From the IMG/VR virus record IMGVR_UViG_3300042401_001180: a stretch of DNA of 64,000 nt, one strand, 5' to 3'. The notes beneath the pieces were generated by a model. That model ran no database searches, was not told the DNA's origin, and saw only the letters and a list, made by a program, of their open reading frames with translations. Source of the DNA: a virus. Lineage: Duplodnaviria > Heunggongvirae > Uroviricota > Caudoviricetes. Below, one piece after another: positions 1 through 64,000 of this stretch; positions within the stretch are counted from its first letter, which is position 1, and each line of letters opens with the position of its first letter. Position numbers and translations under genes: made by a program.

Positions 1-679
1 CCCAATTTTATTATTTTCCTGTGGTATTCCTATTAATAAACAATCTATACCTTCTAATGCCATACCAACAACATCTTCAGCAATATTTAACAAATCATTA
101 TTTTTAGAATCAACTAAAACTTTTATTGGGTTGGAAGATGAAAAAATAGTTTTTAGTTGTTCTTTATTTTCAGGTGTCCCATCATAAGTATTATAATATT
201 TTTTTAAACTGTCAGATATAGATTTAATAACAACAGATTCATTTTCATTATTTAAAGTTTTAAGTGATATTTTTTGTCCGTTTGCGGTTATATCAAATGG
301 TGAAGTTTTATCTGTTGATATGTCTCCATCCAAAAATCCAGCAATCATTCCTTCAAAATCAAATCCTCTACTTCTTGATGTGTAAAACCTTTTATAATAA
401 TTATCAAATCTAAATTTAGAACGGGTTGTTACGTTTCTTAAATCTAAAGTCATTAAAGATGGTATTGTCCTATTAAAATTTATAGTTTTTCTTGATATCT
501 CAGCCATCATAATATTAGTTATAGCTTCTTTTGCGCTAAACATATCAAGTGGAATTAATTTAATTTTTTGAAGTTCTCTTGATATTATTTTTTTCAAGTC
601 TTCTTTTGGCATTTCATTTAAAATGTCATTAAGTCTTTCCATTTTTTGTTCAGCAATTGTGTAATATATATTATCCATC
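1..679 (-). CDS. hypothetical protein, 5' part only (continues beyond window start)
   Basis: Manual minus-strand translation from ATG at 677-679 (MDNIYYTIAEQKMERLNDILNEMPKEDLKK...) stays open to position 1. Absent from the ORF track because no stop falls in the window. Confidence 0.55.
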
Positions 680-695
680 TTATATAAATATTTAA

Positions 696-1796
696 TTATA
701 TGTAATCAGGGAATAATTCATTAACATATTTTTTAGTTAGTGTCCAATCTGCATAATCTGAAACTCTAAAACTTAACCAAGAATATGTATCATCGTTCAT
801 TAAACTAGTTATAACACCAATAAGCGTACCCCAATAATCTAAGTGACTTTCATTATAAGAACCACCTTCATTTGCAACTAAAAAATCATAAATAATCTGA
901 TAAAAACTATCTATTTTAAGATATTCATTATATATTTGTCTTCCGCTTGCTGTTTGTTTTGTTTCTGATTCCCAAGAGTTAACATCAAAATAGGTTGATA
1001 GTTCACTCCACATATCGTTGGATATTTCATCAGTATATGCGGTATTATATGCATTATTATGAATTGAGTATAATTCACTTTTTAAATCACTTAATTCACC
1101 TTTTAACATTTCTTTCATTGCATCCTTATCACCAATTAACGTCATAACATTATTGGTTGTTATTTGAAAAGTGTCTTCGGTTCCTTGTTCTTCTGAAAAA
1201 TTACTAAACAATTCGTCATCATAATCATCAAGTGAAAAATCTTGCCCTCCAATATGTTTAATAATATATTCAGCTAGTATAGATTTATTCTTATCGTTCA
1301 AATCTTCAATCACATCCCTATAAACATCATCAGTTGTGTCCCAATAAGGTTCCCAATAATCTTCACCTAACATACTTTTTGCATAATCTTTTGACGATGA
1401 GTCTCTACCACCTGATTCAAATAAATCTGCCAGTTCTTCCCTATCTTTAACATAAAGGTAATATCCTCCATTCATTGGGTAAACGTCATTGACAAGGCTG
1501 TTACAAATAATTTTTAAAGTTTTGTCAGTATCTTTTTCTAATTGATATAATAATAAGGTGTTTTTAATGTCGTCAGCAACACTTTCATAATCTAAATTAC
1601 CGATTAAACCAATTTCATCTATATATGGAAGGCACGGTTCTAGTTCATCGTATGGTATTTCATTTAAATTTAAATCCGTAATAAACCCATTACGATTTGC
1701 GTATTTTAAAAACGTTAAAACATCATTAAAATATGGTAATATATTATCCTCAATATCCCCATTATTAAAACTATCAACTAATTCTTCTTTATTCAT
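696..1796 (-). CDS. hypothetical protein (366 aa, acidic)
   Basis: Long minus-strand ORF in a co-directional gene array. No recognisable motif. Confidence 0.6.
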   Translation of the reverse strand: MNKEELVDSFNNGDIEDNILPYFNDVLTFLKYANRNGFITDLNLNEIPYDELEPCLPYIDEIGLIGNLDYESVADDIKNTLLLYQLEKDTDKTLKIICNSLVNDVYPMNGGYYLYVKDREELADLFESGGRDSSSKDYAKSMLGEDYWEPYWDTTDDVYRDVIEDLNDKNKSILAEYIIKHIGGQDFSLDDYDDELFSNFSEEQGTEDTFQITTNNVMTLIGDKDAMKEMLKGELSDLKSELYSIHNNAYNTAYTDEISNDMWSELSTYFDVNSWESETKQTASGRQIYNEYLKIDSFYQIIYDFLVANEGGSYNESHLDYWGTLIGVITSLMNDDTYSWLSFRVSDYADWTLTKKYVNELFPDYI

Positions 1797-1798
1797 AC

Positions 1799-2674
1799 TT
1801 AAAACTGTATTGGTGGTTCTTCAAATTGAACGTTATCATTATCTAAAATGGTGTATTTGTCTTTAGTATTTTTAAATATATATACGTCATCTTTCTCTGA
1901 AGAAGCAAATACAAAATAATCAACTGGTTTATTTTCAAGTCCTTTTATGTTATAACTTTTAATTTTATAAAATTTTCCAACTCTTTTAAAGTCACTCAAT
2001 GGTTTTACTTGGAATTTCGCTTCTCTTCCTGTTTTTTCATTAACCATAATAAAATCAACACCTTCTCTATCTGTTTTTGATCCAGGAACTGATCTACCTT
2101 TTAATTTCCACCCTTTAAGTGTAACTAATATATTTGTTAAATACTCGTATGCCTTTCTTTCATTTAGTTCTCCTTGATATAGAGAATCCACATTTTTTTG
2201 AATTAGAGTATTTAAAATTTCTCCGTCTTTGAATATTTTATTTCTATTTTTTGACATCCACTTAATGAAGTCTTCCATAACTTCAGTGTTGTCTATTATG
2301 TTTCCACTTTCTTTTTCATAAAGTCCTACAATGGTTTTTCTAACCTGTGGATTGGTATCAAAATAATTAAGTATTGACCAATCACCTCCTTCGGGATCAT
2401 AATCAGTTAATCCTTTTTTCTGTAGTAAATCATAAACTGTGTGTACGTTTACAACACCTCCACCACCGCCAGGTCCTCTACTTCTATCACTATCCCAATT
2501 TGATTTATATAAGTCTTTTAAAATGAAATACACTTTTTCTTTGAACCTTGATGTGAACTCGTTAGAATTTAAACTGATTGGTGTTTTATCTCCTGTGAAT
2601 AAAGAAAGTTGTTCGTCATTTTCAACCAACATCAATTCTTTAATTCTATTTATATTTTCGTTTAAGTTTTCCAT
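1799..2674 (-). CDS. hypothetical protein (291 aa; Gly-rich GPGGGGG segment)
   Basis: Long ORF tightly packed with its neighbours. Confidence 0.6.
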   Translation of the reverse strand: MENLNENINRIKELMLVENDEQLSLFTGDKTPISLNSNEFTSRFKEKVYFILKDLYKSNWDSDRSRGPGGGGGVVNVHTVYDLLQKKGLTDYDPEGGDWSILNYFDTNPQVRKTIVGLYEKESGNIIDNTEVMEDFIKWMSKNRNKIFKDGEILNTLIQKNVDSLYQGELNERKAYEYLTNILVTLKGWKLKGRSVPGSKTDREGVDFIMVNEKTGREAKFQVKPLSDFKRVGKFYKIKSYNIKGLENKPVDYFVFASSEKDDVYIFKNTKDKYTILDNDNVQFEEPPIQF

Positions 2675-3471
2675 TATACCAATTTAAATCCCCCTATTTC
2701 TTCCGTTTCTAAAGTTTCAAAATTTTCGGTGTGATATAATGTCACTGTTTTATTTTCAAAATCAAATGTTATTCTACCATCCCCACCTTCATTATTTTCC
2801 CAACCACTATAATAAATGGCAATTACCTCATAACCGATATATTCAATATCATTATTTATTTTCACACTTCCTTGATTAGTATCTCCGTAGTCATTAATTT
2901 GTCCACTATCACCTCCACCCTCATATGATATCTCTAAAGTATTTCCATAATCTTTTTTCATTTTTTCAATGAAGTTAGAATCGCCCAATTTTTTAAGTTC
3001 ATCATATTTTTCTCCCCATTGTCCCTGTGGTTGGTTTTTTAACCTTTCAAAAGTGAAGTCGTGTTCGTGGGTATTATAACCTCTAGTTCCAATATCTATA
3101 TTAACACTGAATGTACTGTTAAATGGGTTATACGTTACATTAACGTCCCCATATCCTGTGCAGTCATCACAATAAAGATAGTTTACAAATTCATTAGAAT
3201 TTTGTTCAAAAAAAACATCAATTAAGTTATATAGTAGGTTATATCCTTTACTATTAGGTTCTAATTCGTCCCTTCTATCATATCTATTAGAACCTACAGG
3301 TTGAAACCCCGAAAAGTCATATACTCCCTCGTCTTCAGATATGTTGGCATAACCATAAATCCCTTCTTCACCAACAACCGCCATTAAATAGAGGTTATAT
3401 TTATTTAGTATTTGTCTATCTTTATCAGACAATTTAATATTTTCCATATTAATAAATATATCAATCTTCAA
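2674..3471 (-). CDS. hypothetical protein (265 aa)
   Basis: Long ORF with a 1-nt stop/start junction to the upstream gene. Confidence 0.6.
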   Translation of the reverse strand: MKIDIFINMENIKLSDKDRQILNKYNLYLMAVVGEEGIYGYANISEDEGVYDFSGFQPVGSNRYDRRDELEPNSKGYNLLYNLIDVFFEQNSNEFVNYLYCDDCTGYGDVNVTYNPFNSTFSVNIDIGTRGYNTHEHDFTFERLKNQPQGQWGEKYDELKKLGDSNFIEKMKKDYGNTLEISYEGGGDSGQINDYGDTNQGSVKINNDIEYIGYEVIAIYYSGWENNEGGDGRITFDFENKTVTLYHTENFETLETEEIGGFKLV

Positions 3472-3814
3472 ACTCTAACTTCTGAGTTCTTGTCGCCCAT
3501 AAGGGTCTTTGTTTATTTTCCACAATTTGGAACCATTCTCTTGCTGTTGGTATGTACCCATCACAGTCTTCTTTCACATGTTGTTCTCCGACATAACGAG
3601 TATAAACCGTTTTACCGTCACTATTTTTAAACTCAGGACCAAACCTTTGTTCCATCTCAAAAATCCCTTCTGAGTGGTGTCTCCACATCCTGTGAAAGGA
3701 ATGTCCGTACCAACTCTTGGTTTCGTCTAACCAATTATGTAAATGGATATAATCTTCCCATTTTCCTCCGAATTTTTTTGCTGAACTTTTTGCATGAAGG
3801 ATTGGATGTGCCAT
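3461..3814 (-). CDS. hypothetical protein (117 aa, His/Trp-rich)
   Basis: ORF overlaps the next gene by 11 nt. HNWLDETKSWYGHSFHRMWRHH segment. Confidence 0.5.
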   Translation of the reverse strand: MAHPILHAKSSAKKFGGKWEDYIHLHNWLDETKSWYGHSFHRMWRHHSEGIFEMEQRFGPEFKNSDGKTVYTRYVGEQHVKEDCDGYIPTAREWFQIVENKQRPLWATRTQKLEFED

Positions 3815-3841
3815 AATTTTTTGATTTAATAATAAGATTTT

Positions 3842-4237
3842 TTATTCAGAAGGTAAATTATCATACTCATCATAACCAAAAAAAGTAAGATGCATAGAAA
3901 TTGGGAAGTCGTTCATCATTTCTTCACTTAACATTGAATCTAAATGTTCTATATACCAAGTATCTTCACTATATTCTTCATCAACCCAGTCGTAATAATA
4001 ATCTTCTTTATCTTTTTTTATGTCAGTAATAATAATATTAATTGACGCAATCACCCCGTCTCCTTCACCTAAAACTTCACCAACTTCAATATAGTATCTG
4101 AAATCATAGTCTATATACGCTAACTGCTCATCATCACCACTCCATACATATTCTTCGTCTTCAAATGAACTTTCAAACTCTTGGTTTTCGTAAAGTTTTT
4201 TAAGGGTGTTTTTTATTTTTAAATTTTCTTTAAACAT
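3842..4237 (-). CDS. hypothetical acidic protein (131 aa)
   Basis: ORF in the array. Confidence 0.5.
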   Translation of the reverse strand: MFKENLKIKNTLKKLYENQEFESSFEDEEYVWSGDDEQLAYIDYDFRYYIEVGEVLGEGDGVIASINIIITDIKKDKEDYYYDWVDEEYSEDTWYIEHLDSMLSEEMMNDFPISMHLTFFGYDEYDNLPSE

Positions 4238-4239
4238 TG

Positions 4240-4596
4240 TTATCTTTTTGGCATTATAAAATTTAAAAACTTTCTAATAGTTTTAATTATTTTTTGTCTA
4301 TTGGTGTCTAAACTATATTGGTTATACGAACCTAAATCGGTAATTTCGTTTTCTTCTAACATATTAATAATTTTTCTTTCCATATCTTTTCTATTGCTAA
4401 AAGAATTGAATCCGTATCCAGGTAAATCAATGAATGACACTTCAATTACTTTTAGTGGGTATTCATCGTCACCTATCTGTCTTTCTTTTTTTTCTGCTCT
4501 TCTTAAAAGAAAAGTCATTAACTTTCTATCAATATCATCATAACTGTTTGATATCTCATTTTTTTCTTCTTCTGTAATTAAAATTTTAGTTGACAT
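4240..4596 (-). CDS. hypothetical protein (118 aa)
   Basis: ORF in the array. Confidence 0.5.
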   Translation of the reverse strand: MSTKILITEEEKNEISNSYDDIDRKLMTFLLRRAEKKERQIGDDEYPLKVIEVSFIDLPGYGFNSFSNRKDMERKIINMLEENEITDLGSYNQYSLDTNRQKIIKTIRKFLNFIMPKR

Positions 4597-4608
4597 ATTA
4601 ATAAATAT

Positions 4609-4965
4609 CTAATCATTCAATAATGGAAACTCATCTATCACATCTTTAAACTCTAAATTTACTGGAATATTTTCAACAAGTAATAAATTAAAAAATTCTT
4701 TTGTTTTTTTTTCAGTTATTAACTCAAAAAATAACTTACTTAACTCAGATTGGAATTCTTTGTGGTGATATTGTATTCCTGTAACTTCTTCTATTTTACC
4801 CCAACATAAGGTAATTTTAATTCTACCGACTCTACCAATATCTATGTAGTTTCTGTTACTATAAGTTTCAAACTCATCATGTAATATGATTTGTTTTTGT
4901 TTTGGATCATATGATATCTCATAATATTCCTTCACGTATTTTTTTATAGTATTCCTAATTGACAT
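4609..4965 (-). CDS. hypothetical protein (118 aa)
   Basis: ORF in the array. Confidence 0.5.
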   Translation of the reverse strand: MSIRNTIKKYVKEYYEISYDPKQKQIILHDEFETYSNRNYIDIGRVGRIKITLCWGKIEEVTGIQYHHKEFQSELSKLFFELITEKKTKEFFNLLLVENIPVNLEFKDVIDEFPLLND

Positions 4966-5024
4966 AACAACTTATAAATTTAATTAATATTTATATATAA
5001 ATAAACAAATAAAAATTTTAAATT

Positions 5025-5621
5025 ATGTCTTACACAAAAGAACAAGTGGAAGCAGCTGTAAAATCAAAAGGGTATGTTTGGTTTGAGGACGCAAACAATA
5101 AAGGTTATGATGTTAATATCATAGGTATTAGAAATTCAAGTACAGGACAAAAAGTCACTAACGTGTTTGATGATTACATAACACTATCTTATAAAGTGGA
5201 TGGTGAATGGAAGTTTCACATTTGGCCAGCAACAACCGACCCAGGTAAAAAAGGTGTTATGCAATATCATAACGCTGCGGGGGTTGCAAGATTAGTTGAA
5301 GGTCAGTACCGTGGCTCACATACTATTAGACTTCATCAAGGTAAATACGAAGCACTTGGACAGAACAAACCTGTTAAAGTTTATCGTGACTCTAATCGTG
5401 ATTTGGTTTATGATGAATCAAAAATTGCTGAGGGAGTATTTGGTATTAACATCCATAAAGCGGGTGCTGACTCAACATACGTAGAAAACTGGAGTGAAGG
5501 TTGTACTGTATTTAAAAAGTCCGCAGATTTTGAGGAGTTTATGAAAATCTGTAGAAAGGCTAAGGATTTACACGGCAACTCATTTACGTATACTTTAATT
5601 AAATCATCAGATATTAAATAA
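5025..5621 (+). CDS. putative peptidoglycan peptidase, M15 (VanY/L-Ala-D-Glu endopeptidase)-like
   Basis: IIGIRNSSTGQ, IHKAGAD (HxxGxD) and C-terminal DLH motifs resemble the zinc-ligand layout of M15C endolysins such as the T5 endolysin. Followed by a strong terminator. Confidence 0.4.
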   Translation: MSYTKEQVEAAVKSKGYVWFEDANNKGYDVNIIGIRNSSTGQKVTNVFDDYITLSYKVDGEWKFHIWPATTDPGKKGVMQYHNAAGVARLVEGQYRGSHTIRLHQGKYEALGQNKPVKVYRDSNRDLVYDESKIAEGVFGINIHKAGADSTYVENWSEGCTVFKKSADFEEFMKICRKAKDLHGNSFTYTLIKSSDIK

Positions 5622-5652
5622 TAAAAAAGGAGGGTTACCCCCTCCTTTTTTA
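5621..5652. terminator. bidirectional rho-independent terminator
   Basis: aaaaaaGGAGGGttaCCCCCTCCtttttt: perfect GC stem with A-run and T-run on both sides. Confidence 0.65.
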
Positions 5653-5955
5653 TTCAATAATTTTTATTTCACCTTCTTCATATTCAACATTGATTGAGGT
5701 TTCACTCATAACCAATTTTTGTTTCAAGTCCTCCTCAATTGTAAATTCATTTGGTCCCATTACCACTTTATGTCTTTTAGTCATTTTAGTGAATGGGGTT
5801 TGAAATAAACTTATTTGTTCGTCATTAAGACATTCAACCATACTTGGGAACATACCGTTTACGGTTATAATTGCTTTATCCCCTATTTTTACATTTTCGT
5901 CTATTGTTAGATATGGTTCGTCTTTTACTACGAATAGCTTAAATATTTGTCCCAT
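5650..5955 (-). CDS. hypothetical protein (101 aa)
   Basis: ORF. Confidence 0.45.
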   Translation of the reverse strand: MGQIFKLFVVKDEPYLTIDENVKIGDKAIITVNGMFPSMVECLNDEQISLFQTPFTKMTKRHKVVMGPNEFTIEEDLKQKLVMSETSINVEYEEGEIKIIE

Positions 5956-6337
5956 TTTTAAATTTTAATAATGTTTTTATTTCATCTGAATGGTTTTGAA
6001 CCTCAACTATTGGTGCCCAATTACCTTTATAAGTAATACCCCTTACCGGTTTATTATCAATCCAAACGTATTCTTCATCTTCAGAACATCTTGGTTTATC
6101 AGTTATAAGATCGTGGAATTTAAATCCGTGTTTCCACAACCAAGCAAGAGTCACACTCTTATCTTTATATTCTCTTGCAGTAAAAAAAACTATTTTATTT
6201 CCTTTATCATAAAGGGTGTTGATTTGTTCTTTAGATCCTTCGTAAGGTGTTGCGTCTTTATATAAGTGACTATCTTCATTTTTTATATCATCACATACCG
6301 TTCCGTCAATATCAATTAAATAAACTCTTTTTTTCAT
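5939..6337 (-). CDS. HAD-superfamily hydrolase-like protein
   Basis: N-terminal LIDIDGTV (DxDxT motif I), FFTAR motif II-like. Confidence 0.5.
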   Translation of the reverse strand: MKKRVYLIDIDGTVCDDIKNEDSHLYKDATPYEGSKEQINTLYDKGNKIVFFTAREYKDKSVTLAWLWKHGFKFHDLITDKPRCSEDEEYVWIDNKPVRGITYKGNWAPIVEVQNHSDEIKTLLKFKNGTNI

Positions 6338-6648
6338 ATACCTAATTTATTTTTATAGTTCATATCCAAAATGTAAGTCTTTAAGTTTTTAACTAAAGAT
6401 TCTGCATCACTTTTTTCATACATATTAGGATATCTGTCAGCCAATTGATTTGTATCTTCCATATCACGACAACTAGTTAATATATCCTGTAACATAGATT
6501 TTAACATATGTTCTTTATCGTAGTTATCTTCAACTTTTTTTTCTAATACTTGTCCTTCAAGTTCTTGAGTATAATCAATTAACTCTTCAATAGGACTTAA
6601 ATCCATTAAATGTTCATTACCTTTGAATATTTGTCTTATATTTTTCAT
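6334..6648 (-). CDS. hypothetical protein (104 aa)
   Basis: ORF with ATGA overlap to the downstream gene. Confidence 0.45.
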   Translation of the reverse strand: MKNIRQIFKGNEHLMDLSPIEELIDYTQELEGQVLEKKVEDNYDKEHMLKSMLQDILTSCRDMEDTNQLADRYPNMYEKSDAESLVKNLKTYILDMNYKNKLGI

Positions 6649-7223
6649 TGTAAGTAATTTAATATTTTTTCTTTAACTCCTGATTGTTTAATACCCTCAT
6701 TTGATTTTGGTGTCAATACAAAATTATCTATTGCCCATTCATCCTTCCACGGCTCACCAATCTTACCCATATTTAAATCATCTATAGAAACCCAATGAGT
6801 TATTTCAGGGTGATCGTGAAGATATTGTTTTATTTCAATGGTTCGTATTTGTTCCAACTCCCATCGTGGTGACCATATAAAATTACTATCATAATCTTTA
6901 CAGTTTTGTATGTTTGGTGTTAAAGCTATTGGTTTTTTAGATATTCCTTGTGATTCGTAGTAATCTCCAAGTTCTTCAAGTGTTGCATGTAATTTCCAAT
7001 CAGAGCTTACAACAATCTCAGCGCCTGTTTCTTCTAATATTTCATTAAGGACTTTAATCGCCTTTGTATCAAAATCATCAAATCGGACAAATACAGGTGC
7101 ATCTTTTTTTTCATTACTTGAATCGGGATTCGCACTACGGTACTTTGCCCATTTCTTTGTTCGTCCCCCCCAATTGTTGGAAAGAGCAATAACTCCGTCA
7201 TGGTCTAAAAATATGGCTTTCAT
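6645..7223 (-). CDS. putative HAD-like phosphatase
   Basis: FLDHDGVI (DxDxV motif I) and VVSSDWK. Weak assignment. Confidence 0.4.
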   Translation of the reverse strand: MKAIFLDHDGVIALSNNWGGRTKKWAKYRSANPDSSNEKKDAPVFVRFDDFDTKAIKVLNEILEETGAEIVVSSDWKLHATLEELGDYYESQGISKKPIALTPNIQNCKDYDSNFIWSPRWELEQIRTIEIKQYLHDHPEITHWVSIDDLNMGKIGEPWKDEWAIDNFVLTPKSNEGIKQSGVKEKILNYLQ

Positions 7224-7245
7224 AGTACAAATATAATAAAACTAT
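7224..7245 (-). promoter_or_regulatory. Bacteroidetes-type -7 box (TAnnTTTG) just upstream of the start codon
   Basis: Minus strand reads TATATTTGTAC immediately 5' of the ATG at 7223. Confidence 0.4.
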
Positions 7246-7255
7246 TTTAAATAAA

Positions 7256-7295
7256 CAACCCCCTATTCAATTAAGAATGGGGGGTTTATAATTTG
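7256..7295 (-). terminator. rho-independent terminator (minus strand)
   Basis: Minus strand: AACCCCCCattcttaattgaatAGGGGGTT followed by gtttattt. Confidence 0.5.
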
Positions 7296-7455
7296 ATTCA
7301 AGAATTGAAAATGGTCAAGTTTAGAGTTTTAAGATTTAAAAAAATGACTTTTGACAATATGAATTTTGAATTTGGGACTATTACAGTATTAGTATCATTT
7401 ATCATCCATTTGGATCTTCAAGAAGTAAAACCAATAATTCCAACCTTTCCTCAAA

Positions 7456-7926
7456 TTATACTATTTCTGTGTTTGAATTAAAGATATCAAGTCTATCTTG
7501 GATTTCTTCAATTTTATTTTCTAATTCTTTTATTTTGTTGTTTCTTTCAACAATATTCATTTCAACAGATAAAATAATTTCAGATGAAGAATACCTATCT
7601 CTGTTTGATTTTCCTGACGTACAGTCCATTTTTTTAAGTCCTTGAGCGATTGACTTCATTTCCGCCATTAAGAAGATGTCCTCTAATACTGGACCATTTG
7701 CTCTATGAATTTTTGCCTTTAATTCTGATAAATTTTTAGATGTCTCAAGAACATTTAAAAATAATTCATTGATGTTATAATGTCTTTCATTACCTTCTTC
7801 AATCGAGTTGTATTGTTGCATCAACTTCGTATTTTCGCTAATCTCTTTGATTAACTTGTTTTTTTGTTTTAGTGCTTGTTTTATATTCATAATGTTAAGT
7901 ATATGTATTATTTTTTGATGTATCAA
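7456..7926 (-). CDS. hypothetical coiled-coil protein (156 aa)
   Basis: ORF with heptad-like K/E/L-rich sequence. Confidence 0.5.
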   Translation of the reverse strand: MIHQKIIHILNIMNIKQALKQKNKLIKEISENTKLMQQYNSIEEGNERHYNINELFLNVLETSKNLSELKAKIHRANGPVLEDIFLMAEMKSIAQGLKKMDCTSGKSNRDRYSSSEIILSVEMNIVERNNKIKELENKIEEIQDRLDIFNSNTEIV

Positions 7927-7934
7927 CTATTATT

Positions 7935-8177
7935 TTAAAAATTTTCATAATCTGTTAGATCAAGCGCAATATTAGCTAAAGAACTAAAAACACTAACCCC
8001 CATACCAATACCGCTCCCACCTGTGAAAACATATTCATAGTCACCATATTCACCATAAATTGCCTTTATGTGTCCTTGCCACTCTTCAAGTTGTTCAACT
8101 TGTTCTTTACTAATAGTAAATGTTTTTTCTTTTATTTCTTTTTTACTCATTTTATTGGTTTTTAATTTTATCCTCAA
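7935..8177 (-). CDS. hypothetical protein (80 aa)
   Basis: ORF. Confidence 0.4.
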   Translation of the reverse strand: MRIKLKTNKMSKKEIKEKTFTISKEQVEQLEEWQGHIKAIYGEYGDYEYVFTGGSGIGMGVSVFSSLANIALDLTDYENF

Positions 8178-8179
8178 TT

Positions 8180-8743
8180 TTAATATTTTACAACTTTAAC
8201 ACACCAGGGATTAAAAAAATTGTCTGTATCACATTTTTTAATTTCGTGATAAAAAGCATCGTAATATATATCACCATTTTTTATTTTAGAAAATAATGAG
8301 GGAGAATACATCTCACCATCAACTTCAACAACATCATTCAAAACCGAATGGTTTTCACATAATGTATAGTACCAACCTTTTTTATTTACAGTTTCTCCAG
8401 GTTCACCACAGATTTCACAAATAGTCCTACTTTCGTTATCCACCTCAATTATAATGTTTGTTGCCCCTTCAGGTAACCCATTAGTGTAAAAACAAAGTCC
8501 ACCAAATTTTTCTTTCACTTGTGTTATTTGTTTATCCCAACCAAGTTTAATTAAATCCTCAATTAATCTTTGGATTATTCCTAACCAACCGTTCCCGACA
8601 GAAAAGTACCCTCTACTTAGGATTGGTTTATCACCAATTCTATATCCATTTTCTAAACCACCTATAGATGTTAGAAAATCTTCAAACTCGGCATCTGTTT
8701 TATAATTCTGATTCATTTTGTTTTTTTCTTTCCGTTTTAACAA
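8180..8743 (-). CDS. hypothetical protein (187 aa; CxxC...C..H)
   Basis: ORF with CEICGEPG...CENH possible zinc site. Confidence 0.5.
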   Translation of the reverse strand: MLKRKEKNKMNQNYKTDAEFEDFLTSIGGLENGYRIGDKPILSRGYFSVGNGWLGIIQRLIEDLIKLGWDKQITQVKEKFGGLCFYTNGLPEGATNIIIEVDNESRTICEICGEPGETVNKKGWYYTLCENHSVLNDVVEVDGEMYSPSLFSKIKNGDIYYDAFYHEIKKCDTDNFFNPWCVKVVKY

Positions 8744-9131
8744 TAGTCAATGCATTTGTTAATGTCCAATAAGCATCCCAAAATCCACCTCTATCATCTA
8801 AGAAAATATTCGCATATATCTTACCATTTTTACCATATGTATGGTTCCACTCAGGATGCATTTCGTTTACTCCGTGAACAACAATACCTAACTCTTCTAC
8901 CTGTTGTTTTGCCTTTTCTAACTGAGGTTTGTTTCTTGCAGTATTAATCAAAAAGTAAATCCCCTCTTCTTGACATTCCAAAATCAAATCAACCATTTTT
9001 TTACAGTTGTCTTTTATTTCTTCATTGTAGGGTATTATCGTATCATCAAGATCACAACCAATTATAATCTTACCATTCTTTAACCATTCGGTTACCAACC
9101 TATTTACGTAAAAATTTGCGTGATGTCTCAT
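8700..9131 (-). CDS. HAD-superfamily hydrolase-like protein
   Basis: IIIGCDLDDTII (DxDxT), INTAR, IFLDDR motifs. Confidence 0.5.
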   Translation of the reverse strand: MRHHANFYVNRLVTEWLKNGKIIIGCDLDDTIIPYNEEIKDNCKKMVDLILECQEEGIYFLINTARNKPQLEKAKQQVEELGIVVHGVNEMHPEWNHTYGKNGKIYANIFLDDRGGFWDAYWTLTNALTIVKTERKKQNESEL

Positions 9132-9277
9132 TTAATCCTCTTCAATTAACGATATAATTCTTAATTGTGCAAGTAACGCACAACCCCAACCCATAACGGC
9201 AACCCAGTTTTCTGAGTAAATACTCATCCCTGTATTAAGGACGTAAAGTAACGCCAAAACTATTTCAAATTTTCTAC
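9131..9277 (-). CDS. small hydrophobic protein (48 aa), not in ORF track
   Basis: Manual translation MSRKFEIVLALLYVLNTGMSIYSENWVAVMGWGCALLAQLRIISLIEED. ATGA overlap with the upstream gene. Confidence 0.3.
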
Positions 9278-9459
9278 TCATAACATTTTTCTTCTTTTAT
9301 TATTTTTATTTCACCCATTGTTCTTGAGTAACCGTCTTCTAAATCATAACCCGATTTTCCACATTCACAAACTTGCATATCCCATCTTTTATTAGATTGT
9401 GATTCATGTTGTTTGTTACAACTTAAACATTCCCAAGTAACCTTTTTATATTTTCCCAT
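9274..9459 (-). CDS. small zinc-ribbon protein (61 aa)
   Basis: CxxC...CxC cysteine pairs. Confidence 0.45.
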   Translation of the reverse strand: MGKYKKVTWECLSCNKQHESQSNKRWDMQVCECGKSGYDLEDGYSRTMGEIKIIKEEKCYE

Positions 9460-9469
9460 CTTAATTAAT

Positions 9470-9628
9470 TAAAATAACCACCCGTCATTAATAATGTAAA
9501 ATAAATTCCAAAACTAATAAGTGTAACCCAAAAACTATAATTTCCTGTTCTTTCTTTTCCGTGATAGTATAACCCAAATAGTAAATTAAGGATTAATAAC
9601 ACTAACATAATAATTTGACTTGTTCCCA
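9470..9628 (-). CDS. small membrane protein (52 aa), not in ORF track
   Basis: Manual translation MGTSQIIMLVLLILNLLFGLYYHGKERTGNYSFWVTLISFGIYFTLLMTGGYFN. Two hydrophobic helices. Confidence 0.3.
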
Positions 9629-9648
9629 TAATTTTGTTTTTTTTTAAT

Positions 9649-10677
9649 TTATTTATTAAATCCCACTTTACCCGATCCTTTAATTGTTGGTGTTTTTTTC
9701 AAACCTTCAAGGTTATTGATTGTTTCTTCAAAAGTTCTACCCATAACAATAACCGAAATTACAACTTCTTTTAAGTGTGACAAAGACATTCCTTCAGTTT
9801 TTTTAATCCATTCTTCAATGTCAATGTTTTTTAAATCATCATCATTTAATTTATGTTGGATGTACGCTCTTCTGATATCTTCGTTTGGTAGTTCCACTTT
9901 ATACCTTCTATCAAAACGGGATGGTCTGTTTGTAATACGTTCCTGTAGTTTTTCAGGGTAATTGGTTGTTGCAATATAAACAACACCTTCAATTTGTTTA
10001 ACACCATCAAGGATGTTTAATAGTCTTGCCGTTTGGTATCTGTTTTCCCCCGCCAAAGAATCTATGTCCTCTAATAAAACTACTAATGGTCGGTTTGGTT
10101 CAACTTTTCTAAACGTTGCAATAAATGATGTGAATTTATCTACATCGTCTTCATCCTTAACGTTTATAACGATACCATCCTTTTCAATTAGTTGTTGTGA
10201 TATCAATTGTATAATACCTGATTTACCACACCCCGGCTCACCATACATTAAAATACCTCTTTTATGTATGTAGTTGTATTTTTTATAATTGTCAGCTCTA
10301 TTCCAAAAATTATCAATATCCTTTAAGATATCAGTAATTTCGTATGATGGTAAATGATATAACTCATCGGTTTTAAACGGTTGTTTCTTTAATGTGTGGG
10401 TTCCCATATTTGCATTCCAACCAATCTCATAAACACCAGCAGGTACTTTTGGTACTGTAGGATATGCTGGCGCGTACTCATCATTTTTTAGATTACTCCA
10501 ACAAGATGGAACGTCAACATCTTTTTTATCCTCATATTTTTCTGAATTTAATCTTTTACGAATAATTGGTTCATCCAAGCTTAAATCATCGTCCATAATT
10601 TCAATCGTTTCTTCAATATATTCTTCGCTCATATTGTTTTTTTTTAATATTTCTTTTAATTGTTTTTTCCAATCCAT
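9649..10677 (-). CDS. AAA+ ATPase
   Basis: Walker A GEPGCGKSG, Walker B VVLLEDID, sensor-1 TTN. Confidence 0.75.
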   Translation of the reverse strand: MDWKKQLKEILKKNNMSEEYIEETIEIMDDDLSLDEPIIRKRLNSEKYEDKKDVDVPSCWSNLKNDEYAPAYPTVPKVPAGVYEIGWNANMGTHTLKKQPFKTDELYHLPSYEITDILKDIDNFWNRADNYKKYNYIHKRGILMYGEPGCGKSGIIQLISQQLIEKDGIVINVKDEDDVDKFTSFIATFRKVEPNRPLVVLLEDIDSLAGENRYQTARLLNILDGVKQIEGVVYIATTNYPEKLQERITNRPSRFDRRYKVELPNEDIRRAYIQHKLNDDDLKNIDIEEWIKKTEGMSLSHLKEVVISVIVMGRTFEETINNLEGLKKTPTIKGSGKVGFNK

Positions 10678-10850
10678 TGTTCAATTCTTTTCCAATCCTC
10701 CTTTTTTACCGCAACTCTTATACCGTCAATCGTAAAAAAAACCTCATCAGTAAAAACCATAGGGCTTTCTATTTTTTTAGGGTTTATACTTATTGTGTTA
10801 TAATAAACTCCTTCATTTGCAAACCTGACTAAAACATCAATTTTTTTCAT
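10656..10850 (-). CDS. hypothetical protein (64 aa)
   Basis: ORF. Confidence 0.4.
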   Translation of the reverse strand: MKKIDVLVRFANEGVYYNTISINPKKIESPMVFTDEVFFTIDGIRVAVKKEDWKRIEQWIGKNN

Positions 10851-11049
10851 TTTTTTTATTATTAAACGACGACATTATTACACCATATTCTAAAATCAAT
10901 AAAATTATTCTACCCCATATACTAGTTATTAACCACCAATTAAGTGGGTTAAAATCAAAATATATTAAAGAAAATATAGCATACCACACAAAGTTTAACG
11001 TGAGGAATTCCGTTATCTTTAACCCTAAAGGTTTTTTTTCTTCAATCAT
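10837..11049 (-). CDS. small membrane protein (70 aa)
   Basis: Two hydrophobic segments. Confidence 0.4.
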   Translation of the reverse strand: MIEEKKPLGLKITEFLTLNFVWYAIFSLIYFDFNPLNWWLITSIWGRIILLILEYGVIMSSFNNKKNEKN

Positions 11050-11288
11050 CTTAAAACAAAATTATGGATAACAATTACTAACTCTTCAATTCTATCTGTT
11101 TTCATAATAACAGATCTATCTTCTTTTACTACAATATCCATCAAACCCAAATCCTCTTTTAATCTATCGGATTGTACTTTAATTTCTTTTTGAGCATCTT
11201 CATAACTTTTAAAGAACCCGAAGTATGAGTCACAATTTCCTGTTTTATCACATACTCCATAAATAATTTCTCTTGCTGGTTGTATCAT
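11046..11288 (-). CDS. hypothetical protein (80 aa)
   Basis: ORF. Confidence 0.4.
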   Translation of the reverse strand: MIQPAREIIYGVCDKTGNCDSYFGFFKSYEDAQKEIKVQSDRLKEDLGLMDIVVKEDRSVIMKTDRIEELVIVIHNFVLR

Positions 11289-11310
11289 AATTTTAATTTT
11301 TTATAAGTTT

Positions 11311-11348
11311 AATAAAAAAAGGTGACTCTATCAATGAGAGTCACCAAC
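11311..11348 (-). terminator. rho-independent terminator with the stop codon of the RNA ligase gene embedded in the stem
   Basis: GGTGACTCtatcaatGAGAGTCACC. On the minus strand it is followed by TTTTTTTA. Confidence 0.6.
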
Positions 11349-12464
11349 ATTATTTTTTTCACCGTATATTAAATAATCCGGATTTATCACTTTTGACACT
11401 TTTCTACGGTCACCAGTTATGGCTTTAACAACAACACCTTCGTGTGGTACTTTAGTTCCTTCTATATTGTTATTGAACACATATTTATCTTGTTCTTCTT
11501 TATTCCAATTACCCTTGTATAACAACTCAACTTGTGGTAATTGAAGACAATTAAAATGTACAGTTTCATTTATGTATGGTTGGTATACTCCATCAACTTC
11601 AACATCAAACCCCGCAAATTTAACATCAGTTAAACCGTACTCGTAGTTTTTTTGTATTCCTGCACCATATATCTCACCGTATATTACTACACCTTCACTC
11701 AAACCAAATGGTTCGTAAGTGTCTTTTACGTGAGCCCACAACTTACCTCTTATGTCATAAGTGTTTGCCACAGTTTTCCATACATCAGTATCGTAAAACC
11801 CTTGTGAGTCGGAACCCTTCTCTACGTTATGAGAACCATAAACATATTCAAATGCCGCCCATTGATTTCCAAAGAAGATTTTAACACGATCCCACAATGA
11901 TAGTTTTTTCTTTCTAACTATTCCGTAACGAGTATTTGTTCCGTGTAACTTACGAGTTATAACTACCTCATCTTCCTCATTGAACATATCAGGTACATTC
12001 TTTTGGTTAGGGAACTTGTAGTAAACTTTGAAGTTAGGGTTTTGGTGGTATTTTACTTTACGTCCACCAACACTTAACTGAACGGTTTTAACTGGTGGTT
12101 CGTATTTAGTTATACCAAGTATTCCCATCATGTCATCGCCTTCATTAACGTTTTTCTCCAATGATTTTGGTTCCAAGTATTTGAATGGTATTAACAAACA
12201 TTCAGAATAAACTCCACGAAGTTTTACGGTTCTAACCCTTTGTCCTTTACGAAGGTAGTTAGTTACTTCCATCAAGTCAGATAATCCTTGTGGTATCACA
12301 GCATCTGTAGTTGCAACAACAACCTTATCACCAACTTGGTATTCACCTTTTTTGGTTATGGCGTTCCATCCACCAACAGTAACTATTTCTATTTTATCTG
12401 CGTTTGGTATTTCAACCACTGAACCTATTTTTCCTACGTATGCTACGCTATTTTGATTTTCCAT
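11331..12464 (-). CDS. ATP-dependent RNA ligase (Rnl2/DraRnl-like) with N-terminal OB-like extension
   Basis: Nucleotidyltransferase motif I KLHGTN (KxHGxN as in T4 Rnl2). Confidence 0.6.
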   Translation of the reverse strand: MENQNSVAYVGKIGSVVEIPNADKIEIVTVGGWNAITKKGEYQVGDKVVVATTDAVIPQGLSDLMEVTNYLRKGQRVRTVKLRGVYSECLLIPFKYLEPKSLEKNVNEGDDMMGILGITKYEPPVKTVQLSVGGRKVKYHQNPNFKVYYKFPNQKNVPDMFNEEDEVVITRKLHGTNTRYGIVRKKKLSLWDRVKIFFGNQWAAFEYVYGSHNVEKGSDSQGFYDTDVWKTVANTYDIRGKLWAHVKDTYEPFGLSEGVVIYGEIYGAGIQKNYEYGLTDVKFAGFDVEVDGVYQPYINETVHFNCLQLPQVELLYKGNWNKEEQDKYVFNNNIEGTKVPHEGVVVKAITGDRRKVSKVINPDYLIYGEKNNVGDSH

Positions 12465-12466
12465 TT

Positions 12467-12727
12467 TTATATATTTTCAAATTCTTCTTTTACTAAATCC
12501 ATTTCTTCTTTCAATCTCTCAAGTTCTTTAGTTAACATCTCCCTAATTGATCCTGTGTTATAAATATTAACTTCACCTTTACTTCGGAATTCTCCACCTC
12601 TTGAGTATGCAATTGTTGCTCCCAAAGAACAAGATTTAAGTGCGTATTCTAATTTAGATTTTTGTGTTTCCAACCTATCAAGGGTTTCTTTAACTTTTTT
12701 TGCTTTTTCAAATTTTTCTAATTCCAT
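12467..12727 (-). CDS. hypothetical coiled-coil protein (86 aa)
   Basis: ORF. Confidence 0.45.
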   Translation of the reverse strand: MELEKFEKAKKVKETLDRLETQKSKLEYALKSCSLGATIAYSRGGEFRSKGEVNIYNTGSIREMLTKELERLKEEMDLVKEEFENI

Positions 12728-12885
12728 CAGTCATTCATTTTTAAACTGGGTGTTAATAATAAAGCCCAAAGACAATGTCCGCTTTAAGTAAAGTAAATCG
12801 CGGTTCCTATCAATCCAAAGAACCCTAAATAAATCAAACCAATACCTAAATATTTCATGACACAAAGATATAAATTATTTTTTAA

Positions 12886-13407
12886 TTATTCAACATCATC
12901 TTCAAGATAATTTATTTTCATAGATCTTGGTTCAGTGAAGTCCCACTTCTTACTTTCAAACTCCGTAACCCATTCACTAACATCTTCTCTTGTCCAATGT
13001 GGTGCAAAAGAAGGACGATACTTAAATGGTAAATTTTTACTTTCTTCCCATTCATCAAGTCGTTGTGTTACATCTTCAATAAGGTTTTTAGTCTTAGTAT
13101 GTTTAATCCACTCTCTGTAATCATCCTCAGATTTAATATACATAACGTCACCATAATTTTCAAACTCCATTTCGGGAAATTCTAAGTTTGGGTTGTTGGT
13201 ATAGACATCCACGATTCCATTGTCTCCGTAATACGAATCACACAGTTCCCTTAAACCATATAAACTACTTGGTCTTTCTTCCCAGACACTACCGAACTGA
13301 CGGACAGAACAGATATACAAATACCCATCTTCATAAGAATTTATTTTATATTGAATTTTATTTCGTAATGAAATAAGTTCGTCCATTGTTAGTTTAGTTA
13401 AGTCCAT
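12886..13407 (-). CDS. hypothetical protein (173 aa)
   Basis: ORF. Confidence 0.5.
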   Translation of the reverse strand: MDLTKLTMDELISLRNKIQYKINSYEDGYLYICSVRQFGSVWEERPSSLYGLRELCDSYYGDNGIVDVYTNNPNLEFPEMEFENYGDVMYIKSEDDYREWIKHTKTKNLIEDVTQRLDEWEESKNLPFKYRPSFAPHWTREDVSEWVTEFESKKWDFTEPRSMKINYLEDDVE

Positions 13408-13408
13408 A

Positions 13409-13816
13409 TTATATACCTAAATGTTTTTTTGCGTTTTCTAAAAATCCTTCAATATTTCTTTTTCCAACTGGGTTCGCACTATGAACCAAATATTCTGGTA
13501 ATGGTTGGTTTTCATCTGCACAATATTCCACAAGAAATTTTGCACAGTCAAGTCCTGTCTTTTCTTTTATGTTATCATAATCCAAAGTTCCTTTGGTTGC
13601 GACATTTCTAAAATATTCATCCATTGCGGTATCACCCAGGTCGTGATCAAATGATACAAATTTAGGAACACCATTAATTTCAATGTATTGTACAAATTCA
13701 TCGTAGTTTCTTACAACATCCCAATCATTCTCCCAATAAAACTTATTATGTTTATCCGGAATCAATCCAATTGCATCCTTTGGAATTCTGATGTCGTCTA
13801 AAAAGAGTTTACTCAT
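13409..13816 (-). CDS. hypothetical protein (135 aa)
   Basis: ORF. Confidence 0.5.
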   Translation of the reverse strand: MSKLFLDDIRIPKDAIGLIPDKHNKFYWENDWDVVRNYDEFVQYIEINGVPKFVSFDHDLGDTAMDEYFRNVATKGTLDYDNIKEKTGLDCAKFLVEYCADENQPLPEYLVHSANPVGKRNIEGFLENAKKHLGI

Positions 13817-13821
13817 AATTA

Positions 13822-14280
13822 TTATTTTTCATTTGTATATTTTCTTAATAGTTTGAATATCTCTGTAATATCTGTGAAATCAGATGGTGGACTATCATTT
13901 CTACCAGGAAGAAACATTACAGTAAACCCGTGATTTCCTGCAAACCTTTCGGTTACTCTTTTACCATTTATTTCATCAAGGTAGATCCAAGGAAAGTTTC
14001 CTGATAGTTTTACATCAATTCCTATTTTTTTAAGTCTTTCAACAAACACTGCGAGTTTATCTGTACTTATTTTTGTGCTGTTTCTTGTTTCCATTGTATA
14101 TGTTCCGAATTTTGATTCTATTTTGTATTTTGGTATTGATATGACATCGTTGTACCATTTAAAATTATCTAAGTCTTCATCCTTCATTGTAACCAAAAGA
14201 CTTTGGTATTCCATACCTGTTTCATAATAGTTACTTACGAACCATTGGATTCTTTCTTCATATGTTAGTTCTGTTTTCAT
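13822..14280 (-). CDS. hypothetical protein (152 aa)
   Basis: ORF. A -7 box (TATCTTTGTGG) directly precedes the ATG. Confidence 0.5.
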   Translation of the reverse strand: MKTELTYEERIQWFVSNYYETGMEYQSLLVTMKDEDLDNFKWYNDVISIPKYKIESKFGTYTMETRNSTKISTDKLAVFVERLKKIGIDVKLSGNFPWIYLDEINGKRVTERFAGNHGFTVMFLPGRNDSPPSDFTDITEIFKLLRKYTNEK

Positions 14281-14292
14281 ACCACAAAGATA

Positions 14293-14496
14293 TTAATATT
14301 GTTTAATTACGTCCCCTCTTAAATAGATGTTACTAAACGTCACACCATTTACAGATTCAACACCTAGATGAACTTGTCTACCCTCAATTTTGGTAATCAC
14401 ACCAGAATCTTCTACAGATCCTGTAATTCTATTAAACACCTTAACATAGTCACCTACTTTGATGTCTCTTCCGTTTTTATCCGTTGTTGTTTCCAT
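14293..14496 (-). CDS. hypothetical protein (67 aa)
   Basis: ORF. A -7 box TATCTTTGTGAT precedes the ATG. Confidence 0.45.
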   Translation of the reverse strand: METTTDKNGRDIKVGDYVKVFNRITGSVEDSGVITKIEGRQVHLGVESVNGVTFSNIYLRGDVIKQY

Positions 14497-14523
14497 ATCA
14501 CAAAGATATGTAATGTTTTTAAA

Positions 14524-14727
14524 TTATTTACCTCTTCCGTCACCATCAATGTAAATTAATTTAACTTTTTCACCATCTTTTCCGTGAATGGTTAAAGTTG
14601 GGTAAGATCCATCTTCATTTCGTTTATTAATTTTATCTGTTGGCCAAATTTCATAACCATATTCCCAACATAACGAATCCAACTTGTCGATGAACTCATC
14701 CATTTCTTTAGACATTTCTACTTCCAT
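14524..14727 (-). CDS. hypothetical protein (67 aa)
   Basis: ORF. Confidence 0.45.
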   Translation of the reverse strand: MEVEMSKEMDEFIDKLDSLCWEYGYEIWPTDKINKRNEDGSYPTLTIHGKDGEKVKLIYIDGDGRGK

Positions 14728-14884
14728 AACATTCTAATTTTTTATCTTTAACATTCCACAAATCTTTTTTACCTTCCGTCATATGACAATTATGTTTCTT
14801 TCCGGTTCTATCGGCAAAATCAACAATCATATCGTTGTGACGATTACGAATAAAGTGAGGACATTCTTTACAGGGTTTTTTCAT
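14712..14884 (-). CDS. small Cys/His-rich protein (57 aa), not in ORF track
   Basis: Manual translation MKKPCKECPHFIRNRHNDMIVDFADRTGKKHNCHMTEGKKDLWNVKDKKLECYGSRNV. ATGA overlap with the upstream gene. Confidence 0.3.
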
Positions 14885-15125
14885 CAATCAACTAATATAA
14901 AATTTTCAGAGGTTAACAACTTCAAAACTTTTTTTTCGGATGTTGTATTTATTGCGAATCTTGTTGCGGTTTCGTTATTTCCTGGTTTTGAAAATATAAT
15001 TTGGAATTTTCTTTTGTTGCCGATGTAGTATGAACCTACGGTGCAATATTCTCCATCGGTATTAACAAATACTCCGTAAGATTTACATTTAAGTGCTTGA
15101 CTCAATGTTTTATATTCTGTGTTTA
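14884..15125 (-). CDS. hypothetical protein (start revised to METINTEY)
   Basis: The track ORF 14884..15237 has a terminator hairpin and a -7 box inside its N-terminus. The internal Met at 15125 directly follows the TACTTTTG box. Confidence 0.45.
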
Positions 15126-15162
15126 TTGTTTCCATACCACAAAAGTAAGAAATGTTTTTTAA

Positions 15163-15200
15163 TAAAACAAAAAATCCCTCCGTAAAGAAGGGATTTAATT
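15163..15200 (-). terminator. rho-independent terminator (minus strand)
   Basis: Minus strand AAATCCCTTCtttacGGAGGGATTT followed by TTTTGTTTT. Confidence 0.5.
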
Positions 15201-15242
15201 TATTTTTAAAAAATATCTCTTCTCTTATATTTTTCATTTTTT

Positions 15243-15539
15243 TTAATTTTTTAAAATTTCAACTAAATTACCGTCAGTAAACTTTGCGGTAAATTCAAAC
15301 CATTCTTTATCGATAAAAGTATAAAAATTAAGATACCCGTGATATTGTAATTTGGTTTTTTCATTAGATGTATATCTAAAATTTACCATTAATTCACCCT
15401 CATTTGTTATATAAACATCAGAAAGAGTGGAATCCAAACTTTTTGTTTGCCACCCTGGATTATCACCAACTTTTTCTTTTATTTCATCAGATATCGGTAA
15501 CATACCAGTATCAATGAATAAGTAATCAAACATTCCCAT
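15243..15539 (-). CDS. hypothetical protein (98 aa)
   Basis: ORF. Confidence 0.5.
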   Translation of the reverse strand: MGMFDYLFIDTGMLPISDEIKEKVGDNPGWQTKSLDSTLSDVYITNEGELMVNFRYTSNEKTKLQYHGYLNFYTFIDKEWFEFTAKFTDGNLVEILKN

Positions 15540-15554
15540 TTTATGATTTTTTTA

Positions 15555-16136
15555 TTAATCCCACCATCTTTCGATGTTGGATTCCATTAATTTGAACAAT
15601 AATCTTTGGCATCTTGCTTGGTTTTCGTGAGCAATCTCCATCGCTATTGTATGTTTATTATCCGAGTCGACTTCTTTACGTTTAAACATATTTAATTCAC
15701 CTGATAAAACCCTTTTATATTGTCTTGGGTATTTGGCAAAATATTCGTCGTAACGTTCAGACAATGTTCTATGTTTCCATTCTGAAAAACCCGGTTTATC
15801 ATCTATATCCTCAAACCAATTTTCACTTTCTTCATAGTCCATATATTCCATATGGTAAAAATCCTCTTGTTGCAAACGGATTAGTTTAACAACAAGTTTC
15901 ATACGTTCAGAGTCTCTTTTTGCTTCAGTATGGAAATCCCTATCTCCGATGTATTTTGCCTGAAATTCTATTTTCTTAGCCAATAATTCGTAAATATAAT
16001 GTTGATCCCAATCCCTATCTTTCCAAATAGTTGGTGCCCATCTCCATAGGTTTTTAACTCCTTTTGCGAAGTCTTTGTGGTAATATCTGGCTTCGAATCT
16101 CCACCATAAATAAATTTTATTAAACATATTTTTCAT
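15555..16136 (-). CDS. hypothetical protein (193 aa)
   Basis: ORF. Confidence 0.5.
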   Translation of the reverse strand: MKNMFNKIYLWWRFEARYYHKDFAKGVKNLWRWAPTIWKDRDWDQHYIYELLAKKIEFQAKYIGDRDFHTEAKRDSERMKLVVKLIRLQQEDFYHMEYMDYEESENWFEDIDDKPGFSEWKHRTLSERYDEYFAKYPRQYKRVLSGELNMFKRKEVDSDNKHTIAMEIAHENQARCQRLLFKLMESNIERWWD

Positions 16137-16242
16137 ATTAATTTTCTTTAAAAAACCACAGTGTCATTTTAACAAATAACACAATTAAAACTATTTTTAT
16201 TATTATATCCACAAAGATATGTATTTTTTTTTAAACTGACAA

Positions 16243-16608
16243 TTATTTTTTAATATAAATAGTATCAACAATTTCAAGACTAACAGGTACAATTCCTCTA
16301 CCAATAAAATTTAATTCTTGAGCAGCACCATACGATAAATCAATAATATGTTTAGATGTTTTTGGGAGTCTATCGTTAATTTTTACATACCTAACTGAGT
16401 CGTTAATAAGGTTGGTTATCTTAACTATGGTTCCGAATTTAAATGTTTTGTGTGCTGCAGTTAGACTATCTTTATGAAATCTTTCTCCTGATGCAGTTAG
16501 TCTACCTGTGTAGTTTTTACCGTAATACGTTGCGGTACCTTTGTCGATTTTAATGGGTGCAATAAATGATAAGGTTAATAACGATATAAATAATATAATT
16601 TTTCTCAT
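16243..16608 (-). CDS. secreted RlpA-like double-psi beta-barrel (DPBB) protein, putative lytic transglycosylase
   Basis: Signal peptide. GTATYYG...GRLTASGERF...LTAAHKT..FGT.VKI.N...V.VKINDRLP matches the RlpA/expansin DPBB signature. Confidence 0.7.
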   Translation of the reverse strand: MRKIILFISLLTLSFIAPIKIDKGTATYYGKNYTGRLTASGERFHKDSLTAAHKTFKFGTIVKITNLINDSVRYVKINDRLPKTSKHIIDLSYGAAQELNFIGRGIVPVSLEIVDTIYIKK

Positions 16609-16653
16609 AGCATTAAAATAAAAAATCCCTTACAAAAAGTAAAGGATCTTATA

Positions 16654-17907
16654 TTAACGTCTAAATCTGAATTCGGTTTCTATTTTTCTTTTACCGTGTT
16701 TTTTCTCCATTATCTTTTGGTGTAAGTCCCAATCAATAATTGATTCATTTGTTTGTTCTTTTTCGTCAGGAATAAGTGAATAAATTTTACCGAGTCTTTT
16801 AATTAGTTTTGTTGAAACATAATTAAATCTTTCACACTCATCAACAAAGAACTGTTCTTCTTTATTTTGATATCTAGCAAGGTGACTTAAAAACTTGTGT
16901 CTAACTTTTTGAAGTCCTTCGTCGTCGCCATTATCTTTTACCATATGACCCATACCTAACATTCTCATAAATCCAGCAATTTTACTATTACTATCCTCTG
17001 TCATTCTATCAAAAATATCTCTTTTAGAGTTTATTAAATTGACGTAAACCAAATTCATAATTGTTTTTATTTTTTCCTCCTCATCCATATTTTCATACGG
17101 TACACCAGCATGTTCCAATAAAGCATCAATTCTATCCATTTGTTCGTATAGTTTTTCAATTAAATTTTCATAACTAAAATCTCTAATTTCTTTTAGTTCT
17201 TTAATAACTTTATCATTTTCAAAAAAGTCTTTAAATTGTTCCCTTGTAATATTATTTAATTTCATTCTTGTTGCCATTTCAGTTGGTCTAACAAGGTTCT
17301 CAACATATTGGATGAAATAACTATATCTCATAAATTCATTAATAACAGGAATTCCGAAGTTTAACCCTGAACTTGAGTATGCTTGGTAATCAGCGTCTTT
17401 ACCTATCAAGTCAGTTGTCTTTTTTTGTTTATCAAACTTATGTTTAATTTCGTGAGCAATTACAGATATCAAATCCACTCTATCTCGTCTAAAAAAGTCA
17501 TATACCTCTTTAGCGTTCCAATCATCACCACTTGACACAAAACTTAACTGTAACTCAATAGTGTTGTCCGATTCTTGAATCTTCATTAATATTTTTTTAT
17601 CAAAATTAAATTTGTTTGCAACTCCAGCAGACGCCATAACTAATGGTCCGTCGTAGTCATCCATCTCGTTAATTTCAACAAACAATTCTAAATCATTTAT
17701 TTTATAATCGGATATTGTTAAATCTAAATTATCTTCAGTAAATGTTTGTCTTGTGTCGTAATCATCCATACCTTTTAAAAGGTTTAAGATTATTTCGTAT
17801 AGTTCTTCTGCAGATTCAATAATCCCTTCTGGAACACCAACAGCCTCACTTAATAGATTTTTTACTATTAAACTCATTTGGTTTTCGGTTATAATAATTT
17901 TTGCCAT
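16654..17907 (-). CDS. hypothetical protein with HExxH motif (417 aa)
   Basis: IAHEIKHKFD is a possible zinc metallopeptidase motif. N-terminus MAKIIITENQMSLIVKNLL belongs to the shared N-terminal motif family. Confidence 0.5.
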   Translation of the reverse strand: MAKIIITENQMSLIVKNLLSEAVGVPEGIIESAEELYEIILNLLKGMDDYDTRQTFTEDNLDLTISDYKINDLELFVEINEMDDYDGPLVMASAGVANKFNFDKKILMKIQESDNTIELQLSFVSSGDDWNAKEVYDFFRRDRVDLISVIAHEIKHKFDKQKKTTDLIGKDADYQAYSSSGLNFGIPVINEFMRYSYFIQYVENLVRPTEMATRMKLNNITREQFKDFFENDKVIKELKEIRDFSYENLIEKLYEQMDRIDALLEHAGVPYENMDEEEKIKTIMNLVYVNLINSKRDIFDRMTEDSNSKIAGFMRMLGMGHMVKDNGDDEGLQKVRHKFLSHLARYQNKEEQFFVDECERFNYVSTKLIKRLGKIYSLIPDEKEQTNESIIDWDLHQKIMEKKHGKRKIETEFRFRR

Positions 17908-18100
17908 ACATATAAATATATCGTAATATTTTTTTAAAAAAGTAGTATTTTTTCTACTTATAAGATATTTATTAATATGAGAAAAAAATTAAATAAAGAA
18001 GATAAACGAGTTAAAATTTCAATCACATTATCTCCAAATATTAATAAAAAAATGGAAGATAGTCTAATAAACAAGTCAAAATTAATTGAAAAACTATTAA

Positions 18101-18697
18101 TTGATTACTATGGAAACAAAATATAAAGTTTATATAATAAAGTCATTGGTTAATGATAAAATATATATTGGGTATACAAAACATTCATTAAAACATAGAT
18201 TATCTACGCATTTTAGAAATGCCAAAAAAAATTCAATGGTTAATAACAAATTTGCAAGAGCCATACTGAAATATGGTTTGGATAATTTTACTATTAACTT
18301 ACTTTATGAGTGTTCAGACAAAAATGATGCGTTAATAAAAGAAGTTTTTTTTATTAATCAATACGATTCATATAAATTAGGTTATAACTCAACAGTAGGG
18401 GGTGAAGTCGGTTCACCTAATAAAAACCACGCAGACTTTTCGGGTGAAAAAAACCCATTTTACGGTAAAAAACACGATTTAGAGACAAGGAAAAAAATAG
18501 GACAAAGAGAATATAAAACAGGTAAAGATCATATGTGGCATGGAGTTAAACATAAATCTTCATTCAAAGAGGGTGAGGAACACCCTCTCGCAATACAAAT
18601 AACGATTGGTGGTGTGAAGTATGGTTCAATATTACAAGCATGTAAAATACTAAACCTTAGTCGTTGTAAGGTAATTAAATTATCCGATAACCCCTAA
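18101..18697 (+). CDS. GIY-YIG homing endonuclease
   Basis: YKVYIIKS...IYIGYT GIY-YIG core with NUMOD-like NPFYGKKH. Lone plus-strand gene inside a minus-strand array. Confidence 0.7.
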   Translation: MITMETKYKVYIIKSLVNDKIYIGYTKHSLKHRLSTHFRNAKKNSMVNNKFARAILKYGLDNFTINLLYECSDKNDALIKEVFFINQYDSYKLGYNSTVGGEVGSPNKNHADFSGEKNPFYGKKHDLETRKKIGQREYKTGKDHMWHGVKHKSSFKEGEEHPLAIQITIGGVKYGSILQACKILNLSRCKVIKLSDNP

Positions 18698-19333
18698 CAT
18701 CCCATCTAAATGGTGATCATCATCTATATCTGAACGCAAATCTCGTTTATCCATTATTTTAATAATATCGGAAATACTGTATGGATCCATTCCGTTACCG
18801 TCAACACCCACATCCATTTTTTTACCATTACCGAATTTATTTTTATATCCTGAATGTATGTGCCCGTAAAGATGGATTACTCCTTTATTCATTCCATGCC
18901 AACTTTGAAGGGGGTAATGACAAAGTACGAAGTTTCTACCATTTATGTTAGCCTCCAAATAGTGTTGTACACTTAAAAATCGTCCTTGTACGTGGTCTCG
19001 GTTGTTCTCTATATGATGATCGTGATTCCCAAGTATCAAGTGAATGTTGTGACATACCAAACGCTCAAGGAAGATTCCAATGTTATCAAACCCACCAAAT
19101 GAAACATCACCCAACATTATTAGTGTATCGTCTTGCCCAACAACATTATTAATACCATCAATAAGTCGTTGATTCATTTCTTCTATAGTTTGAAAGTCAC
19201 GAGTAGAATCTACTGGTACCTCACCATCTTTTGTTCTCCAATTTGTCACACCGCGACAAATGTTTTTATGACCAAAATGTGTATCTGAGGTAATCCAAAC
19301 TTTTCCTGTTGTCAATAATTTTTTAAAACTCAT
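18680..19333 (-). CDS. calcineurin-like metallophosphoesterase
   Basis: DTHFGH, GDVSFGG, GNHDHH, GHIH motifs. Confidence 0.7.
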   Translation of the reverse strand: MSFKKLLTTGKVWITSDTHFGHKNICRGVTNWRTKDGEVPVDSTRDFQTIEEMNQRLIDGINNVVGQDDTLIMLGDVSFGGFDNIGIFLERLVCHNIHLILGNHDHHIENNRDHVQGRFLSVQHYLEANINGRNFVLCHYPLQSWHGMNKGVIHLYGHIHSGYKNKFGNGKKMDVGVDGNGMDPYSISDIIKIMDKRDLRSDIDDDHHLDGMLGVIG

Positions 19334-19749
19334 AATTTTATGTTAAAACGATTACGCATTTGTTCTAATTTTTCTTCAGGTACATTATGGACGTTTGTCC
19401 CTCCGTGCCGATTTTCCACCACAATTGTGAACACAGCATACCCATACTCTTTTGCTAATTTAAAGTATGGTTCCATCTCCCATTCTTGTGTGAAGGTATT
19501 AGCAACCGCAATTTCTCTATAAAACTGATCATTCACTAATGAATCCTTCATATAAGTTTCCACTGTATCTTGACAAAATTTATGAGCGTCTTTGATTTTA
19601 GAAGCATCAAATTTATATTCACCCGTTTCTTTATCGATAAAATATTTATCCGCCTCACAAACTAAAAAGTCGTGCCCAACAATTTTTTTTGCGAATGTTG
19701 ATTTTCCTGATCCGCTAACGCCTCTGATTATAAAAAGTATTTTTTCCAT
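19330..19749 (-). CDS. P-loop nucleotide/polynucleotide kinase-like protein
   Basis: Walker A GVSGSGKST, AAA_33/PNK-like size. ATGA overlap with the phosphoesterase gene. Confidence 0.55.
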   Translation of the reverse strand: MEKILFIIRGVSGSGKSTFAKKIVGHDFLVCEADKYFIDKETGEYKFDASKIKDAHKFCQDTVETYMKDSLVNDQFYREIAVANTFTQEWEMEPYFKLAKEYGYAVFTIVVENRHGGTNVHNVPEEKLEQMRNRFNIKL

Positions 19750-19772
19750 ATTACAAATATACTAATTTATTT

Positions 19773-21203
19773 TTAATTTTTATCTTCTTTAACTCTTTTT
19801 TCTATTAAAGCATTAACTTCATCTTGATGATACCATTCACTTCCTGACATCATAACTTTAACACCATTTTGTAACGCCACTTCCATTTTATTATCAAAAA
19901 ACTTCATAACATCAACGTGGTTGATTTCTTTAACACCATTTTGAATGGCGTCTTCAACATTATCCTGTCTCATATTAAAATTCCACCCTAAAACATCTTT
20001 CACTCCATTTTGAATGGTGTCCTCAATATTGAATAATTTCTGTTCCATTCCTGGATGGGTTTTCTTAACCCCATTTTGAATTGTGTCTTCAACATTTATA
20101 TCTCCCTCAAAATAATACGGATAACTTTCTTTCACTCCATTTTGAATGGTATCTTCAACGGTAATAGTTTGTTGATGCAAGGCGGATTTGGTGGACTTCA
20201 CCCCATTTTCAATGGTATTATTAATTTCTTTTTCCGTCACCTCTAATGAACCAAGACCTTTGATTTCTTTCACCCCATTTTGAATGGTATCCTCAACGCG
20301 CATCGAGTAAGACAATTTGTACAGGAGGGTGGACTTCACCCCATTTTGAATGGTATCTTCAACGTATTCATATCGGGACAGAATATTCTCTTTGGTATTC
20401 TTTACCCCTTCGTTTATGACTTCTTCGATAACACAAGAACCATCAACTTTTAGAGAACTTTCAGTATGTTTCACACCATTTTGAATGGTGTCTTCAACTA
20501 TTTCATTAATTGCAAAATGAGAAGCCTTGGTGTCCTTCACCCCATTTTGAATGGTGTCCTCAATATTGAATAATTTCTGTTCCATTCCTGGATGGGTTTT
20601 CTTAACCCCATTTTGAATGGTATCCTCAATAATAGGCCAACCCCTTCTTTCATCAGCAATGGTGTGTTTCACCCCATTTTGAATGGTATTCTCAACTAAT
20701 GTTGTTCGCCATCTTTGTCGTAGCGAGGTGGACTTCACCCCATTTTTAATGGTATTCTCAACCGGAAGAGGACGAATCATTGACAGTGGATGGGTGGACT
20801 TCACCCCATTTTGAATGGTATTCTCAACTGGATCGTTCATCAATAATTCAACCGCTTCGGTGGACTTCACCCCATTTTGAATGGTATTCTCAACCTTTGG
20901 TTTAAATAAAAATCTATTTTCAAACCACTTTTTAACGTATTCTGCGGTTTCATCATTATCCATACCAAATAACATCAACACATTATTGAATATATAATAG
21001 TTATACCACAATGTTCTATCCTTTGTGAATTCAATAGCCCATCTTTTTTCATCTGTGAAAATAAGCCACATTGATCCGTTATTATTATAAATGTCAGTCC
21101 CTTCAATCTCCTTATCAAGGGTATCAAAAATAAGTTTTTTTAAATTTTTCCGTTTTTGGGTACTCATAATGTCAAATGTATGTGATTTATTTAATATAAT
21201 CAA
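19773..21203 (-). CDS. tandem-repeat protein (16 x ~22-aa units with V-E-D/N-T-I-Q-N-G-V-K core)
   Basis: Protein shows 16 units, each with a constant decapeptide plus a 10-14 aa variable spacer. Two units are identical at both DNA and protein level. Confidence 0.6.
   Translation of the reverse strand: MIILNKSHTFDIMSTQKRKNLKKLIFDTLDKEIEGTDIYNNNGSMWLIFTDEKRWAIEFTKDRTLWYNYYIFNNVLMLFGMDNDETAEYVKKWFENRFLFKPKVENTIQNGVKSTEAVELLMNDPVENTIQNGVKSTHPLSMIRPLPVENTIKNGVKSTSLRQRWRTTLVENTIQNGVKHTIADERRGWPIIEDTIQNGVKKTHPGMEQKLFNIEDTIQNGVKDTKASHFAINEIVEDTIQNGVKHTESSLKVDGSCVIEEVINEGVKNTKENILSRYEYVEDTIQNGVKSTLLYKLSYSMRVEDTIQNGVKEIKGLGSLEVTEKEINNTIENGVKSTKSALHQQTITVEDTIQNGVKESYPYYFEGDINVEDTIQNGVKKTHPGMEQKLFNIEDTIQNGVKDVLGWNFNMRQDNVEDAIQNGVKEINHVDVMKFFDNKMEVALQNGVKVMMSGSEWYHQDEVNALIEKRVKEDKN
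19840..20900 (-). repeat. coding tandem repeat array (~66-84 nt period)
   Basis: cttcaccccattttgaatggtat(t/c)(c/t)tcaac recurs about 15 times on the plus strand. Confidence 0.6.
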
Positions 21204-21220
21204 AGTATTTATAATAAAAG

Positions 21221-21718
21221 ATGAAACACCTGATTAGAAAAATATTAAAAGAAGTGGAGGAAGAAAAATTAACAAGTCTTCAAGAAAACTTATTAGGTTA
21301 TATTTCAACCGTTGGTATTTTAGATACAATTAAAATGGTTGGTGATATTGATAATTTCAATAAAATATTACCAAGTTACTTCGACAAAAATAGTCACAAA
21401 ATAGATTTAATTAATGAACTCGTTAATAATATTAATCCTTATAATAATATATATTTTAATGATATAGGAGGAGATTTTTATTTAGATTCTGATGACGTTT
21501 ATGATAGTGGTGATTATGATAGTGGTGATGGACACACATTTGAAGAGTATATAATTAGTGTTGGTGATGGTTCTGTTAGGGTTAATACTTATGAATTTGA
21601 TGAAGATGGTAATATGTTTGATGACTCCGCCGGTTTCTATTTTTTACCACTTAAAAAGTTATCGGATGATTTATTAAATTTAGTTTTTGAATCCCTTGTT
21701 AGTTATTATTTATTATGA
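21221..21718 (+). CDS. hypothetical protein (165 aa) with MKHLIRKILKE N-terminal family motif
   Basis: ORF. Asp/Gly-rich acidic tail. Confidence 0.5.
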   Translation: MKHLIRKILKEVEEEKLTSLQENLLGYISTVGILDTIKMVGDIDNFNKILPSYFDKNSHKIDLINELVNNINPYNNIYFNDIGGDFYLDSDDVYDSGDYDSGDGHTFEEYIISVGDGSVRVNTYEFDEDGNMFDDSAGFYFLPLKKLSDDLLNLVFESLVSYYLL

Positions 21719-21737
21719 AAGAAATAATTATAAAAAT

Positions 21738-22310
21738 ATGAAAATAGTAATTACAGAAGAACAGTATAAAAAGATATTAGTAGAGAGTACGTTAAAGGAC
21801 ACACTGAAGGATTTAAAAATAAACACGGGTATTTTATTTACGTTCGGTACTGGTATTGGATCGTTTATTGGTCCTGTTGAAAGATTACTTTCAGGTTCAG
21901 GATTTTCAATGGATGAAAGGGATATCATTCTTTTAATTATTACGTCATTTGCACTTATTATAAAAGATAGTGAAGGTGTAACGTTATTAGAAAAAGTTAA
22001 AGAAAAGGGATTAATGCCAACACTAAAAGGTGTTATCAACTTTATAACAAATGTCAAGGATGTGATAAATGCTGTAGCAAAAAATTTAGTAGGTGTTACC
22101 TATTCTTTATTAGATATCTTAGGATTTACACTTCTTTTAAATCCAACAATGAAAATTATCGATGAAGTTATAAAAGATAATAATATTAGTTCTGATAACG
22201 TAGAAAGGTTACTATCGGGAGCAGCACTTGCCGTGATTGTCTATTCACTTAAAAGTGTATTTGGTAAACTTAAAGGTAAATTTAAAAAAGATGTAAATAA
22301 CGCCGACTAA
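21738..22310 (+). CDS. hypothetical protein (start at MKIVITEEQYKKIL), hydrophobic segments
   Basis: The track ORF 21687..22310 is trimmed to the internal Met that carries the family N-terminal motif. Confidence 0.45.
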   Translation: MKIVITEEQYKKILVESTLKDTLKDLKINTGILFTFGTGIGSFIGPVERLLSGSGFSMDERDIILLIITSFALIIKDSEGVTLLEKVKEKGLMPTLKGVINFITNVKDVINAVAKNLVGVTYSLLDILGFTLLLNPTMKIIDEVIKDNNISSDNVERLLSGAALAVIVYSLKSVFGKLKGKFKKDVNNAD

Positions 22311-23011
22311 TCAGCGTTATCTACAAACTCCAACTCATTTGTTTTTGGATCCCAATCAACAGTTATTGGTTTGTTTCGGAACTCATATCGTCCATTTAAC
22401 ACCGCCGCGTTAATGAAGTGAGTATTTCCATCAAACACATAACCATAACCTTCGTGGATGTGTCCAAATACGTGGATTTTAGGTTTAACTTCTTCAACAC
22501 GTTTCATTAGTTCTTCACAACCAACATTTATATTATTGTAAGGTACATAATCCAATTTACCAAATGGTGGTCCGTGAGTAATAAGGATATCAGTGTCAAC
22601 AGGAATCATATCCCATTTTTCTTTTATTTTTTCACCACGAGGAAGGTTGAATGCCCAATTATGAAACTCAGGTTGCCAAGGTGAGCCCCAAATTTTAATC
22701 ATATTGTCATAATCTTCACCAACCATCAGTAAGTCATCTTGAAGATACTCTATAGTTTTGTAACCGGTAAGAAGTCCACGAAGTTTTTGATTATCATCTT
22801 GGAATCCAAAGTCGTGATTTCCTGCAATAAAAACTTTAGTGTCGTAGTTGTTGATATTATCATACCACTTCATAAAATTTTCAATCTCAGTGATATAACC
22901 ACGACCAGTTAAATCTCCCGCATGAATAAGCATGTCACCCCCAGTCAAGAACCCACTAACTTTGTCGTGTTTGGTGTGAGTGTCGCTAATAAATGTGATA
23001 CGTTTTTTCAT
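22307..23011 (-). CDS. calcineurin-like metallophosphoesterase (second copy)
   Basis: SDTHTKHD, GDLTGRG, GNHDF, GHIHEGYG. A -7 box TATATTTGTA lies 4 nt upstream of the ATG. Confidence 0.7.
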   Translation of the reverse strand: MKKRITFISDTHTKHDKVSGFLTGGDMLIHAGDLTGRGYITEIENFMKWYDNINNYDTKVFIAGNHDFGFQDDNQKLRGLLTGYKTIEYLQDDLLMVGEDYDNMIKIWGSPWQPEFHNWAFNLPRGEKIKEKWDMIPVDTDILITHGPPFGKLDYVPYNNINVGCEELMKRVEEVKPKIHVFGHIHEGYGYVFDGNTHFINAAVLNGRYEFRNKPITVDWDPKTNELEFVDNAD

Positions 23012-23121
23012 AATACAAATATAGTAAATTAATTTAAACCTTACAAAGTAAAATATAAAAAATTATGGTTACGGTACCTAATAATACAGTTAAAACTGTT
23101 TCCAAATCTTTTTCTTTCATT

Positions 23122-23442
23122 TTAATACTTATCAATTTGATTATTAATTTTTTCTAATAACTCTTCTGATATATTCTCAACCGCTGCGATTTCTTCTAAA
23201 AGTATTTTAATATCTTTCTTAGATCTCTCCTTTGCCTTTCGGGTAGTCTTTAACTCAACCTCATACAGATAATACGCTACCTCATCAACGTTTTTTAATT
23301 TTTGAATATACTTTTCAATTCTTTGATCAAGTTTTCTGCTACCATGCACATCCATCAACTCAAGAAATGATTTAAATAACTCATCCAATCTACCTTTAAG
23401 GTATTGTATTTCTCCGTATTTTAAAATGTCTTTATCTGTCAT
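23122..23442 (-). CDS. hypothetical coiled-coil protein (106 aa)
   Basis: ORF. Confidence 0.45.
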   Translation of the reverse strand: MTDKDILKYGEIQYLKGRLDELFKSFLELMDVHGSRKLDQRIEKYIQKLKNVDEVAYYLYEVELKTTRKAKERSKKDIKILLEEIAAVENISEELLEKINNQIDKY

Positions 23443-23443
23443 A

Positions 23444-23677
23444 TTAATTTATAATTTTTATTTCACTTTCAGTTTCAATTACCACTCTTGCCCCGCAAGA
23501 TAATAATGGTTTTTTATCTCCACTCCCACAATACTTTATTCTACTTGGACCTAGTATCTCCACTTCGTTACAGTATGTATTTGTCTTACCTTCCTTGATT
23601 GTTATTACAGGAAGATCTGTGTCCTTTGTTTTATTGGACCTAACGTGGTGTTGGTTTACGTGGATTCTTGTTTTCAT
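23444..23677 (-). CDS. hypothetical protein (77 aa)
   Basis: ORF. Confidence 0.4.
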   Translation of the reverse strand: MKTRIHVNQHHVRSNKTKDTDLPVITIKEGKTNTYCNEVEILGPSRIKYCGSGDKKPLLSCGARVVIETESEIKIIN

Positions 23678-23678
23678 A

Positions 23679-24245
23679 TTAACTTAAATAATTTGACATA
23701 TTTTTAGCAGCAAGAAATGCATCTTCCATCGTTTCAATTAGTTTTGATCCTCTTAACTTAAATGGTATCACATAAGAAATTCCATCACCATCCATCCATT
23801 TTTTACCTAACTCATCTTCAGTTTCATAAAGTTCGTTAAATTTTATTTCCCATTCACTCCATTGTTCTTCATCGTAATCTTCTTTGACTGGTTTGTATTT
23901 TTCATCAAATAACCTATCACCAATTTTAAACATATTACCACCTCTATGTGTATAACCATACATTCCTTCAATTACGGGGTTGTCTGTTCCATATGTCTCA
24001 AATGTAATAACCGCAGCAACTCCGTGTGGGTAATTTTCATCAACCATCATTTGATTTTTAACATACCATCGTGCTTCGTCAATACTACCGATGTATACTC
24101 CATTAGGTGATAAAAATGAATTTTCTAATGTGTTTTCGTTTTTTGGTCCAAATGTGTGTGTTCCGATCTTTCCACCAGTTAATCTTTCAATTTCTTGGAT
24201 TTCTTCTTGTGTTATTTCTTTTCCTTTTTGTGGTTTACTTTTCAT
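23679..24245 (-). CDS. hypothetical protein (188 aa)
   Basis: ORF. Confidence 0.5.
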   Translation of the reverse strand: MKSKPQKGKEITQEEIQEIERLTGGKIGTHTFGPKNENTLENSFLSPNGVYIGSIDEARWYVKNQMMVDENYPHGVAAVITFETYGTDNPVIEGMYGYTHRGGNMFKIGDRLFDEKYKPVKEDYDEEQWSEWEIKFNELYETEDELGKKWMDGDGISYVIPFKLRGSKLIETMEDAFLAAKNMSNYLS

Positions 24246-24300
24246 AACTTTAATTACTTTTTACATTTTTATCAGTTTTTGTAAAAACTATTTTACTTTA

Positions 24301-24615
24301 TTATTCTGTAATATAAATTTTAGTTGGCCTTTCGTTCTCTACCACCTTTCCGTCATCACTAGTATGCCATTCTGTAACTCTACCAGTGTTTGGTTGTTGT
24401 TCACATTTAACAGCGTAATGTATCTGACATCCAGCAATTATTATTTCTTTACCGTTTCCACCAACAACAGCATACCAGTTTGCACTATTTCTGTTGGTTT
24501 TAACTCCAAGGATTGAATCCTCCACGATTTTGACATCACCCCAAACCGCTTGATATGATTTTCCGTCTGGTGCGACAAAGTATTGTGATGTCGTTATTAA
24601 ATATTTTCCTGTCAT
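24301..24615 (-). CDS. hypothetical protein (start trimmed to MTGKYLITT)
   Basis: The track ORF overlaps the upstream gene by 74 nt. The internal Met gives an ATGA-type junction. Confidence 0.4.
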   Translation of the reverse strand: MTGKYLITTSQYFVAPDGKSYQAVWGDVKIVEDSILGVKTNRNSANWYAVVGGNGKEIIIAGCQIHYAVKCEQQPNTGRVTEWHTSDDGKVVENERPTKIYITE

Positions 24616-24616
24616 A

Positions 24617-25249
24617 TTATTCGGATTTAGGTTCTTCACCAACCAAATAACTCGGTTCACGTCTTTTATTCTCAATGGTTTCAAACACACCTCTTATTAA
24701 AACGTGTCTAGTTCCTTTGGTTCTATACTCTTCAGGATTATCTAACACATCATCCAATAACTTGTGAATATCATTTCTTAATGTTTTTTCATCATTAGAA
24801 CCTTTTAAATCTTGAGCCATTTCTGGTGACCAAGTTAATAAAATATGTTTTCTTGGTTCAAATGTCGTTGGGTCATATACTGTTGGTGATATCGATGCCC
24901 CATTTTTAACCGGTTCAAACGCTTTTATTGGATCATACATTTCAGGTGTTAAAGATATTGAATACAAATAACACTTACCTTTTATCTTCATTCCTTCTTT
25001 ATATTTGAAAGTTTGTACTGTTAATGTTTTATCTTCACCCACTTTAAATGTTGGAAAATGTACTATTTCCAAATCATCACATTCTGAAAACACATCAAGT
25101 TTTAATAGTTCATCTTTTACTTCTTCAAGTTCTTTTGAGTTTAAGATTGGGTCCATACCTTTAAGGTAATCAATCGTTGATTCCTCATTTTTTTGGTTTA
25201 ACACGGTTTTTTCGTCACAAAGTTTTGTTACAAATTCTTCTAATTTCAT
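24617..25249 (-). CDS. hypothetical protein (210 aa)
   Basis: ORF. Confidence 0.5.
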   Translation of the reverse strand: MKLEEFVTKLCDEKTVLNQKNEESTIDYLKGMDPILNSKELEEVKDELLKLDVFSECDDLEIVHFPTFKVGEDKTLTVQTFKYKEGMKIKGKCYLYSISLTPEMYDPIKAFEPVKNGASISPTVYDPTTFEPRKHILLTWSPEMAQDLKGSNDEKTLRNDIHKLLDDVLDNPEEYRTKGTRHVLIRGVFETIENKRREPSYLVGEEPKSE

Positions 25250-25254
25250 TTTTT

Positions 25255-25569
25255 TTATTTTAATTGTTTATTTTTTTTTAAGTTATCTATATATCCTTCA
25301 ATAAGAACAATCTTTCTTCTAATTCCAATCTTATCCATATCAGCTAACATCCTCAAATAGTCATTCAAATCATCAAGTTGGTTAAACTCTTGTTTTAAAA
25401 GTTTACTAGCATCACTTTCCATCAATTCTGCCATATTAGGTTTGTTTGAATTGTTTAATATTTTAGTGTCTTCCCATTTTTTAACTAAGTCAGGGAATAT
25501 GTTTTTAAGTGCGTTCTGTTGTCTGATCGGTGTATCAGCTGGATCATCCCACGATGTGTCTGTATTCAT
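25255..25569 (-). CDS. hypothetical protein (104 aa)
   Basis: ORF. Confidence 0.45.
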   Translation of the reverse strand: MNTDTSWDDPADTPIRQQNALKNIFPDLVKKWEDTKILNNSNKPNMAELMESDASKLLKQEFNQLDDLNDYLRMLADMDKIGIRRKIVLIEGYIDNLKKNKQLK

Positions 25570-25574
25570 AATTT

Positions 25575-26648
25575 TTAATTCGATAATGGGAAATAAATTT
25601 TAGGATGTGATTGATAATTTTCCAAAACAAAATCATCAACTGTTAAATGTGATAGTAATGATAAATCCTCACCTAACGATTTATAAAATTCATCAGTTTT
25701 CATATGCTTTAGAGTTGGTAGTGGATATGGTTCTCTTGTTAATTGTTCTTTAACACCATCAATTTGATTTAGATAGATATGACAATCACCCATATTTGTA
25801 ATCAATTCGTCAGGAACCATATTAACGGTTTTTGCAATGATTTCTAATAACAATCCGTAAGATGCTAAATTAAATGGGGTTCCTAATGGTACGTCCTGGC
25901 TTCTGCAATTATACATTAATGAGATTGCTCGTTTAGGAATATTAATAGAATCATAATATTCCATAACATTTCCTATACCATCATAACATAATAACCCTTT
26001 GTATTTTTTTAAAAGATTATACCTTTCTTTCTCACTCAATTCTCTTGTATAAACTTGAAATCCATAATGACAAGGTGGAAGAACTTGGTTCGGTAAATCT
26101 GCGGGATTCCACGCTGACACAAGTATCCTACGTGAATCAGGGTTTGTTTTAAGGTCGTTGATTAGGTTTGCAATTTGATCTATTTTCTCCCAATTAATTA
26201 CTCTTACCCCATCTTCATCTTTCTCCCCAATCATACCATTTTTTCCTCTCCAACTTCTCCACTGCTTACCGTAAATTAATCCCATATCAAACATTGAATC
26301 GTTAAAATGGTGGTTACCATCTTTTACTTTTTGTTTAACTTCTTCTATTGTATATGGTTCTGAACAAGTAGTTTTGTAATTTTTTTCCCAATCACCATCC
26401 CAGATTTTACAATTGTTTTCCCATAAAAACCTAATATCTGAACTGCCACGTAAGAACCATAACAATTCGGTTACCATTGTCTTAAATGCCATTTTTTTGG
26501 TGGTAATGGCTGGAAACCCATCTTTCATATTGTGACGGATCTGTCTTCCGAATACTGAAAGTGTTCCACCATTTCTAGTTTCTTTTTTTGTACCATTCTC
26601 TAAAATATCTTTTAAGAGGTTCTGATAATCTAAATCTAATTTATTCAT
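25575..26648 (-). CDS. thyA: thymidylate synthase (ThyA family) with internal insertions
   Basis: RNGGTLSVFG, FPAITTKK, ELLWFLRG, catalytic LPPCH, and QDVPLGTPFNLASY with Asn (dUMP-specific) are present. The protein is ~40-90 aa longer than canonical ThyA. Confidence 0.8.
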   Translation of the reverse strand: MNKLDLDYQNLLKDILENGTKKETRNGGTLSVFGRQIRHNMKDGFPAITTKKMAFKTMVTELLWFLRGSSDIRFLWENNCKIWDGDWEKNYKTTCSEPYTIEEVKQKVKDGNHHFNDSMFDMGLIYGKQWRSWRGKNGMIGEKDEDGVRVINWEKIDQIANLINDLKTNPDSRRILVSAWNPADLPNQVLPPCHYGFQVYTRELSEKERYNLLKKYKGLLCYDGIGNVMEYYDSINIPKRAISLMYNCRSQDVPLGTPFNLASYGLLLEIIAKTVNMVPDELITNMGDCHIYLNQIDGVKEQLTREPYPLPTLKHMKTDEFYKSLGEDLSLLSHLTVDDFVLENYQSHPKIYFPLSN

Positions 26649-26982
26649 AACTTTCTATTATTTCGTTGAAATATATTAAATCTTTACCAATAGTTTTTTT
26701 GAAACATTTTTCTATTTTAGGCGCAGGATTTGATTTATCCATCACACCATTTTTATCCCATCCGTGGTCACAACTAAAATAATGAATATTTCCATTTTTT
26801 TGATAAACCTCATAATCATAATCTTGCCACGAAATGGTATGTAAATCCTCAAGTTTATTAGGTGTACCTTCCCAAGAAAAAGCCTTTGGTATAATAACTT
26901 CTTCTCTAGTATATTTTCTTCCTTTGTACTCCACATTATGAGTGTATTCAATTCTTTTGGTTGGATTTCCTATTTCATTCAT
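26641..26982 (-). CDS. hypothetical protein ending in IIESYE
   Basis: ORF. C-terminal motif shared with three downstream paralogs. Confidence 0.5.
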   Translation of the reverse strand: MNEIGNPTKRIEYTHNVEYKGRKYTREEVIIPKAFSWEGTPNKLEDLHTISWQDYDYEVYQKNGNIHYFSCDHGWDKNGVMDKSNPAPKIEKCFKKTIGKDLIYFNEIIESYE

Positions 26983-27370
26983 AACTTTCTATTTTTTTGT
27001 CGTTGTATGTTATTGTGATTAGTTTGGTTGGAATATTTGCATTATCCATAGCTTTATTATGACCATCAGGATAGTGTAACATTTTACTTTGTGCTTCTAA
27101 TTCCTTTCTTAAATCTAAATTTTTATAAGCAATTCTAAACCTTTCATCATTACTCAACTCTCGTTCTTCAATCTGCAATCCCCACCTTTCAGAGAATGTT
27201 TTATCGGAAGTACATAAACCAACAAACATTTCTTTGTTGGGTTTACGATAGGTTTTTTTACCATCCATTCGTGCAACTAAAAGACACATCCCAATAGAAT
27301 TATCCTTTTCATATTCCTTTGAATAATTCTCATAAGCATCATTCAATAATTCTTGTTGTTCTTTATTCAT
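26975..27370 (-). CDS. paralog family protein (MNKEQQ...IESYE) copy 1
   Basis: Shares N-terminus MNKEQQELL, WGL[KQ]IEERELS and C-terminal KLITITYN..IESYE with the 27559 and 27881 ORFs. Confidence 0.5.
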   Translation of the reverse strand: MNKEQQELLNDAYENYSKEYEKDNSIGMCLLVARMDGKKTYRKPNKEMFVGLCTSDKTFSERWGLQIEERELSNDERFRIAYKNLDLRKELEAQSKMLHYPDGHNKAMDNANIPTKLITITYNDKKIESYE

Positions 27371-27569
27371 CTGTTCCTAAGTTTTTTAATCCTTCAATAA
27401 CTTCCTTATTAAACTCTAAGACAAAATCTCTTTCTATCATATTAATAAGTGCTTGTTCAGCGTCTAGCTTATCTTCAACCGTTGCCATTTCAACACAATC
27501 ATCATCTGTCTTCTCACCCCAAAACATCATATGTTTGAGTAAGTCATTTCCATCAATTTTAATATTCAT
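27363..27569 (-). CDS. hypothetical protein (68 aa)
   Basis: ORF between paralogs. Confidence 0.4.
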   Translation of the reverse strand: MNIKIDGNDLLKHMMFWGEKTDDDCVEMATVEDKLDAEQALINMIERDFVLEFNKEVIEGLKNLGTDE

Positions 27570-27888
27570 AATTTTCTATTGTTTCGTTGTTATATGTTAT
27601 TGTGATTAGTTTGGTTGGGATGTTTCTTGTTGTTAATTTTGAATTTAACCAATTGTTGTTTGTAATCTCTATGCTATGTGTAAACTCACCTTCATATAAT
27701 TTTTTCCTTTCTTCTAAACTCAACTCTCGTTCTTCAATCTTTAACCCCCACTTTTCAGAGAACTTATCATCAGTTTTGATTTTTTTGATGAATTCTTGTA
27801 TTGTACCCCCATGTGTCAAATATTTGGACTGTTCTAAACAATGTTCTCTATAAACATCTAAAATTATATCTTGTTGTTCTTTATTCAT
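27559..27888 (-). CDS. paralog family protein copy 2
   Basis: See copy 1. 8-nt ATGAATAA overlap junctions repeated at DNA level. Confidence 0.5.
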   Translation of the reverse strand: MNKEQQDIILDVYREHCLEQSKYLTHGGTIQEFIKKIKTDDKFSEKWGLKIEERELSLEERKKLYEGEFTHSIEITNNNWLNSKLTTRNIPTKLITITYNNETIENYEY

Positions 27889-28195
27889 AACTTTCTATTT
27901 TTATTCCGTTATATTCAAGTGTAATTAGTTTGGTTGATGTTTGTTTCAATAGATTAACTATATTTAACTCATCAACATTCAACTCACGTTCCTCAATCTT
28001 TAATCCCCACTTTTTAGAGAATTTAGAATTAGTTTTAATTTCATTAATAAAACTTTCTTTAGAATGCTCCATAGGAATTACACTACCTAATTGTTCACTT
28101 AAAAGTTTTCCAATTGGGTTTGATGGTGGAGTCCAATGACTATCTGCATAAGCTAAATAAACCTCATCCAATAATTCTTCTTGTTCTTTATTCAT
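27881..28195 (-). CDS. paralog family protein copy 3
   Basis: See copy 1. Confidence 0.5.
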   Translation of the reverse strand: MNKEQEELLDEVYLAYADSHWTPPSNPIGKLLSEQLGSVIPMEHSKESFINEIKTNSKFSKKWGLKIEERELNVDELNIVNLLKQTSTKLITLEYNGIKIESYE

Positions 28196-28372
28196 AATTA
28201 TTTTTTATATCGTTATTCATTTTTTCATTAAATGTTTCCCCATCAAATTCTTGAGATAACAGGTATAATATAAATCCAGGAATACCTAAAATAAATGGAA
28301 TTATCAATAGTAATATTGCAGGTATTCTTAATACCCAATATAAAATATTATTTATCATCTCCATTTTCTTTT
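28196..28372 (-). CDS. small membrane protein (58 aa), not in ORF track
   Basis: Manual translation MEMINNILYWVLRIPAILLLIIPFILGIPGFILYLLSQEFDGETFNEKMNNDIKNNYE. The stop overlaps the next ATG. Confidence 0.3.
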
Positions 28373-28384
28373 AAACATTGATTT

Positions 28385-28455
28385 AAATTTCATCCAAACT
28401 ATTTCAGGATAATTCCATAACCACCAAAAAAATATATAAATTTTTCTCATAAATC
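28385..28455 (-). repeat. duplicated ~70-nt upstream element, copy A (encodes W-rich 31-aa leader ORF MRKIYIFFWWLWNYPEIVWMK...)
   Basis: Near-identical to 29245..29315. The minus strand begins with ATG and ends overlapping the start of the downstream gene. Confidence 0.5.
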
Positions 28456-28457
28456 AA

Positions 28458-28760
28458 TCATTTTAATTTTGTTATGTCATTATAATGTATTCCACAACTT
28501 TTACAAATCAAATACTCCTCAGTAATCCAACTTGAAAACCCTGAACCCATAATTCCATTATTATTTCTTTTAATGTGGTGTATCTTATCCGTTGATTTAC
28601 AAAGTGGACATTTGATTTCATTAATTCTCACTACCTCTTGCTCTTCCGTTTTTCGTTTGAGTCCCTCCTCTTGTTCTTCTCTTTTGAGTTTGTCAGCCCA
28701 AAAATTTGAAAAATCAATGGTTTCACCTGTAATACTAGGAAATTTAATTCGTTTACTCAT
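28458..28760 (-). CDS. zinc-ribbon protein (100 aa)
   Basis: CPLCKS...CKSCG cysteine pairs. Confidence 0.45.
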   Translation of the reverse strand: MSKRIKFPSITGETIDFSNFWADKLKREEQEEGLKRKTEEQEVVRINEIKCPLCKSTDKIHHIKRNNNGIMGSGFSSWITEEYLICKSCGIHYNDITKLK

Positions 28761-28967
28761 CTTTGTTTTTATTTACTATTTAATACCAATTCCCTCTCCG
28801 TCAATGTATATTAACTTTACCGTTTCACCATCACCTATAATTGTTAAAGTGGGGTATTCATCATCTGGAACAGGATGGGTGGGTTTTATTTCATAACGAT
28901 ATTCATAACAAATTTTATCCACTTTATCAAGAAACTCTTTCATTTTATTTGTCATCTTTATTTCAAT

Positions 28968-29237
28968 TTACATCGTGCACATATTATATCTTTCAACATA
29001 ATAAACATTACCTGATTTTGTAACCAAACTTCCAATACCTTGTTTTGTGTAGTTTTCTAATAGATATACTTCAGCATCTTCATATGTGTGATGTGGTATA
29101 CGTTTATGACTACCATCTTCAATATTAAAAACCTCTTTCCATGATTTAAAGAATATCCCTTTGCGTCTTTCAATTACGAACTCAATACCTTTTTCACCAC
29201 TATGGTGCATTAACTTAATTATTCTGTATACTTTCAT
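28968..29237 (-). CDS. hypothetical protein (89 aa)
   Basis: ORF immediately downstream of repeat copy B. Confidence 0.45.
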   Translation of the reverse strand: MKVYRIIKLMHHSGEKGIEFVIERRKGIFFKSWKEVFNIEDGSHKRIPHHTYEDAEVYLLENYTKQGIGSLVTKSGNVYYVERYNMCTM

Positions 29238-29244
29238 CTTTTAA

Positions 29245-29315
29245 ATTTTGATTTAATTTTCATCCAAACTATTTCAGGATAATTCCATAACCACCAAAAA
29301 AATATATAAATTTTT
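29245..29315 (-). repeat. duplicated ~70-nt upstream element, copy B
   Basis: ttcatccaaactatttcaggataattccataaccaccaaaaaaatatataaatttttctcataa is shared with copy A. Confidence 0.5.
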
Positions 29316-29469
29316 CTCATAATCTTTAATCGTTTACTACTCCTTTTCTATTTCTATTTCCGATTTAACTTTAGTTGGTTTTTTAGTTGTTTCATCATCT
29401 GTATCGTCTTCAATAACGATCTTTACTGTTTCAGGAAAAAACATATTCATCCCAACCCCTAAATTCACC

Positions 29470-29760
29470 TCAATTACTTTTTCTTTTTTCATTTTTTTTC
29501 TTTTTTTTATCTATTAATTCTTTTAAAGTTCCCAGACATTCATCACAAAAAGGACGATTAATTCTTAATGAATCCATTTCTAATTCACAAACCAAACATT
29601 TTGGTGGATAACTAACAATAATCTTTTTTTGTTTATTGGTATCAGTATCGGTATCACCATATTTTTTTCTTAAATGTTCAGCCCAAGCATCTTGTTTTCT
29701 TCCATTTACAAACAACCAACTCCAGTTTAGTTCGAACCATTTTATAAGTTTATTTTTCAT
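29470..29760 (-). CDS. zinc-finger-like protein (96 aa, basic tail)
   Basis: CLVCE...CDEC. Confidence 0.45.
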   Translation of the reverse strand: MKNKLIKWFELNWSWLFVNGRKQDAWAEHLRKKYGDTDTDTNKQKKIIVSYPPKCLVCELEMDSLRINRPFCDECLGTLKELIDKKKKKNEKRKSN

Positions 29761-29767
29761 ATGTATA

Positions 29768-30139
29768 TTATTTTATTTTTAATTTAAATTCCACAATCTC
29801 AATTAACTTTTCAAGTCCATTATTTCCTTCATAAACTTGATTCTCTAAATTATAGATATACCATCCATTTTCACCTAAACAAACTTTATATTCATCATCA
29901 ATTTGAGGTATTAACCATCTAAATGCTTGTGAAAAAGTTGGAATTTCCACCCATCTTTCATCAAAATATACTTGTAAAATATCATCTATCCCAACACCTT
30001 CAACTCCAGCAACATCCATAAATCTCCAACAAATTGCTCCGTTTGGGTTACCGACTCTATAACAGTTTTCATTAAATCCAAGTTGCTTCATTCTTAAAGC
30101 AATTTGATAGGACACGAATTCTGATTCTATTTTTATCAT
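29768..30139 (-). CDS. hypothetical protein (123 aa)
   Basis: ORF. Confidence 0.45.
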   Translation of the reverse strand: MIKIESEFVSYQIALRMKQLGFNENCYRVGNPNGAICWRFMDVAGVEGVGIDDILQVYFDERWVEIPTFSQAFRWLIPQIDDEYKVCLGENGWYIYNLENQVYEGNNGLEKLIEIVEFKLKIK

Positions 30140-30163
30140 ATAACTAAATTATTTATCATTTTT

Positions 30164-30364
30164 TTAAAATAATAACCCTATTAATAATCCAATAACAAAT
30201 CCAAAAACAAATAATGATAATGATACCCATATTAGTAACTTTTTAATTTTACTAAAATCAAATGGGTTTTGGTTTGGTGTCATTTTTGGGAACCCTGTTA
30301 ACATCTTTTCCATTTCTTTCATCTTGTTCTTATCGAACATCTTATTGAAGTTGTTGTAATTCAT
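30164..30364 (-). CDS. small membrane protein (66 aa)
   Basis: C-terminal hydrophobic helix. Confidence 0.4.
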   Translation of the reverse strand: MNYNNFNKMFDKNKMKEMEKMLTGFPKMTPNQNPFDFSKIKKLLIWVSLSLFVFGFVIGLLIGLLF

Positions 30365-30527
30365 CTTTTGTTTTTTTTATCTCAGTTAATACTTTTTCTA
30401 TCTCTTCTTTCAAATCAGATTTATAAAGTGGATTTTTACTTATACCAACAAGAGAGTTATACCTATAGTTTAATCCTTCAAGGTACCCTCTTAATCTTAC
30501 TATTTCAGCTTCTTCGTTTGTTATCAT
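30342..30527 (-). CDS. hypothetical protein (61 aa)
   Basis: ORF. Confidence 0.35.
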   Translation of the reverse strand: MITNEEAEIVRLRGYLEGLNYRYNSLVGISKNPLYKSDLKEEIEKVLTEIKKTKDELQQLQ

Positions 30528-30831
30528 TTTTTATTATTTTGTAATTATTAAGTTTTAACCACATTAAAAATTCAAGTGCGTCCCAATCATCAGGATTCAA
30601 TTCACCAAGAGGTCCATCACCAAACTGATCTATAAAACCTTGTAAATAATCGGGTTGTATTTCAACACCACCTTTTTCGGTTTCAACAATTTTAACAGTA
30701 ACCATTTCGACGGCACAAGTTTCACACTGAACAGCCCTTTTATCTCCAAAAAAATCGTGTTTGCAAGTAATACACTTACACATATAATTTCCAGGTGCGA
30801 ATCCACCTATTGGGTATTTTTTATTTTCCAT
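30505..30831 (-). CDS. Cys-rich protein (108 aa)
   Basis: CKCITCKH...CETC. Confidence 0.45.
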   Translation of the reverse strand: MENKKYPIGGFAPGNYMCKCITCKHDFFGDKRAVQCETCAVEMVTVKIVETEKGGVEIQPDYLQGFIDQFGDGPLGELNPDDWDALEFLMWLKLNNYKIIKNDNKRRS

Positions 30832-31093
30832 TTAATCGGTTATCTAATAAATCACGTCTTTTACTGTGTATTTTATTTTCAAGTGGCCAAATAACATCAT
30901 AAAGATAATTATTCCAATACTTGTCTGGACTATTTTTCATTAACCGACTTCTAAAATTACGAACTAATCTTTGTGCGGTGGATAAATGGATTTGTGTCTC
31001 ACAAGAGTCAATTACCTTTTCAATCCATTTTGTTACATCTCCGTAGTGTGTACTTCTTTTTTCCATTTTTATAATTTTTTTAATATTAAACAA
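30821..31093 (-). CDS. hypothetical protein (90 aa)
   Basis: ORF. Confidence 0.4.
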   Translation of the reverse strand: MFNIKKIIKMEKRSTHYGDVTKWIEKVIDSCETQIHLSTAQRLVRNFRSRLMKNSPDKYWNNYLYDVIWPLENKIHSKRRDLLDNRLNGK

Positions 31094-31434
31094 CCCTCTT
31101 CATCCAATTTTGGTATACCTGTAGTAATACAATCACCTTTTTTATTTACACCATCACAATTCTTATCTAAACATTCTTCAACTATGTCAACATCCCATTC
31201 AGTTTGTTTTCTACTACCTCTATACAAATGGTCATCCCATCCTTCTCCATTCACTTCCAATACATATTCTTGAAGAGGGCTATCTTGTTCAATTGCTTGA
31301 CAGTTTTTAAGTGATAGTTTATACCACTCATAATCTTCCGCAAGTTCTTTATTCACAATAGCGTATGGATCATCAATATCCCCATTCAAAGATAGAATAT
31401 AACCAGATTCCATTTTATGTAATTTTCCTTTCAT
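31069..31434 (-). CDS. hypothetical protein (121 aa)
   Basis: ORF. A -7 box TATATTTGTGAT precedes the ATG. Confidence 0.45.
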   Translation of the reverse strand: MKGKLHKMESGYILSLNGDIDDPYAIVNKELAEDYEWYKLSLKNCQAIEQDSPLQEYVLEVNGEGWDDHLYRGSRKQTEWDVDIVEECLDKNCDGVNKKGDCITTGIPKLDEEGCLILKKL

Positions 31435-31457
31435 ATCACAAATATAATAAAACGTAT

Positions 31458-31500
31458 TTAAAAAAACAAATCCCCACTCTGTTAAAGTGAGGATTTAATT
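31458..31500 (-). terminator. rho-independent terminator (minus strand)
   Basis: Minus strand AAATCCTCACtttaacagaGTGGGGATTT (10-bp stem with one GU) followed by GTTTTTTT. Confidence 0.6.
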
Positions 31501-31511
31501 TTACTAAGAGA

Positions 31512-32462
31512 CTATTGTTTAATATTTAAGAATGTTCCAGAACTACCTGCCACGGTTGTTGGTAATTTACCATCCCAAGCGGATGCCTTAACGAACTCAA
31601 CATATAATGGTGTCAATTCTTTTTGTTTAATTTTCATTGATAGTGCCGCAGCATTTGCATTAATGATAGTTTTTGCAGAATCACCTCTTGCGATTGCAAT
31701 CTTCTCTAACGCCTCAGCCTGTGCTACTAATGTTCTTTGTTGTGCAGCTTGAGCTTCCTGTACCGCCTGTGTCTTACCTTCAATCGCCTTTTGAAGTGAT
31801 GCTGGTGGAACTATGTTTGTGCGTAACTGAGACACTGTGAACCATTTAGAAACTCTTTTATTACATTCTACAATGATTGCAGCCTCAAACTCTTCTCGTT
31901 TATTAAAGATTGCGTCCACTTCCCAACGGTTTGCAACATCATTTACAGATGATACGATTGCGTTTTTTAACCACCCTTGTTGTATTTCTGTAATATCTAA
32001 ACGTAAGTTCACAAACATATCCCCAATCGCATCCTCACGTAATGAGTAGTTAAAACTTGGTTTGATTGTTGCAGAGAAACCACCTTTTGTAATCACTTGT
32101 TGAGCGTCATACTCAATGTGTTGTTGGAATAAAGGAAATTCTTTTACTTGTTCTGTCCAATCATTATAAACCACCCAACCTGTTTTGTATTGGTATTTTG
32201 CCACACCACGTTCAGAACCTGTTAAATTAACTTTAAGTCCTTTGTTACCCGCATCAATTCGTTCCAATGCAAATGGTTGTACTAAAGACACTATAATACC
32301 AAGTACAAAAATCACTACTGGTTTAATCAACCACGACGTGTTGAAATGTTCACGGGAATCTCCCCATCTGTCTTGTCCTGTGACATACATATTACCTCTT
32401 GTTGATAATCCTACAAAAATTGCAGATATCAAACACACCATAAAAATTACCGTACTAATCAT
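31512..32462 (-). CDS. SPFH/band-7 (prohibitin/stomatin/HflK-like) membrane protein
   Basis: N-terminal TM, SPFH core and Ala/Gln-rich coiled-coil tail (QAVQEAQAAQQRTLVAQAEALEKIAIARGD). Confidence 0.7.
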   Translation of the reverse strand: MISTVIFMVCLISAIFVGLSTRGNMYVTGQDRWGDSREHFNTSWLIKPVVIFVLGIIVSLVQPFALERIDAGNKGLKVNLTGSERGVAKYQYKTGWVVYNDWTEQVKEFPLFQQHIEYDAQQVITKGGFSATIKPSFNYSLREDAIGDMFVNLRLDITEIQQGWLKNAIVSSVNDVANRWEVDAIFNKREEFEAAIIVECNKRVSKWFTVSQLRTNIVPPASLQKAIEGKTQAVQEAQAAQQRTLVAQAEALEKIAIARGDSAKTIINANAAALSMKIKQKELTPLYVEFVKASAWDGKLPTTVAGSSGTFLNIKQ

Positions 32463-32655
32463 TTTTTTCTTCTTTTTTAAAATTTGTTAATTGTTTTATT
32501 GTTTCGCTCCCTACTAAAAATAAAAGTCCAAACATACCGACAAAACCTAATAGTTGTATGAACCCGTTTACTTCTCTACTTACGACATACTCGCCGTAGA
32601 ATGATGCTACGACTATCAGTCCTAGCCACATCAAAAATACTTTAAAATACTTCAT
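32455..32655 (-). CDS. small 2-TM membrane protein, possible SPFH partner
   Basis: 66 aa with two hydrophobic helices. Its stop overlaps the SPFH start. Confidence 0.45.
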   Translation of the reverse strand: MKYFKVFLMWLGLIVVASFYGEYVVSREVNGFIQLLGFVGMFGLLFLVGSETIKQLTNFKKEEKND

Positions 32656-32678
32656 TTCATTTTTTTACTTTTTTATTA

Positions 32679-33053
32679 TTATTCCACAAATATACAATTT
32701 TCTAATTCATAAACGTGGTTTCCTCTTGTTGATCTTACATATAAATCAATAATATGTCCATAAATTTCAAACTTTTTAGGTTCTTCACCTTCTTTAAGGG
32801 GTCTTAATGATTCTGTCCAATTAGTATGAATACCAAAATTTGATTCGATATTTTTAACCTTATCTGTCCAATCTGATAACCCATATTTACTTTTATATCT
32901 GAACTCTTTACCTATAAGTGATGATAAATTAAAACAATAGTTCTCATCATCTTTATTATCGGGTGACAATGGATTTTTTTCTCCCGTTAGTTCTTCATAA
33001 TACGGATTTAATTCCCCCGTTTGTGGATCATGTGTTGGTATTTTATTTTCCAT
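32679..33053 (-). CDS. hypothetical protein (124 aa)
   Basis: ORF. Confidence 0.45.
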   Translation of the reverse strand: MENKIPTHDPQTGELNPYYEELTGEKNPLSPDNKDDENYCFNLSSLIGKEFRYKSKYGLSDWTDKVKNIESNFGIHTNWTESLRPLKEGEEPKKFEIYGHIIDLYVRSTRGNHVYELENCIFVE

Positions 33054-33300
33054 TTTTTACAATTGCTTTTGTTAATTGGTTAATTAATCCCTGAACTTCA
33101 CCAAAATCATAAAACCTAACCAAAGGATCAGTATTGAAAAACTCAACGTACCAATTATCGTCTTTAATCTCCTCATTTGTTGGTGTGATGAATGTTAGTC
33201 CGTCAGCAATGTCTAAGACATAATAATAAGATTCATCTTCATCGTGTTCTTTAATTTCTTCACTTTTGAGTCCCAAAAGTATTAATTCTCTTTCTGTCAT
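33043..33300 (-). CDS. hypothetical protein (85 aa)
   Basis: ORF. Confidence 0.4.
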   Translation of the reverse strand: MTERELILLGLKSEEIKEHDEDESYYYVLDIADGLTFITPTNEEIKDDNWYVEFFNTDPLVRFYDFGEVQGLINQLTKAIVKNGK

Positions 33301-33301
33301 A

Positions 33302-33565
33302 TTACTTAGTTTCTACAATGTTATATGTTCCCTCAACCATACCCCAAGAAGATTCTTCGTGGAATTGATATGTTTCAGCAACATCAGTTGAATTCATTGG
33401 ACGAGTTAAATACCAAACTTCTGTCTCTTTCCAAGTAACGTTAACCAATTTACGTCCTTTAGGAAGATTGATGGTTCCTTTACCACCCCAATTCTTTACT
33501 CTGTTGTTTTCTGTACAAGATGTTACCATAACACCTAACATAATTGCTAAAATTACTTTTTTCAT
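33302..33565 (-). CDS. putative lipoprotein (87 aa)
   Basis: Signal peptide ending VTSC (lipobox-like). Confidence 0.5.
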   Translation of the reverse strand: MKKVILAIMLGVMVTSCTENNRVKNWGGKGTINLPKGRKLVNVTWKETEVWYLTRPMNSTDVAETYQFHEESSWGMVEGTYNIVETK

Positions 33566-33568
33566 ATA

Positions 33569-33802
33569 TTATTTATTTAAAGATTTATCAATTAAAACAT
33601 AAGGTGGTTTAATTCTAACTTCAGAACCATCACTATTAAAGTAGTATACGGTATCACCATCAAAACCAATTGTATCTGTATACCAAATAGCTGGATGATG
33701 TCCTTTATTTGTCATAACGGTACCTTTTATTTTATACCTATAATCGTTTCTTCCACAGGAAAATACAAGTAATACTATAAGAATACTAATTAACTTCTTC
33801 AT
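33569..33802 (-). CDS. putative lipoprotein (77 aa)
   Basis: Signal peptide ending VFSC. Confidence 0.5.
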   Translation of the reverse strand: MKKLISILIVLLVFSCGRNDYRYKIKGTVMTNKGHHPAIWYTDTIGFDGDTVYYFNSDGSEVRIKPPYVLIDKSLNK

Positions 33803-33939
33803 CTTCCACTAATTTAACTAGATTAATAGACGTTACACCAACAACTCCATTTGGTAGTGTGTAATTCACTTTTTTACCACCTAAAAAGTGATAGTCATCT
33901 TTTATGGTTGCATCAACGGTTTTCCCGTCAATTTTAATT

Positions 33940-34137
33940 TTAATTTTGTTGTTTTTCATATTCCATTATTTTATCTGTAAACATATTATTTTCAGGATCA
34001 TGTTTCCCTAAGTTATATGTTGTAAATGTACCATTTTCAAAGGACACTCTCAACATTAGATAACCTAATTCGGAAACATAAATTTTATCTATCTCACCTA
34101 ACCCTTTAGGTGTTTGCATCATTACCATTTTTGTCAT
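33940..34137 (-). CDS. hypothetical protein (65 aa)
   Basis: ORF. Confidence 0.4.
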   Translation of the reverse strand: MTKMVMMQTPKGLGEIDKIYVSELGYLMLRVSFENGTFTTYNLGKHDPENNMFTDKIMEYEKQQN

Positions 34138-34555
34138 TTAAAACTTTTTCTAAAATTGTGTTTAATGTATTGTTGATTTGTGATTTAATATCGTTTTCAT
34201 ATTCCAACCTGATTTGCTCTACTTTACCATCAAACTGTTTTTTAAGTTTAGTAATATCTCTTTCACTAAGTTTAATAATATAATGATATACGTGATTTGT
34301 GATTTCAACCCTATTTTCAACCATTACAACAAAGATATCTAACTCCTTGTTGATGATATACCTTTTTTCAGAAAGTGGTGCGATTGTATATTTAGAACCA
34401 TTATGGTTGATTAGTTTTCTGCAAATAGCAGTACAGGTTTTTTCATAACCCATTATATCTTCAGGAGCTTTGAACCATTTGGTTCCTCGTTCCCATAAAT
34501 AAAATCTTAATTTTAACTTTTTGACTTTTCGTCTTAACCATTTAGCGAATTCCAT
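34106..34555 (-). CDS. hypothetical protein (149 aa)
   Basis: ORF. Confidence 0.45.
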   Translation of the reverse strand: MEFAKWLRRKVKKLKLRFYLWERGTKWFKAPEDIMGYEKTCTAICRKLINHNGSKYTIAPLSEKRYIINKELDIFVVMVENRVEITNHVYHYIIKLSERDITKLKKQFDGKVEQIRLEYENDIKSQINNTLNTILEKVLNDKNGNDANT

Positions 34556-34606
34556 AAATTTAATCTTTTAATTAAATTTATGTATTTTTTATTGATTAGA
34601 CAAATG

Positions 34607-35251
34607 TTATTTGAATTTTTTGACTCTTTCTTTTGATTTCATTTTGTTTGCGTAGTCCATCCAAACATTTTTAACCTGAAACCATTCCTTTTTTGGGTTG
34701 TCAAACTTACTCTTATTTTCTTCAAACCATTCGTCCATAGCATCACTTAACGATATTTTTTTGGTTTTAGATCTTTTAATTAGTCCTCTAACATATGCTG
34801 GGATTTCTTCTTGTGATAATAAGTAATCTAAATTATTATCTTCAACCTCCTCATAAGGAACAGACATATCCTCAAAGTTTTGTTGTTCAATATGTTCTAA
34901 TTCGTGTTCAACGGTTTCTTTTATTTCTGCAACAAGATCATTCATATGTTTTGGAAAGTCTTGTGGTCTATAAGTAATTTCAATTTCTAGTTCTTGTATG
35001 TCAGCACTTGCACTAACAGAGAATGGGTGGTTGAAGTCCTCATCTTCAATAAAGTAACATTTTAAATCAAAATTAGCGTAATCATCACCTCTTTCAAATT
35101 GTATACCTTCCAATTCAAAATCTTCATTTTTTTTAAATTGGTTAATTATCAATCTTGATAACAATAATGATATCTTTTCTGATTTTCTTTCGGCAATTAG
35201 TTTTTGACTAACTCTTTTTACTATATTTTCTATTATGTAGTTTTTTTCCAT
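34607..35251 (-). CDS. hypothetical protein (214 aa; HELEH motif)
   Basis: ORF with a possible HExxH. Confidence 0.5.
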   Translation of the reverse strand: MEKNYIIENIVKRVSQKLIAERKSEKISLLLSRLIINQFKKNEDFELEGIQFERGDDYANFDLKCYFIEDEDFNHPFSVSASADIQELEIEITYRPQDFPKHMNDLVAEIKETVEHELEHIEQQNFEDMSVPYEEVEDNNLDYLLSQEEIPAYVRGLIKRSKTKKISLSDAMDEWFEENKSKFDNPKKEWFQVKNVWMDYANKMKSKERVKKFK

Positions 35252-35286
35252 ATAAATAAATATCTATTAAAAAAAAAGTATTATAT

Positions 35287-35877
35287 TTGAAGTTAAACAA
35301 AACAGTTATGAGAAATTTAATTTATTTAATTATCGTTTTTTTATCGTTTAATTCTTTATCTCAAAGAATCACTATTGAAAATTTTAATTCATCTGAATTA
35401 AATCGAGTACTATTAAATGAAATCAATTCTTACCGTAAAAATAAAGGGTTAGATACTTTGGTTTACTCCCAAGTTGTTTTTGATAGTCTTTCTTTTCCTA
35501 ACTGCGTTGAGGTTTCTAATAGTGGATTATTTTACCATCCGGTAATTACGGAAAAGTGGAAACATTCTATATTAAGAGAAATGATTGTTTCTGAATCTAT
35601 AGATAAGGTTGGCGGTACAGTTGATAGACATTCTTCAGGGCTTCCTTGGTTGGACACTTATGAGAATGCTCTTAGAAGTTATAATAATTTTACGTCTTAC
35701 GAACAGATTGCTAAATTTGCAATTAGTTCTTGGGAAACTTCCCCTTCACATAATAGAGTACAGAATTTAGATTTTGACTCAGGAGATTTACCTGGTTTGT
35801 TTTCGTGTCATTCAAGTTACGGTAAGAATGGTTACGTTTACATTTACATAAACTTTGTTAGAGTTCACAGAAATTAA
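35287..35877 (+). CDS. secreted hypothetical protein (196 aa)
   Basis: N-terminal signal peptide. Plus-strand gene. Confidence 0.5.
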   Translation: MKLNKTVMRNLIYLIIVFLSFNSLSQRITIENFNSSELNRVLLNEINSYRKNKGLDTLVYSQVVFDSLSFPNCVEVSNSGLFYHPVITEKWKHSILREMIVSESIDKVGGTVDRHSSGLPWLDTYENALRSYNNFTSYEQIAKFAISSWETSPSHNRVQNLDFDSGDLPGLFSCHSSYGKNGYVYIYINFVRVHRN

Positions 35878-36492
35878 TTATTGTTCCAAATGTGTCATAA
35901 GAACGCCACCCAAAGATGTCGCATGAACTTGTAAGTGGTTAATTGATTCCATGTCTAATTTTTTCTTACGTTTTGTGTAATCCAACCCTAAAGTTCCAAT
36001 GAACCTGTCATCAATTGTTTTAATTGCAAATAAATAACCTGATTTACATCCCGTATCTTCAGCAATATATTTTAACCCGAATGTTGCAATTGTAGAATCT
36101 TTAAAATCCGCAATCTCAATAATGTTATTACTTAATAACTCGTTAATTGATTTTGAAAATAAATTAACAGGGATGTTATGAAAATTGGTTTGTACTGATG
36201 CTACACCAGGATGAACCGTTTCATACATTATCGAAAACTTTGCCATTGATTTACCTGTTGGGTAGAAATTACCACCATTGTGGAATTGTGTTATCCAAAC
36301 ACGATCTGCATCAAATTCATCCTTTATATGTTCAATTTTAGATGTTATCAACTCGCTCACACGAAGAGTTTCTCTAACCATATCTGGTTTCTCTTTTTTC
36401 TTCTCTAATTTACTTTTTATGTAAACTAATATAATCGGTCCTAACACACCTGTTATAAACGCAATAATAATTCCACTCATATTTTCAAACAT
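35878..36492 (-). CDS. membrane-anchored hypothetical protein (204 aa)
   Basis: N-terminal TM helix. Confidence 0.5.
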   Translation of the reverse strand: MFENMSGIIIAFITGVLGPIILVYIKSKLEKKKEKPDMVRETLRVSELITSKIEHIKDEFDADRVWITQFHNGGNFYPTGKSMAKFSIMYETVHPGVASVQTNFHNIPVNLFSKSINELLSNNIIEIADFKDSTIATFGLKYIAEDTGCKSGYLFAIKTIDDRFIGTLGLDYTKRKKKLDMESINHLQVHATSLGGVLMTHLEQ

Positions 36493-36540
36493 ATTAATAA
36501 ATAGTGTTTAAATTAAAAAAATTATTAAGTATTTATAATT

Positions 36541-37464
36541 ATGAGAAATTTAATCCGAGAATGCCTAATTGAAGAATTTAGACCTGATCTAATAAAAGAA
36601 TGTACAATCGCCGCAGTAAGACTGGATGATGGTGTTGTTTTAGCAAAAAATAGGGATCGAGGATATAAAGCAAATGTGGAAGTTGTACACGAATTAATAG
36701 ATGATGTTGAGGTTCTTTATTGGAGAGATGTTGATACAGATTGGAGTGAAGGGATGAATGAATATGGGATTGGTATCGTTAATTCAAGTCTTATGGTTTC
36801 TCAGGACGAAAAAGAAGGTAAAGAAGTAGAAAAGACCAGGAAAGATAAAACTACAAAAAAAAGACCATCATACGATGGTAATAAAATTAGAAAGGCTTTA
36901 ACTTATAAAACATTACCTAAAGTAATTAAATCAATTGTTGGTTATTCAGGTGAGGATAAAAAAGATGTTGGTTTAAAAGGGGAAACATTTGTTTCAGATT
37001 CAAATAACATATATGTTGTTGAGATGACATCAAAACATTCACCAATTATAAAAAAATTAAATAAAGAACAAAAAGTTCTTGTTAGAACAAACCACGGAGT
37101 TTACCACAAAGAAGCGGGATACACAAAAGGAGAAAAGAAAAAATCATCTCACACAAGATTAAATTTAGCAAAAAAACATTTAAAAAATGCTAAAACACCT
37201 ATGGATGTAATTAATAAATTAAAAGAAAAATATAAAGAGGATCCGTTTTTAAATCCATATAGAACTGATAATATGTACCATATGCAAACTACAGGTCAAA
37301 TTATGATGGATCTAGACAAAAAAGAAATTGTTATCAGAATGGATAATGAAATGGGTAACTTTGTGGGGATCAAAAATAAATTACCTAAAGATTACACACC
37401 AAAATTAAAAGTGAGAATTGATAAAGAAAAAACTCATAATAAAGGTAAAAAATTACCAACATAA
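36541..37464 (+). CDS. hypothetical Lys-rich protein (307 aa) with MRNLIRECLIEE N-terminal family motif
   Basis: ORF followed by a terminator. Confidence 0.5.
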   Translation: MRNLIRECLIEEFRPDLIKECTIAAVRLDDGVVLAKNRDRGYKANVEVVHELIDDVEVLYWRDVDTDWSEGMNEYGIGIVNSSLMVSQDEKEGKEVEKTRKDKTTKKRPSYDGNKIRKALTYKTLPKVIKSIVGYSGEDKKDVGLKGETFVSDSNNIYVVEMTSKHSPIIKKLNKEQKVLVRTNHGVYHKEAGYTKGEKKKSSHTRLNLAKKHLKNAKTPMDVINKLKEKYKEDPFLNPYRTDNMYHMQTTGQIMMDLDKKEIVIRMDNEMGNFVGIKNKLPKDYTPKLKVRIDKEKTHNKGKKLPT

Positions 37465-37465
37465 A

Positions 37466-37500
37466 AAACCCACCTTGTGAGTGGGTTTCATTTATATTAC
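37466..37500. terminator. bidirectional rho-independent terminator
   Basis: aaaaAACCCACttgtgaGTGGGTTtcattt. The minus strand gives the hairpin followed by TTTTTTAT. Confidence 0.6.
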
Positions 37501-37507
37501 GATAAAT

Positions 37508-37681
37508 TTAAGCTTTGTTTTTCGCCACAATAGACCAAATAGCCCCTGTTAATGTCATTGCTCCACCAACAATCTCAGTAATTGTCGCTTCATCCACAAG
37601 TCCTTTCATTACAACGATACCACCAACAAACGTTAATGCGTGTCGGATAATACCCATAATTTGTTCTTTAGATAATTTCAT
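37508..37681 (-). CDS. holin-like small membrane protein (58 aa), not in ORF track
   Basis: Manual translation MKLSKEQIMGIIRHALTFVGGIVVMKGLVDEATITEIVGGAMTLTGAIWSIVAKNKA: two TM helices and a charged C-terminus, directly downstream of the endolysin gene. Confidence 0.4.
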   Translation of the reverse strand: MKLSKEQIMGIIRHALTFVGGIVVMKGLVDEATITEIVGGAMTLTGAIWSIVAKNKA

Positions 37682-37716
37682 AATTTAAATTTTAAAAGTT
37701 TATTTAATAATAAATA

Positions 37717-38541
37717 TTACTTAAGTAGGTTATAATACTCTTTAAAGTGTTTAATTCTATCTGCAAGTCCTATTGTACCCCCATTTACTCTCTTTGTTAC
37801 TGCAGTTACCGTAGTGTCATCAGATCCCTTATCACAGATACTCCAAAGTTTGTTTGAGTCAAAGAAAAATGCGGCAGAAGCCAACGGATATTTAGTCGCA
37901 ACCAAGTCAGGATTTGCAACACAATCTTCACCAATAAATTTTGTAAAACTTGTGTAGTTACCTTTACCTGTTAATTGGATGTACCCTCTACCTCTAAATT
38001 TATACCCTTCTTTTGATGCCTCGTCTCCGTTATTCATACGGTTAGCATAAACTCTTGATGCAATCTTTTCAGGTTGTTTTGCGTATGATTCAGCCAAGTT
38101 ACCAGGAAAGTATTTACCAAACGTTTTTTTTAATCCATCAGCAGAATAATTTAAATTTTCTGATACCGCTTTAAATCCTCCTGACTCATGTCCACATTGT
38201 GATAAAAAGTGAGCAAGTCTAAGATTTGTTGTAATGTTAAATTTCTTTGCGGTTTCCGATATTTGTGTAATAACAACATCAGGAATATGTCCTTTTAGTT
38301 TTTCAATATTCAATCCTGTTACCGGTGTGATTACAACATCTTCTTTAACCACCTGAGTTGTCCCGAACATTTTAGACCAAGTACCGTCACCAACAATACC
38401 ATCAGCGGTTAATCCGTTTTTAGTTTGCCATTCTTTTACTACCGTTTCAGTTTTAGGTCCAAAAGAACCATCAACAGTTAATCCTAATTTCTCTTGAAGT
38501 TTTTTTACATCGTCTCCTTTCGATCCTACTTTTAATAACAT
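37717..38541 (-). CDS. endolysin: N-terminal peptidoglycan-binding domain + glycoside hydrolase family 19 (chitinase/lysozyme-like) catalytic domain
   Basis: PG_binding_1 repeats (LQEKLGLTVDGSFGPKT, WQTKNGLTADGIVG) followed by GH19 hallmarks HFLSQCGHESGGF and YKFRGRGYIQLTGKGNY. Confidence 0.85.
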   Translation of the reverse strand: MLLKVGSKGDDVKKLQEKLGLTVDGSFGPKTETVVKEWQTKNGLTADGIVGDGTWSKMFGTTQVVKEDVVITPVTGLNIEKLKGHIPDVVITQISETAKKFNITTNLRLAHFLSQCGHESGGFKAVSENLNYSADGLKKTFGKYFPGNLAESYAKQPEKIASRVYANRMNNGDEASKEGYKFRGRGYIQLTGKGNYTSFTKFIGEDCVANPDLVATKYPLASAAFFFDSNKLWSICDKGSDDTTVTAVTKRVNGGTIGLADRIKHFKEYYNLLK

Positions 38542-38551
38542 AGTTTTTATT

Positions 38552-39229
38552 TTATTGTTTATTTTCTGTTGCGTATTTAATACCCATAATAGTTCCCACT
38601 ATTGAGAATGCGTTTGTTAGAAGTATACCAAATATGTTTGACCAAGCAGCCCCTATAACTTGAGTGTCTTTACCTATTACAAGTGTAAAGACATATACTC
38701 CTGTGGTAACAATACCAACACCAATAATGATGTATAGAGCAACTCTAACAATTGTTGATATCAGTTCTGTTTGGTTTTTCTTTTGGAGTATGTCCAAGTC
38801 ATTTAATGCGTTTGTCTTAGATTCTTCAGCCCTTATTCTTGCACTTTCAGATTTAATCATCTCCTTTTGTAGTTCTTGTTGAATCTTTTCGTTCTCTTCT
38901 CTCCAATCAATTAACTCACCATTCTGTTTTTCTATTTGTGTCTTTTGTTCTTCAGCCTCTTTTAGTGTTGATTGAATATCTTCCATCATTTTTTGATTCT
39001 GTTCGTTTAACGTTACAAGTTCTTCATTTTGTTTTTGTATTTTTTTTGTCATCTCAAGACGTTTTCTTCTTTTGTCCCCGTCTTTTGTTTCACAATCCTT
39101 TAAATACTTTTTAAAGTCCTCATCATTTTCAGTATCAATAAGTTTAGTAATATTACCTTCAAGACCTATACCTTTTTTAAGGTATAAGTCCATCAATGTT
39201 TTTTTAGTGTTACTATCTATTTTTATCAT
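38552..39229 (-). CDS. coiled-coil protein with C-terminal double TM (putative lysis accessory: holin/antiholin/spanin-like)
   Basis: Long Q/E/K heptad region, then two hydrophobic helices. Lies between the receiver gene and the endolysin gene. Confidence 0.45.
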   Translation of the reverse strand: MIKIDSNTKKTLMDLYLKKGIGLEGNITKLIDTENDEDFKKYLKDCETKDGDKRRKRLEMTKKIQKQNEELVTLNEQNQKMMEDIQSTLKEAEEQKTQIEKQNGELIDWREENEKIQQELQKEMIKSESARIRAEESKTNALNDLDILQKKNQTELISTIVRVALYIIIGVGIVTTGVYVFTLVIGKDTQVIGAAWSNIFGILLTNAFSIVGTIMGIKYATENKQ

Positions 39230-39663
39230 TTGTAAACTTTAAATGGTAATGTTCGATTTTTGTAACCGTCATAATCTTTTCTAAACTCTTCTAAACGTGG
39301 TTCAATGTCATCTGATTTGATAATCCAAAATTGAGCTCCTGCCTGAACAGCCTTTGCTTGTTCTTCTGGTTCATTACTTGATGATATAATCCCAATAACT
39401 ACGTGATTACCGTACTCAAAATTAATTTTTCTAATTAACTCAATACCATCAAAAGAACTACCAATGATGTTTAAATCAACAAACACACATTCAGGTTTAT
39501 TATTATCGTCCCCACTTTTGAACCATTTTTCAAATTTCTTTGCCGCTTCGTCAGAGCTATTTAACGCATTTAAAGACAAACTTATGTCCAATAAAGAACA
39601 CGCATCTTCAAATACTAAGTGGAATAAATCCTCATCATCAACTAATAATATTGAATCAATCAT
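39226..39663 (-). CDS. orphan response-regulator receiver domain protein (CheY-like)
   Basis: ILLVDDED acidic pocket, VFVDLNIIGSSFDG phospho-acceptor Asp, IGIISSS, and FWIIKSDD lysine all at canonical positions. No output domain. Confidence 0.7.
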   Translation of the reverse strand: MIDSILLVDDEDLFHLVFEDACSLLDISLSLNALNSSDEAAKKFEKWFKSGDDNNKPECVFVDLNIIGSSFDGIELIRKINFEYGNHVVIGIISSSNEPEEQAKAVQAGAQFWIIKSDDIEPRLEEFRKDYDGYKNRTLPFKVYK

Positions 39664-39678
39664 TTTTGTTTTTTGTTT

Positions 39679-41124
39679 TTATTTGTTTATTTTAATTTTA
39701 ATTTTTGTTCCTGTTTCTAGTTTTTCAAACTCCATATTAAATCCGTGTTCTTCTAATATTGTTTTAGTGATTCCTAACCCTAAACCACTTTCAGAATCCG
39801 CATCTTTTTTTATTTTTCCACCAGTAACATTTTCAAATTCTTTTTGTGTAAAACCAATACCATTATCCTCAACAATCAAATCATTGTTTTCCATATAAAT
39901 TTTAACAATTTTAGTATCACTATTATTATATCTTAGCCCATTTTTAATTAAGTTATCAATAGCATTCCAAAATAAAGTTTCATTGACATTTAATGTTACT
40001 AAATCATCAAGTTCTACTTGATTTTTATATGAAGTATTTGTTAAATATTTTAATAATGATTCTTTTATATCAACCATATCTCTATCTAACACTACAGTAT
40101 GTTTTACAAGGTTTGTAAATTCATAAACACTTTTATAAACCTTCTGTGTGTGAGCCAACCCATCTTTTATCATTTTAATTGGGGATGTTATCTTTAGGTT
40201 GTTCATCTCGTCTACTGAAATTCTTTTTTCTAATGATGATAACCCTCTTGGGATATATGTGTTAATACCTGAGTGCATATCGTGTCTTATGATTCTAGCC
40301 GCATACTCCAAGTAAGTGTTTTTCTTATTGATATCTCTTAACTGACTTTCAATTTCAACATCTTGCACTTTAATCGTTTTTCTTTGTGTTAATACAACCA
40401 GAGTTAGAACCAAGATAAAAAGTATTATAGACGCCCAAATTAAATACATCTTTAATTTATTTCTCTCAACCTTTAAATCTTTGGTTTCTACTTTTAGTCC
40501 TCCATTTTCAAGGTTTAGTCCAATAATTTTTTTCTCCTTACCTAACGTTTTTATTGTCTCGTCTTTGGCATTAATAACATCTTTACTCTCACCATTTTTA
40601 AGAAGTTGTTCTTTTTCTTCAATTAATTTTTGTAACTTACCTTCAATTTCATTTGCAAGTTTTTTCATATCTGAAGGAGAAACATTATCATAAGATTTTG
40701 GTAAACTACTTAAAAATTCTTTATCCTTAGCCAAACTAGCAGCAACATCCGCAGATACTTCATCCACTTCAGGTACCTCGTCTTTTGGTGTCTCAAATAC
40801 GACTTCAGGTGCCAACTCTACAACATCAACATACCCTTTAACCCTTTCAAGGTACCAGTCAGCTGCGTCATACGCCCCCCTTTTATTTAGTAAGACACCA
40901 ATCTCCCTACATACATTTGCTTCAGATTTTGTAATATTTTTTTTAGATTTTAATAGATTATTAATCCCCACCTTATTAATAAGTTCTGTGATTTTAGAAT
41001 CATTAGGACACGTAGGGATTCCCTGGTTCAAAACAATTTCATTTGATTGTTTTTTTATTGTTTGGGAATTTAGATTAGTGAAACTAATTAAAAATAATAA
41101 AATTAATAATATAGTATTTTTCAT
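39679..41124 (-). CDS. sensor histidine kinase with signal peptide, ~220-aa extracytoplasmic domain, one TM
   Basis: H-box YAARIIRHDMHSGINTYIPRGLSSLEKR. HATPase_c N-box NAIDNLIKNGLRY, G1 EDNGIGF, G2 GLGLGI. Confidence 0.75.
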   Translation of the reverse strand: MKNTILLILLFLISFTNLNSQTIKKQSNEIVLNQGIPTCPNDSKITELINKVGINNLLKSKKNITKSEANVCREIGVLLNKRGAYDAADWYLERVKGYVDVVELAPEVVFETPKDEVPEVDEVSADVAASLAKDKEFLSSLPKSYDNVSPSDMKKLANEIEGKLQKLIEEKEQLLKNGESKDVINAKDETIKTLGKEKKIIGLNLENGGLKVETKDLKVERNKLKMYLIWASIILFILVLTLVVLTQRKTIKVQDVEIESQLRDINKKNTYLEYAARIIRHDMHSGINTYIPRGLSSLEKRISVDEMNNLKITSPIKMIKDGLAHTQKVYKSVYEFTNLVKHTVVLDRDMVDIKESLLKYLTNTSYKNQVELDDLVTLNVNETLFWNAIDNLIKNGLRYNNSDTKIVKIYMENNDLIVEDNGIGFTQKEFENVTGGKIKKDADSESGLGLGITKTILEEHGFNMEFEKLETGTKIKIKINK

Positions 41125-41126
41125 AA

Positions 41127-41723
41127 TTATAGTTTGATTTTATATGGATATCTAACAACAACAGGTCTCCATTTTTCTTTATAGTTTAATTCCCAATTTA
41201 ATCCAGGTTCTTGGGGATATTGTATATTGTATTTTTTCCATTCATTGTCCTGAGACACCGGACATCTCCTTACCAAGGAAAAATTACCTGTACGTCTATT
41301 ACCTATAAAAAAGTAACTACTTAAATCAATTGACATTATACTTGTATCTGAATATGAGTAGTATAAATAAGCATTGTCTACTGATGCGGTATATAACCAA
41401 TGCTCAATAGTATTAACTTTATTTTGTAAACTATCGTAAGTGTAAAACTTATGTTTAATTACAGTATCCAAACTATCAATAACATAAACTCTTCGATTAC
41501 AAACCTCAGTTAAACTATCAATTATTTTTTCTTGGATAGAAATATCTTCCTTATACCCATTAACTCTATATCTTTGGTTACTTAATAATAATTCAATATC
41601 TCTATATTGTTCTGTAGTCATTATAACCACAGAATCACCTTTAAGTTTTGTCTGTACTGGATAGTTTTGTGATAAACTTAAAAATGATATAATTGTAAAT
41701 AATAATGTTATAACTTTTCTCAT
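41127..41723 (-). CDS. secreted protein (198 aa) encoded between the two kinase genes
   Basis: Signal peptide. ATGA and 3-nt junctions to the flanking kinase genes. Confidence 0.5.
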   Translation of the reverse strand: MRKVITLLFTIISFLSLSQNYPVQTKLKGDSVVIMTTEQYRDIELLLSNQRYRVNGYKEDISIQEKIIDSLTEVCNRRVYVIDSLDTVIKHKFYTYDSLQNKVNTIEHWLYTASVDNAYLYYSYSDTSIMSIDLSSYFFIGNRRTGNFSLVRRCPVSQDNEWKKYNIQYPQEPGLNWELNYKEKWRPVVVRYPYKIKL

Positions 41724-43339
41724 TTAAATTTAATTTTCATTTTAGTTCCTATTTCATTTTTTTCACAGGTTATATCAAATCCGTGTTCTTCTAATATTGC
41801 AACACAAATATTTAATCCTAACCCTGTTCCTGATTCTTTTTGTCCTTCTTTTCTTGTATACGGTTTTGATAGGTGATCAAAATCTTCTTGGGTAATACCT
41901 CTACCATTATCTTGTATGTATACATATTTTTCATCTGAAGTTATTTTAACGAATTTGGTATCAGAATCATTATACTTCAACCCATTTCTAATTAAATTGT
42001 CAACTGCGGTACAGAATAGTGGTTCGTTTACTTCTATTGTTGGTAAATCCTCAATGATAACTTGACTACTATATGCGGTTGATGATAGATAATCGTCAAG
42101 TATACTTTTTAAATTACACTCTACTTTATTTAAAACCACATCTTTTTTAACTAGATTTGTAAACTCATACACCCCTTTATATACTTTTTGTGAGTGTTTT
42201 AATCCTTCTTTAATCATTTTAATTGGTGCTTCAATTTTTAATGATGCGATATCCTCAGAACTTAATCTTCTCTCTAAAGAACTTAATCCTCTAGGCATAT
42301 ATGTATTAATACCTGAGTGCATATCGTGTCTTAATATCTTTGCGGCATGTTCTAAGTAAGTGTTTTTCTTTTCTATTTCTTTCCTTTGTTCGTAAGAGTT
42401 AGTAATATCTGTTGCAATTTTCATAATACGATAAATCTTACCGTCTACACCAATAATAGGATTGTAAGTTGCTTGAAGATAAATTAAGTTTCCATCTTTT
42501 TTCTTTCTAATGATTTCACCCATAAAAAAATGCCCTTCTTTTAAAGTGTTCCAAAAGTTTGAATATTCTTCAGAGTCTTCTACTCCATCTTCAACAAATA
42601 TACTATGATGTTTACCAACGAGTTCATTTTGCGAATCATAACCTAAAGTACTTAAGAATAAATCATTTGCAAATTTTATGTTACCATCTAAATCAAATTC
42701 GATAACGGCATTTGATCTGTTAATTGCATTCATTCTATTTGATATTTCTTGTTCAGTCTTTTTTAAAGAAGTTAAGTCTTGACGAATTGACATAAACTCT
42801 AACAATTTACCATTTTCATCAAAACTACATTTAATAAAAGTATCCACATAATAAAGACTTCCGTCTTTTGCTCGATTAATACAAACTGAGTTCCAAAGCC
42901 CTTTATCTACAACAACAGTTTTGTACATATCAGACCAAAACTCTTTTGGGTGTGTTCCAGAATTTACAATATTGTGATCTTTACCAAGAACATCTTCTAA
43001 TGAATAACCTGAGATTTCGGTAAATTTTTGATTAACGTAGGTAATCTTTCCTTTTGCATCGGCTTTAGATATGATGGAAGAAGAGTTTAAGAAATGTTCT
43101 AATTCTACCAACTTATCCACCGATTCTTTAGATACGGTATCTTTTGTAGATTTAATAAAATCTTTAATTAATAATATTGATATGGGAATGTATGATATAA
43201 CCCCAAAGAATTCTAACCATCTAGTGATTTCTGTGGATTCTCGTAAACCAACAAGAACCGAAATTTTAACACACATATAAGTAACCATCAGTAATGCTGC
43301 GATAACTAATGTGATTTTTATTCTTAAACGATATTTCAT
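41720..43339 (-). CDS. sensor histidine kinase with N-terminal TM segments and two PAS domains
   Basis: PAS-like blocks (ITYVNQKFTEISGYSLEDVLGKDHNIVNSG...; KFANDLFLSTLGYDSQNELVGKHHSIF...). Same H-box as the other kinase (HDMHSGINTYMPRGLSSLERR). HATPase NLIRNGLKYN, DNGRGIT, GTGLGL. Confidence 0.8.
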   Translation of the reverse strand: MKYRLRIKITLVIAALLMVTYMCVKISVLVGLRESTEITRWLEFFGVISYIPISILLIKDFIKSTKDTVSKESVDKLVELEHFLNSSSIISKADAKGKITYVNQKFTEISGYSLEDVLGKDHNIVNSGTHPKEFWSDMYKTVVVDKGLWNSVCINRAKDGSLYYVDTFIKCSFDENGKLLEFMSIRQDLTSLKKTEQEISNRMNAINRSNAVIEFDLDGNIKFANDLFLSTLGYDSQNELVGKHHSIFVEDGVEDSEEYSNFWNTLKEGHFFMGEIIRKKKDGNLIYLQATYNPIIGVDGKIYRIMKIATDITNSYEQRKEIEKKNTYLEHAAKILRHDMHSGINTYMPRGLSSLERRLSSEDIASLKIEAPIKMIKEGLKHSQKVYKGVYEFTNLVKKDVVLNKVECNLKSILDDYLSSTAYSSQVIIEDLPTIEVNEPLFCTAVDNLIRNGLKYNDSDTKFVKITSDEKYVYIQDNGRGITQEDFDHLSKPYTRKEGQKESGTGLGLNICVAILEEHGFDITCEKNEIGTKMKIKFK

Positions 43340-43554
43340 ATTAATAAATATGACAATACCCTAAAAAAAACTATTTACTTTTTTTGTGTTTTAAATAAGA
43401 GACTACTAAAATTCCAATCATAATAATTGGGACAATGAACGCAACAATGATTTCCATAAACTTTTTTTTAATAAATAATAAACTATATCAATAAAACTAT
43501 AACAAATGAACAAAGTGGTTGTTTAAATTAACAACCACCTCATTTAAATTAATA

Positions 43555-44289
43555 TTACACCATTTTCAACAAGATGTCCGCCGTCCCCTCCCAAGTTTTG
43601 ATTTGAGATTTTGGAATCCAAAACTCCATCTCACCGATTTCGTCAACACGTTTCATATAGTCCAAACGGAAAGACTCAGCTTGTGACTTGTCAGTGATGT
43701 AAGGAACACCTACGTGTTTAGCACATGTCTTACCCAACCCAGTCAACATTGAGAACTCATCTGTAAGTGTTTTCATACAACAAGTACAAACCGATCCACG
43801 TTTGATTGTAAGTTTCGCTGCGAATTTCACAGCTTTAGGTGAAATAGAAATAACCTTAGTGATATCCAAAAGAATTGGGTTGAATTTCAAACCGTAACTC
43901 TCTTTAAGAGATACCCCCGTCTTACGTCCAATTTTAATCGTATCTCCGATTGCTGGAATGTTCAAATGAACAGTTGCTGCTTTGTTCTCTTCTTTTTGGA
44001 TTTGATTCAAAGCGACTGAGATTTGTTTGTCAGACAATTTTCCGTATTGTGCAAGTTTACCTTTCAATTCGATAACGAAAGAATTCTCACCCTCGTATGC
44101 TGCGATTTTTTTCATATCGTCAGTCATCTCAACAGCTTTCGCTTCCACAGGATTGTTAAATATTTTCTCAACCGCAGTTCTTTGATTAACTGTTAATGAG
44201 CCATATTTACTCATAGCGTCTTTCATTTTCAAGATGAAAGAGTTAGTTCCTTTGTAGTTCTTTACTTGTGTTGTGATGTCAGTTGCCAT
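43555..44289 (-). CDS. hypothetical protein with internal ~30-aa duplication (start revised to MATDITT)
   Basis: A -7 box TATCTTTGTA overlaps the first ATG of the track ORF, so the second Met was chosen. Internal repeat NSF[IV][LI][KE][ML]K...YG.L...Q. Confidence 0.5.
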   Translation of the reverse strand: MATDITTQVKNYKGTNSFILKMKDAMSKYGSLTVNQRTAVEKIFNNPVEAKAVEMTDDMKKIAAYEGENSFVIELKGKLAQYGKLSDKQISVALNQIQKEENKAATVHLNIPAIGDTIKIGRKTGVSLKESYGLKFNPILLDITKVISISPKAVKFAAKLTIKRGSVCTCCMKTLTDEFSMLTGLGKTCAKHVGVPYITDKSQAESFRLDYMKRVDEIGEMEFWIPKSQIKTWEGTADILLKMV

Positions 44290-44309
44290 ATTTTTCCGTT
44301 TTGATTTAT

Positions 44310-44319
44310 ACAAAGATAG
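44310..44319 (-). promoter_or_regulatory. Bacteroidetes-type -7 box
   Basis: Minus strand CTATCTTTGT (TAnnTTTG). Confidence 0.4.
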
Positions 44320-44359
44320 GTAAAATACTTATACCGCCAAACATATTGGTAAAAAAATA

Positions 44360-44430
44360 ATAAAATTTGTGATTAGTAAAGGATTCGAACCAATGACACG
44401 TCCATAAAATGGATTGCTCTAACCAACTGA
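44360..44430 (-). tRNA. tRNA-like gene, possibly Lys(TTT); weak anticodon and T stems
   Basis: Acceptor GGTTAGT/ACTAATC and D-arm GCTC/GAGC are good, with a GGTTCGAATCC T-loop. The anticodon loop ATTTTAT is closed by only 3 bp. Confidence 0.4.
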
Positions 44431-44517
44431 GCTAACTAACCATATAAAATATAAATAATAATATTCAGGTTGTCAATAATTCACATACATTTTAAATACT
44501 AAATATATTTATTTTAT

Positions 44518-45150
44518 ATGAAAAATATAATCAAAAGAGTTTTAAAAGAATTTGTTGAATCAAAAGATATTACACTGCAAGAGATTTTTATAGATCCTTA
44601 CAATTTAATTTTATCTGAAGGTAAGTCTTTTGTAAAAATACCAAACGGTACCGAATCAATATTATTAAGAAAAATAGAATCATATTATAATTGGCCACCA
44701 ACAGTAAATAAAATATGGTGTTCCGATATTAAAGAAAAGTTTAAGGAAGGTATACCTATAAAGTCATGTTTAAAAAAGTTTGAATTAAGTTTAACAAATC
44801 ATTGGATTCAAAGATTGTTTAGAACAAGTGAGGACGATTATAAATTGTTAAACCCTCGAACAGGTAATGTTGGTAAGTTTTATAACCCTTCTATTGTTAA
44901 TCCTGATATTTTTGAGGGTATTGAGTTATTTTTTAACAGTAAAGATAAGATTAATGATTTTATTGATAACTCAAAAAACTGGATTCCTTTAAGTGATAAA
45001 TTCATAATTTTAAAGTCAAAATCCTATCAAACAATTATAGAATTAAAAAAAATGGATCAGGGAACATATAGGGTAATATTCATAACACAAATCAAAGGTG
45101 TTCCGTTTTTTGATACCCCTGAGTTGAAAAAATCAAGATTAATAAAATAA
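44518..45150 (+). CDS. hypothetical protein (210 aa) with MKNIIKRVLKEF N-terminal family motif
   Basis: ORF followed by a terminator. Confidence 0.5.
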   Translation: MKNIIKRVLKEFVESKDITLQEIFIDPYNLILSEGKSFVKIPNGTESILLRKIESYYNWPPTVNKIWCSDIKEKFKEGIPIKSCLKKFELSLTNHWIQRLFRTSEDDYKLLNPRTGNVGKFYNPSIVNPDIFEGIELFFNSKDKINDFIDNSKNWIPLSDKFIILKSKSYQTIIELKKMDQGTYRVIFITQIKGVPFFDTPELKKSRLIK

Positions 45151-45152
45151 AA

Positions 45153-45185
45153 AAGGTGGGTTACCCCACCTCAGTTACACTTATT
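45153..45185. terminator. rho-independent terminator (minus-strand sense strongest)
   Basis: aaaaaaGGTGGGttaCCCCACC. The minus strand is followed by TTTTTTATTTT. Confidence 0.6.
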
Positions 45186-45405
45186 ATCGTCAAATGTACG
45201 ACGCCTGTTGGGTACTTACAGGTGAACCGATGATTACCGTCTTTCGACGTATTCGGGGGTACATCCCTCCTTTTCAATCACCCCACTAACCCCTAAAGGT
45301 TGGTGGATGACTTTTTATATGGAAAATCATAAAACCATTATCTCAATTCGATACATCAAAGATATATGTATTATATATAAATTCCAAACTTTTTAGTAAA
45401 TATTT
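45186..45405 (-). ncRNA. ORF-free, GC-enriched structured region (candidate ncRNA, function unknown)
   Basis: Nested hairpins (CGTCaaatgtaCGACG, CCGAtgattaccgtctttcgacgtatTCGG, GGGatgtaCCC). No ORF. Sits between the terminator and tRNA-Met. Confidence 0.3.
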
Positions 45406-45409
45406 TTTG

Positions 45410-45483
45410 TGGTCCTTGTTGGAATCGAACCAACCACCTACTGATTATGAGTCAGTTGCTCTAACCGAATGAGCTAAAGGACC
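45410..45483 (-). tRNA. tRNA-Met(CAT) (or Ile-LAU; anticodon CAT)
   Basis: Acceptor GGTCCTT/AAGGACC, D GCTC/GAGC, anticodon stem ACTGA/TCAGT with loop CTCATAA, T stem GTTGG/CCAAC. Confidence 0.8.
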
Positions 45484-45644
45484 TAATTGGTGGAGATTTG
45501 ATGCCAACGTATGATCACCCCTACGTCTCGTTTCTGCGTATTCGGTACTCCACCTTTGTAAGTTCCTCTTACTTACACCCCCATTCGTGGACTTTCCGAC
45601 ATCCCAATGGTTTTTACCGTCCTATCGGAGTCAGGTAACCGCTG

Positions 45645-45722
45645 ATGTCAGGGTGGGATTCGAACCCACAATGAACAACCTTTTTACGGGACTTGGTACC
45701 ATACCTCATTACACTCCTGACA
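45645..45722 (-). tRNA. atypical tRNA-like element (perfect 7-bp acceptor and T-arm, no canonical anticodon arm)
   Basis: Acceptor TGTCAGG/CCTGACA and T-arm GTGGG-TTCGAAT-CCCAC. The 44-nt internal region does not give a 5-bp/7-nt anticodon hairpin. Confidence 0.35.
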
Positions 45723-45887
45723 AACTTCGACTCTTCAGCTTTCTACTCCCAGCACCGAGGAATTGTATATAACTTAGCCCATCTCACCGCTGTGTGGGAA
45801 CTGAAGTTTATCGTCTTTTTCTTATCGTAAAGATAAACAATATAAATAATATAAACAATAATGGTGTCATAATTTTTTAAGTTTTTG

Positions 45888-45987
45888 TAGTCAGGACAGG
45901 ATTCGAACCTGTATGGTAATTTTTTCAGTACCTCCACAACCCATGGATTTACGTGGTCTTTGCGTCTACCAATTTCGCCACCTGGCT
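45888..45987 (-). tRNA. atypical 100-nt tRNA-like element (Leu-like 5' half GCCAGGTGGCGAAATTGGTAGACGC)
   Basis: Acceptor AGCCAGG/CCTGACT (one mismatch), Leu-like D-arm, T-arm ACAGG-TTCGAAT-CCTGT, variable-arm-like hairpin GGTActgaaaaaatTACC. The anticodon region is non-canonical with a 15-nt loop. Confidence 0.35.
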
Positions 45988-46320
45988 ATGTTGAGGGTGA
46001 GAAGCCCTCTGTGTTGTTGACTAGTTTAACCTACCCTAAAGTCATTTTAGGTACAACCGTTTTCTGTTTACTATGATGGTAAAGCTTTCACCACAAGGGC
46101 CGGTCTTCGTCAGCTCAATATCTATCCCTTTCTCAAGGGAACAACACAATATTGTTGATAGTGTTGGGATACCCGTCTCGTCCCAATCTTAACTGCATCG
46201 TCTGAGTTTTCTCAGGGCCCTCGGCAGGGGGTGCTGAATTCCTGATCCACTCAGGATTGTCGACATCCGTTGAGATGGGGGAAAACCACTATCAATATTT
46301 TCAAAGAACTTTTTTCCTTA
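45988..46320 (-). ncRNA. GC-enriched ORF-free structured region (candidate ncRNA; tmRNA or other not confirmed)
   Basis: ~330 nt with local GC well above the genome background (e.g. cagggccctcggcagggggtgctgaattcctgatccactcaggattgtcgac). Immediately downstream of promoter repeat copy 1. No ORF. Confidence 0.35.
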
Positions 46321-46380
46321 TTTGTTTAACAAAGATATGTAATCTATTTCAATCTACCAAATCTTTTTTTACTTTTTTTT
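46321..46380 (-). promoter_or_regulatory. repeated strong promoter module, copy 1 (A-rich UP-like tract, -33 TTTG, -7 TATCTTTG)
   Basis: Minus strand aaaaaaaagtaaaaaaagaTTTGgtagattgaaatagattacaTATCTTTGtt. Near-identical to 47640..47700. Confidence 0.55.
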
Positions 46381-46546
46381 GTGGGACCCGCTCCCCACAC
46401 TGAACTTGTACTTCGTTCTATTAAGCGTTTTTTTCAGTTTTTTTAACCAATCAGTATTCGTGTTAGTTTTAACAAATTTAAATCTTCCTGATTCGCAAGT
46501 TCCTGATAAAACTTCTCTCATCATTCATTTGTATTAATTGTTTATT

Positions 46547-46619
46547 TGGTGGACACTGTGGGAATCGAACCCATACGATCTGATTGCAAATCAGTCGACC
46601 TGCCGTCGGCATCAGGCCC
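46547..46619 (-). tRNA. tRNA-like element with encoded CCA; anticodon loop contains TTGCAA (Cys-GCA or Ala-TGC); acceptor stem does not pair
   Basis: T-arm ATGGG-TTCGATT-CCCAC and a 3' end AGTGTCC-A-CCA. The 5' region GGGCCTG... is not complementary. Possible pseudo-tRNA or part of a larger RNA. Confidence 0.3.
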
Positions 46620-46624
46620 ATTTG

Positions 46625-46696
46625 TGCGGGTAGAATGAATCGAACACTCATCTCCACATTGGAAGTGTGGAGTAATAACCATTATACGATACCCGC
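46625..46696 (-). tRNA. tRNA-Gly(TCC)
   Basis: Acceptor GCGGGTA/TACCCGC, anticodon stem CCACA/TGTGG with loop CTTCCAA, T-arm GAGTG-TTCGATT-CATTC. Confidence 0.8.
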
Positions 46697-46702
46697 TTAT
46701 TG

Positions 46703-46795
46703 TACTGACGGTTGGATTCGAACCAACGTTTTAAACTTACCGCTACAGGCATAGATGATATAAGCATCCACTGGTACGTCAGCATAATCGTCAGT
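46703..46795 (-). tRNA. atypical 93-nt tRNA-like element (perfect acceptor ACTGACG/CGTCAGT and T-arm; candidate anticodon hairpin GGATG-CTTATAT-CATCT; 25-nt variable region)
   Basis: Folding gives anticodon TAT with one GU pair, an aberrant D-arm and a very long variable region. Confidence 0.35.
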
Positions 46796-46867
46796 CTTTC
46801 CTGACCGTCACCCCCAACCCACAGGTATGAACCCGTATCGTAGTAAAGCTTGGTTGGCTATTAGTTG

Positions 46868-46939
46868 TTGCAGGAGAAGGGTTCGAACCTCCGACCTCAA
46901 GGTTATGAGCCTTGCGAGCTACCACTGCTCTATCCTGCG
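46868..46939 (-). tRNA. tRNA-Met(CAT), initiator-like (C1xA72 mismatch)
   Basis: Acceptor CGCAGGA/TCCTGCA with a C1-A72 mismatch, D GAGC/GCTC, anticodon stem CAAGG/CCTTG with loop CTCATAA, T-arm GGAGG-TTCGAAC-CCTTC. Confidence 0.7.
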
Positions 46940-46960
46940 ATATACCATTTGTAGTTTAGT

Positions 46961-47000
46961 AGTTGACTCAAACTCTCGTTTCACCATCTTGAGTCAACAG
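46961..47000. other. perfect 10-bp inverted repeat hairpin (GTTGACTCAA-n17-TTGAGTCAAC)
   Basis: Read directly from the sequence. A second imperfect hairpin GGGAGTAGG...CCTACCCCC lies at 47075-47120. Confidence 0.5.
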
Positions 47001-47120
47001 GTTAATGCACTTTACGAGTTTCCCGTTTCTTACAACCACAATATTTTTATTTCAATGAACTTCTTCTGTCTTCACGGGAGTAGGACACCAACCTCTAACT
47101 TCCTACCCCCGTTCTCTGTC

Positions 47121-47165
47121 TTACAAAGATATGTAATCACTTTTGATTTGCCAAATTTTTATTGA
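47121..47165 (-). promoter_or_regulatory. repeated promoter module, copy 2 (-33 TTGgcaaatcaaaagtgattacaTATCTTTG)
   Basis: Shares the TATCTTTGTAA -7 region and an upstream A-tract with copies 1 and 3. Confidence 0.5.
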
Positions 47166-47655
47166 ATAAAACTTCCCCTTCTTTCATATATTCCTTTTTC
47201 ACTTTTTCAATCAAGGATTTTAAAGCAGTGTTACCTTGTGCTGTTTTTTTAAGATCCTCAAGTTTAGGGTTACCTTTAAAACCAACCTTAGTATAAGACG
47301 TTCCGTTTTCTTTACCCCACACAATGTTAGTTAAACACAATTTGTCGATTTTCTTTTGTTCCTTTTCTTTTTCTTTCTCGAATAAAAGATTATCAATAAC
47401 TGAATCGAGTGTTTGTGGATAATCAAATTCTTTGGGTAAAGTTTTACAATAGTTATAAACCTCGTTTAAAACTTTAGACATACCTTCATAAGGTTGAACA
47501 TTTGTATTACCACCGTGTCCGTCATTTTGAGCATATGCAGTTTTTTTACCGTTTATAAAAACATCAGCCATAAAACAAGTAGTTTCTTCGCTAAACATTT
47601 TGTTAATCTTTACATTTTTAAGTTCTATTTTCATAATGTTTTTTTTGTTTATCAA
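47137..47655 (-). CDS. hypothetical protein (172 aa)
   Basis: ORF downstream of promoter copy 3. Confidence 0.5.
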   Translation of the reverse strand: MINKKNIMKIELKNVKINKMFSEETTCFMADVFINGKKTAYAQNDGHGGNTNVQPYEGMSKVLNEVYNYCKTLPKEFDYPQTLDSVIDNLLFEKEKEKEQKKIDKLCLTNIVWGKENGTSYTKVGFKGNPKLEDLKKTAQGNTALKSLIEKVKKEYMKEGEVLFNKNLANQK

Positions 47656-47700
47656 ATGTAAGTAATCTATTTCAATCTACCAAAACTTTTTTTACTTTTT
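47640..47700 (-). promoter_or_regulatory. repeated promoter module, copy 3
   Basis: Minus strand aaaaaaaagtaaaaaaagtTTTGgtagattgaaatagattacTTACATTTGat, about 90% identical to copy 1. Confidence 0.5.
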
Positions 47701-47706
47701 TTTCTG

Positions 47707-47790
47707 TAGTCCGGAAGGGACTTGAACCCTTAATCCCTCATGGGAATTTGATTTTAAGTCAAACGTGTATACCAATTCCACCACCGAACC
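47707..47790 (-). tRNA. tRNA-Leu(TAA)
   Basis: Acceptor GGTTCGG/CCGGACT (two GU pairs), anticodon stem TTTGA/TCAAA with loop CTTAAAA, long variable arm TCCCatgaGGGA, T-arm AAGGG-TTCAAGT-CCCTT. Confidence 0.75.
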
Positions 47791-47867
47791 ATTTTACCAA
47801 TATGTCAAAGAACCCTTCTTGTTTGTTCTACAAATATAAAACTTTTTTTCTATTCGCCAAACACCTA

Positions 47868-47900
47868 AAACAAAAAAACCCCTCTTTGTTAGAGAGGGGC
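47868..47900 (-). terminator. rho-independent terminator (minus strand)
   Basis: Minus strand CCCCTCTCTaacaaAGAGGGG followed by TTTTTTTG. Confidence 0.6.
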
Positions 47901-48075
47901 TTCAAAATTTATTATATAATTAATTTATCATACCATCTCCTTATAGGAACGATCCTCAGCTATCGCCAATCCGCCTAATAATATGATATGTAAATTTTTC
48001 ATTTGCGTTTTTATTTGTTTTGTTATAAATATATGTAACTTTTCAAAAGTGTCAAGTTATTTCATATTTTTTTAA

Positions 48076-48447
48076 TTACCCCCATCTTCCTAACCATTGC
48101 ACAACTTCTTCAGCTCCGTCAGATGAATTACGTTCAGGTGTTTGATCTTCTTTACGTCCAAATCTAGAGCTTTCATAATAAACCTTATCGTCTTTGTGTT
48201 TCGCATCTGAGTCTTGAACTCTATATGTCCCGTTATCATTCAAATAAATTCTATATTTGGTTCCATCCAAATTCAACCAATTTTTATTTAACGGCCAACT
48301 ATATTCAATATCATTTTTTCTCAATGTACGAGCCATTAAATCTAACGGGTTTTTTGGCATATCTCTATCCATTCCAAACCCTTCTTTAATCACTTTTTCG
48401 ATAACATCAATTAATTGTGATTCTGTAAATCTGACAGTTTTTTTCAT
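48076..48447 (-). CDS. hypothetical protein (123 aa), N-terminal MKKTVRFTESQLIDVIEKVIKE family motif
   Basis: ORF. Confidence 0.5.
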   Translation of the reverse strand: MKKTVRFTESQLIDVIEKVIKEGFGMDRDMPKNPLDLMARTLRKNDIEYSWPLNKNWLNLDGTKYRIYLNDNGTYRVQDSDAKHKDDKVYYESSRFGRKEDQTPERNSSDGAEEVVQWLGRWG

Positions 48448-48466
48448 TATATATTATTTATATTTT

Positions 48467-49090
48467 TTATGCAAATTCTTCATCCTCAAAGTCCTCAAAC
48501 TCATCAAAAGGATCCTCACGTCTTTTTGTTATTATCGTTCCTTCACGATCGATTTTACTACCAGATTTGAATGTGTCTTTTGGTAATTTTCTATAATTTT
48601 CAGGTTTATAATCTTCAGGGTGTCTTTTTTTTTGAATAAAGTCGTCCCAACCTTCATCTAATTCTTCATCTCTTCCTTTTGTTTTTGCAAATGCTTTCTT
48701 TAAATCATTTACAGAATGTCCACCAATTGAATCGTATGGTTCATCTTCATCAGCAAAGCCTTCTTTTTCTAATAAATATTCAATATCGTACGCCAATTCA
48801 TCATAATTATAATCATGTAATACGTCCACAATATAATACTCATCCATTTCATTAATAGCATCAATTGACATTCCAAGTTCGTTTTCCAAGATATCTCTTG
48901 CTTCTTCAATTAAATCTTGAAGTTCTTGTTCACCTCTATCAGTCTCACCCCACTCTTCATCTTGTTGTTGTTCTTCATCACCATAGTATGGATCATACAT
49001 ACTTCTGTCTTTATAGTCATCGTTTTCTTTAATAACACGTTTAACAATACGTGCTAAATCCGATTCTGTTAATCTTATAATTCTTTTCAT
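48467..49090 (-). CDS. hypothetical highly acidic protein (start revised to MKRIIRLTESDLARIVKRVIKE)
   Basis: Track ORF trimmed to the Met carrying the family motif. D/E-rich body. Confidence 0.5.
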   Translation of the reverse strand: MKRIIRLTESDLARIVKRVIKENDDYKDRSMYDPYYGDEEQQQDEEWGETDRGEQELQDLIEEARDILENELGMSIDAINEMDEYYIVDVLHDYNYDELAYDIEYLLEKEGFADEDEPYDSIGGHSVNDLKKAFAKTKGRDEELDEGWDDFIQKKRHPEDYKPENYRKLPKDTFKSGSKIDREGTIITKRREDPFDEFEDFEDEEFA

Positions 49091-49100
49091 TATATATTTT

Positions 49101-49607
49101 TTAGTCTTCAATATTATCTAGTAAATCTACTATTTTATCCAACGACCTTTCTAACGCATTAAGATTTTTTATCGTTGCGTCGTCTTCAACCATTTCTTCT
49201 AACTCTCTAACTTTATCATAAATTTCACTTAGTTTGTTTAGTAATGATTCAAGATCAATATCATAATCTTCAAAATCACTTTTACGTAATTTCATATCTC
49301 TTTTTTCAAATGAAGAAACCAATTGTTTTAAAATACTCAAAGTTTCTCTAAGATCTAAAAAATCATCCATTAATACACTCGCAACTTTATATTGTGCATA
49401 TTCAAAAGAATCTCCTTTTAACATCGATTTAAACTTACCAAACCCAATCATTAGTTTACTAATCATCCCAAAAAGACCTGTCGCACCTTTAGAAGCGATT
49501 CTTCTATTTTTCATTTCTTTTTCAATGGATTCATATCCACCTTCATTCATTACACGTTTAACAATTCTTGTTAAATCGGATTCTGTTAATCTTACAATTT
49601 TTTTCAT
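49101..49607 (-). CDS. hypothetical protein (168 aa), N-terminal MKKIVRLTESDLTRIVKRVMNE family motif
   Basis: ORF. Confidence 0.5.
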   Translation of the reverse strand: MKKIVRLTESDLTRIVKRVMNEGGYESIEKEMKNRRIASKGATGLFGMISKLMIGFGKFKSMLKGDSFEYAQYKVASVLMDDFLDLRETLSILKQLVSSFEKRDMKLRKSDFEDYDIDLESLLNKLSEIYDKVRELEEMVEDDATIKNLNALERSLDKIVDLLDNIED

Positions 49608-49641
49608 AATTTTTTATTTTATATATAAATAGTCTATTAAT

Positions 49642-50586
49642 TTAAAAATCAATTCTTCCACTGAAATTTTCTAACTTGGTACATTCCCTCACTTCAACAA
49701 AATCGTCTTCCATATCAACAGATTCTCTTCTTTCTTCAACCGTTATGTCATTATCATCAAAATGATTTACATATACCTCAACGTTAAACGGTATTAGTTC
49801 ATCATCTTCTTCAATACTATTATAGTGTTCTAATGATATAAATTCTCCCTCATATTTTAAAAATCCATCACCTAACGTCACATTAACACTTCTTCTTATA
49901 CTATACTTCAAATCACTTGAGTCTAAATTTCCATCACCATCACAACTCCCACAACCATACTCACCATGTCCGGCACATTCTTCACACGAAAAATTTCCAT
50001 CACCATCACAATTAAAGCACTCTAAATTCCCTTTACCACTACAATCTCTACACTTTTCCGTACCATCACCATCACAATGAAAACATTCGACTTCTATTTC
50101 ATCCCCCTCATCATCTTCTTCTGTTTCAGTACCTTTACCATCACAGTAATGACAATCATCGATCCCTTCACCTGAACAAGTATCACAATCTATAGTACCA
50201 TCACCATCACACGAATCACAATCAATTCTACCATTACCATCACAATTCCCACAATGTTCACTTCCTGTACCATCACAATCATCACATTCAGCTTGTATAT
50301 GTACGGTATCTTCATATAAATCAATAATTGATGTATGTAAATTCATAAGAATCCCCTCTAACGCGGATAATTGGCTTTTTCTATTTAAAATAAAAAACGT
50401 AGCAATTAACACTTTAATTTTTTCTGGGTTACTACTTGTTTTGGATAATAATAGTTTGGCGAAATGATCAGTACTCATACACTTTTTAATATCACGAATT
50501 CCGATGAATCTATCTCCCTTTTCGCTTTTTAATAAATCTGCAATATTTTTTGATATTGAATATATTTTTTTAAATTCAGGTGTCAT
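49642..50586 (-). CDS. CxxC-repeat (DnaJ zinc-finger-like) acidic protein
   Basis: About 14 tandem C-x-x-C-(D/S)-G-x-G units (CDDCDGTG, CGNCDGNG, CDSCDGDG, CDTCSGEG, CHYCDGKG, CFHCDGDG, CRDCSGKG, CFNCDGDG, CEECAGHG, CGSCDGDG). Confidence 0.55.
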   Translation of the reverse strand: MTPEFKKIYSISKNIADLLKSEKGDRFIGIRDIKKCMSTDHFAKLLLSKTSSNPEKIKVLIATFFILNRKSQLSALEGILMNLHTSIIDLYEDTVHIQAECDDCDGTGSEHCGNCDGNGRIDCDSCDGDGTIDCDTCSGEGIDDCHYCDGKGTETEEDDEGDEIEVECFHCDGDGTEKCRDCSGKGNLECFNCDGDGNFSCEECAGHGEYGCGSCDGDGNLDSSDLKYSIRRSVNVTLGDGFLKYEGEFISLEHYNSIEEDDELIPFNVEVYVNHFDDNDITVEERRESVDMEDDFVEVRECTKLENFSGRIDF

Positions 50587-50626
50587 ATTTATAAATAGTA
50601 TTATAAAATAAAAAAACGTGTATTAT

Positions 50627-50974
50627 TCATACACGTTTCACTAACTCTGTTGGAACCAATCTTCTTAAAGGTATTCCGTAATTTGAAATAAACCAATCAA
50701 GAAGTAACCCTTCAGTTTGATCATCAAAATATCCTTCAATATCATTTATTAGTTCCATTGGACAATTCAAATCTCTACCGTGTCCAATATTATTAAAATA
50801 GAAAAATACAAAATATGTTATTTTAGTTTTACTATCCTTTAAATAAAATGTTATAGTATCCTCATTATAATCGTAACCTAACTTTAAATTATTTAATTGG
50901 GGATAAAACTTATCAATATAATCTGAAAAGGATTTTTCTAAACTCATAGTTGTTGAATTTGAATCATAATCCAA
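50627..50974 (-). CDS. hypothetical protein (115 aa)
   Basis: ORF. Confidence 0.45.
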   Translation of the reverse strand: MDYDSNSTTMSLEKSFSDYIDKFYPQLNNLKLGYDYNEDTITFYLKDSKTKITYFVFFYFNNIGHGRDLNCPMELINDIEGYFDDQTEGLLLDWFISNYGIPLRRLVPTELVKRV

Positions 50975-51237
50975 TCTACTTCTCCTTCCGATAAGTTACC
51001 TTTAACACCATCAGTTATATGTGTATCATAAGTAATATCATATTTTTTTTCATCCCCAAACAAAACAGCAATTTCCCACTCATTTTCATTTGATGTGTAA
51101 CTACCATAACCTCTATCACTATATGGTGTTTTATATCTTACAACAGAAATACCGTAACCATTAGGAAAAAATAATATTCCGTGTAACCCTTCACCAAAAG
51201 AATGGGGTTTAAATGTGATATCTTTAAATGATTTCAT
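50944..51237 (-). CDS. hypothetical protein (97 aa)
   Basis: ORF. Confidence 0.45.
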   Translation of the reverse strand: MKSFKDITFKPHSFGEGLHGILFFPNGYGISVVRYKTPYSDRGYGSYTSNENEWEIAVLFGDEKKYDITYDTHITDGVKGNLSEGEVDWIMIQIQQL

Positions 51238-51406
51238 AATTAATTAAATAAATATTTTTTGTGTTTTAACTTTCTATTATATAGATTCTTTGGTGTCTCA
51301 ACTCTTGACACAAATCTCCCATCAAAAAATCCCGCCTCAAGTTGATCCTTTCTTACCTGAGTTCTTTTCATTCTATGTTGGTCATATGTTTTCATCTTGT
51401 TTTTTT

Positions 51407-51820
51407 TTACAAAGATATGATTTTTTTTAAATTATCCCTTTCTTGATCTCGTTTTTTAATTGTTTCTCTTTTATCGTATAGTTTTTTACCTCTACCAATA
51501 ACAATAACCATTTTTATTAATCCCTTGTCGTTGGTGAATATTTTATATGGTACAATTGTTAATCCTTTATCCAATCGTTTACTGATGTCCTTTATTTCCT
51601 TTTTATTCAAAAGTATTTTAATGTCTCGTTTCTCGTCTGTTGAAGTTATGTTGATGTTTCTAACGTACATTTCATTATTTTTTAAATAACAATATGTATC
51701 GACAATGCTAACCTTATTATTTTTTATGGATTTAACCTCATTACCTACCAATACAACACCGCATGTGTATTTTTCAATAATCTCATACTCAAAACCTACC
51801 TTTTTGTTTGTTATTAACAT
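51407..51820 (-). CDS. smpB: SsrA-binding protein SmpB homolog
   Basis: Residue pattern NKKVGFEYEIIEKYTCGVVLVGNEVKSIK...SIVDTYCYL...RKLLL..KEI..L.....GLTIVPYKIF.....IKMVIVIGRGKKLYDKRETIKKRDQERD matches the conserved SmpB fold signature (EVKS, GKKxxDKR, basic tail). Confidence 0.7.
   Translation of the reverse strand: MLITNKKVGFEYEIIEKYTCGVVLVGNEVKSIKNNKVSIVDTYCYLKNNEMYVRNINITSTDEKRDIKILLNKKEIKDISKRLDKGLTIVPYKIFTNDKGLIKMVIVIGRGKKLYDKRETIKKRDQERDNLKKIISL
51408..51417 (-). promoter_or_regulatory. Bacteroidetes-type -7 box
   Basis: Minus strand ATATCTTTGT. Confidence 0.35.
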
Positions 51821-51833
51821 TGTTTAATTTTTT

Positions 51834-51914
51834 GTACCCCCGGAGAGACTCGAACTCTCACGCCCTTCGGCATCAGATCCTAAATCTGACATGTCTACCA
51901 TTCCATCACAGGGG
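51834..51914 (-). tRNA. tRNA-Leu(TAG)
   Basis: Acceptor GCCCCTG/CGGGGGT, anticodon stem TCAGA/TCTGA with loop TTTAGGA, long variable arm, T-arm GAGAG-TTCGAGT-CTCTC. Confidence 0.7.
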
Positions 51915-51923
51915 CATTTATTT

Positions 51924-51995
51924 GAGCTCAGGGAGGGATTTGAACCCACATACCAGGCGTTTGCAGTGCCGGACCTTACCAATCGGACACCTGAG
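51924..51995 (-). tRNA. tRNA-Cys(GCA)-like (short anticodon stem)
   Basis: Perfect acceptor GCTCAGG/CCTGAGC and a T-arm TTCAAAT loop. Loop CTGCAAA is closed by a 3-bp GGC/GCC stem. Confidence 0.45.
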
Positions 51996-52001
51996 CATAT
52001 A

Positions 52002-52457
52002 TTAACGGCAGTGATGATCTGCCGCTCTTGTTGCAATTTGGTTGTCAGGTTTAATATTTGTTTTATACCCCAATGACGTTGCCCAACCAACAACTGGTTG
52101 TACAAGTTTTGAACTAAAGTGTTTTTCTTCACTATTATAATCCAAATCAATCTCAACCTTAACTTTTACTTTTTGAGTTAACCATTCGGCAACCTCAATT
52201 GAATAATCAGCTTCATTCCAAAGACGCGTCCATTTGTCTTTTATTTTTTTTACTTTTTGTTTGTGTAGGATATAGTGAACACCTCTGTTACCATACCTGT
52301 AAGCAATTACCGTAACGTATACGGTACTTCTTCTGTGGTTTTGTGAATCTGTACCGATGTGCATTTCAACCCAAGGACATTCCTTTAAAACGTCTAAGGT
52401 GTGATTTACCACATCAGGAACCGTATCACCATTAACCGTTCTAAATACTCTGTTCAT
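52002..52457 (-). CDS. hypothetical protein (151 aa)
   Basis: ORF packed between tRNA genes. Confidence 0.5.
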   Translation of the reverse strand: MNRVFRTVNGDTVPDVVNHTLDVLKECPWVEMHIGTDSQNHRRSTVYVTVIAYRYGNRGVHYILHKQKVKKIKDKWTRLWNEADYSIEVAEWLTQKVKVKVEIDLDYNSEEKHFSSKLVQPVVGWATSLGYKTNIKPDNQIATRAADHHCR

Positions 52458-52473
52458 TGTTTCTATTTTTTTG

Positions 52474-52546
52474 TGGACAGAGAGGGTTTCGAACCCCCGA
52501 CTCCAGGATCTTCAATCCTGAGCTCTACCAACTGAGCTACCTGTCC
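52474..52546 (-). tRNA. tRNA-Phe(GAA)
   Basis: Acceptor GGACAGG/TCTGTCC, D GCTC/GAGC, anticodon stem CAGGA/TCCTG with loop TTGAAGA. Confidence 0.8.
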
Positions 52547-53056
52547 TTATTTAACTTGAAACGCAAATTTCACAATACGTTTCTTTTTTACCGCATCATC
52601 CCAATTACCAATTACAACACCATCTTTAATCGTGAATGCATGTCCCTTAACAAGGATGAAGAATGTACCGACAGGGTTTTGTTTTGCAAAAGTCCCCACA
52701 GTCATTTCTCTTTTAGTCACAACACCTTTAGTTTTAACTTCGTATCTCAAACTGTGAGTCCCCATTTCACTTTTAGTTCCCAAACATTTAACTTTTTTAT
52801 AGTTAATTTGTTTTCTATCTTCAGCAATTTGTCTCATTTTTAAAACCGTACCGTAAGTCCCCTCACGATCTTTACGCCCAAAATTCTCTTTAACATATTT
52901 GTGAGCGTAGTCATATGAAACCCCAAATGAAGATGCAAATGCTCTAACAACACAATCGTTTCTTTCTCCTCTTGCGATAGGTGATTCTGCATAACCCTTA
53001 ATCGCTTCTTTCGTCGTACAATATGGTAATCCTTCTTTCATATTGTAAAGATACAA
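52547..53056 (-). CDS. hypothetical protein (169 aa)
   Basis: ORF ending at the tRNA-Phe 5' end. Confidence 0.5.
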   Translation of the reverse strand: MYLYNMKEGLPYCTTKEAIKGYAESPIARGERNDCVVRAFASSFGVSYDYAHKYVKENFGRKDREGTYGTVLKMRQIAEDRKQINYKKVKCLGTKSEMGTHSLRYEVKTKGVVTKREMTVGTFAKQNPVGTFFILVKGHAFTIKDGVVIGNWDDAVKKKRIVKFAFQVK

Positions 53057-53086
53057 AATTTTTTTTAACTGGCAAAATTAAATTTG

Positions 53087-53159
53087 CACTCCAGGAAGGG
53101 GTTGAACCTCCGACACCCGGATTTGGAATCCGGTGCTCTACCAACTGAGCTACTGAAGT
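53087..53159 (-). tRNA. tRNA-Trp(CCA)
   Basis: Acceptor ACTTCAG/CTGGAGT, anticodon stem CCGGA/TCCGG with loop TTCCAAA. Confidence 0.8.
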
Positions 53160-53223
53160 ATATGTTAAACCTGTTTTTGTTACAATAAACTAACCTTGTT
53201 TATTGATGCAATTTTTAGTTTAG

Positions 53224-53295
53224 TACCCCCTCAGAGATTCGAACTCCGACCTGACACCTTAGAAGAGTGTTGTACTTCCGTTATACGAAAGGGGT
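53224..53295 (-). tRNA. tRNA-Arg(TCT)
   Basis: Acceptor ACCCCTT/AGGGGGT, anticodon stem ACACT/GGTGT with loop CTTCTAA. Confidence 0.75.
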
Positions 53296-53468
53296 AAATA
53301 AAAGATGATGAATAACTTTATCAGGAATCTTGGCTTGGAAGCCTTCACACACCATTAGAGAGTTGGGTTGTTACATCAATACAATTAAGATTGAATACCT
53401 TTCCTTAGTGTGTACCCTTACGACACGTCTCTCCACGTCTGTCATTCTACGCATTGTATCATCTTTTG

Positions 53469-53541
53469 TACCTTCGGCGAGATTCAAACTCACATCTTGT
53501 GGTCCGTAGCCACAGGTTCTATTCTATTTAACTACGAAGGT
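53469..53541 (-). tRNA. tRNA-Arg(ACG)
   Basis: Acceptor ACCTTCG/CGAAGGT, anticodon stem TGTGG/CCACA with loop CTACGGA. Confidence 0.75.
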
Positions 53542-53548
53542 ATTGTTG

Positions 53549-53621
53549 GGAGTATACCGGGAATCGAACCCGAATCGTAGGTACCACAAACCTAAGTCTT
53601 AACCGTTAGACGATACACTCC
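53549..53621 (-). tRNA. tRNA-His(GTG) with encoded G-1
   Basis: Extra 5' G pairs with discriminator C. Anticodon stem TAGGT/ACCTA with loop TTGTGGT. Confidence 0.8.
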
Positions 53622-53639
53622 ATATAAAATTTTTCTCGG

Positions 53640-53709
53640 TACCGATAAAGGGTATCGAACCCAATGACATCCAGGATATGAGCCCGGATCGGAAACCTTT
53701 CCTATCGGT
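53640..53709 (-). tRNA. tRNA with CAT anticodon (third CAT tRNA; Met or Ile-LAU), short D-arm
   Basis: Acceptor ACCGATA/TATCGGT, anticodon stem CCGGG/CCTGG (one GU) with loop CTCATAT. Confidence 0.55.
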
Positions 53710-53715
53710 ATTTTG

Positions 53716-53801
53716 AGGAAGACATTGGAATCGAACCAAATACCCTTACGGGTACATCTCGCTTAGCAGGCGGACCCTATCGCCATCAAGGTTTATCTTC
53801 C
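53716..53801 (-). tRNA. tRNA-Ser(GCT)
   Basis: Acceptor GGAAGAT/GTCTTCC, loop CTGCTAA, long variable arm TACCCgtaaGGGTA. Confidence 0.7.
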
Positions 53802-53805
53802 GTAG

Positions 53806-53879
53806 TGCTCATAACAGGACTCGAACCTGTAACCTCCGACGTATCAGGTCGACTATCTAACCAATTGATGTATATGAGC
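53806..53879 (-). tRNA. tRNA-Ile(GAT)
   Basis: Perfect acceptor GCTCATA/TATGAGC, anticodon stem TCGAC/GTCGG with loop CTGATAC. Confidence 0.75.
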
Positions 53880-53885
53880 TTGTTG

Positions 53886-53960
53886 CGGATCAGATAGGAC
53901 TCGAACCTATTATCTTCCGCTTAACAGGCGGTAGCTTATAACCACTTAAGCTTCTGATCC
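53886..53960 (-). tRNA. tRNA-Asn(GTT)
   Basis: Acceptor GGATCAG/CTGATCC, loop CTGTTAA. Confidence 0.75.
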
Positions 53961-53964
53961 AGTG

Positions 53965-54050
53965 TGGGAGAGGAGGGACTTGAACCCCCAAGTTCCATTA
54001 CAGAAGACGGTTTTACAGACCGCTGAGCCAACCAATTGCTCAACTCTCCC
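53965..54050 (-). tRNA. tRNA-Tyr(GTA)
   Basis: Acceptor GGGAGAG/CTCTCCC, loop CTGTAAA, long variable arm. Confidence 0.75.
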
Positions 54051-54181
54051 AGTTCAGGAAAGGGGAAGATGGTTCGGTGAACATCCCCTTTTATGATTGG
54101 CGTTACTATGACAGTTAAAACTCCGACATAACTACGAACTACTGACACGTTAACGTTATATCATTCCCCAATCAACCTTTG

Positions 54182-54255
54182 TACACTCTACAGGGATCGA
54201 ACCTGTGACCTTTTGCGTATCAGACAAACGCTACTACCATCTGAGCTAAGAGTGT
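54182..54255 (-). tRNA. tRNA-Ile(GAT), second copy
   Basis: Perfect acceptor ACACTCT/AGAGTGT, anticodon stem TTTGT/GCAAA with loop CTGATAC. Confidence 0.65.
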
Positions 54256-54328
54256 GTGTTTTAGTTTCTTGGAACGAAGATAACCATTTTTTGGTAACTA
54301 TCGTTCTTTTTTACTAAATATTTTTTGT

Positions 54329-54379
54329 GACCCCTCCATTAAAAGTGGAGTGCTCTGAAACCAACTGAGCTACGAAGAC
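54329..54379 (-). pseudogene. tRNA-Lys(TTT) 5' fragment (acceptor, D-arm, anticodon arm, variable loop present; T-arm and 3' acceptor absent)
   Basis: GTCTTCG-TA-GCTC-AGTTGGTTTC-AGAGC-A-CTCCA-CTTTTAA-TGGAG-GGGTC, then no T-arm or CGAAGAC 3' strand within 150 nt downstream. Confidence 0.5.
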
Positions 54380-54384
54380 ATTAG

Positions 54385-54460
54385 TCGGGATACCAGGACT
54401 CAAACCTGGATGATGTCCACTTCCCAAAAGTGGCGACTTAGTCAATTAGTCCACATCCCG
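54385..54460 (-). tRNA. tRNA-Pro(TGG)
   Basis: Acceptor CGGGATG/TATCCCG, D GACT/AGTC, anticodon stem CCACT/AGTGG with loop TTTGGGA. Confidence 0.75.
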
Positions 54461-54471
54461 TTATTTTACAG

Positions 54472-54557
54472 AGGAGAGAGCGGGATTCGAACCCGCGGAA
54501 CCGTGAAGTTCTCCGGTTTTCAAGACCGGTGCAATAAACCAACTCTACCATCTCTCC
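54472..54557 (-). tRNA. tRNA-Ser(TGA)
   Basis: Perfect acceptor GGAGAGA/TCTCTCC, anticodon stem CCGGT/ACCGG with loop CTTGAAA, long variable arm. Confidence 0.75.
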
Positions 54558-54564
54558 TTATTGT

Positions 54565-54634
54565 TTTCCCCCAAGGGTTCGAACCTCGATTCCATGGACC
54601 AAAACCATGTGTCCTGCCGATTAGACGAGGGGAA
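54565..54634 (-). tRNA. tRNA-Gln(TTG)
   Basis: Acceptor TTCCCCT/GGGGGAA, anticodon stem CATGG/CCATG with loop TTTTGGT. Confidence 0.65.
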
Positions 54635-54678
54635 AATTTATGAAGCCAATATGTCAAAGAACTTTTTCTTTTTGTTTG

Positions 54679-54751
54679 AGGTTCCTATCAGGTTCGAACT
54701 GATGACTCCGGGTTACAAAGCCGGGATATTACCAAACTATACTAAAGAACC
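54679..54751 (-). tRNA. tRNA-Thr(TGT)
   Basis: Acceptor GGTTCTT/AGGAACC, anticodon stem CCGGC/CCCGG (one mismatch) with loop TTTGTAA. Confidence 0.6.
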
Positions 54752-54759
54752 AAATTTTT

Positions 54760-54800
54760 GGGTATAAAAAAACCCTAACTGTTTTGAGTTAGGGTCTTAT
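54760..54800 (-). terminator. rho-independent terminator (minus strand)
   Basis: Minus strand GACCCTAACTcaaaacAGTTAGGGTT followed by TTTTTTAT. Confidence 0.6.
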
Positions 54801-55136
54801 ATTTCTTTTATATTTTTAGTTAATCTTTATCAACTCATAAATGAAACTGCCCTAATATGTGACTTAAGCGTACGATACACGTTAAACGACCACTGAATGC
54901 TCGGGTTACAAATGTTCATATGTCTATTAGTTGTTTTCATCTTGTTATAAATATATCGTTGTTTCTAAAAGTTTTAATTCTTGTACAAATTTAGTTGTTT
55001 TTTTCTATTTGACAAGTGTTTTTTAAATAATTTTCTTGTTCTTCATCCAATCTACGTAAAAACACGTAGTAATCTTCTGATTCTATGAACTCGTTGTGTA
55101 TTAATTCTAATATTTCTTCCATTGTTTTTTTGTTAG

Positions 55137-55208
55137 TAGTCCCGCCTGGATTCGAACCAGGAATAGAAGATTAGAAATCTACTGTGATATCCCTTTCACT
55201 ACGGAACC
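55137..55208 (-). tRNA. tRNA-Arg(TCT), second copy
   Basis: Acceptor GGTTCCG/CGGGACT, D GTGA/TCAC, anticodon stem GTAGA/TCTTC (one mismatch) with loop TTTCTAA. Confidence 0.6.
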
Positions 55209-55214
55209 ATATTA

Positions 55215-55400
55215 TTAGATTTTCTTAACCTCGTAAACGTGTCCCGAATCTGAATTGGTTTGGAAAATATCTTTCATATCTTCAGCCTCTTTTTCAGTTT
55301 CAAACTCCCAAACCTCAGTATCACTATTTAAAAGTATCACAGGTACTTTATTACTCATAGGGTTTGAATTCATTTTAACGTGTTTAACTATTACGTACAT
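55215..55400 (-). CDS. hypothetical protein (61 aa)
   Basis: ORF. Confidence 0.4.
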   Translation of the reverse strand: MYVIVKHVKMNSNPMSNKVPVILLNSDTEVWEFETEKEAEDMKDIFQTNSDSGHVYEVKKI

Positions 55401-55481
55401 ATCTTTGTTTTTTTATAAATATAAGAAATAAAAAATCCCCAGTCAATAAAGAAAGGGGGATTAAAATATTCTTTTAAAATT

Positions 55482-56069
55482 TTATAATCCTGTTTTATAT
55501 TTTTCAGTACCTCCACTGTATTTTACCTTAACAGACTTTAAATCACCTTGTTGGTTATATTTAGATACAGTTTTACCTAATTCTGTTTTTTGTACGTTTC
55601 TTCCTACTTTCCCATCAGGGTTTAACAATAAAGATACTCCTTTTTTTGCTTCTTCTTGTGTTGTATAACCTTGACCATTATTTGTTGCGGTAACATAATA
55701 ACGACTTCCTGAATTAAACATCTCTATTTTACCTGAACTTGTATTATGGAATTGTATATAAAATTTACCTGCGGATATTGTGGTGAAACCTTCTCCACAT
55801 GTGGATCCTGTCATTTGAAATACTTGTCCTGTGTATACACTTGTGTTATCTCCAAATGCTTGTGACTTTGATTGTCCGTCCCATCTACATAATGATTTTT
55901 CCAATTTCATTATATAAACATTACCAACACCTTCTAATCTATCTATAAATGGACCTTCAATTTTGGTGTACTGTTCACTAACAACCTTTTTTTTAAACGA
56001 TTCGTGTAGATTAAGTATTCGTTTTTTTTCTTCGTTATCAATTATAAATGTTTTCATATTATCTACCAA
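55482..56069 (-). CDS. hypothetical protein (195 aa)
   Basis: ORF. Confidence 0.5.
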   Translation of the reverse strand: MVDNMKTFIIDNEEKKRILNLHESFKKKVVSEQYTKIEGPFIDRLEGVGNVYIMKLEKSLCRWDGQSKSQAFGDNTSVYTGQVFQMTGSTCGEGFTTISAGKFYIQFHNTSSGKIEMFNSGSRYYVTATNNGQGYTTQEEAKKGVSLLLNPDGKVGRNVQKTELGKTVSKYNQQGDLKSVKVKYSGGTEKYKTGL

Positions 56070-56376
56070 TTACTATTTCATCAAAATTAATGTCGTTTGC
56101 TCCTCTCATCTTACCTTCAACCTCATCATACATATATGATTTAACAACAGATGTTACTGACTGTTCCGCTTGAGCAATTTTGGTTTCCATCCAATCTTCA
56201 AGTTCCTCACCCTCTTCCATCATTTCCCACATTTTATAACATAATGTTGCCATGGTAAAAAGTTGTTGTTTTGCCATATAAGAACCATCATGATCATTTT
56301 CCTTTAGGATTCTAACCATGTTTTCTAATTGTTTTTCTGTTATTATTATTTTTCCCATATTTTTTTTATTTACCAA
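56059..56376 (-). CDS. hypothetical protein (105 aa) with KIIITEKQLENMVRILKE family motif
   Basis: ORF. Confidence 0.45.
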   Translation of the reverse strand: MVNKKNMGKIIITEKQLENMVRILKENDHDGSYMAKQQLFTMATLCYKMWEMMEEGEELEDWMETKIAQAEQSVTSVVKSYMYDEVEGKMRGANDINFDEIVIGR

Positions 56377-56738
56377 GTTCTACATGCCCAATATCTAGGT
56401 TTCCATCTCGGACCCGGATTATCACAATTATGTCTAGCTCTAAAAGATTTTCTTCTTTCAGGATTATTTTTCTTAATTGTCATTCTTTTACCTTTAGCCG
56501 ATTTTCCACCAAAACCAAAGTTTACTTTAACAACCTTTCCTTTGTCGTTTTTAACGTACACCTTGAACTTTTTGATGTCTCCTTGCATTATTTTTCCAAG
56601 ATTCACTTTTCTTCCTTGATACTCAGCTTCATTTAAAAACCGTACCTCTTCAACAGATCCAAATATATCCTCATAGATTAAATAATTTGTAAGGAATTCT
56701 TCTTTTAATACTTTTCTAATAATCGATTCTATAATCAT
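56370..56738 (-). CDS. hypothetical basic protein (start revised to MIIESIIRKVLKEEF)
   Basis: Track ORF trimmed to the Met bearing the family motif. Lys/Arg-rich C-terminus. Confidence 0.45.
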   Translation of the reverse strand: MIIESIIRKVLKEEFLTNYLIYEDIFGSVEEVRFLNEAEYQGRKVNLGKIMQGDIKKFKVYVKNDKGKVVKVNFGFGGKSAKGKRMTIKKNNPERRKSFRARHNCDNPGPRWKPRYWACRTW

Positions 56739-56793
56739 ATTAATAAATATCCTATAAAATAAAAAAGGTGGAAGTAATTCCACCTTATTATTA

Positions 56794-58230
56794 TTATGCC
56801 AATCTTAATTTGTTTCCTGGTTTAATTTCTAAACCATGAGCGTAGTTAAGTTGTTTTAAAATTTCTTGTGTAACTCCTTGGGGTTTAAACTTACTTATTA
56901 TAGTCTGTAAAGTATCTCCTGCCTTTATAGTATAATACATTTTAGTTATTCCCCCAACCACCATCTTTGTAAGTGTTTTATCCGCAGTTGCTAAAAGTTT
57001 TTTTGCAATACTAGCAGTATCAAAATGTGCGTGACCACCTAAAGCCCCCTTGACGTTTTTAACGGTTGGAGCGTTTTGTAAAGCACCCTTTTTAAAATAT
57101 GTTTGGAATCCACTAACAACCTCATCTAAGAACCCTTTTATTTTATTTACAGCTCCTCCGATTGGTTTTAAAAATCTTCCAATTAGTGGAAACTTTGCTG
57201 TTAATGTGGTAAATGCTGTCATAACCCATCCCATAATTTTACCAATACCAGCACCCATTGATTTAATCAATGGGGCAATTTTGTTAAATAACTGTGGCGA
57301 TTTAGAAAGTGCTGGTCCAATTTTAGAACCGGCAGTAACACCTTTTAGAACCCCACCTAATGGTTTTAAAACCGCTGCGGCACCTGTCGCAACTAAAGCA
57401 ATTGCTGAGGTTAATATATTATACCAATTCCAATTACCTTTACCTATACCTTGATATGCGACATCATAAATTAACATAAGTCCGTTTGCTATCCAGTTTG
57501 CAATATTACCAATACCTGTAAGGGCTAAAACAATTTGAATAATGACACCTGCTGTACCATTTAGAAAACTTCTAAACTCCTCAGCCCAATCTTCAAAAGT
57601 CATTTTTTTAATTTTTTCCCAATTTTGATATATTTTATTAGCATCATATGCTACTTTTGCTAACTGAATACCTGGAACAAATTTTGCAAACTCACTATCC
57701 AAAAATTTGGTTACATAAGGAGTAACCGCCTTAACCACCTTTTTTCCAATCTCAACACCTTTTTGTACCCCTGTTTTTAATGTCTGATATCCTTTATTAA
57801 TAGCATTACCAACACTGTCTAAGAAACCTTGTTCATTTAATGAAATGTTAAAATTTCTTGTATTAAGGAATCCACATTCGTAAAGTACGCTACTTTTTAA
57901 AAAATCAAAAAAGTTATATAAAGTTCTAAATGAATGATTGGAACTTTCTAATAACATATTATTTGTAAAATTATTATCAAATTGTTCATGTATAAAATTT
58001 GTTCTTGGGAATATATCTAAAACGTAATTATCCATCATCTCTTCAAGATATTCTTGTCTTTCAGATTCGTTCATTTTTTTCATGTTTCTAATGTGAACAC
58101 CTTTTTGGATATTCAATTCATTAAATAAAGTTCCAAAAACCTTTTTGAAATTTGACATTTCCATTTGTTGTTTTGTTTTTTGAGCAATTAAGTCAACTTG
58201 GTTTTCAGATAGTAAATATATATTTTTCAT
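56794..58230 (-). CDS. LysM-domain protein with Gly/Ala-rich hydrophobic repeats (putative virion-associated or membrane protein)
   Basis: C-terminal LysM (YTIKAGDTLQTIISKF...IKPGNKLRLA). Multiple hydrophobic G/A-rich segments. Start moved to MKNIYLLSENQVDLI because a terminator hairpin covers the first ATG of the track ORF. Confidence 0.55.
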   Translation of the reverse strand: MKNIYLLSENQVDLIAQKTKQQMEMSNFKKVFGTLFNELNIQKGVHIRNMKKMNESERQEYLEEMMDNYVLDIFPRTNFIHEQFDNNFTNNMLLESSNHSFRTLYNFFDFLKSSVLYECGFLNTRNFNISLNEQGFLDSVGNAINKGYQTLKTGVQKGVEIGKKVVKAVTPYVTKFLDSEFAKFVPGIQLAKVAYDANKIYQNWEKIKKMTFEDWAEEFRSFLNGTAGVIIQIVLALTGIGNIANWIANGLMLIYDVAYQGIGKGNWNWYNILTSAIALVATGAAAVLKPLGGVLKGVTAGSKIGPALSKSPQLFNKIAPLIKSMGAGIGKIMGWVMTAFTTLTAKFPLIGRFLKPIGGAVNKIKGFLDEVVSGFQTYFKKGALQNAPTVKNVKGALGGHAHFDTASIAKKLLATADKTLTKMVVGGITKMYYTIKAGDTLQTIISKFKPQGVTQEILKQLNYAHGLEIKPGNKLRLA

Positions 58231-58261
58231 TTTCTTTTTAACTATAAATATCACATAAATA

Positions 58262-58292
58262 AAAAAAGGTGAGATTTCTCTCACCTTTCAGG
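58262..58292 (-). terminator. rho-independent terminator (minus strand)
   Basis: Minus strand GGTGAGAgaaatcTCACC followed by TTTTTTTTATTT. Confidence 0.6.
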
Positions 58293-58351
58293 GTCGAACA
58301 CGGATTGTGTTTCGAACTACCACCACTTTGTTTTAAAGATAAACAAAGAAA

Positions 58352-58618
58352 CTACCCCTCTAACTTGGATTTTGCAACCACTATTTCAGCCATGGACACC
58401 TCCTTCGTTAGACCAATTATCATACATTCTTTTAACATTTCAACCGGTACGTGAATCAAAAAATCTTTCCCATTGAATGTCGATAGGTTTTGGTTTAACT
58501 CAATGGATGAGTGTATCATCTTCAAAAACAATTTGAACTGTACGTCATCCATAAACGTCTCATTCAAAACTTCCCCATACTTTGGGTGTACTATTGTTAC
58601 GTGTTTTAGTGTTGCCAT
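58352..58618 (-). CDS. hypothetical protein (88 aa)
   Basis: ORF. Confidence 0.4.
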   Translation of the reverse strand: MATLKHVTIVHPKYGEVLNETFMDDVQFKLFLKMIHSSIELNQNLSTFNGKDFLIHVPVEMLKECMIIGLTKEVSMAEIVVAKSKLEG

Positions 58619-58658
58619 ATTTTTTATTTATGTAAATGTAATGATTTTTTTTAATCTA

Positions 58659-59069
58659 TCAAATTTCTTTGTACTCAATTTTTGAAATAACCACATTCAT
58701 TTCACGGTTATCAATTCCAAAATATTTTAGTTCTTGTGTTACTGCACCTAAAATACATCTTCTATAGTATCCATTAAATTTTTTAGCATATCTCTTACAG
58801 TAGGAGTTATTTATAAACCAATGATCATTACGCATATCAACAATAACATCAACCTCATAAACATATTGCTCTTGGTTATTGGAGTATCTAGTGCGTCTGT
58901 GTAGATACTTTCTAACTGATTTAATTTTAATAACTGAGTTATTTAGATCACTATCCAAATAATACCCATCATTTTGTGATGGTGTAATTAACATATTTTT
59001 AGTTAGTTTTTTAACCGACTTAATGTGTGTGTCTGATATTACCTTTCCTATTTTGTCTCCGTTTTCCAT
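58659..59069 (-). CDS. hypothetical protein (136 aa)
   Basis: ORF. Confidence 0.45.
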   Translation of the reverse strand: MENGDKIGKVISDTHIKSVKKLTKNMLITPSQNDGYYLDSDLNNSVIKIKSVRKYLHRRTRYSNNQEQYVYEVDVIVDMRNDHWFINNSYCKRYAKKFNGYYRRCILGAVTQELKYFGIDNREMNVVISKIEYKEI

Positions 59070-59105
59070 ACATCAAAGATAGAAAAAAAACTTTAATGCA
59101 CAAAA

Positions 59106-59150
59106 AAAATGGATACAAATATTATCTGTATCCATCAATTTTTTTCCTTA
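59106..59150. terminator. bidirectional rho-independent terminator
   Basis: aaaaaaaaTGGATACAaatattatcTGTATCCAtcaattttttt. Confidence 0.6.
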
Positions 59151-59159
59151 TAAGATTTT

Positions 59160-60150
59160 AAACCTAAAAATAAAAACCTGAGATTACAGTTTTTGTTGAG
59201 AACCTTTCGAGTCATTATTGTTTCTACTCTTATCCACCATCTTTTGAATGGTATTTCTCAGTGACGATTATTTAGGTGAATCACTCCTTGAGGTACTAGT
59301 TACTCTCTCATTACTCAACTCTCTTCGAGACTGCCGTCCCAACTCTTCCTTGCGGGAATAGAGGTTTTTGGTAAGAATATAGGTCAACTTGCGGTCTTCC
59401 TATGCAATGAACAGCTCATTACTATGTAGTCACCTTTCACTATTACCTGACGAACACTTTTGCTTTTTAGTTTTAGTTTTACCTTTTCCATAAAAGTTTT
59501 TGTGTTGTGGATTGATAGAAGTAGTGGTCCGTCACGGGCTTCGTTATCTTTTGAACAACGAAATACTCAACTACTCCTTGAAATGTCCCCATCTCAATAT
59601 TTCAAGACTACTTCGAGATTTAACCTTTGGTAAGGTTCAATCAAGGTTAGTAACAACACCACTTGTACACCAACATACCTTTCGGTTTTAAGTATCCTAT
59701 CATAATGGAACACGCAATAATAAAATCGGATAATCTTATTTTTTGCAATACCCCTACGAGTTATTCCTTTTGGTGTTCCCACCTCAAACTGACAACCCAC
59801 ATTGCCAATTCATCTAACCACTTTCCCTACAGCGTTGCCCTCGGTACTAAAGATTAAACGGTATCCCGCTTGTGTACTCGATCTCGACAAATCCGAAGAC
59901 TCACCAAGACGCAAATCAGTTACACTTCTGACTCACTTTATCCTACTTTCGTAGTTTATTTTAATGGACCATACACGGCCCAATGACTTAATTTAGTTTC
60001 ACACATAAAGAAAGGGAGGTGTTAAGTCTCATCTTTTAATTGTGACGACCGTTTCAGTCGGATTTAGATTTTCAAAGAACGTTTCAGGACTTTTCCTGAT
60101 TTGTTTTACAAATTTAAGTCTTTTTTTTCATTAAGACAAGTGTTTGTGAA
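59160..60150. ncRNA. ~1-kb ORF-free, GC-richer region: candidate large structured RNA / intron-like / origin element (unassigned)
   Basis: The track has only short spurious ORFs here. Composition is clearly less AT-rich than the flanks (e.g. gactgccgtcccaactcttccttgcggg). Bounded by a terminator upstream and a T-rich tract downstream. Confidence 0.3.
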
Positions 60151-60156
60151 CTTTTT

Positions 60157-60306
60157 TTTTTAAACTTTTTCTACGTACACCTCGTGTGTTCCGTATTTAG
60201 TCGCTTGAGCAGATGCAAACTCACTGTTAGGTGTGTAAAACTTCTCCCCTTTTGCTCCGTAGTAGAAAAACATTACGTTCTCCACAACTTCAGTTTCTTC
60301 ACTCAT
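60157..60306 (-). CDS. small hypothetical protein (49 aa), not in ORF track
   Basis: Manual translation MSEETEVVENVMFFYYGAKGEKFYTPNSEFASAQATKYGTHEVYVEKV. Confidence 0.3.
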
Positions 60307-60475
60307 ATTTTAAGAGTTTAAAGGTTAATATTTCAACTTATTATTAGGACGTTTCCCAATTGTTTAACAAATCTAATTATATTAAATTGTTTTGTCAAAT
60401 GTTTAAATGAAAAAAATTGATTTTTTTACGGAAGTAAATATAAATATAACTATGTTTGGTAAAATACAAAAAAAA

Positions 60476-60847
60476 TTAAATAAATTTTAATAATTTTAAA
60501 CCTAAATCTTTGTATTTACCTTTTAATGGTATTTCAAATACCATGTTACCCGGAAATTTGTAATTATTGTTGGGTAACATTAGTTTGGTGTGACCCGTAT
60601 CATCAATACCTATTAATGGGTATGGTACATTCTCCATTGTAATCATATTACTATTAATCATTGTACACTTACCAGGGTGATCCCACTGTCCTCTATTATC
60701 AACAACACATTCAAGTTCATCCATTATGTAATCCCATTCACTTTTAGATAATAAATTATCCTTTTGGATGTGGTTTTTTAACATTAACTGAACATCTTTA
60801 TTTTTTGCTAACTCTTCTTTAAGTACCCTAATAATTAAATCTTTCAT
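60476..60847 (-). CDS. hypothetical protein (123 aa) with MKDLIIRVLKEE family motif
   Basis: ORF. Confidence 0.5.
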   Translation of the reverse strand: MKDLIIRVLKEELAKNKDVQLMLKNHIQKDNLLSKSEWDYIMDELECVVDNRGQWDHPGKCTMINSNMITMENVPYPLIGIDDTGHTKLMLPNNNYKFPGNMVFEIPLKGKYKDLGLKLLKFI

Positions 60848-60861
60848 ATTTTATAAATACT

Positions 60862-61020
60862 TCATTTTTAAATTGTAGACCTCATCCAACGTTATAAAGT
60901 TTTAATTGTGTAATATTCCAGGTGTGACTCCCCTTAAATTATATACCTCATCCAACGTGAAGTAAACGGTGCATTAAAAGTTTGGGTGTTGTGATTCCCC
61001 TTAAATTATATACCTCATCC
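60862..61020 (-). repeat. three direct repeats of ~24 nt (minus-strand GTTGGATGAGGT(A/C)TA(T/C)AATTTAA) at ~64-nt spacing
   Basis: Copies at 60862-60885, 60928-60957 and 60992-61020. Copy 1 overlaps the stop codon of the upstream gene. Copy 3 lies ~35 nt upstream of the next start. Confidence 0.55.
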
Positions 61021-61382
61021 AACCACGTCTCTGTAAGTGACTGAATTTCATCATAGTTAAGTCCAAAACCGTGATGCAAAACTGACCATATCCCATAGTA
61101 ATTAATATAAACATCATCATTTTTTCTATCGTAAATCATCAGATTTTCGTGTTTTTTATATCGGAATAATGTCCAATATTGTTGTTTTTCACTCTGAACA
61201 ACGTCTAAATCATTATACGTATTTAAAAACTCCCTTGGATCGTTGTTAAACCCTAATTTTACTAAGTTTTCTGCACCACCAACAAGTTCTGCAGTATCTT
61301 TAAAACCAAATTCTTTAACTTGTTGTTTTAAAGTTTGTTTAAGATTTTCTTCTTTTAGAATTTTTTTGATTATATGTTTCAT
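60948..61382 (-). CDS. hypothetical protein (144 aa) with MKHIIKKILKEE family motif
   Basis: ORF. Confidence 0.5.
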   Translation of the reverse strand: MKHIIKKILKEENLKQTLKQQVKEFGFKDTAELVGGAENLVKLGFNNDPREFLNTYNDLDVVQSEKQQYWTLFRYKKHENLMIYDRKNDDVYINYYGIWSVLHHGFGLNYDEIQSLTETWLDEVYNLRGITTPKLLMHRLLHVG

Positions 61383-62782
61383 TGGTTAATTTTTGTTTTT
61401 AAAACTCTAACAAATTCATTTTGAATCATTTTAGTAAACTTCACGTATGCAGACTCTTCTTTACCATCATTGTAATTATATTTACCTTTTGGTGGTCGAT
61501 TTGATCTTCCAATGTAACTTAATCCCGAAATGTTAGTAATACATTTGTGTCCGCCACTATTTGCCTGAATCAAATCCCACACATTAACTTTAACATCATC
61601 CATCAATCTCATTTCTGTTTCCGTTAAACTTGTAAATGGTTTTGACATTGCGGTTTCAATCATATCTAAAAGGTCTTCACCTCTTTCAACACCTCTATAC
61701 GCATTACCATACAAGGCATTAAAATCTTTAAATGTAAAACCAACAGATTCAGAACCAAAATCTTTACCAGATTCAGATACCCATTTTAATGTGGATAATG
61801 TTACAAACTTTTGTTTTAATTGTGGTTCCCATTTTGATAATACTTCTTGAGCAATTTCACCCAAATTCACACCTTTAAGTGAACGTTCTTTTTTAAATGG
61901 ATTACAAGATGCCTGTACCAAACCTAAGGGCCAAGCAATAACAATAAAGTCAGCTTCAGGGTTATTTCTAAATGGTGTATATCTATCATATGATCCAGGT
62001 TTCATCATATTACCACCACCATATTGAACAATTATATTATCCTCAACTTTAACATTTGGATGTGATTTCATGGTTTCAACGTAAGATACTTGATTTTTTG
62101 TTAAAGCTTCAGGTTTTGCATAACCTTTTTCTTCTATTATACGTTTAATTGTAAGTAATATATTCAATAAAGAAGGTTTACACTCCATTACAAGTGTTTC
62201 CAAAAATTTTGGTTTGTTTTTAAATGCCAATAACAATTTATTGGTTACCAATCCCATTAAAATTTTATTTTGTTTTAATGAAGAATCTTTATCAAATTTA
62301 AAAAGATAATTCATAACCATTTCTGGTGTAATGTCGTTTACTGCAAAATTTGCCGAATCCACCGTTGAGATTAACATTATGTCTTCAGATGGGAAAATTT
62401 CTTTTGGTGATACTATTTGAGATATAGTTTCAACGTTTGATCTTGAGGATTTGAAATTTGTTGAGGTTCCTTGTTCTACCCCTGCTTGACTGTCGTGGTG
62501 ATCTGTGTGGATAGTAAACATGGGTTTTCCATGTGCGAAATCAACTAAAACCGGCATTATATCTCCACCACCTTCGGGTTTTTTAATTGCAAATTCTTTA
62601 TCCCCATACTGGATAACCTCACAATCAACAACCTGTATTCCGTGTTGTTCTAAATAGTTTTTCATCGCTAACGCCGTAGTCACACCATCCAAATCTTGAT
62701 GAAAATAAATTTTAGCTTTTTTGTATCTTTTAGCAATATTATTTATATCCCGTATTCCTGATTCTTTTAATAGTTTTCTCAT
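61379..62782 (-). CDS. DHH/DHHA1-family phosphoesterase (RecJ/NrnA-like)
   Basis: HQDLDGVTTA (motif I DxD), HTDHHD (DHH motif), C-terminal YGGGNMMKPG (DHHA1 GGGH-like). Start set at the internal Met MRKLLKESG to avoid a 90-nt overlap with the methyltransferase gene. Confidence 0.55.
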   Translation of the reverse strand: MRKLLKESGIRDINNIAKRYKKAKIYFHQDLDGVTTALAMKNYLEQHGIQVVDCEVIQYGDKEFAIKKPEGGGDIMPVLVDFAHGKPMFTIHTDHHDSQAGVEQGTSTNFKSSRSNVETISQIVSPKEIFPSEDIMLISTVDSANFAVNDITPEMVMNYLFKFDKDSSLKQNKILMGLVTNKLLLAFKNKPKFLETLVMECKPSLLNILLTIKRIIEEKGYAKPEALTKNQVSYVETMKSHPNVKVEDNIIVQYGGGNMMKPGSYDRYTPFRNNPEADFIVIAWPLGLVQASCNPFKKERSLKGVNLGEIAQEVLSKWEPQLKQKFVTLSTLKWVSESGKDFGSESVGFTFKDFNALYGNAYRGVERGEDLLDMIETAMSKPFTSLTETEMRLMDDVKVNVWDLIQANSGGHKCITNISGLSYIGRSNRPPKGKYNYNDGKEESAYVKFTKMIQNEFVRVLKTKINQ

Positions 62783-62819
62783 ACAAATAAATACCCCTAT
62801 TAAATAAAAAAATCCAAGA

Positions 62820-63671
62820 TCACTCTTGGATTTCTTCTGATACGCTTTGTAAATTTTTAAAGTATTCAATTCTTGTTTTTGCAACCTCAGTGTAGTTGGG
62901 GGATAATTCAATACCTAACCAACGTCTACCTAATATTTCCGCAGCTACAAGACTAGTTCCACTACCAGCAAACGGATCTAAAACTATATCGTTCTTGTAG
63001 GATAATATTTTAATTGCTTTGGTTGGGATGTCCATTGAGAACGTTGCCTTGGTGAGTGACTTAGTATCTGCGAAATAATTCCACTGACCAAAAACAAGTT
63101 CCATAAATTCTTTCTTATCTTGCTCCTCATATACCACTTTCTTTTTTATGGTACCATCTTCCTGTTCGATTTCGGTAGGTACTCCCTTCCATTGTGGTTC
63201 CCCTTTAACCTTTTTAATATGGTGTTTCTTATATGCCAAAATAACACACTCTTTCGGGTTATAAATATATGGCGAGCTCGGACTCATCCAAGAACCCCAA
63301 GCCGTTGTCTTACTACGGTGAGGTGATTGTTCTTCTAAATCCACAATACCAAAGAATCCAAACCCAATCTCTTTCATTATTTGCCACATCTCAGAAACAA
63401 AGAAAATTCTTCCCCCTTTCTTTTGTCTGTTGATTTCGTAGGGTATATTTAACGCGATTCGTCCGTCATCCTTTAATACGTTATACGCTTCAGTTAACCA
63501 ATTTCTTGCAAATACCAAATATTCCTCAAACTCAACATCATCATCGTGTACGTCATAAGCTATACCCACGCCATATGGCGGCGATGTGCAAATTAAGTCC
63601 ACAGTTCCTTTCGGTAAGGTTTTCATTACCTCAACACAGTCCCCTGTTATTATTTTTCCTGTTTCTATCAT
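62820..63671 (-). CDS. DNA methyltransferase (beta-class N6-adenine/N4-cytosine, ParB-less)
   Basis: Motif IV DLICTSPPYG precedes motif I VLDPFAGSGTS, a beta-class order. Confidence 0.8.
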   Translation of the reverse strand: MIETGKIITGDCVEVMKTLPKGTVDLICTSPPYGVGIAYDVHDDDVEFEEYLVFARNWLTEAYNVLKDDGRIALNIPYEINRQKKGGRIFFVSEMWQIMKEIGFGFFGIVDLEEQSPHRSKTTAWGSWMSPSSPYIYNPKECVILAYKKHHIKKVKGEPQWKGVPTEIEQEDGTIKKKVVYEEQDKKEFMELVFGQWNYFADTKSLTKATFSMDIPTKAIKILSYKNDIVLDPFAGSGTSLVAAEILGRRWLGIELSPNYTEVAKTRIEYFKNLQSVSEEIQE

Positions 63672-63892
63672 TTATTCTCTAATGTTTCAATATGGTGTTG
63701 TAGATACCACAACGCTTTACGTAAATCTTGTAGTTCTTTATCTTTTTCTTTTTTACCCGCCCTTGAGATGTACTTAACCGTATTACCAAGAGAGAACCCC
63801 AATCCCCAAGAATCAATCACCTTGATTGCTTCATATGGATTATCTTCTCCCCCATAATGTTGTGGGTGGTTTACTTGCTCATTTGTTTTCAT
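63668..63892 (-). CDS. small conserved phage protein (DUF3310-like)
   Basis: HPQHYGG...YEAIKVI..WGLGF.LGN..KYI.RAG.K pattern typical of DUF3310 phage proteins. Confidence 0.45.
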   Translation of the reverse strand: MKTNEQVNHPQHYGGEDNPYEAIKVIDSWGLGFSLGNTVKYISRAGKKEKDKELQDLRKALWYLQHHIETLENK

Positions 63893-64000
63893 TTATATAA
63901 TTTAGTATTTCTTCCTCAGTTTTTCCTTGATTAAACATTCTATAAACTTCTCTTGAGAACTCGTCCGTTGTGAATACCGCATCAGCGTCAAGGTATTTCA
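63879..64000 (-). CDS. hypothetical protein, 3' end only (gene enters from beyond window end)
   Basis: Minus-strand frame open from 64000 (…KYLDADAVFTTDEFSREVYRMFNQGKTEEEILNYINENK stop). Confidence 0.35.
   Translation of the reverse strand, partial: KYLDADAVFTTDEFSREVYRMFNQGKTEEEILNYINENK

Follow-up and report, generated by a model that had tools for sequence, protein, structure and literature searches.

Introduction

The tRNA repair system of bacteriophage T4, composed of Pnkp and Rnl1, counters the PrrC anticodon nuclease; the founding member of the Rnl1 family mends broken anticodon loops of tRNA, and T4-type Pnk enzymes act on DNA ends too. In Clostridium thermocellum Pnkp/Hen1, a kinase, a binuclear metallophosphoesterase of the lambda-phosphatase type and an adenylyltransferase ligase form one polypeptide. 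The RNA-repair gene complements of jumbo phages were catalogued by Iyer et al. 2021 (PMC7824862), after Burroughs and Aravind 2016, and comparative genomics ties cREC, SAK-type HADs, Pnk and RNA ligases together in these phages (PMC7824862). Characterised ligases of the Rnl5 type seal duplex nicks, their physiological role has been called 'uncharted', and one of them, DraRnl, is genetically tied to DNA-damage recovery (PMC5397189).

The gene set described here lies in a window of 64,000 nt (the whole stretch of DNA analysed; IMG/VR record IMGVR_UViG_3300042401_001180, Caudoviricetes) from a large uncultured phage, for which the phage collection searched held no near-identical DNA match. As in T4 Pnkp and Rnl1, the predicted activities are a 5' kinase, 3' phosphate removal and then an ATP-dependent ligase, but the kinase is a stand-alone protein of 139 aa with no HAD phosphatase attached, the candidates for 3'-end healing are a metallophosphoesterase, a cREC (cyclic-phosphate processing receiver) protein and a SAK-type HAD, and the ligase is Rnl5, with no Rnl1 found in the window. 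All three parts of the Clostridium enzyme have counterparts at this locus, with a kinase of the same clade, a phosphoesterase that is likewise binuclear and a ligase that is likewise an adenylyltransferase, whereas here these are three separate polypeptides and the phosphoesterase is aq_1665-type. A likeness to bacterial Pnkp/Hen1 had been proposed from the sequence and holds for the kinase relatives; there is no trifunctional Pnkp fusion, and no Hen1 methyltransferase occurs among the ORFs scanned in the window. RNA ligases, polynucleotide kinase, cRec, SAK-type HAD, occasional calcineurin-like phosphoesterases and many tRNAs are likewise features of the Iyer et al. 2021 complements, although that work is a catalogue and this phage is not in it (PMC7824862).

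Organisation of the locus

Seven ORFs had been put forward in the original prediction as an RNA end-healing and sealing set. All seven are present, all on the minus strand and with their superfamilies correctly named, and the kinase/phosphoesterase/ligase core is supported, with several details corrected. The span first given for the set (11331–23011) does not contain its three HAD genes, and the cREC_REC gene was absent from the earlier list of repair genes. The features of the locus are:

5939–6337, minus strand: small generic HAD phosphatase, 132 aa; weak Acid_phosphat_B match, HAD_PNKP below cutoff
6645–7223, minus strand: HAD_SAK_2 phosphatase, 192 aa; PF18143 at 3.4e-19 (70 bits; cutoff 27.5)
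8700–9131, minus strand: small generic HAD phosphatase, 143 aa, BT0820-like
11321–11345, minus strand: terminator-like hairpin, then a T-run; lies over the final codons of the ligase gene (3' end)
11331–12464, minus strand: Rnl5-type ATP-dependent RNA ligase, 377 aa; PF21189, PF09414, TIGR02306 and NgrRnl profile
12467–12727, minus strand: coiled-coil-like protein, 86 aa, adjacent to the ligase in related phages too
12886–13407, minus strand: 173-aa protein (p173), between cREC and ligase in most related loci
13409–13816, minus strand: cREC_REC protein, 135 aa; PF20274 at 1.8e-23; separated from the downstream ligase gene by two small genes
13822–14280, minus strand: 152-aa protein, phrog_38683, conserved immediately upstream of cREC
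16654–17907, minus strand: 417-aa protein with a HEIKH (HExxH) motif, always after the phosphoesterase gene in this lineage
18680–19333, minus strand: aq_1665-type binuclear metallophosphoesterase, 217 aa; Metallophos 1.1e-4, phrog_547 6e-48
19330–19749, minus strand: stand-alone P-loop kinase of the polynucleotide-kinase clade, 139 aa; AAA_33 1.3e-10
22307–23011, minus strand: MPPED2-like metallophosphoesterase, 234 aa; Metallophos 2.3e-16, MPPED2 (PDB 3rl4) 3.1e-49
44369–55208, minus strand, as the repair genes: tRNA island with 23 tRNA genes and an SmpB gene

The repair genes are scattered over 17 kb of the window with more than 20 unrelated small ORFs interspersed, and about 12 of these separate the ligase from the kinase pair, a distance of 7 kb. 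Thymidylate synthase and other DNA-metabolism genes are also found in the region. Between positions 5000 and 24500 we found 19 terminator-like sites in comparison to 7.3 expected. The kinase, 217-aa phosphoesterase and 417-aa protein genes form one same-strand block that ends at a terminator-like hairpin (16650–16622) directly after the 417-aa gene, and the genes from cREC to the ligase form the next, ending at hairpin 11345–11321, with two bases separating the stop codon of the 86-aa gene from the ligase start codon. From this layout we infer that each block is a single transcription unit, the second probably closed by its hairpin. The 86-aa, 173-aa and 417-aa proteins matched no Pfam or PHROG family.

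Kinase and phosphoesterase

The kinase carries the P-loop GSGKST and a putative general base, D34. Its best PDB profile match was T4 Pnk (1ly1, 3.3e-8), with D34 aligned to T4 D35, followed by Cth Pnkp and Pnkp1, and an AF2 model (pLDDT 92) gave the kinase domains of T4 Pnk (TM 0.70) and Cth Pnkp as top Foldseek matches. The protein shares the fold and catalytic Asp of the T4 Pnk kinase domain; T4 R38 is replaced by F37, so that substrate contacts differ from those of T4 Pnk. Homologues 45–52% identical are fused to an Rnl1-type ligase (RNA_lig_T4_1), CNPase or HD domains. Profile, fold and fusion partners all place the protein in the polynucleotide-kinase clade. It is not a dNMP kinase, the outcome that would have told against the original prediction, and its nearest relatives in sequence and fold are polynucleotide kinases, T4 Pnk and Cth Pnkp foremost, instead of NMP or dNMP kinases. 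The 139-aa protein is a candidate RNA 5'-OH kinase.

The predicted overlap of this kinase with a calcineurin-like phosphoesterase was borne out by the AAA_33 and Metallophos matches and by the ATGA at which the kinase stop overlaps the phosphoesterase start, through which the two are probably translationally coupled. In the phosphoesterase, D17, H19, D76, N103, H104, H139, H158 and H160 are invariant, as are all of the metal-binding and catalytic motifs, and its profile matched Aquifex aq_1665 (1xm7) at 6.1e-17. Its family makes it a candidate for healing RNA 3' ends, as 2',3'-cyclic phosphodiesterase and 3'-phosphatase. In the literature we found no assayed activity for any member of the kinase clade, the aq_1665-type family or cREC.

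Conservation of the gene associations

Our survey covered 80 IMG/VR viral loci carrying the kinase, and its results are raw counts that ignore shared ancestry among contigs. A close pairing links the kinase to the aq_1665-type phosphoesterase, which was present in 62 of the 80 loci and separated by a gap of at most 1.5 kb in 60/80. HAD_SAK was found in eight of the 80, in all eight cases without the metallophosphoesterase, and the two enzymes appear to substitute for each other. Rnl1-type ligases were the commonest ligase partner of the kinase-phosphoesterase pair (23/80 loci), and where both flanks extended for 5 kb or more (43 loci) 30 had an Rnl1- or Rnl5-type ligase, the two types being interchangeable beside the pair. 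None of these three relationships was found stated in PMC7824862. At least five gene orders were observed, including a compact phosphoesterase, kinase, Rnl5 arrangement; at locus L065 cREC, phosphoesterase, kinase and Rnl1 lie within about 4 kb, and L065 and L119 represent tight clusters of cREC, phosphoesterase, kinase and ligase in independent lineages.

Phages phi92, rV5-like, T5-like Vibrio and Aeromonas phages encode a homologous kinase (38–52% identical) and phosphoesterase (29–39%, from alignment) side by side, in compact clusters where a short Rnl1-type ligase adjoins the pair. Rnl1, kinase (47% identical) and phosphoesterase occur together in Vibrio phage VPG01, in the same arrangement as gp097, gp096 and gp095 of phi92, and also in rV5-like Pr121LW, where tRNAs are about 3 kb off. 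In contrast, the window ligase is Rnl5, lies 7 kb from the pair and has cREC beside it.

These data bear on the interpretation that the genes are unrelated housekeeping enzymes of a shared early-gene block. In this view the kinase would act on nucleotides or small molecules, the HADs and metallophosphoesterases would be nucleotidases, the ligase would serve another purpose and no pathway would connect them. Their dispersal among many uncharacterised genes and the generic character of two of the HADs are consistent with it, and descent alone is expected to conserve gene order within one phage lineage. However, across unrelated phages the genes stay linked through several rearrangements and through replacement of one ligase family by another, and both the affinities of the kinase to polynucleotide rather than NMP/dNMP kinases and the fusions of its homologues to RNA ligase and CNPase domains argue against it; we consider the housekeeping interpretation very unlikely.

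RNA ligase

The ligase had been called Rnl2-type from its KLHGTN motif I. An RNA ligase with this motif is confirmed, but its family is Rnl5 (DraRnl/NgrRnl). Rnl2 was ruled out by the N-terminal OB domain (PF21189, 1.3e-14) preceding the nucleotidyltransferase domain (Pfam PF09414 RNA_ligase, 1.6e-13), by a full-length match to TIGR02306 (DRB0094 family, 1.5e-37) in comparison to 1e-4 over 35 residues only for TIGR02307 (Rnl2), and by profile matches of 1.6e-53 to Naegleria NgrRnl (5cot, residues 3–339 of 340) as against 3.9e-6 to T4 Rnl2. The nucleophile K172 (motif I), E264 (III), E342 (IV) and K358 (V) occupy invariant alignment columns, so that motifs III, IV and V, whose loss would have undermined the assignment, are all intact; K170, E227, E312 and K326 of NgrRnl are all conserved in the aligned window ligase. 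As in DraRnl and NgrRnl, the signature OB domain is followed by the adenylyltransferase and nothing comes after motif V. Identity to NgrRnl is nevertheless no more than about 25%, and with 129 bits the protein falls short of the TIGR02306 equivalog cutoff of 151. It has an insertion of roughly 25 residues after motif I that is also present in mycobacteriophage ligases, and differs from the DraRnl operon in having kinase, phosphoesterase and cREC as genomic partners.

An alternative is nick repair in DNA or RNA:DNA hybrids instead of tRNA repair, where the ligase would act on nicks in duplexes that carry a ribonucleotide on the 3' side (primer remnants, embedded ribonucleotides) and the kinase and phosphoesterase would clean 5'-OH/3'-phosphate ends of phage DNA cut by host nucleases. 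The activity of T4-type Pnk on DNA ends and the thymidylate synthase and other DNA-metabolism genes of the region agree with this. For DraRnl and NgrRnl, sealing is confined to duplex nicks in which the 3'-OH side is a ribonucleotide, and deletion of DraRnl delays genome reassembly after irradiation (PMC5397189). Against these points, the kinase-phosphoesterase pair is joined most often to Rnl1-type ligases, CNPase and Rnl1 domains occur as fusion partners of kinase homologues, compact clusters directly follow tRNA arrays, and it is by RNA-repair contexts that the cREC and HAD_SAK families are defined. Nick repair is accordingly judged unlikely, and RNA repair remains the preferred interpretation.

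cREC, HAD and MPPED2-like proteins

The cREC protein has a divergent receiver fold with conserved acidic residues, and cyclic ADP-ribose or 2',3'-cyclic ends were proposed as its substrate by the defining authors (PMC7824862). Of the three HAD-like hydrolases assigned to the repair set, all have the HAD fold and a DxD motif I, but only the protein at 6645–7223 belongs to an RNA-repair family. HAD_SAK_2 is a 'Swiss Army Knife' RNA-repair HAD family. The protein has DHDGV as motif I and is a candidate alternative 3'-phosphatase. An RNA-repair link is not supported for the other two HADs, the 132-aa protein having a capsule-phosphatase-like best PDB match (1xpj, 1.8e-3).

The 234-aa protein is a metallophosphoesterase, as first described, although its place in the repair set is doubtful: being MPPED2-like, it may heal RNA ends or, with equal likelihood, act as a cyclic-nucleotide phosphodiesterase, the class that it resembles more. 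The neighbours of its gene differ among relatives, and a gene for Tad6 (anti-Thoeris) lies 0.7 kb away. An alternative reading is counter-signalling: the targets of cREC, of the MPPED2-like enzyme and perhaps of the aq_1665-type enzyme would be immune signals made from cyclic nucleotides or ADP-ribose (CBASS, Pycsar, Thoeris), which they would degrade, with the ligase and kinase functionally separate. The MPPED2 match at 3e-49, the nearby Thoeris-inhibitor homologue, cyclic ADP-ribose among the proposed cREC substrates (PMC7824862) and the many viral loci with cREC but without Rnl5 within 10 kb favour this. It is opposed by the adjacency of the aq_1665-type gene to the kinase in 60/80 loci, with the ATGA overlap in the window, and by cREC lying inside tight repair clusters of independent lineages. 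For the set we regard counter-signalling as distinctly unlikely; its best case is the MPPED2-like gene taken by itself.

Proposed repair pathway

In the RNA-repair pathway that we favour, a host ribonuclease would cut RNA, most plausibly an anticodon nuclease acting on tRNA of the host or of the phage, leaving a 2',3'-cyclic phosphate and a 5'-OH. The 3' end would be converted to a 2',3'-diol, with cREC as the candidate for opening the cyclic phosphate and the aq_1665-type metallophosphoesterase and HAD_SAK phosphatase as candidates for phosphate removal. The Pnk-clade kinase would phosphorylate the 5'-OH using its P-loop and D34 as general base, and the Rnl5 ligase, adenylylated on K172, would transfer AMP to the 5'-phosphate and seal the break, with the fold of the RNA keeping the two ends together as a nick. 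We infer all of these steps from family membership.

The set had been described as accompanying the tRNA island of a phage with more than 24 tRNAs; 23 lie within the window (ARAGORN 21, Rfam 21, union 23), and the association is one of co-residence only, the closest of the seven ORFs lying 21 kb away and the ligase 32 kb. Elsewhere, compact phosphoesterase-kinase-Rnl5 clusters directly follow 22 tRNAs (L096) or 23 tRNAs and a tmRNA (L099), and Rnl5-type ligases adjoin tRNA arrays in phages CcrColossus and A3Wally, while tRNA within 8 kb was found in only 10 of the 43 loci scanned.

In summary, this large phage quite probably encodes a dispersed but conserved pathway that heals and seals broken RNA, and its targets are probably tRNAs cut by host defences. 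As jumbo-phage RNA-repair sets were catalogued computationally in 2021, the locus represents a well-supported but fairly ordinary new example.

Gene content and lineage of the region

All seven open reading frames that the original prediction had grouped as an RNA end-healing and sealing set were recovered on the minus strand at the coordinates it gave, and Pfam supported the superfamily named for each of them. A gene of the cREC_REC family (cREC), which that prediction had overlooked, was also identified. These genes and their neighbours are as follows:

5939-6337, minus strand: HAD-like phosphatase (HAD132)
6645-7223, minus strand: HAD_SAK_2 protein (HAD_SAK)
8700-9131, minus strand: HAD-like phosphatase (HAD143)
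9649-10677, minus strand: AAA+ ATPase (PF00004, 7.7e-17)
11331-12464, minus strand: RNA ligase, 377 aa
13409-13816: cREC (PF20274, 1.8e-23)
16654-17907, minus strand: 417-aa protein with a HEIKH (HExxH) motif
18101-18697, plus strand: GIY-YIG and NUMOD3 homing endonuclease
18680-19333, minus strand: aq_1665-type phosphoesterase, 217 aa
19330-19749, minus strand: kinase, 139 aa
19773-21203, minus strand: 476-aa repeat protein
22307-23011, minus strand: MPPED2-like phosphoesterase, 234 aa
23679-24245, minus strand: Tad6 (Thoeris inhibitor) homologue (PF25188, 9.1e-14)

The window has a G+C content of 31%, and a megablast search against the phage collection returned no near-identical match to the region. 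A 20-kb stretch of a 270.5-kb JGI metagenome contig has the same gene content, indicating that the window derives from a large uncultured phage. The closest isolate match for one gene was a Baltic Flavobacterium phage (48.7% identity). A scan for sigma-70 promoters was uninformative, finding 99 sites against 105 expected, and the host is possibly a member of the Bacteroidota with other promoters.

Within the phage's own lineage the order kinase, phosphoesterase, p414, then p152, cREC, p173, p86 and ligase was kept, as was the order AAA, HAD143, HAD_SAK, HAD132 beyond the ligase. The conserved neighbour proteins p86, p173, p152 and p414 were given no function by Pfam and PHROG scans. The window's counterpart of p414 is the 417-aa HEIKH protein (no Pfam or PHROG family), which might be a metalloprotease or a partner not yet recognised, because its gene is always directly downstream of the phosphoesterase gene in this lineage. 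The AAA+ ATPase gene, 1-2 kb downstream of the ligase gene, was kept in most of the related phages whose sequence extends far enough in that direction. Two small genes separate the cREC gene from the ligase gene downstream of it, and the same-strand gene run through the ligase closes with a hairpin and T-run (11345-11321) overlapping the last ligase codons. Gene-order conservation within a single lineage could be explained by shared descent alone, and on this evidence the proteins might be read as unrelated housekeeping enzymes, a reading to which we give minority weight in view of the linkage found in other phage lineages.

Two genes of this region varied among relatives. The 476-aa protein carries about 15 copies of a 'VEDTIQNGVK'-type repeat with variable linkers between them and had no family match; at its position near-identical contigs have a shorter gene or none (a 188-aa gene in contig L001). 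The homing endonuclease gene runs convergently towards the phosphoesterase gene, overlaps that gene's 3' end by 18 nt and is missing from relatives L005-L008. Instead of it, many other relatives have a ~1-kb insertion that separates the kinase gene from the phosphoesterase gene (e.g. L025, 5844-6797).

The ligase belongs to the Rnl5 family

The ligase had been described as Rnl2-type, an assignment that our analysis replaces, on sequence grounds, with membership of the Rnl5 family. Pfam domains were found at residues 8-93 (PF21189, the N-terminal OB domain of PHA02142) and 165-359 (PF09414) of 377, and the C-terminus lies 19 residues past motif V, giving the OB plus adenylyltransferase plan without an extra C-terminal domain that characterizes Rnl5 enzymes. 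A profile built from six diverse phage homologues aligned with residues 3-339 of 340 of the Naegleria ligase NgrRnl (1.6e-53), in comparison to a match with T4 Rnl2 (3.9e-6) that was restricted to the nucleotidyltransferase core. NCBIfam TIGR02306 (DRB0094 family) covered the ligase at full length (1.5e-37) with a score of 129.2 bits, under the equivalog cutoff of 151.15, and the protein is thus a divergent member of that family and not an equivalog. TIGR02307 (Rnl2) covered 35 residues only (257-291; 1e-4).

Motifs III, IV and V are present together with motif I, in agreement with the nucleotidyltransferase assignment: K172 (in KLHGTN), G263-E264, E342-G343-x-V345 and K358 were invariant across the six homologues, and K172, E264, E342 and K358 align with NgrRnl catalytic positions. 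The full-length NgrRnl and TIGR02306 matches and these invariant catalytic residues indicate an Rnl5-family ligase, and an Rnl2-type enzyme is ruled out by the N-terminal OB domain, the partial TIGR02307 match and the core-only match to T4 Rnl2. Rnl5 enzymes are nick-sealing RNA ligases of bacteria, phages, eukaryotes and archaea; their sealing is Mn2+-dependent and acts on 3'-OH/5'-PO4 nicks in which the 3'-OH side carries ribonucleotides (PMC5397189). The same source calls their physiological role uncharted and reports a genetic connection between DraRnl and recovery after irradiation (PMC5397189).

A stand-alone kinase of the polynucleotide kinase clade

Metagenomic homologues of the kinase were very numerous (6669 hits at 90% clustering, 7992 representatives at 50%) and most were stand-alone proteins of about 135 aa, while longer close homologues (45-52% identical) carry RNA_lig_T4_1, CNPase or HD domains. 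A 47-sequence profile matched the T4 Pnk kinase domain best (3.3e-8), followed by the Clostridium thermocellum Pnkp kinase and Pnkp1. Residues R9, G10, G15, K16 and D34 were invariant in the 47 homologues, and D34 aligns with the T4 Pnk general base D35. The AlphaFold model (pLDDT 92) gave T4 Pnk (1ly1, TM 0.70) and the C. thermocellum Pnkp kinase (4gp6, TM 0.71) as top Foldseek matches. A dNMP kinase would have been the competing identity, and no NMP or dNMP kinase outranked the polynucleotide kinases by sequence or by fold. The protein falls in the polynucleotide 5'-kinase clade, and phosphorylation of 5'-OH ends is predicted indirectly, from domain fusions and gene linkage. It consists of the kinase domain only, without a fused C-terminal HAD 3'-phosphatase, and the window's HAD genes are separate from it at a distance of 10-13 kb.

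Candidate 3'-end healing enzymes

The phosphoesterase gene overlaps the kinase gene by ATGA. The protein has the full set of metal-binding and catalytic motifs expected of binuclear metallophosphoesterases, and its DxH, GD, GNH[DE], H and GHxH motifs were invariant in seven homologues. A direct PDB search with the 217-aa sequence gave no match and matches came from the profile search alone, in which the closest solved relative was Aquifex aq_1665 (1xm7, 6.1e-17), a structural-genomics protein of unknown function. Assignment to the Pnkp lambda-phosphatase type was rejected in favour of this aq_1665-type relationship.

The second phosphoesterase also has the superfamily first proposed for it, and its membership of a repair set is doubtful. 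It is similar at full length to mammalian MPPED2 (3rl4, 3.1e-49, residues 4-220 of 234), its neighbours differ among related phages, and the Tad6 homologue is encoded 0.7 kb away, with which it may form a small anti-defence cluster. A counter-signalling role for the phosphoesterases is a rival to RNA repair that would accommodate this pair of genes; we give it minority weight, as the aq_1665-type enzyme is encoded in overlap with the kinase.

All three HAD proteins have the HAD fold and the motif I DxD, and only HAD_SAK belongs to a family defined by RNA-repair contexts (HAD_SAK_2, PF18143, 3.4e-19, 70 bits with the cutoff at 27.5; N-terminus FLDHDGV). HAD132 and HAD143 resemble capsule-phosphatase and BT0820 proteins and are generic small phosphatases, so that inclusion of all three in the repair set was only partly borne out.

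cREC scored above the Pfam gathering threshold, has the receiver fold and retains the conserved acidic residues, with D7, D8, D57, H58, D59, H112, S113 and N115 invariant. The profile search returned stand-alone proteins only, with no domain fusions. The family's definers, who reported its linkage to RNA ligases, predicted that it opens either 2',3'-cyclic phosphate ends or cyclic ADP-ribose (PMC7824862). The genome that encodes this receiver-fold protein also encodes two histidine-kinase-like proteins, which is unusual for a phage; in the first, HATPase_c is joined to two PAS domains (41720-43339, minus strand), and in the second it stands alone (39679-41124, minus strand).

Gene linkage in other phages

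Kinase homologues (38-52% identical) lie beside Rnl1-type ligases in VPG01 (Vibrio, T5-like), the rV5-like Pr121LW, phi92 and Aeromonas phiA009, and in all four a phosphoesterase homologue is at most about 1.5 kb from the kinase. No Rnl1 was found in our search of the window. Our survey with the kinase profile covered 80 IMG/VR loci (56-90% identity; counts ignore relatedness among contigs); a phosphoesterase was found in 62, with a gap within 1.5 kb in 60 of the 80. Flanks of 5 kb or more on each side were available for 43 loci, of which 30 have an Rnl1- or Rnl5-type ligase and only three have no partner gene. At least five gene orders were seen, including the compact phosphoesterase-kinase-Rnl5 (7 loci) and phosphoesterase-kinase-Rnl1 (12 loci), and the distant contig L065 carries cREC, phosphoesterase, kinase and Rnl1 inside ~4 kb. 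Linkage in other lineages is stronger evidence for a functional unit than gene order in the phage's own lineage.

HAD_SAK was present in eight of the 80 kinase loci (L080, L081, L135, L137, L152, L153, L146 and L091), all eight lacking the phosphoesterase. That the two never share a survey locus is consistent with both doing the same step and suggests that either can take the place of the other. Both are encoded by the phage of the window, 12 kb apart.

Relationship to the tRNA island

The window holds 23 tRNA genes (ARAGORN 21, Rfam 21, union 23) and not the more than 24 first counted. Features of the island and its surroundings are:

44369-55208, minus strand: all 23 tRNA genes, on the same strand as the repair genes
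45888-45987, minus strand: 100-nt tRNA, Rfam only
46702-46795, minus strand: 94-nt tRNA-Ile(TAT), ARAGORN only
51407-51820, minus strand: phage SmpB (PF01668, 9.8e-39), within the island
51925-51996, minus strand: 72-nt tRNA, Rfam only
52002-52457, minus strand: RNaseH_like protein (PF04308, 2.6e-25), among the tRNA genes
54384-54460: tRNA-Pro, ARAGORN only
59175-59578, minus strand: full-length GOLLD RNA (Rfam RF02032, 323 bits, gathering score 150, model 1-416 of 416)

Long tRNAs on which the tools disagree may contain introns or be degenerate. Neither ARAGORN nor Rfam found a tmRNA in the window; the related viral contig L099 has one at 814-1189, beside its tRNA array. The GOLLD RNA lies ~4 kb beyond the island.

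The island is 21 kb from the nearest of the seven listed genes and 32 kb from the ligase. Compact clusters directly follow arrays of 22 tRNAs in contig L096 and of 23 tRNAs plus tmRNA in L099, and CcrColossus and the Microbacterium phage A3Wally have Rnl5-type ligases next to tRNA arrays. Only 10 of 43 scanned loci had any tRNA within 8 kb, and links to tRNA arrays are recurrent, not universal.

Proposed pathway and its significance

An RNA end-healing and sealing pathway is the best-supported reading of the gene structure, domains, conserved residues and linkage observed here, from which its enzymatic steps and tRNA substrate are proposed. In such a pathway, cREC, HAD_SAK and the aq_1665-type phosphoesterase would heal 3' ends, the Pnk-clade kinase would phosphorylate 5' ends, and the Rnl5 ligase would seal them via adenylylation of K172. 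The chief reservation is that the Rnl5 enzymes studied so far seal nicks in duplexes, and a broken tRNA would need to present nick-like ends. Alternatively, the ligase may act on nicks in duplexes that contain DNA; repair of DNA or hybrid nicks would suit the known activity of the family and carries minority weight beside tRNA repair, which the kinase's linkage to Rnl1-type ligases, the fusion of its homologues to RNA ligase and CNPase domains and the recurrent tRNA-array links favour. A bolder reading holds that kinase, aq_1665-type phosphoesterase, cREC and Rnl5 form a four-enzyme tRNA-repair pathway widespread in environmental phages, that cREC is a new receiver-fold class of 2',3'-cyclic phosphodiesterase and that viral Rnl5 re-seals tRNAs cut by host defence nucleases; we consider this tentative and rather unlikely as a whole.

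The likeness originally drawn to T4 Pnk plus Rnl and to bacterial Pnkp/Hen1 extends to their logic and not to their architecture, as the kinase lacks a fused HAD phosphatase, a trifunctional polypeptide is absent and the ligase is of the Rnl5 family. In T4 the kinase is fused to the HAD phosphatase and the ligase is Rnl1, whereas the bacterial system joins kinase, lambda-phosphatase-type phosphoesterase and ligase in one polypeptide, in comparison to the separate genes found here. The match to TIGR04075, indicative of bacterial Pnkp/Hen1, was weak (5.7e-3), and the ORFs scanned included no Hen1-like methyltransferase. The component list does match that of the RNA-repair complements catalogued earlier for jumbo phages (PMC7824862); the pathway idea is already in the comparative-genomics literature and is not a new principle. 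Our literature search found no biochemical study of the kinase clade, the aq_1665-type enzyme or cREC.

The value of this region is as a clean, abundant and syntenically conserved example supported by co-occurrence data, and the abundant kinase-phosphoesterase pair with its interchangeable ligase partner offers good targets for biochemistry. If the pathway works as proposed, it would give a testable function to three families, namely the aq_1665-type phosphoesterases, cREC and the very abundant Pnk-clade kinase (135 aa, about 8000 clusters at 50% identity), as well as a physiological role to Rnl5 ligases. It would also represent a further route, besides the carriage of their own tRNAs, by which large phages may counter host defences that cleave tRNA.

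Follow-up and report, generated by a model that had tools for sequence, protein, structure and literature searches.

The diversity of a previously undescribed phage repeat protein lies in its repertoire of variable cassettes and in the composition of its arrays, and the probable source of this diversity is recombination between conserved cores, not point hypermutation. The protein is encoded in a 64,000-nt stretch of viral DNA (the window, meaning the whole stretch analysed), and the swapping of cassettes points to a putative fast-evolving host-interaction surface.

A gene encoding 16 tandem units

The repeat-protein gene (19773-21167, minus strand) is listed as a complete open reading frame of 464 aa that begins with the ATG at 21167, the start chosen by gene callers in three public NCBI assemblies, and ends with the stop codon at 19773-19775. 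An in-frame TTG at 21203 gives the longer ORF (19773-21203, minus strand; 476 aa) of the preliminary description, which does exist and does contain tandem repeats. A sigma-70 promoter scan gave background level only. The protein opens with an N-terminal domain of 91 aa and closes with a short C-terminal helix; between them lie 16 tandem units (19851-20894, minus strand), each 22-24 aa (66-72 nt) long. The first 12 aa of a unit are a conserved frame, [VI]E[DN]TIQNGVKxT, and a variable cassette makes up the remainder; the 16 cores start, on the minus strand, at 20894, 20828, 20762, 20696, 20630, 20564, 20498, 20429, 20363, 20297, 20225, 20159, 20093, 20027, 19958 and 19886.

Translation, the unit parse and the spacing of [NE]GVK, which occurs 16 times at intervals of 22 aa (eleven), 23 aa (two) and 24 aa (two), confirmed the constant-plus-variable architecture of ~22-aa units that had been described. 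Given the composition of the protein, well under one GVK is expected by chance, and the 16-fold pattern is therefore not a chance one. The decapeptide previously called invariant is so only in part: G-V-K is present in 16 of 16 units, but other residues vary and four cores are degenerate (IEEVINEGVK, INNTIENGVK, VEDAIQNGVK and MEVALQNGVK). The earlier spacer length of 10-14 aa needs correction to ~10 aa, because the conserved block runs two residues further (x-T). At the DNA level, a repeat finder reported 11 copies at 66-nt spacing, and TRF, hindered by the unique half of every unit, picked up the array only in part.

The 66-nt period, made of a 36-nt repeat and a 30-nt unique spacer, has the geometry of many CRISPR arrays, and related arrays gain, lose and duplicate spacers with their order kept, as CRISPR arrays do. 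However, the reading frame of the gene has 0 in-frame stops, compared with 19-63 in the five other frames; every unit has a length divisible by 3; and core codons vary synonymously (E, GAG 8/GAA 7; G, GGG 11/GGT 3/GGA 2; V, GTG 11/GTT 4/GTA 1; K, AAG 9/AAA 7). Further, the phage array is translated and under protein-level selection, with a cassette pN/pS below 1; a folded N-terminal domain is always fused to it among the 150 matches listed; it has no acquisition polarity, since the array varies in its middle and keeps both ends; and its spacers have neither protospacer matches nor any above-chance matches outside family genes. A CRISPR-like or other DNA-level element is ruled out by these coding signatures and by the absence of protospacer-like matches. 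The preliminary description had also allowed for an assembly artefact, but the identical 464-aa protein is found on 4 contigs from at least three independent assemblies, and the array is thus not artefactual. The chance that the ORF is incidental to either is negligible, and we conclude that the gene is real and coding.

An exact 77-nt duplicate occurs within the array, with copies at 20542-20618 and 20005-20081 (both minus strand). It encodes IQNGVK-KTHPGMEQKLFN-IEDTIQN, that is, the cassette KTHPGMEQKLFN with parts of both flanking cores, and its breakpoints fall inside those cores; around it, the DNA repeat finder reported 97 nt at 95% identity. The duplicate supports the recent intragenic duplication proposed earlier, although the two units said to be identical differ at their first residue (I vs V). 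The same cassette is also found in the closest homologue (L003).

A large family in viral metagenomic data

Database searches identified more than 1,458 clusters of related proteins, with E-values down to 1e-104, including 180 relatives in IMG/VR on contigs of up to 304 kb. No family relative, and hence no host or prophage clue, was found among the 185,579 prokaryotic genomes of GTDB, and a tblastn search of GenBank phages gave no match to the repeat protein; the sole DNA match for the window in GenBank phages was to the thymidylate synthase of Flavobacterium phages. The source phage is large and of freshwater type, and no cultured phage is known to carry the gene. The protein matched no curated family in Pfam and nothing in PHROGs, NCBIfam or PADLOC, in agreement with the earlier statement that it does not resemble common repeat families, and we found no description in the literature on the motif or on hypervariable repeat proteins of jumbo phages. 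We conclude that the family is large, unannotated and confined to viral metagenomic data.

Names attached to homologues did not hold up. No domain match lies behind the JGI names 'peroxiredoxin' and 'transcriptional regulator', and the dodecin label (PF07311) arises from stretches of only 15-20 residues that match profile positions 11-35 of a domain of ~64 residues; no stretch is significant alone, the score being a sum over repeats, and PF07311 has no match in the window protein.

Across the family, units are spaced by 22 aa in 898 intervals and by 23 aa in 228. A comparison of repeat number among related phages, proposed in the preliminary description, showed that unit number varies freely, reaching about 30, and that cassette content and order differ as well; arrays of 1-2 units appear to exist.

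Cassettes are modular, conserved and exchanged

Over the family as a whole, positions 1-12 nearly all have an entropy of 0-1.7 bits (2.9 bits at position 11, the x of the frame), and cassette positions 13-22 have one of 3.9-4.15 bits, near-maximal, with no preferred residue and no hydrophobic periodicity. The spacers thus differ nearly completely between units, as had been noted, but they are discrete cassettes that recur and do not show free-running hypervariability. In 317 arrays we counted at least 738 cassette types, 56% of them singletons, and the rarefaction curve was unsaturated. Cassettes recur in other phages in differing order and context, those present in at least 5 proteins having, at the median, 4 different neighbours on the left and 4.5 on the right, and identical cassettes persist in divergent phages.

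Because the arrays are not collinear, pairwise dN/dS on equal-length gene pairs was uninformative, and minimum-spanning-tree counts on homologous cassettes were used in its place. The resulting pN/pS values were 0.39 for short cassettes, 0.30 for long cassettes and 0.25 for the N-terminal domain. Homologous cassettes are therefore under purifying selection about as strong as that on the rest of the protein.

In each unit, seven polar residues show 63-92% conservation across the family. The conserved polar residues of the frame could make the constant face, not the cassettes, the functional surface. In such a case, ladders of E, D, T, Q, K and T would bind a periodic ligand (a polysaccharide, nucleic acid, ice or a filament) or mediate oligomerisation, and the cassettes would be no more than connecting loops that are tolerated, recombination having made them various as a side effect. 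This degree of polar conservation exceeds the needs of a purely structural core, and the free variation in unit number, down to the apparent arrays of 1-2 units, is also in keeping with a functional constant face. However, the purifying selection on cassettes and the persistence of identical cassettes in divergent phages argue against it and make it decidedly unlikely. The pI of ~5.2 is not that of a DNA mimic, a reading that is unsupported.

How arrays change is evident from two loci, L040 and L041, that are 99.7-99.9% identical over 7.6 kb but carry a 293-nt block in one array and a 425-nt block in the other (4 vs 6 cassettes). Related arrays differ in general by cassette gain, loss and duplication. 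We conclude that cassettes are modular and that blocks of them are replaced between near-identical phages.

Several other sources of new cassettes were considered. A foreign origin is ruled out by GC3, which is 0.31 in cassettes and 0.30 in the N-terminal domain, so that the cassettes are native coding DNA. Compensated frameshift or inversion is ruled out by the phase of shared 11-mers, since distinct spacers sharing an 11-mer do so in frame in 111 pairs, in the two other frames in 6 and 6, and in reverse complement in 12. Nor does the array look like the target of a diversity-generating retroelement: no cassette copy exists outside family genes in the window or the loci, and variation extends over all cassette positions.

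Flanking domains and predicted fold

The N-terminal domain (91 aa; 20895-21167, minus strand) is predicted to consist of a helix, four beta-strands and two helices, and the alignment-based AF2 model has a pLDDT of ~90 over residues 1-90. Its invariant residues are D25, W34, W43, E46, T48, L53, W54, N56, F60, W81 and E83. A profile of the domain found 444 representatives at 50% identity, and among the 150 matches listed the domain is always N-terminal and is followed by repeats in most. The domain is the signature of the family, and it may serve as an N-cap or an anchor. No significant PDB relative was found by sequence or by Foldseek, and a word-index search with the domain returned only 5 close truncated relatives. 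The C-terminal tail, MSGSEWYHQDEVNALIEKRVKEDKN (19776-19850, minus strand; from translation), is predicted to be helical, the helix spanning 448-463 when modelled from the single sequence and 448-457 when modelled from the alignment; the same tail ends short homologues such as P0055, and it is a possible C-cap. Many homologues have long, conserved, irregular C-terminal cassettes. The view that the flanking parts are distinct from the repeats is thus supported.

Structure prediction, suggested earlier as a means of separating a beta-solenoid from beads on a string, favoured the former in part. Both AF2 runs predicted ordered beta structure in the repeats, and the models resemble beta-helices, but the repeat pLDDT was only 60-70 and Foldseek with the repeat-protein models gave no significant match, known fibres included. 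For repeat sequences, AF2 has a known tendency to predict beta-solenoids too often (PMC11795689). The hydrophobic ladder and Asn/Gly turn typical of beta-solenoids are present, with V1 hydrophobic in 94% and I5 and V9 in 100% of units, and with N7 at 87% and G8 at 100% family-wide. Taken together, these data give moderate support to a solenoid fold for the repeat region. Known right-handed beta-helix and beta-solenoid proteins (the autotransporter and TPS adhesins Ag43, TibA, UpaB and EtpA, phage tailspikes and curli CsgA), a class characterised by stacked rungs of ~18-25 residues with parallel beta-sheets, have no sequence similarity to the phage repeats. They are not known to combine, in every rung, a frame of 12 near-identical residues with an insert of 10 fully variable ones, nor to exchange single-rung cassettes; the comparison involves a phage fold predicted with moderate confidence.

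Another solenoid considered was the FNIP or FGxxFN leucine-rich repeat (LRR) of giant viruses and Dictyostelium, which is defined by FGxxFN (FNx7IP) and LxxLxF beta-strand motifs (PMC9525666). Like the phage repeats, the FNIP LRR (Crov588, PDB 6NYR; PF05725) is viral, has a 22-residue repeat with constant and variable segments and occurs in large diversified repertoires (PMC9525666). The family profile matches Crov588 in register with a 22-aa period (E 3.9e-16, 62 bits), with 'VEDTIQNGV' aligned to 'xENVLPNxL', a weak similarity of the form E-N-x-[IL]-x-N-x-[VL]; this hmmsearch E-value is, however, an accumulation over ~25 weak repeats, and the 35% probability given by hhalign was equalled by 1 of 20 permuted controls. 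Moreover, the FGxxFN and LxxLxF motifs are absent from the phage repeats, in which the variable part is a contiguous maximal-entropy 10-mer; the AF2 models do not resemble LRR horseshoes; and the FNIP hosts are eukaryotic giant viruses, whereas the present family is of bacteriophages. With no PF05725 match in the window protein at E≤1, the missing motifs and the control-level hhalign probability, membership is ruled out, and even a divergent relationship is highly improbable.

Genomic neighbourhood

In the window, an AAA_33 kinase gene lies 24 nt downstream of the repeat gene in the same direction and is followed by a metallophosphoesterase gene, so that the three appear to be co-transcribed; a homologue of Tad6, a type I Thoeris inhibitor, lies 2.5 kb away. 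In 52 dereplicated loci, the neighbours that recur are thymidylate synthase, the kinase, the phosphoesterase, GIY-YIG, cREC_REC and an Ocnus-like protein, and several have no function assigned by the Pfam or PHROGs scan. The GIY-YIG homing endonuclease is present in 11 of the 52 loci, and conserved neighbours also include a 105-aa downstream ORF and the phrog_14949 protein. No recognisable recurrent capsid, tail or baseplate gene was found near the repeat gene in these loci, and the setting is one of genes for nucleotide metabolism, RNA-repair-like functions and anti-defence (Tad6). The repeat gene of two distant jumbo-phage loci is opposite in strand to its neighbours and stands among unknown genes. 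The neighbourhood argument for function is one of guilt by association.

These data bear on whether the protein is part of the virion. A beta-helical rod anchored to the capsid or tail by its N-terminal domain could act as an exposed fibre, whisker or adhesin, in which variable loops would bind the host surface and cassette swaps would tune adsorption or host range. We regard this as unlikely, though worth keeping in mind, given that the identified neighbours are nucleotide- and RNA-metabolism enzymes and small unknowns, that the gene appears co-transcribed with enzymes, and that neither Foldseek nor PHROGs revealed a resemblance to known fibres.

The neighbourhood also bears on a quite different role. 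Multi-core RiPP precursors, such as cyanobactin PatE, carry conserved flanks around short hypervariable cores behind an N-terminal leader. The repeat protein could likewise be a RiPP-like or protease-processed precursor, its conserved cores being recognition or cleavage sites, its cassettes the released peptides and its N-terminal domain the leader. The formal pattern is the same, with conserved flanks around repeated maximal-entropy segments that lack structural periodicity in one polypeptide, and the cassettes are individually conserved and context-independent, in an open repertoire; the recurrent neighbours of unassigned function also leave room for such a role. Against this, the Pfam and PHROGs scan of the recurrent neighbour families revealed no maturation enzyme, be it a protease, a cyclase or another modifying enzyme. 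The phage protein differs from PatE further in its tightly fixed cassette length, predicted order, C-terminal cap and up to ~30 units, and the conserved V/I/V positions and NG turn, the C-terminal helix, the irregular C-terminal cassettes of many homologues and the beta structure predicted in both AF2 runs all count against a precursor, which is very improbable.

A proposed explanation

The explanation that we favour, tentatively but as a serious possibility, is that of a repeat scaffold, capped at its ends, in which a constant frame carries a variable ridge that recombines and probably binds host factors. The conserved 12 residues of each 22-aa unit would form the structural frame of one rung, with a hydrophobic ladder of V1, I5 and V9, an Asn-Gly turn at N7-G8 and polar ladders of E2, D3, T4, Q6, K10 and T12, and the next ~10 residues would be a solvent-exposed cassette. 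Stacking of ~16 rungs would give a rod, constant along one side and bearing a variable ridge, with the N-terminal domain and the C-terminal helix as its caps. In the DNA, the 36-nt conserved cores would serve as homology blocks, so that recombination from core to core, within the gene, with tandem paralogues or with co-infecting relatives, could duplicate, delete or swap whole cassettes; array content would therefore change much faster than the surrounding genome.

We infer that the variable ridge is a putative binding surface for variable host molecules. The surroundings of the gene are of early type, with genes for nucleotide metabolism, RNA-repair-like functions and anti-defence; for this reason we take the most likely site of action to be the interior of the infected cell, where the protein would serve host takeover or counter-defence, and not the virion. 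The ligand-display or decoy role raised in the preliminary description is a possibility compatible with the data. A bolder version, which we consider doubtful, is a phage-encoded combinatorial recognition system, in which a scaffold displays individually selected cassettes that are reshuffled core to core in co-infection, yielding strain-specific binders or mimics directed at host defence or takeover targets.

Such a system would have a parallel in jawless vertebrates' variable lymphocyte receptors (VLRs), which are assembled somatically from LRR cassettes by dedicated machinery. Both combine a solenoid scaffold (predicted in the phage) with whole-repeat cassette exchange through short homology and a very large repertoire; the phage diversity, in contrast, is germ-line diversity between genomes, presumably generated by ordinary homologous recombination, and there is no homology between the two.

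Biological significance

If the favoured reading is true, the family represents an abundant, entirely uncharacterised class of phage proteins, with more than 1,400 sequence clusters in viral metagenomic data only, in which exchange of whole cassettes renews a variable ridge faster than its surroundings change. Loci of fast turnover usually mark the front line of phage-host conflict, in receptor recognition or counter-defence, and the protein would offer a directly testable way into the pressures to which large freshwater phages must adapt. With its 12-residue constant frame and 10-residue insert and more than 700 unrelated natural cassette types, the scaffold would also be of interest to protein engineers. 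Should the protein instead prove to be a peptide precursor, viruses would be shown to carry a multi-core RiPP-like system of a new kind. If, on the other hand, combinatorial recognition is its function, large freshwater phages would possess a germ-line counterpart, at the protein level, of the VLR-type cassette receptors, and few of their loci would be more polymorphic.

A protein-coding array of constant cores and variable cassettes

The preliminary description placed the repeat gene at 19773..21203, and our ORF list has an open reading frame there, on the minus strand; the gene callers of three public assemblies, all holding an identical gene, start it at an ATG at 21167, giving 464 aa. Parsing of the protein yielded the 16 tandem units originally counted, in which eleven of the intervals between [NE]GVK motifs measure 22 aa, two measure 23 aa and two 24 aa, and the unique flanks are a 91-aa N-terminal region before the units and a 25-aa tail after them. 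The conserved core of each unit is real but comprises 12 residues ([VI]-E-[DN]-T-I-Q-N-G-V-K-x-T) rather than 10, and only G-V-K of the supposedly invariant decapeptide is invariant across all 16 units. Similarly, two units thought identical differ in their first residues, although a 77-nt stretch is duplicated exactly between them (20542-20618 and 20005-20081) and has its ends within the cores on either side.

At the DNA level, 11 repeat copies have an exact 66-nt spacing, and the 36+30-nt geometry resembles a CRISPR array. However, the repeat-gene frame contains no stop codons, compared with 19-63 in the other five frames, and invariant core residues are specified by different synonymous codons (E, GAG 8/GAA 7; G, GGG 11/GGT 3/GGA 2; V, GTG 11/GTT 4/GTA 1; K, AAG 9/AAA 7). 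Because the frame is open and synonymous codons alternate at these residues, the repeat is maintained at the protein level. These coding signatures exclude a CRISPR array, and the probability that the repeat is a DNA-level element or artefact is close to nil.

Core GC3 in the array of the repeat gene (19851-20894, minus strand) was 0.44, compared with 0.23 for the long ORFs of the window, with G/C-ending codons (ACC, GGG, GTG, AAG) favored far above the rest of the phage; the G/C-rich cores possibly reflect concerted evolution. A small GGGTG...CACCC hairpin in some units produces five terminator-like matches on the antisense strand, compared with 0.8 expected.

A family of metagenomic phage proteins

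In agreement with the initial impression that the protein does not resemble common repeat families, searches of Pfam, PHROGs, NCBIfam and PADLOC gave no significant match, and tblastn against GenBank phages gave none. Relatives were found in >1,458 clusters of a large metagenomic protein collection (E-values down to 1e-104; 255-784 aa among the best 120 clusters), and their names are absent or obviously spurious; the Pfam label "dodecin" on some homologues is an artefact of summing over repeats. Every homologue examined has the same N-terminal domain followed by the same units, and the comparison of repeat number proposed earlier showed that unit count varies between homologues. In IMG/VR, 180 relatives were found, the longest contig carrying one being 304 kb; the window is part of a 270.5-kb metagenome-assembly contig, and other members sit on contigs of 165 and 91 kb. 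A search of the genomes of 185,579 bacterial and archaeal species gave no relative.

When the N-terminal domain alone was used as a profile, 444 representatives at 50% identity were retrieved; all of the 150 listed have the domain at their N-terminus, and most have the repeats after it. The few proteins without repeats look truncated or chimeric. Three proteins (P0229, P0178 and P0244) join the domain to unrelated C-terminal sequence. In one, that sequence looks like the C-terminal portion of a family X DNA polymerase; in another, like an outer-membrane beta-barrel. Such fusions are probably chimeras of gene calling or assembly.

The family profile matched Crov588, a giant-virus FNIP/FGxxFN leucine-rich-repeat (LRR) protein, in register and with the same 22-aa period (E 3.9e-16), a score accumulated from about 25 repeat matches, each very weak. 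Profile-profile comparison of three units with FNIP gave 35% probability, which was equalled by 1 of 20 column-permuted controls. The motifs that define the FNIP/FGxxFN family (PMC9525666) are absent from 593 units of our family, in which their positions correspond to the variable segment. On these grounds we rejected membership, and a divergent FNIP LRR is very improbable. The family belongs to none of the known families tested, and we found no description of it in the profile libraries, GenBank phages or the literature as far as searchable.

Cassettes are modules

Among 593 distinct 22-aa units from across the family, positions 1-12 are nearly all strongly conserved, position 11 being the variable x. 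G8 is 100% conserved, hydrophobic residues occupy I5 (100%), V9 (100%) and V1 (94%), K10 is conserved in 92% (the remainder mostly Arg), and N7 and T12 in 87%. Positions 13-22 have an entropy of 3.9-4.15 bits (maximum possible 4.32), with neither a residue preference at any position nor hydrophobic periodicity. Unit length is tightly controlled (898 intervals of 22 aa, 228 of 23 aa).

The cassettes are modules, not noise. Identical cassettes reappear in different proteins in differing order, and for those found in at least 5 proteins the median number of distinct neighbors is 4 on the left and 4.5 on the right. The 317 arrays contain 738 cassette clusters at 70% identity, 56% of them singletons, and the rarefaction curve is still climbing. 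Minimum-spanning-tree comparisons of homologous cassettes put pN/pS at 0.39 among cassettes of 10-12 aa and at 0.30 among long ones, compared with 0.25 for the N-terminal domain; thus, an individual cassette is conserved once in existence. Conservation and reuse of individual cassettes speak against a functional constant face with cassettes as tolerated loops, and we consider this reading quite unlikely.

Cassettes and N-terminal domain have equal GC3 (0.31 and 0.30), indicating that cassettes are native coding DNA, and R, H, Q, P, W and S are over-represented in them relative to the phage proteome. No cassette matches beyond chance were found outside family genes, and cassette comparison rejected the idea that cassettes are frame-shifted or inverted forms of each other.

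Recombination within the array

The array is a recombination hotspot. At four loci with N-terminal-domain DNA 99.3-100% identical, arrays differ by cassette insertion, deletion, duplication and replacement, with order kept. Two related phage loci, L040 and L041, differ by 17 mismatches over 7.6 kb (99.7-99.9% identity), and their family genes share an identical 418-nt prefix and 420-nt suffix; mid-array, one has a 293-nt block of 4 cassettes where the other has a replacement of 425 nt and 6 cassettes. Homology for such exchanges is most obviously supplied by the 36-nt cores; the 77-nt duplicate of the repeat gene ends within them. The concern that the repeats might be an assembly artefact was not borne out: the same 464-aa protein occurs, without differences, on four contigs that come from three or more assemblies, and 14 loci share one identical 633-aa variant, making short-read chimerism unlikely as the cause of array differences.

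The window has only one copy of the repeat gene. A second paralogue occurs in 13 of 52 loci, mostly directly adjacent. Most such pairs are in same-strand tandem (L030/L031, about 7290-8702; L037, 6001-6687), and in one pair of loci (L047/L054, about 9380-9950) the second copy is on the opposite strand a few kb downstream.

Predicted fold

Structure prediction, suggested at the outset, resolved the N-terminal domain better than the repeats. AlphaFold2 with a 70-sequence alignment gave an ordered N-terminal domain (helix, four strands, two helices; pLDDT about 90) and modelled the repeats at only 60-70; without an alignment, mean pLDDT was 66.6 and pTM 0.64, with 10-residue block means alternating higher and lower along the array. 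Because AF2 over-predicts beta-solenoids for repeat sequences (PMC11795689), we rate the modelled stacked-repeat (beta-solenoid) fold of the array as no more than plausible. AF2 also predicted a C-terminal helix. The V/I/V ladder, the invariant Gly after Asn and the fixed unit length, all independent of AF2, fit a regular stacked repeat with caps, and the lack of an in/out pattern at the ten variable positions implies that these form loops external to the core rather than a third coil face. A multi-core peptide precursor would also alternate constant and variable segments; beside these features of a stacked repeat we regard it as improbable, more so than tolerated loops.

Genomic neighborhood

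An AAA_33 P-loop kinase gene (19330-19749) lies 24 nt downstream of the repeat gene and is overlapped by 4 nt by a calcineurin-like metallophosphoesterase gene (18680-19333); all three are on the minus strand and appear co-transcribed. A second calcineurin-like phosphoesterase (22307-23011, minus) lies within a few kb, and the kinase, both phosphoesterases and an RNA ligase (11331-12464, minus; phrog_968, E 8e-58) constitute an RNA-repair-like set. A GIY-YIG and NUMOD3 homing-endonuclease-like ORF (18101-18697, plus) overlaps the 3' end of the first phosphoesterase gene by 18 nt from the opposite strand, and could stimulate recombination nearby. This ORF, the RNA ligase and a thymidylate synthase also lie within a few kb of the repeat gene, as does, at a distance of 2.5 kb upstream, a 188-aa protein homologous to Tad6, the type I Thoeris inhibitor (23679-24245, minus; PF25188, E 9e-14, 52 bits against a cut-off of 27). 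The thymidylate synthase (357 aa; 25575-26648, minus) appears to carry inserted segments, given that its match spans 279 profile positions (29-307); it holds the sole cultured-phage nucleotide match of the queried 15000-27000, to Flavobacterium phage immuto (80%). The divergently transcribed ORF adjoining the repeat gene (21221-21718) has a perfect 15-nt tandem duplication (21499-21529, plus) that codes for a repeated YDSGD pentapeptide.

In 52 dereplicated loci, recurrent same-strand neighbors were a 105-aa protein of undefined family directly downstream (23 loci), thymidylate synthase (19), a related GIY-YIG endonuclease (11), the kinase-phosphoesterase pair following the repeat gene (9), a cREC_REC domain protein and an Ocnus-like protein. 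In two distant jumbo-phage loci, the family gene is opposite in strand to its neighbors, amid small genes of undefined family. No recognizable capsid or tail gene was recurrent in the 52 loci. Such neighbors favor action within the cell, in takeover or counter-defence, and we consider a virion fibre or adhesin unlikely.

Other features of the window

As is typical of large lake phages, the window contains a tRNA gene cluster (44369-55208, all minus; 21 by ARAGORN, 21 by Rfam, 23 loci combined), including tRNA-Ile(tat), two tRNA-Met(cat) and three tRNA-Arg, and, a few kb away, a full-length GOLLD RNA (59175-59578, minus; RF02032, 323 bits against a gathering score of 150, E 1e-91). Two adjacent minus-strand ORFs (48467-49111 and 49101-49607) contain a short, highly conserved stretch (22-56 aa, 50-88% identity) that recurs in six or more small ORFs at a distant jumbo-phage locus (L001, 12892-17051), suggesting that these small proteins form a multi-copy family sharing a conserved module. 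Two large paralogous minus-strand ORFs (481 aa, 39679-41124; 539 aa, 41720-43339) match phrog_10912 (kinase) and phrog_857 (unknown) in their C-terminal parts.

Interpretation

The reading we favor, tentatively and at somewhat less than even probability, is that the protein would be a capped repeat scaffold in which a constant frame carries a ridge of exchangeable, individually selected 10-residue cassettes, that array content would turn over by recombination between conserved cores, and that the protein would act inside the cell in takeover or counter-defence. Like LRR and FNIP proteins, variable lymphocyte receptors (VLR) and beta-helical adhesins, the family combines constant and variable segments on a repeat scaffold; unlike them, it has a contiguous maximal-entropy variable insert in every rung and exchanges whole-rung cassettes. 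Blocks are replaced between near-clonal genomes, the repertoire is open and each cassette is under purifying selection; in combination, these findings suggest selection on which cassettes a phage carries, and such selection points to an interaction surface in host-phage conflict.

Follow-up and report, generated by a model that had tools for sequence, protein, structure and literature searches.

In the 64,000-nucleotide stretch of viral DNA that was analysed (termed the window), which is part of a 270.5-kb contig, five consecutive genes on the minus strand encode what we tentatively interpret, at somewhat less than even confidence, as a many-to-one phage two-component circuit, in which two histidine kinases (HK1 and HK2) would converge on a single receiver (RR) and a built-in membrane output, the protein cc225, would advance or delay lysis. 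The placement of this module, in most cases beside lysis genes, suggests that the viruses may sense cell conditions to decide on the time of lysis. The features of the locus are:

43509..43544, minus strand: terminator-like hairpin with a 15-bp stem, directly 3' of the upstream gene p252 (terminator scan)
41720..43339, minus strand: HK1, histidine kinase, 539 aa
41127..41723, minus strand: sec198, putative secreted protein, 198 aa
39679..41124, minus strand: HK2, histidine kinase, 481 aa
39226..39663, minus strand: RR, receiver, 145 aa
38552..39229, minus strand: cc225, coiled-coil protein with two predicted transmembrane (TM) helices, 225 aa
37717..38541, minus strand: endolysin containing PG_binding_1 and GH19 domains (Pfam and phrog_181)
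37508..37681, minus strand: two-TM holin of the Phage_holin_10 (Pam3 gp28) family (63.5 bits, cut-off 27)
37465..37489, bidirectional: terminator-like hairpin separating the holin from the convergent gene 36541-37464 (terminator scan)

Probable transcription unit and linkage to lysis genes

Between HK1 and the holin, intergenic gaps do not exceed 35 nt, and same-strand terminator-like hairpins in the window are confined to both ends of this region, with a total of five terminator-like sites observed compared to 1.9 +/- 1.4 expected. The hairpins at 43509..43544 and 37465..37489 likely constitute the 5' and 3' boundaries of the transcription unit, respectively. An earlier note on this DNA had described an operon of co-directional, overlapping genes ending at position 39226. 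The genes do share the same strand, but overlap is restricted to the pairs HK1/sec198 and RR/cc225 (4 nt each) with other gaps measuring 2-35 nt, and the functional unit extends at least to 38552 to include cc225. The genes located further downstream were recovered in domain searches as had been proposed, namely a coiled-coil/TM protein, a GH19 endolysin and a holin. Upstream of HK1, we found neither the T4-type late promoter TATAAATA, though it is present before several other genes, nor the Bacteroidota -7 motif, and a scan for sigma-70 promoters remained at background (35 sites compared to 36.6 expected). A 28-aa membrane ORF preceding HK1 was rejected as member of the module because it is not conserved. 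None of the five module proteins matches a PADLOC defence-system model.

The endolysin (PG_binding_1, 49.9 bits; Glyco_hydro_19, 37.2 bits; phrog_181 endolysin, 237 bits) carries neither a signal nor a SAR sequence and starts 10 nt after cc225. The linkage to lysis genes that had been remarked upon in the window recurs in related loci, where 15 of 26 and 6 of 11 distinct modules, together 21 of the 37 independent modules with adequate flanks to which this count is limited, have a GH19 lysin within 2 kb. The lysin is found near the module in at least six positions or orientations, including lysin genes that directly follow cc225 at a distance of 0-25 nt and lysin/HK1 pairs in divergent orientation separated by 56-76 nt, and in one locus (L008) an Amidase_2 gene resides directly upstream of HK1. 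The order of the window, with cc225 directly upstream of the lysin, is shared by L011, L018, L026, L034, L035, L036, L066 and L134. A GH19 homolog is absent within 2 kb in the other 16 of 37 modules (11 of 26 and 5 of 11); in those of the IMG/VR set, none is found within 5-9 kb of flanking sequence, and lysins of other types were not detected among ten candidate neighbours of the GH19-less modules. The linkage is frequent, not universal, and since the loci originate from related phages, the adjacency may in part reflect inherited synteny combined with local rearrangement.

Kinases, accessory protein and receiver

The assignment of HK1 as PAS-containing membrane histidine kinase is borne out by matches to PAS/PAS_3/PAS_9 (about 72 bits, two copies) and HATPase_c (61 bits, cut-off 26.4) and by a hydropathy profile with two N-terminal TM helices (12-30 and 44-62) connected by a short loop. 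This membrane anchor is followed by a cytoplasmic tandem PAS region, a divergent DHp and the HATPase_c domain. The tandem PAS region aligns with its counterpart in MmoS (3ewk, E 3.3e-28 over about 195 residues) and the PAS of HK1 also with NifL PAS1 (2gj3) and the Aer PAS domain (8dik), both at E 5e-14. The match to the NifL model TIGR02938 (121 bits over the PAS1 region) does not reach the cut-off set for the whole protein, as is to be expected when only one domain matches. By sequence, the HK1 PAS belongs to the PAS-A subfamily of the flavin sensors MmoS, NifL and Aer, and it probably binds flavin. Different from these proteins, the sensor region is replaced by GAF + PAS or missing in related phages. 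The N-terminal TM hairpin is conserved in most HK1-type kinases, including a 313-aa form devoid of any other sensor.

In HK2, which matches HATPase_c with 41.2 bits (cut-off 26.4), hydrophobic segments at 5-23 and 228-246 are consistent with a leader followed by an ectodomain of about 210 residues and a single TM helix, in close agreement with the signal peptide, extracytoplasmic domain of about 220 residues and single TM postulated previously. The periplasmic domain is conserved and consists of a small alpha/beta domain, an acidic linker and long helices; its predicted structure (pLDDT 70.7) has no significant fold match in the PDB. The gene between both kinases had been described as encoding a secreted protein, and sec198 indeed begins with a hydrophobic leader whose last residues are LSLSQ, followed by one long helix (37-115) and a small beta domain. 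Domain and family searches returned no family match for sec198, its predicted structure (pLDDT 70.5) has no fold match in the PDB, and the search of BFVD identified one uncharacterised viral protein. We refer to sec198 as a putative secreted periplasmic accessory protein; it is present in five-gene modules and missing from four- and three-gene variants.

The kinase cores of HK1 and HK2 are 57% identical over 221 residues (E 4e-82) and share the motif RHDMHSGINTY[IM]PRGLSSLE[KR]R, which upholds their description as paralogs with an identical H-box. The first DHp helix is identical in both proteins and invariant in the family, whose members are 46-64% identical. Among 100 distinct kinases, all contain the RHDMHSGINTY H-box, DNGxG is present and G[LI]GL is found in 96; the N, G1 and G2 boxes (DNLI[KR]NGL[KR]YN, DNGxG and GLGL) are kept family-wide. 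The core aligns to HK853 (3dge, E 1.5e-7), including the second DHp helix, and both kinases contain a GHKL domain with intact ATP-binding boxes. In profile searches, HATPase_c, PAS and Response_reg domains were all recovered, but a HisKA-type DHp was not, as none of the Pfam DHp models (HisKA, HisKA_2, HisKA_3, HWE and similar) matches the kinases even at E <= 10. Consequently, the candidate phospho-acceptors, H338 in HK1 and H281 within the invariant motif of HK2, are assigned by motif analogy. NCBIfam provided only generic kinase and receiver matches far below curated cut-offs, and none for cc225 or sec198.

The receiver matches Response_reg with 34.8 bits (cut-off 30.2), and its best relative of known structure is 3ilh (E 9e-6). 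In a MAFFT alignment, D63, S94, W113 and K116 correspond to D57, T87, Y106 and K109 of CheY, and D9/D10 were paired by hand with D12/D13, because the N-terminus of CheY was misaligned by the program. The complete set of catalytic residues recognised initially (D9/D10, D63, S94, K116) is thus present, and it is invariant, as is W113, in 45 distinct homologs with identities of 77-96%. RR further carries some 30 additional residues at its C-terminus that are conserved. We assign RR a CheY-like receiver fold with full catalytic equipment. Operon linkage and the identical first DHp helix suggest that it would accept phosphoryl groups from both kinases.

cc225 and the distribution of the module

A CheY-like receiver without output domain must signal by binding a partner, and stand-alone receivers such as CheY and DivK commonly act by protein-protein interaction. 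The receiver had been considered an orphan and cc225 a bystander; this view does not hold, as cc225 always directly follows the receiver, in 73 of 73 IMG/VR loci with gaps of -4 nt (40 loci), -1 nt (26) and +3 to +5 nt (7), and in an independent set retrieved with the N-domain of cc225, where a receiver precedes this domain in 77 of 77 loci. In cc225, the N-domain (approximately residues 1-65) leads into a coiled coil that keeps its heptad register, and this is followed by a two-helix hairpin (TM 167-185 and 199-217), for which hydropathy and flanking charges predict an N-in/C-in topology. Conservation within the protein is highest in the hairpin, which is rich in the small or polar residues Gly, Ala, Ser, Thr and Asn. 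Between two conserved anchors, the coiled coil spans 51, 58, 65, 72, 79, 86 or 93 residues in all 228 sequences, hence seven length classes that all differ by whole heptads. A search with the cc225 profile against PDB sequences returned only generic coiled coils, the sole holin-family match is to Phage_holin_9 (E 0.67, 10 bits), and lysis-category PHROGs were not matched, with a weak match to phrog_1544 (no known function) recurring.

In two loci, L091 from a Bacteroidetes MAG and L094, which is only 1,058 bases long, an orthologous receiver (65% identity) is followed by the same N-domain (34% identity, E 1e-14). These rare cellular-type HK-RR-(N-domain)-HisKA cassettes share the kinase H-box and the heptad-locked coiled coil with the phage module, but there the hairpin is replaced by a fusion to HisKA + HATPase_c, so that the output is a soluble kinase, and L091 lacks lysis neighbours. 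In the fused form, the distance to the histidine amounts to 44, 58 or 65 residues, which are congruent modulo 7. A metagenome scan for this form returned mostly the phage form. The fusion to a kinase and the whole-heptad length steps suggest that N-domain and coiled coil behave as an input module feeding either a kinase or the membrane hairpin, and we propose cc225 as output protein of the receiver.

In its general organization, the module resembles CheA-CheY, DivJ/PleC-DivK and Cph1-Rcp1, with which it shares a class I kinase core (N, G1 and G2 boxes), an output-less CheY-like receiver and more than one kinase per receiver. It differs in being encoded by a phage, in a DHp and H-box that are missed by Pfam HisKA-type models, and in the adjacent partner of the receiver, a coiled coil ending in a membrane hairpin; as far as we could find, no receiver has been reported with a partner of this kind.

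A pattern scan identified 428 relatives of the kinase family in IMG/VR compared to five loci in 185,579 species genomes, all in MAGs labelled bacterial. Given this scarcity in cells, the module is not a common host gene. The earlier note had pointed to a complete sensor-kinase and receiver system of a kind very rare in virulent phages. The system is intact and resides on a phage-type contig, and nucleotide and protein searches of GenBank phages did not retrieve the module; MW462191.1, the only 'phage' entry in which a kinase is annotated, was discarded since it looks bacterial. Relatives are found on IMG/VR contigs of 100-385 kb carrying Peptidase_S74, T4_Y16D, Clp protease and GIY-YIG endonuclease insertions, and a few large viral contigs contain a solitary HK2-type kinase without nearby receiver or cc225. 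The carriers are giant phages of freshwater and form a large, uncultivated family. A literature search on phage-encoded histidine kinases or two-component systems retrieved nothing relevant. The freshwater 'moraphages', which may represent the same or a related lineage, are described in a paper that does not mention kinases (PMC12619734).

Proposed circuit and its alternatives

In the circuit that we tentatively favour, HK1 would read a cytoplasmic redox or energy cue via its MmoS/NifL/Aer-like, probably flavin-binding PAS region, and HK2, aided by sec198 where present, would read a periplasmic or envelope cue. D63 of the one receiver would be the target of both kinases; once phosphorylated, the receiver would bind the N-domain of cc225, whose register-locked coiled coil would relay the signal to the two-helix hairpin in the membrane. 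In the most speculative step, this hairpin would act as regulated holin, antiholin or holin partner, and lysis would be advanced or delayed by host energy state and envelope signals, as a phosphorelay analogue of T4 lysis inhibition. The coupling between receiver and cc225 is proposed because of their invariable adjacency in both sets of loci, the link to lysis because of the proximity of a GH19 lysin in many arrangements, the Amidase_2 gene and the single terminator-bracketed unit. Against this reading stand the modules that lack a nearby GH19 lysin, the recognisable holin already encoded in the window, the size of cc225 and its lack of a holin-family match, the DHp that escapes the Pfam models, the solitary HK2-type kinases and the missing T4-type late promoter.

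In T4, lysis inhibition relies on the antiholins RI and RIII acting on the holin T. The analogy would be purely functional, with a lytic phage sensing a periplasmic cue and shifting the time of holin triggering; the systems share no sequence relationship, and T4 uses direct protein binding instead of the phosphotransfer proposed here. Class II holins and pinholins contain two TM helices in an N-in/C-in arrangement, resembling the predicted hairpin of cc225 in topology, in its richness in Gly, Ala, Ser, Thr and Asn and in the location of its gene upstream of an endolysin. At 225 residues, about 160 of which form the cytoplasmic N-domain and coiled coil, cc225 exceeds typical holins, and it has no significant holin-family match. 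That cc225 is itself a holin or antiholin, whose hairpin is switched by the phosphorylated receiver while redox/energy and periplasmic sensors set the time of lysis, strikes us as possible but rather unlikely.

A serious contender, even if we do not expect it to hold, retains the same path from kinases via receiver to cc225 but assigns the hairpin to a process other than lysis, such as superinfection exclusion, membrane potential or transport, a dormancy or pseudolysogeny switch or feedback onto the membrane hairpins of the kinases, with lysin adjacency reflecting inherited gene order. This would account for the 16 modules without nearby GH19 lysin and for a cc225 without holin-family match in a window that already encodes a separate holin. 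The conserved TM hairpin of HK1-type kinases could serve as contact for cc225, and the bacterial version of the input module regulates a kinase rather than lysis. Less easily explained is why the lysin remains nearby in at least six different arrangements and why, in the window, module and lysis genes share one terminator-bracketed unit.

We consider it improbable that the module is a device for host takeover, whose receiver mainly acts on targets in the host, be it kinases, regulators, motility or envelope stress pathways, with cc225 as mere membrane tether or scaffold. This would agree with the general behaviour of stand-alone receivers, the conservation of nearly every receiver residue would suit interaction with several partners, and host partners could exist, since the closest cellular relative resides in a Bacteroidota-type locus; yet the perfect receiver-cc225 adjacency with overlapping stop and start codons and the strict heptad register point to signalling through cc225 itself. 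Finally, a bacterial locus on a misclassified contig or a decaying set of passenger genes is very improbable, despite the five matches in bacteria-labelled MAGs and the bacterial-type neighbours of L091 (a T9SS-sorted protein and CreD) and L090 (PrkA/SpoVR/DUF444), given the 21 tRNA genes, endolysin, holin, RNA ligase and thymidylate synthase in the window, the size of its contig and of the 100-385 kb relatives with phage-type genes, and catalytic motifs that are kept across hundreds of divergent copies.

Virus-borne sensors that inform life-cycle decisions are known from arbitrium and phage VqmA-type quorum-sensing receptors, which are one-component systems of temperate phages controlling lysogeny (PMC7790227). 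The module described here differs from both as a predicted full phosphotransfer circuit in giant phages. This putative signalling circuit is widespread and specific to viruses, and its parts are clear and separable. As far as we could find, its kinase DHp type, which lies outside all Pfam models, is new, as is the combination of a small input domain and a register-locked coiled coil by which a stand-alone receiver would be connected with a kinase or with a membrane hairpin. To our knowledge, condition-dependent lysis timing is understood in a few models only, holin clocks and T4 lysis inhibition among them, and we know of essentially nothing on lysis timing in phages of Bacteroidota and giant phages. 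If the proposed circuit is correct, it would be the first lysis clock controlled by phosphotransfer, and its receiver the first whose action is known to reach a membrane hairpin via a coiled coil. Provided that the link to lysis holds, abundant freshwater phages would adjust their burst timing to the energy state of the host, which would be relevant to the modelling of viral mortality, and a signal-gated lysis switch would become available for engineering.

Organization of the signalling and lysis genes

The genes encoding the two membrane histidine kinases HK1 and HK2, the secreted protein sec198, the CheY-like receiver RR and the coiled-coil protein cc225 share the minus strand with the lysis genes and are transcribed in the order HK1, sec198, HK2, RR, cc225, endolysin and holin.

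Features of the region in the window
43544–43509, minus strand: terminator-like hairpin shortly before the HK1 leader region
43339–41720, minus strand: HK1, 539 aa; TM helices 12–30 and 44–62 with a loop of about 13 residues (from hydropathy), two PAS domains, HATPase_c
41723–41127, minus strand: sec198, 198 aa; hydrophobic leader ending in LSLSQ
41124–39679, minus strand: HK2, 481 aa; leader 5–23 ending in NLNSQ, conserved ectodomain of about 210 aa, TM 228–246, HATPase_c
39663–39226, minus strand: RR, 145 aa; Response_reg above the Pfam threshold
39229–38552, minus strand: cc225, 225 aa; about 160 charged, helical residues followed by two C-terminal TM helices
38541–37717, minus strand: endolysin; PG_binding_1 and GH19
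37681–37508, minus strand: holin of the Phage_holin_10 family
37489–37465, bidirectional: terminator-like hairpin just 3' of the holin gene

The gaps between these seven genes do not exceed 35 nt, with the stop of RR and the start of cc225 overlapping by 4 nt, and terminator-like hairpins on the minus strand of this region are confined to the two listed sites. Since the genes are so closely packed and such hairpins are found only at both ends, HK1 to holin likely constitutes a single transcription unit. The earlier note had described a four-gene signalling operon running into a coiled-coil/TM protein, a GH19 endolysin and a holin-like ORF. Its four genes and their continuation are borne out, but the operon does not end at the receiver, as cc225 belongs to the unit.

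A 28-aa hydrophobic ORF (MEIIVAFIVPIIMIGILVVSYLKHKKSK; 43371–43457, minus strand) is located between the upstream terminator and HK1. Because comparable small membrane ORFs were found in only two of the related loci (L034 and L065), it probably does not belong to the module, by which we refer to the kinase or kinases, RR and cc225, with or without sec198. Further upstream, a 252-aa gene (43555–44313, minus strand) with a DUF6011 zinc-ribbon-like motif also precedes the module in loci L026–L028, and an array of 21 tRNA genes (44369–55208, minus strand), which includes an unusually long tRNA-Ile(tat) of 94 nt (46702–46795), begins directly upstream of the module region. On the other side, the unit is flanked by a convergent 307-aa gene (36541–37464, plus strand) with a weak acyltransferase/peptidase-like (AAT) match. 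The window has more copies of the T4 late-promoter-like octamer TATAAATA than expected (27 vs 14.0 ± 3.4). Five of its eight minus-strand copies, which include those at 4988, 21206, 36530, 48455 and 50586, lie 0–38 nt upstream of gene starts, the remaining three have no listed gene start within 150 nt downstream, and in a scan of the window no copy precedes the HK1-to-holin unit.

Two paralogous kinases with a divergent, putative phospho-acceptor domain

The cores of HK1 and HK2 are 57% identical over 221 aa (E 4e-82) and have in common the H-box, a conserved RHDMHSGINTY motif, which upholds the claim, already made in the earlier note, that their sequences identify them as paralogs. The solved kinase HK853 aligns with HK2 from the second helix of the dimerisation and phospho-acceptor domain (DHp) through the ATP-binding domain (E 1.5e-7), and conserved N, G1 (DNGxG) and G2 (GLGL) boxes were all found. 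Profile searches recovered the anticipated PAS, HATPase_c and Response_reg domains but even with a cut-off of E ≤ 10 none of the Pfam DHp models (HisKA, HisKA_2, HisKA_3, HWE and others) matched the region of the H-box, indicating a DHp of divergent type. By analogy to the H-E-L-R-T-P-L motif, H281 of HK2 and H338 of HK1 are assigned as putative phospho-acceptors. The first DHp helix carries partner specificity in histidine kinases. As the sequence of this helix is the same in the two paralogs and throughout the family (100 of 100 members), HK1 and HK2 most likely feed the same receiver.

Differences are found in the sensory parts. The tandem PAS of HK1 matches that of MmoS (E 3.3e-28), and its PAS matches NifL PAS1 and the Aer PAS (E 5e-14; 121 bits for NifL PAS1 in NCBIfam). 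These PAS domains are flavin-binding redox and energy sensors, which HK1 thus resembles at the level of sequence. Across loci, the N-terminal sensor of HK1-type kinases (313–707 aa) is swapped between tandem PAS, GAF plus PAS or a conserved TM hairpin only. The ectodomain of HK2 is conserved among homologs, and its predicted structure (pLDDT 70.7) would combine a small α/β domain and long helices with a disordered, acidic linker, a layout for which we found no fold match. Three viral contigs of 176–385 kb (L033, L042 and L043) each encode one HK2-type kinase on its own, which shares the ectodomain and H-box, and neither receiver nor cc225 was found within 8–10 kb of it.

The intervening sec198 has no family in Pfam, PHROGs, NCBIfam or PADLOC. 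Its model (pLDDT 70.5) predicts a leader, one long helix and a small β domain, with no match in the PDB and a single match to an uncharacterised viral protein. We identified only 86 homologs, all from metagenomic or assembly contigs, and many modules dispense with the protein, which we take for a periplasmic accessory of HK2.

The receiver and its fixed partner cc225

RR contains a complete catalytic set comprising the D9/D10 acidic pair (matched to CheY by hand), the acceptor D63, S94, the aromatic switch W113 and K116. With 77–96% identity among 45 distinct sequences, compared to 46–64% for the kinases, it is by far the most conserved component of the module. Across 80 IMG/VR loci, the core is constant, with one or two kinases followed by RR and a cc225 homolog, in variants of five genes (HK1–sec198–HK2–RR–cc225), four genes (lacking sec198) or three genes (with a single kinase). 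In all 73 of these loci with room downstream, cc225 directly follows RR, at gaps of –4 nt (40 loci), –1 nt (26) or +3 to +5 nt (7). Conversely, when 80 metagenome loci were collected as a second set with the cc225 N-domain in place of the kinase, RR was found directly upstream in 77 of 77 loci with room. The receiver is thus not the orphan it had been taken for, and cc225 is its fixed partner. In L054 (11138–11860), L052, L057, L069 and L071, a 240-aa ORF, whose N-terminal motif reads as that of a GIY-YIG-type homing endonuclease, splits the module between HK2 and RR with no part lost.

No described family matched cc225, and a full-library search with residues 1–115 retrieved only 146 representative clusters, in nearly all of which the match starts no more than a few residues from the N-terminus. 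The phage form (190–238 aa) ends in a membrane hairpin with the near-invariant motif WSNMFGILLTNAFSIVGTIMGVKYA. In a rare form of 318–349 aa, the same N-domain and coiled coil lead into a canonical HisKA (SHNLRxP) and HATPase_c kinase. One such protein, on a Bacteroidetes MAG contig (L091) that also encodes a Por_Secre_tail protein and CreD nearby, directly follows an RR that is 65% identical to that of the window and is itself preceded by a PAS kinase carrying the same H-box, and a 1-kb fragment (L094) shows the same gene order. An N-terminal domain preceding a coiled coil and DHp occupies the standard position of an input domain.

Between its KRLxITK and QKKxQxEL anchors, the coiled coil spans 51, 58, 65, 72, 79, 86 or 93 residues, lengths that differ by whole heptads and cover 228 of 228 distinct phage-type sequences. 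The chance of such a heptad-only pattern is about (1/7)^6 if the six non-modal classes are independent. Distances to the phospho-acceptor histidine in the kinase-fused form (44, 58 or 65 residues) likewise differ by multiples of 7. A helix relaying conformational signals would be expected to conserve its register in this way. Because the register is kept, we infer that RR, probably when phosphorylated, would bind the N-domain of cc225, with the coiled coil passing the signal to an output that would be the kinase in the cellular form and the membrane hairpin in phages. Six divergent homologs weakly match the same region of phrog_1544 (E 0.005–0.9) with the part equivalent to cc225 residues ~150–225 (window 38552–38780), and this 200-aa phage family without assigned function may be a distant relative of the same architecture.

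Distribution, linkage to lysis genes and proposed circuit

The window comes from a metagenome contig of 270,513 bp and includes the 21 tRNA genes, an RNA ligase, thymidylate synthase and the lysis cassette. DNA and protein searches of GenBank phages found none that resembles the window. In IMG/VR, we confirmed 428 kinase relatives, many from contigs of 100–385 kb, and related contigs encode phage features such as Peptidase_S74, T4_Y16D, a Clp protease and a sigma factor. When 185,579 bacterial and archaeal species, represented by one genome each, were scanned for two invariant peptides, only five loci matched, all in MAGs of discordant taxonomy; as exact motifs were required, more distant cellular relatives would be missed. 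In L090, an 89-kb contig of a MAG labelled Bdellovibrionota, the kinase–receiver–cc trio adjoins a PrkA/SpoVR/DUF444 set. Its GC content (49% vs 30% in the window) and neighbours differ from the window, so the module occurs in elements with different hosts or backgrounds. L174 (MW462191.1, 20146–30496), with CcmF/CcmL, HtrA, GlnE and a CprR/ParS pair, belongs to a 103-kb GenBank 'Bacteriophage sp.' entry that looks like a bacterial contig filed as phage.

The predicted cleavage sites of the sec198 and HK2 leaders both end in Q, a pattern of Bacteroidota, and the closest cellular relative adjoins a T9SS-sorted protein. A freshwater jumbo phage lineage of similar size, in whose description kinases are not mentioned, is predicted to infect Flavobacteriia (PMC12619734). 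For these three reasons, the host is probably a member of the Bacteroidota.

Of the distinct IMG/VR modules flanked on either side by at least about 5 kb, 15 of 26 lie within 1.9 kb of a homolog of the GH19 lysin found in the window. In the metagenome set, 6 of 11 modules have a GH19 lysin within 2 kb, and the arrangements are diverse.

Positions of the lysin gene relative to the module
Directly after cc225: 0–29 nt
Beyond cc225, after one small membrane-protein gene: ~0.3–0.6 kb
Beyond cc225: 1.3 kb
Directly before HK1, same strand: 3 nt
Before HK1: 0.4–1.9 kb
Divergent from HK1: 56–76 nt
Downstream, opposite strand

In L008, an Amidase_2 gene directly precedes HK1. Judged by hydropathy alone, several loci would encode unrelated small membrane proteins between lysin and module that could be holins. 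The association is strong, since a lysin would by rough expectation be found within 2 kb of a given module of a 270-kb genome in only a few per cent of cases; as evidence for a link to lysis we rate it as moderate, since the loci share ancestry and genes that are rearranged locally stay near each other. The proposed linkage to lysis genes thus recurs but is not universal: 11 IMG/VR modules have no GH19 homolog within 5–9 kb of flank on each side, and no other lysin type was found among ten candidate neighbours of modules without GH19 lysin.

We tentatively favour a many-to-one phage two-component circuit, in which two kinases would feed RR, RR would switch the membrane protein cc225 and cc225 would gate or modulate lysis. 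Comparison across loci gives good support to its architecture as far as cc225, and a role of cc225 in lysis is suggested by the linked genes, the bracketing of the unit by terminator-like sites and a membrane-hairpin topology resembling that of holins. Nearly as likely, the same circuit would have a different membrane output or feed back onto the TM hairpins of the kinases themselves, a reading that shares the evidence up to cc225 and sits with the modules lacking a nearby lysin. Action on host targets appears unlikely next to a partner encoded beside the receiver throughout the family, and a non-phage or decaying locus, the few cellular matches set against the many viral contigs, is highly improbable. 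In our literature search, no paper on histidine kinases or two-component systems of this kind encoded by phages was found. Kinase, receiver and PAS domains are parts of known kinds. Three features are new: a phage-specific kinase family with a DHp outside Pfam recognition, a fixed receiver partner composed of an N-domain, a heptad-locked coiled coil and a membrane hairpin, and a recurrent placement beside lysis genes.
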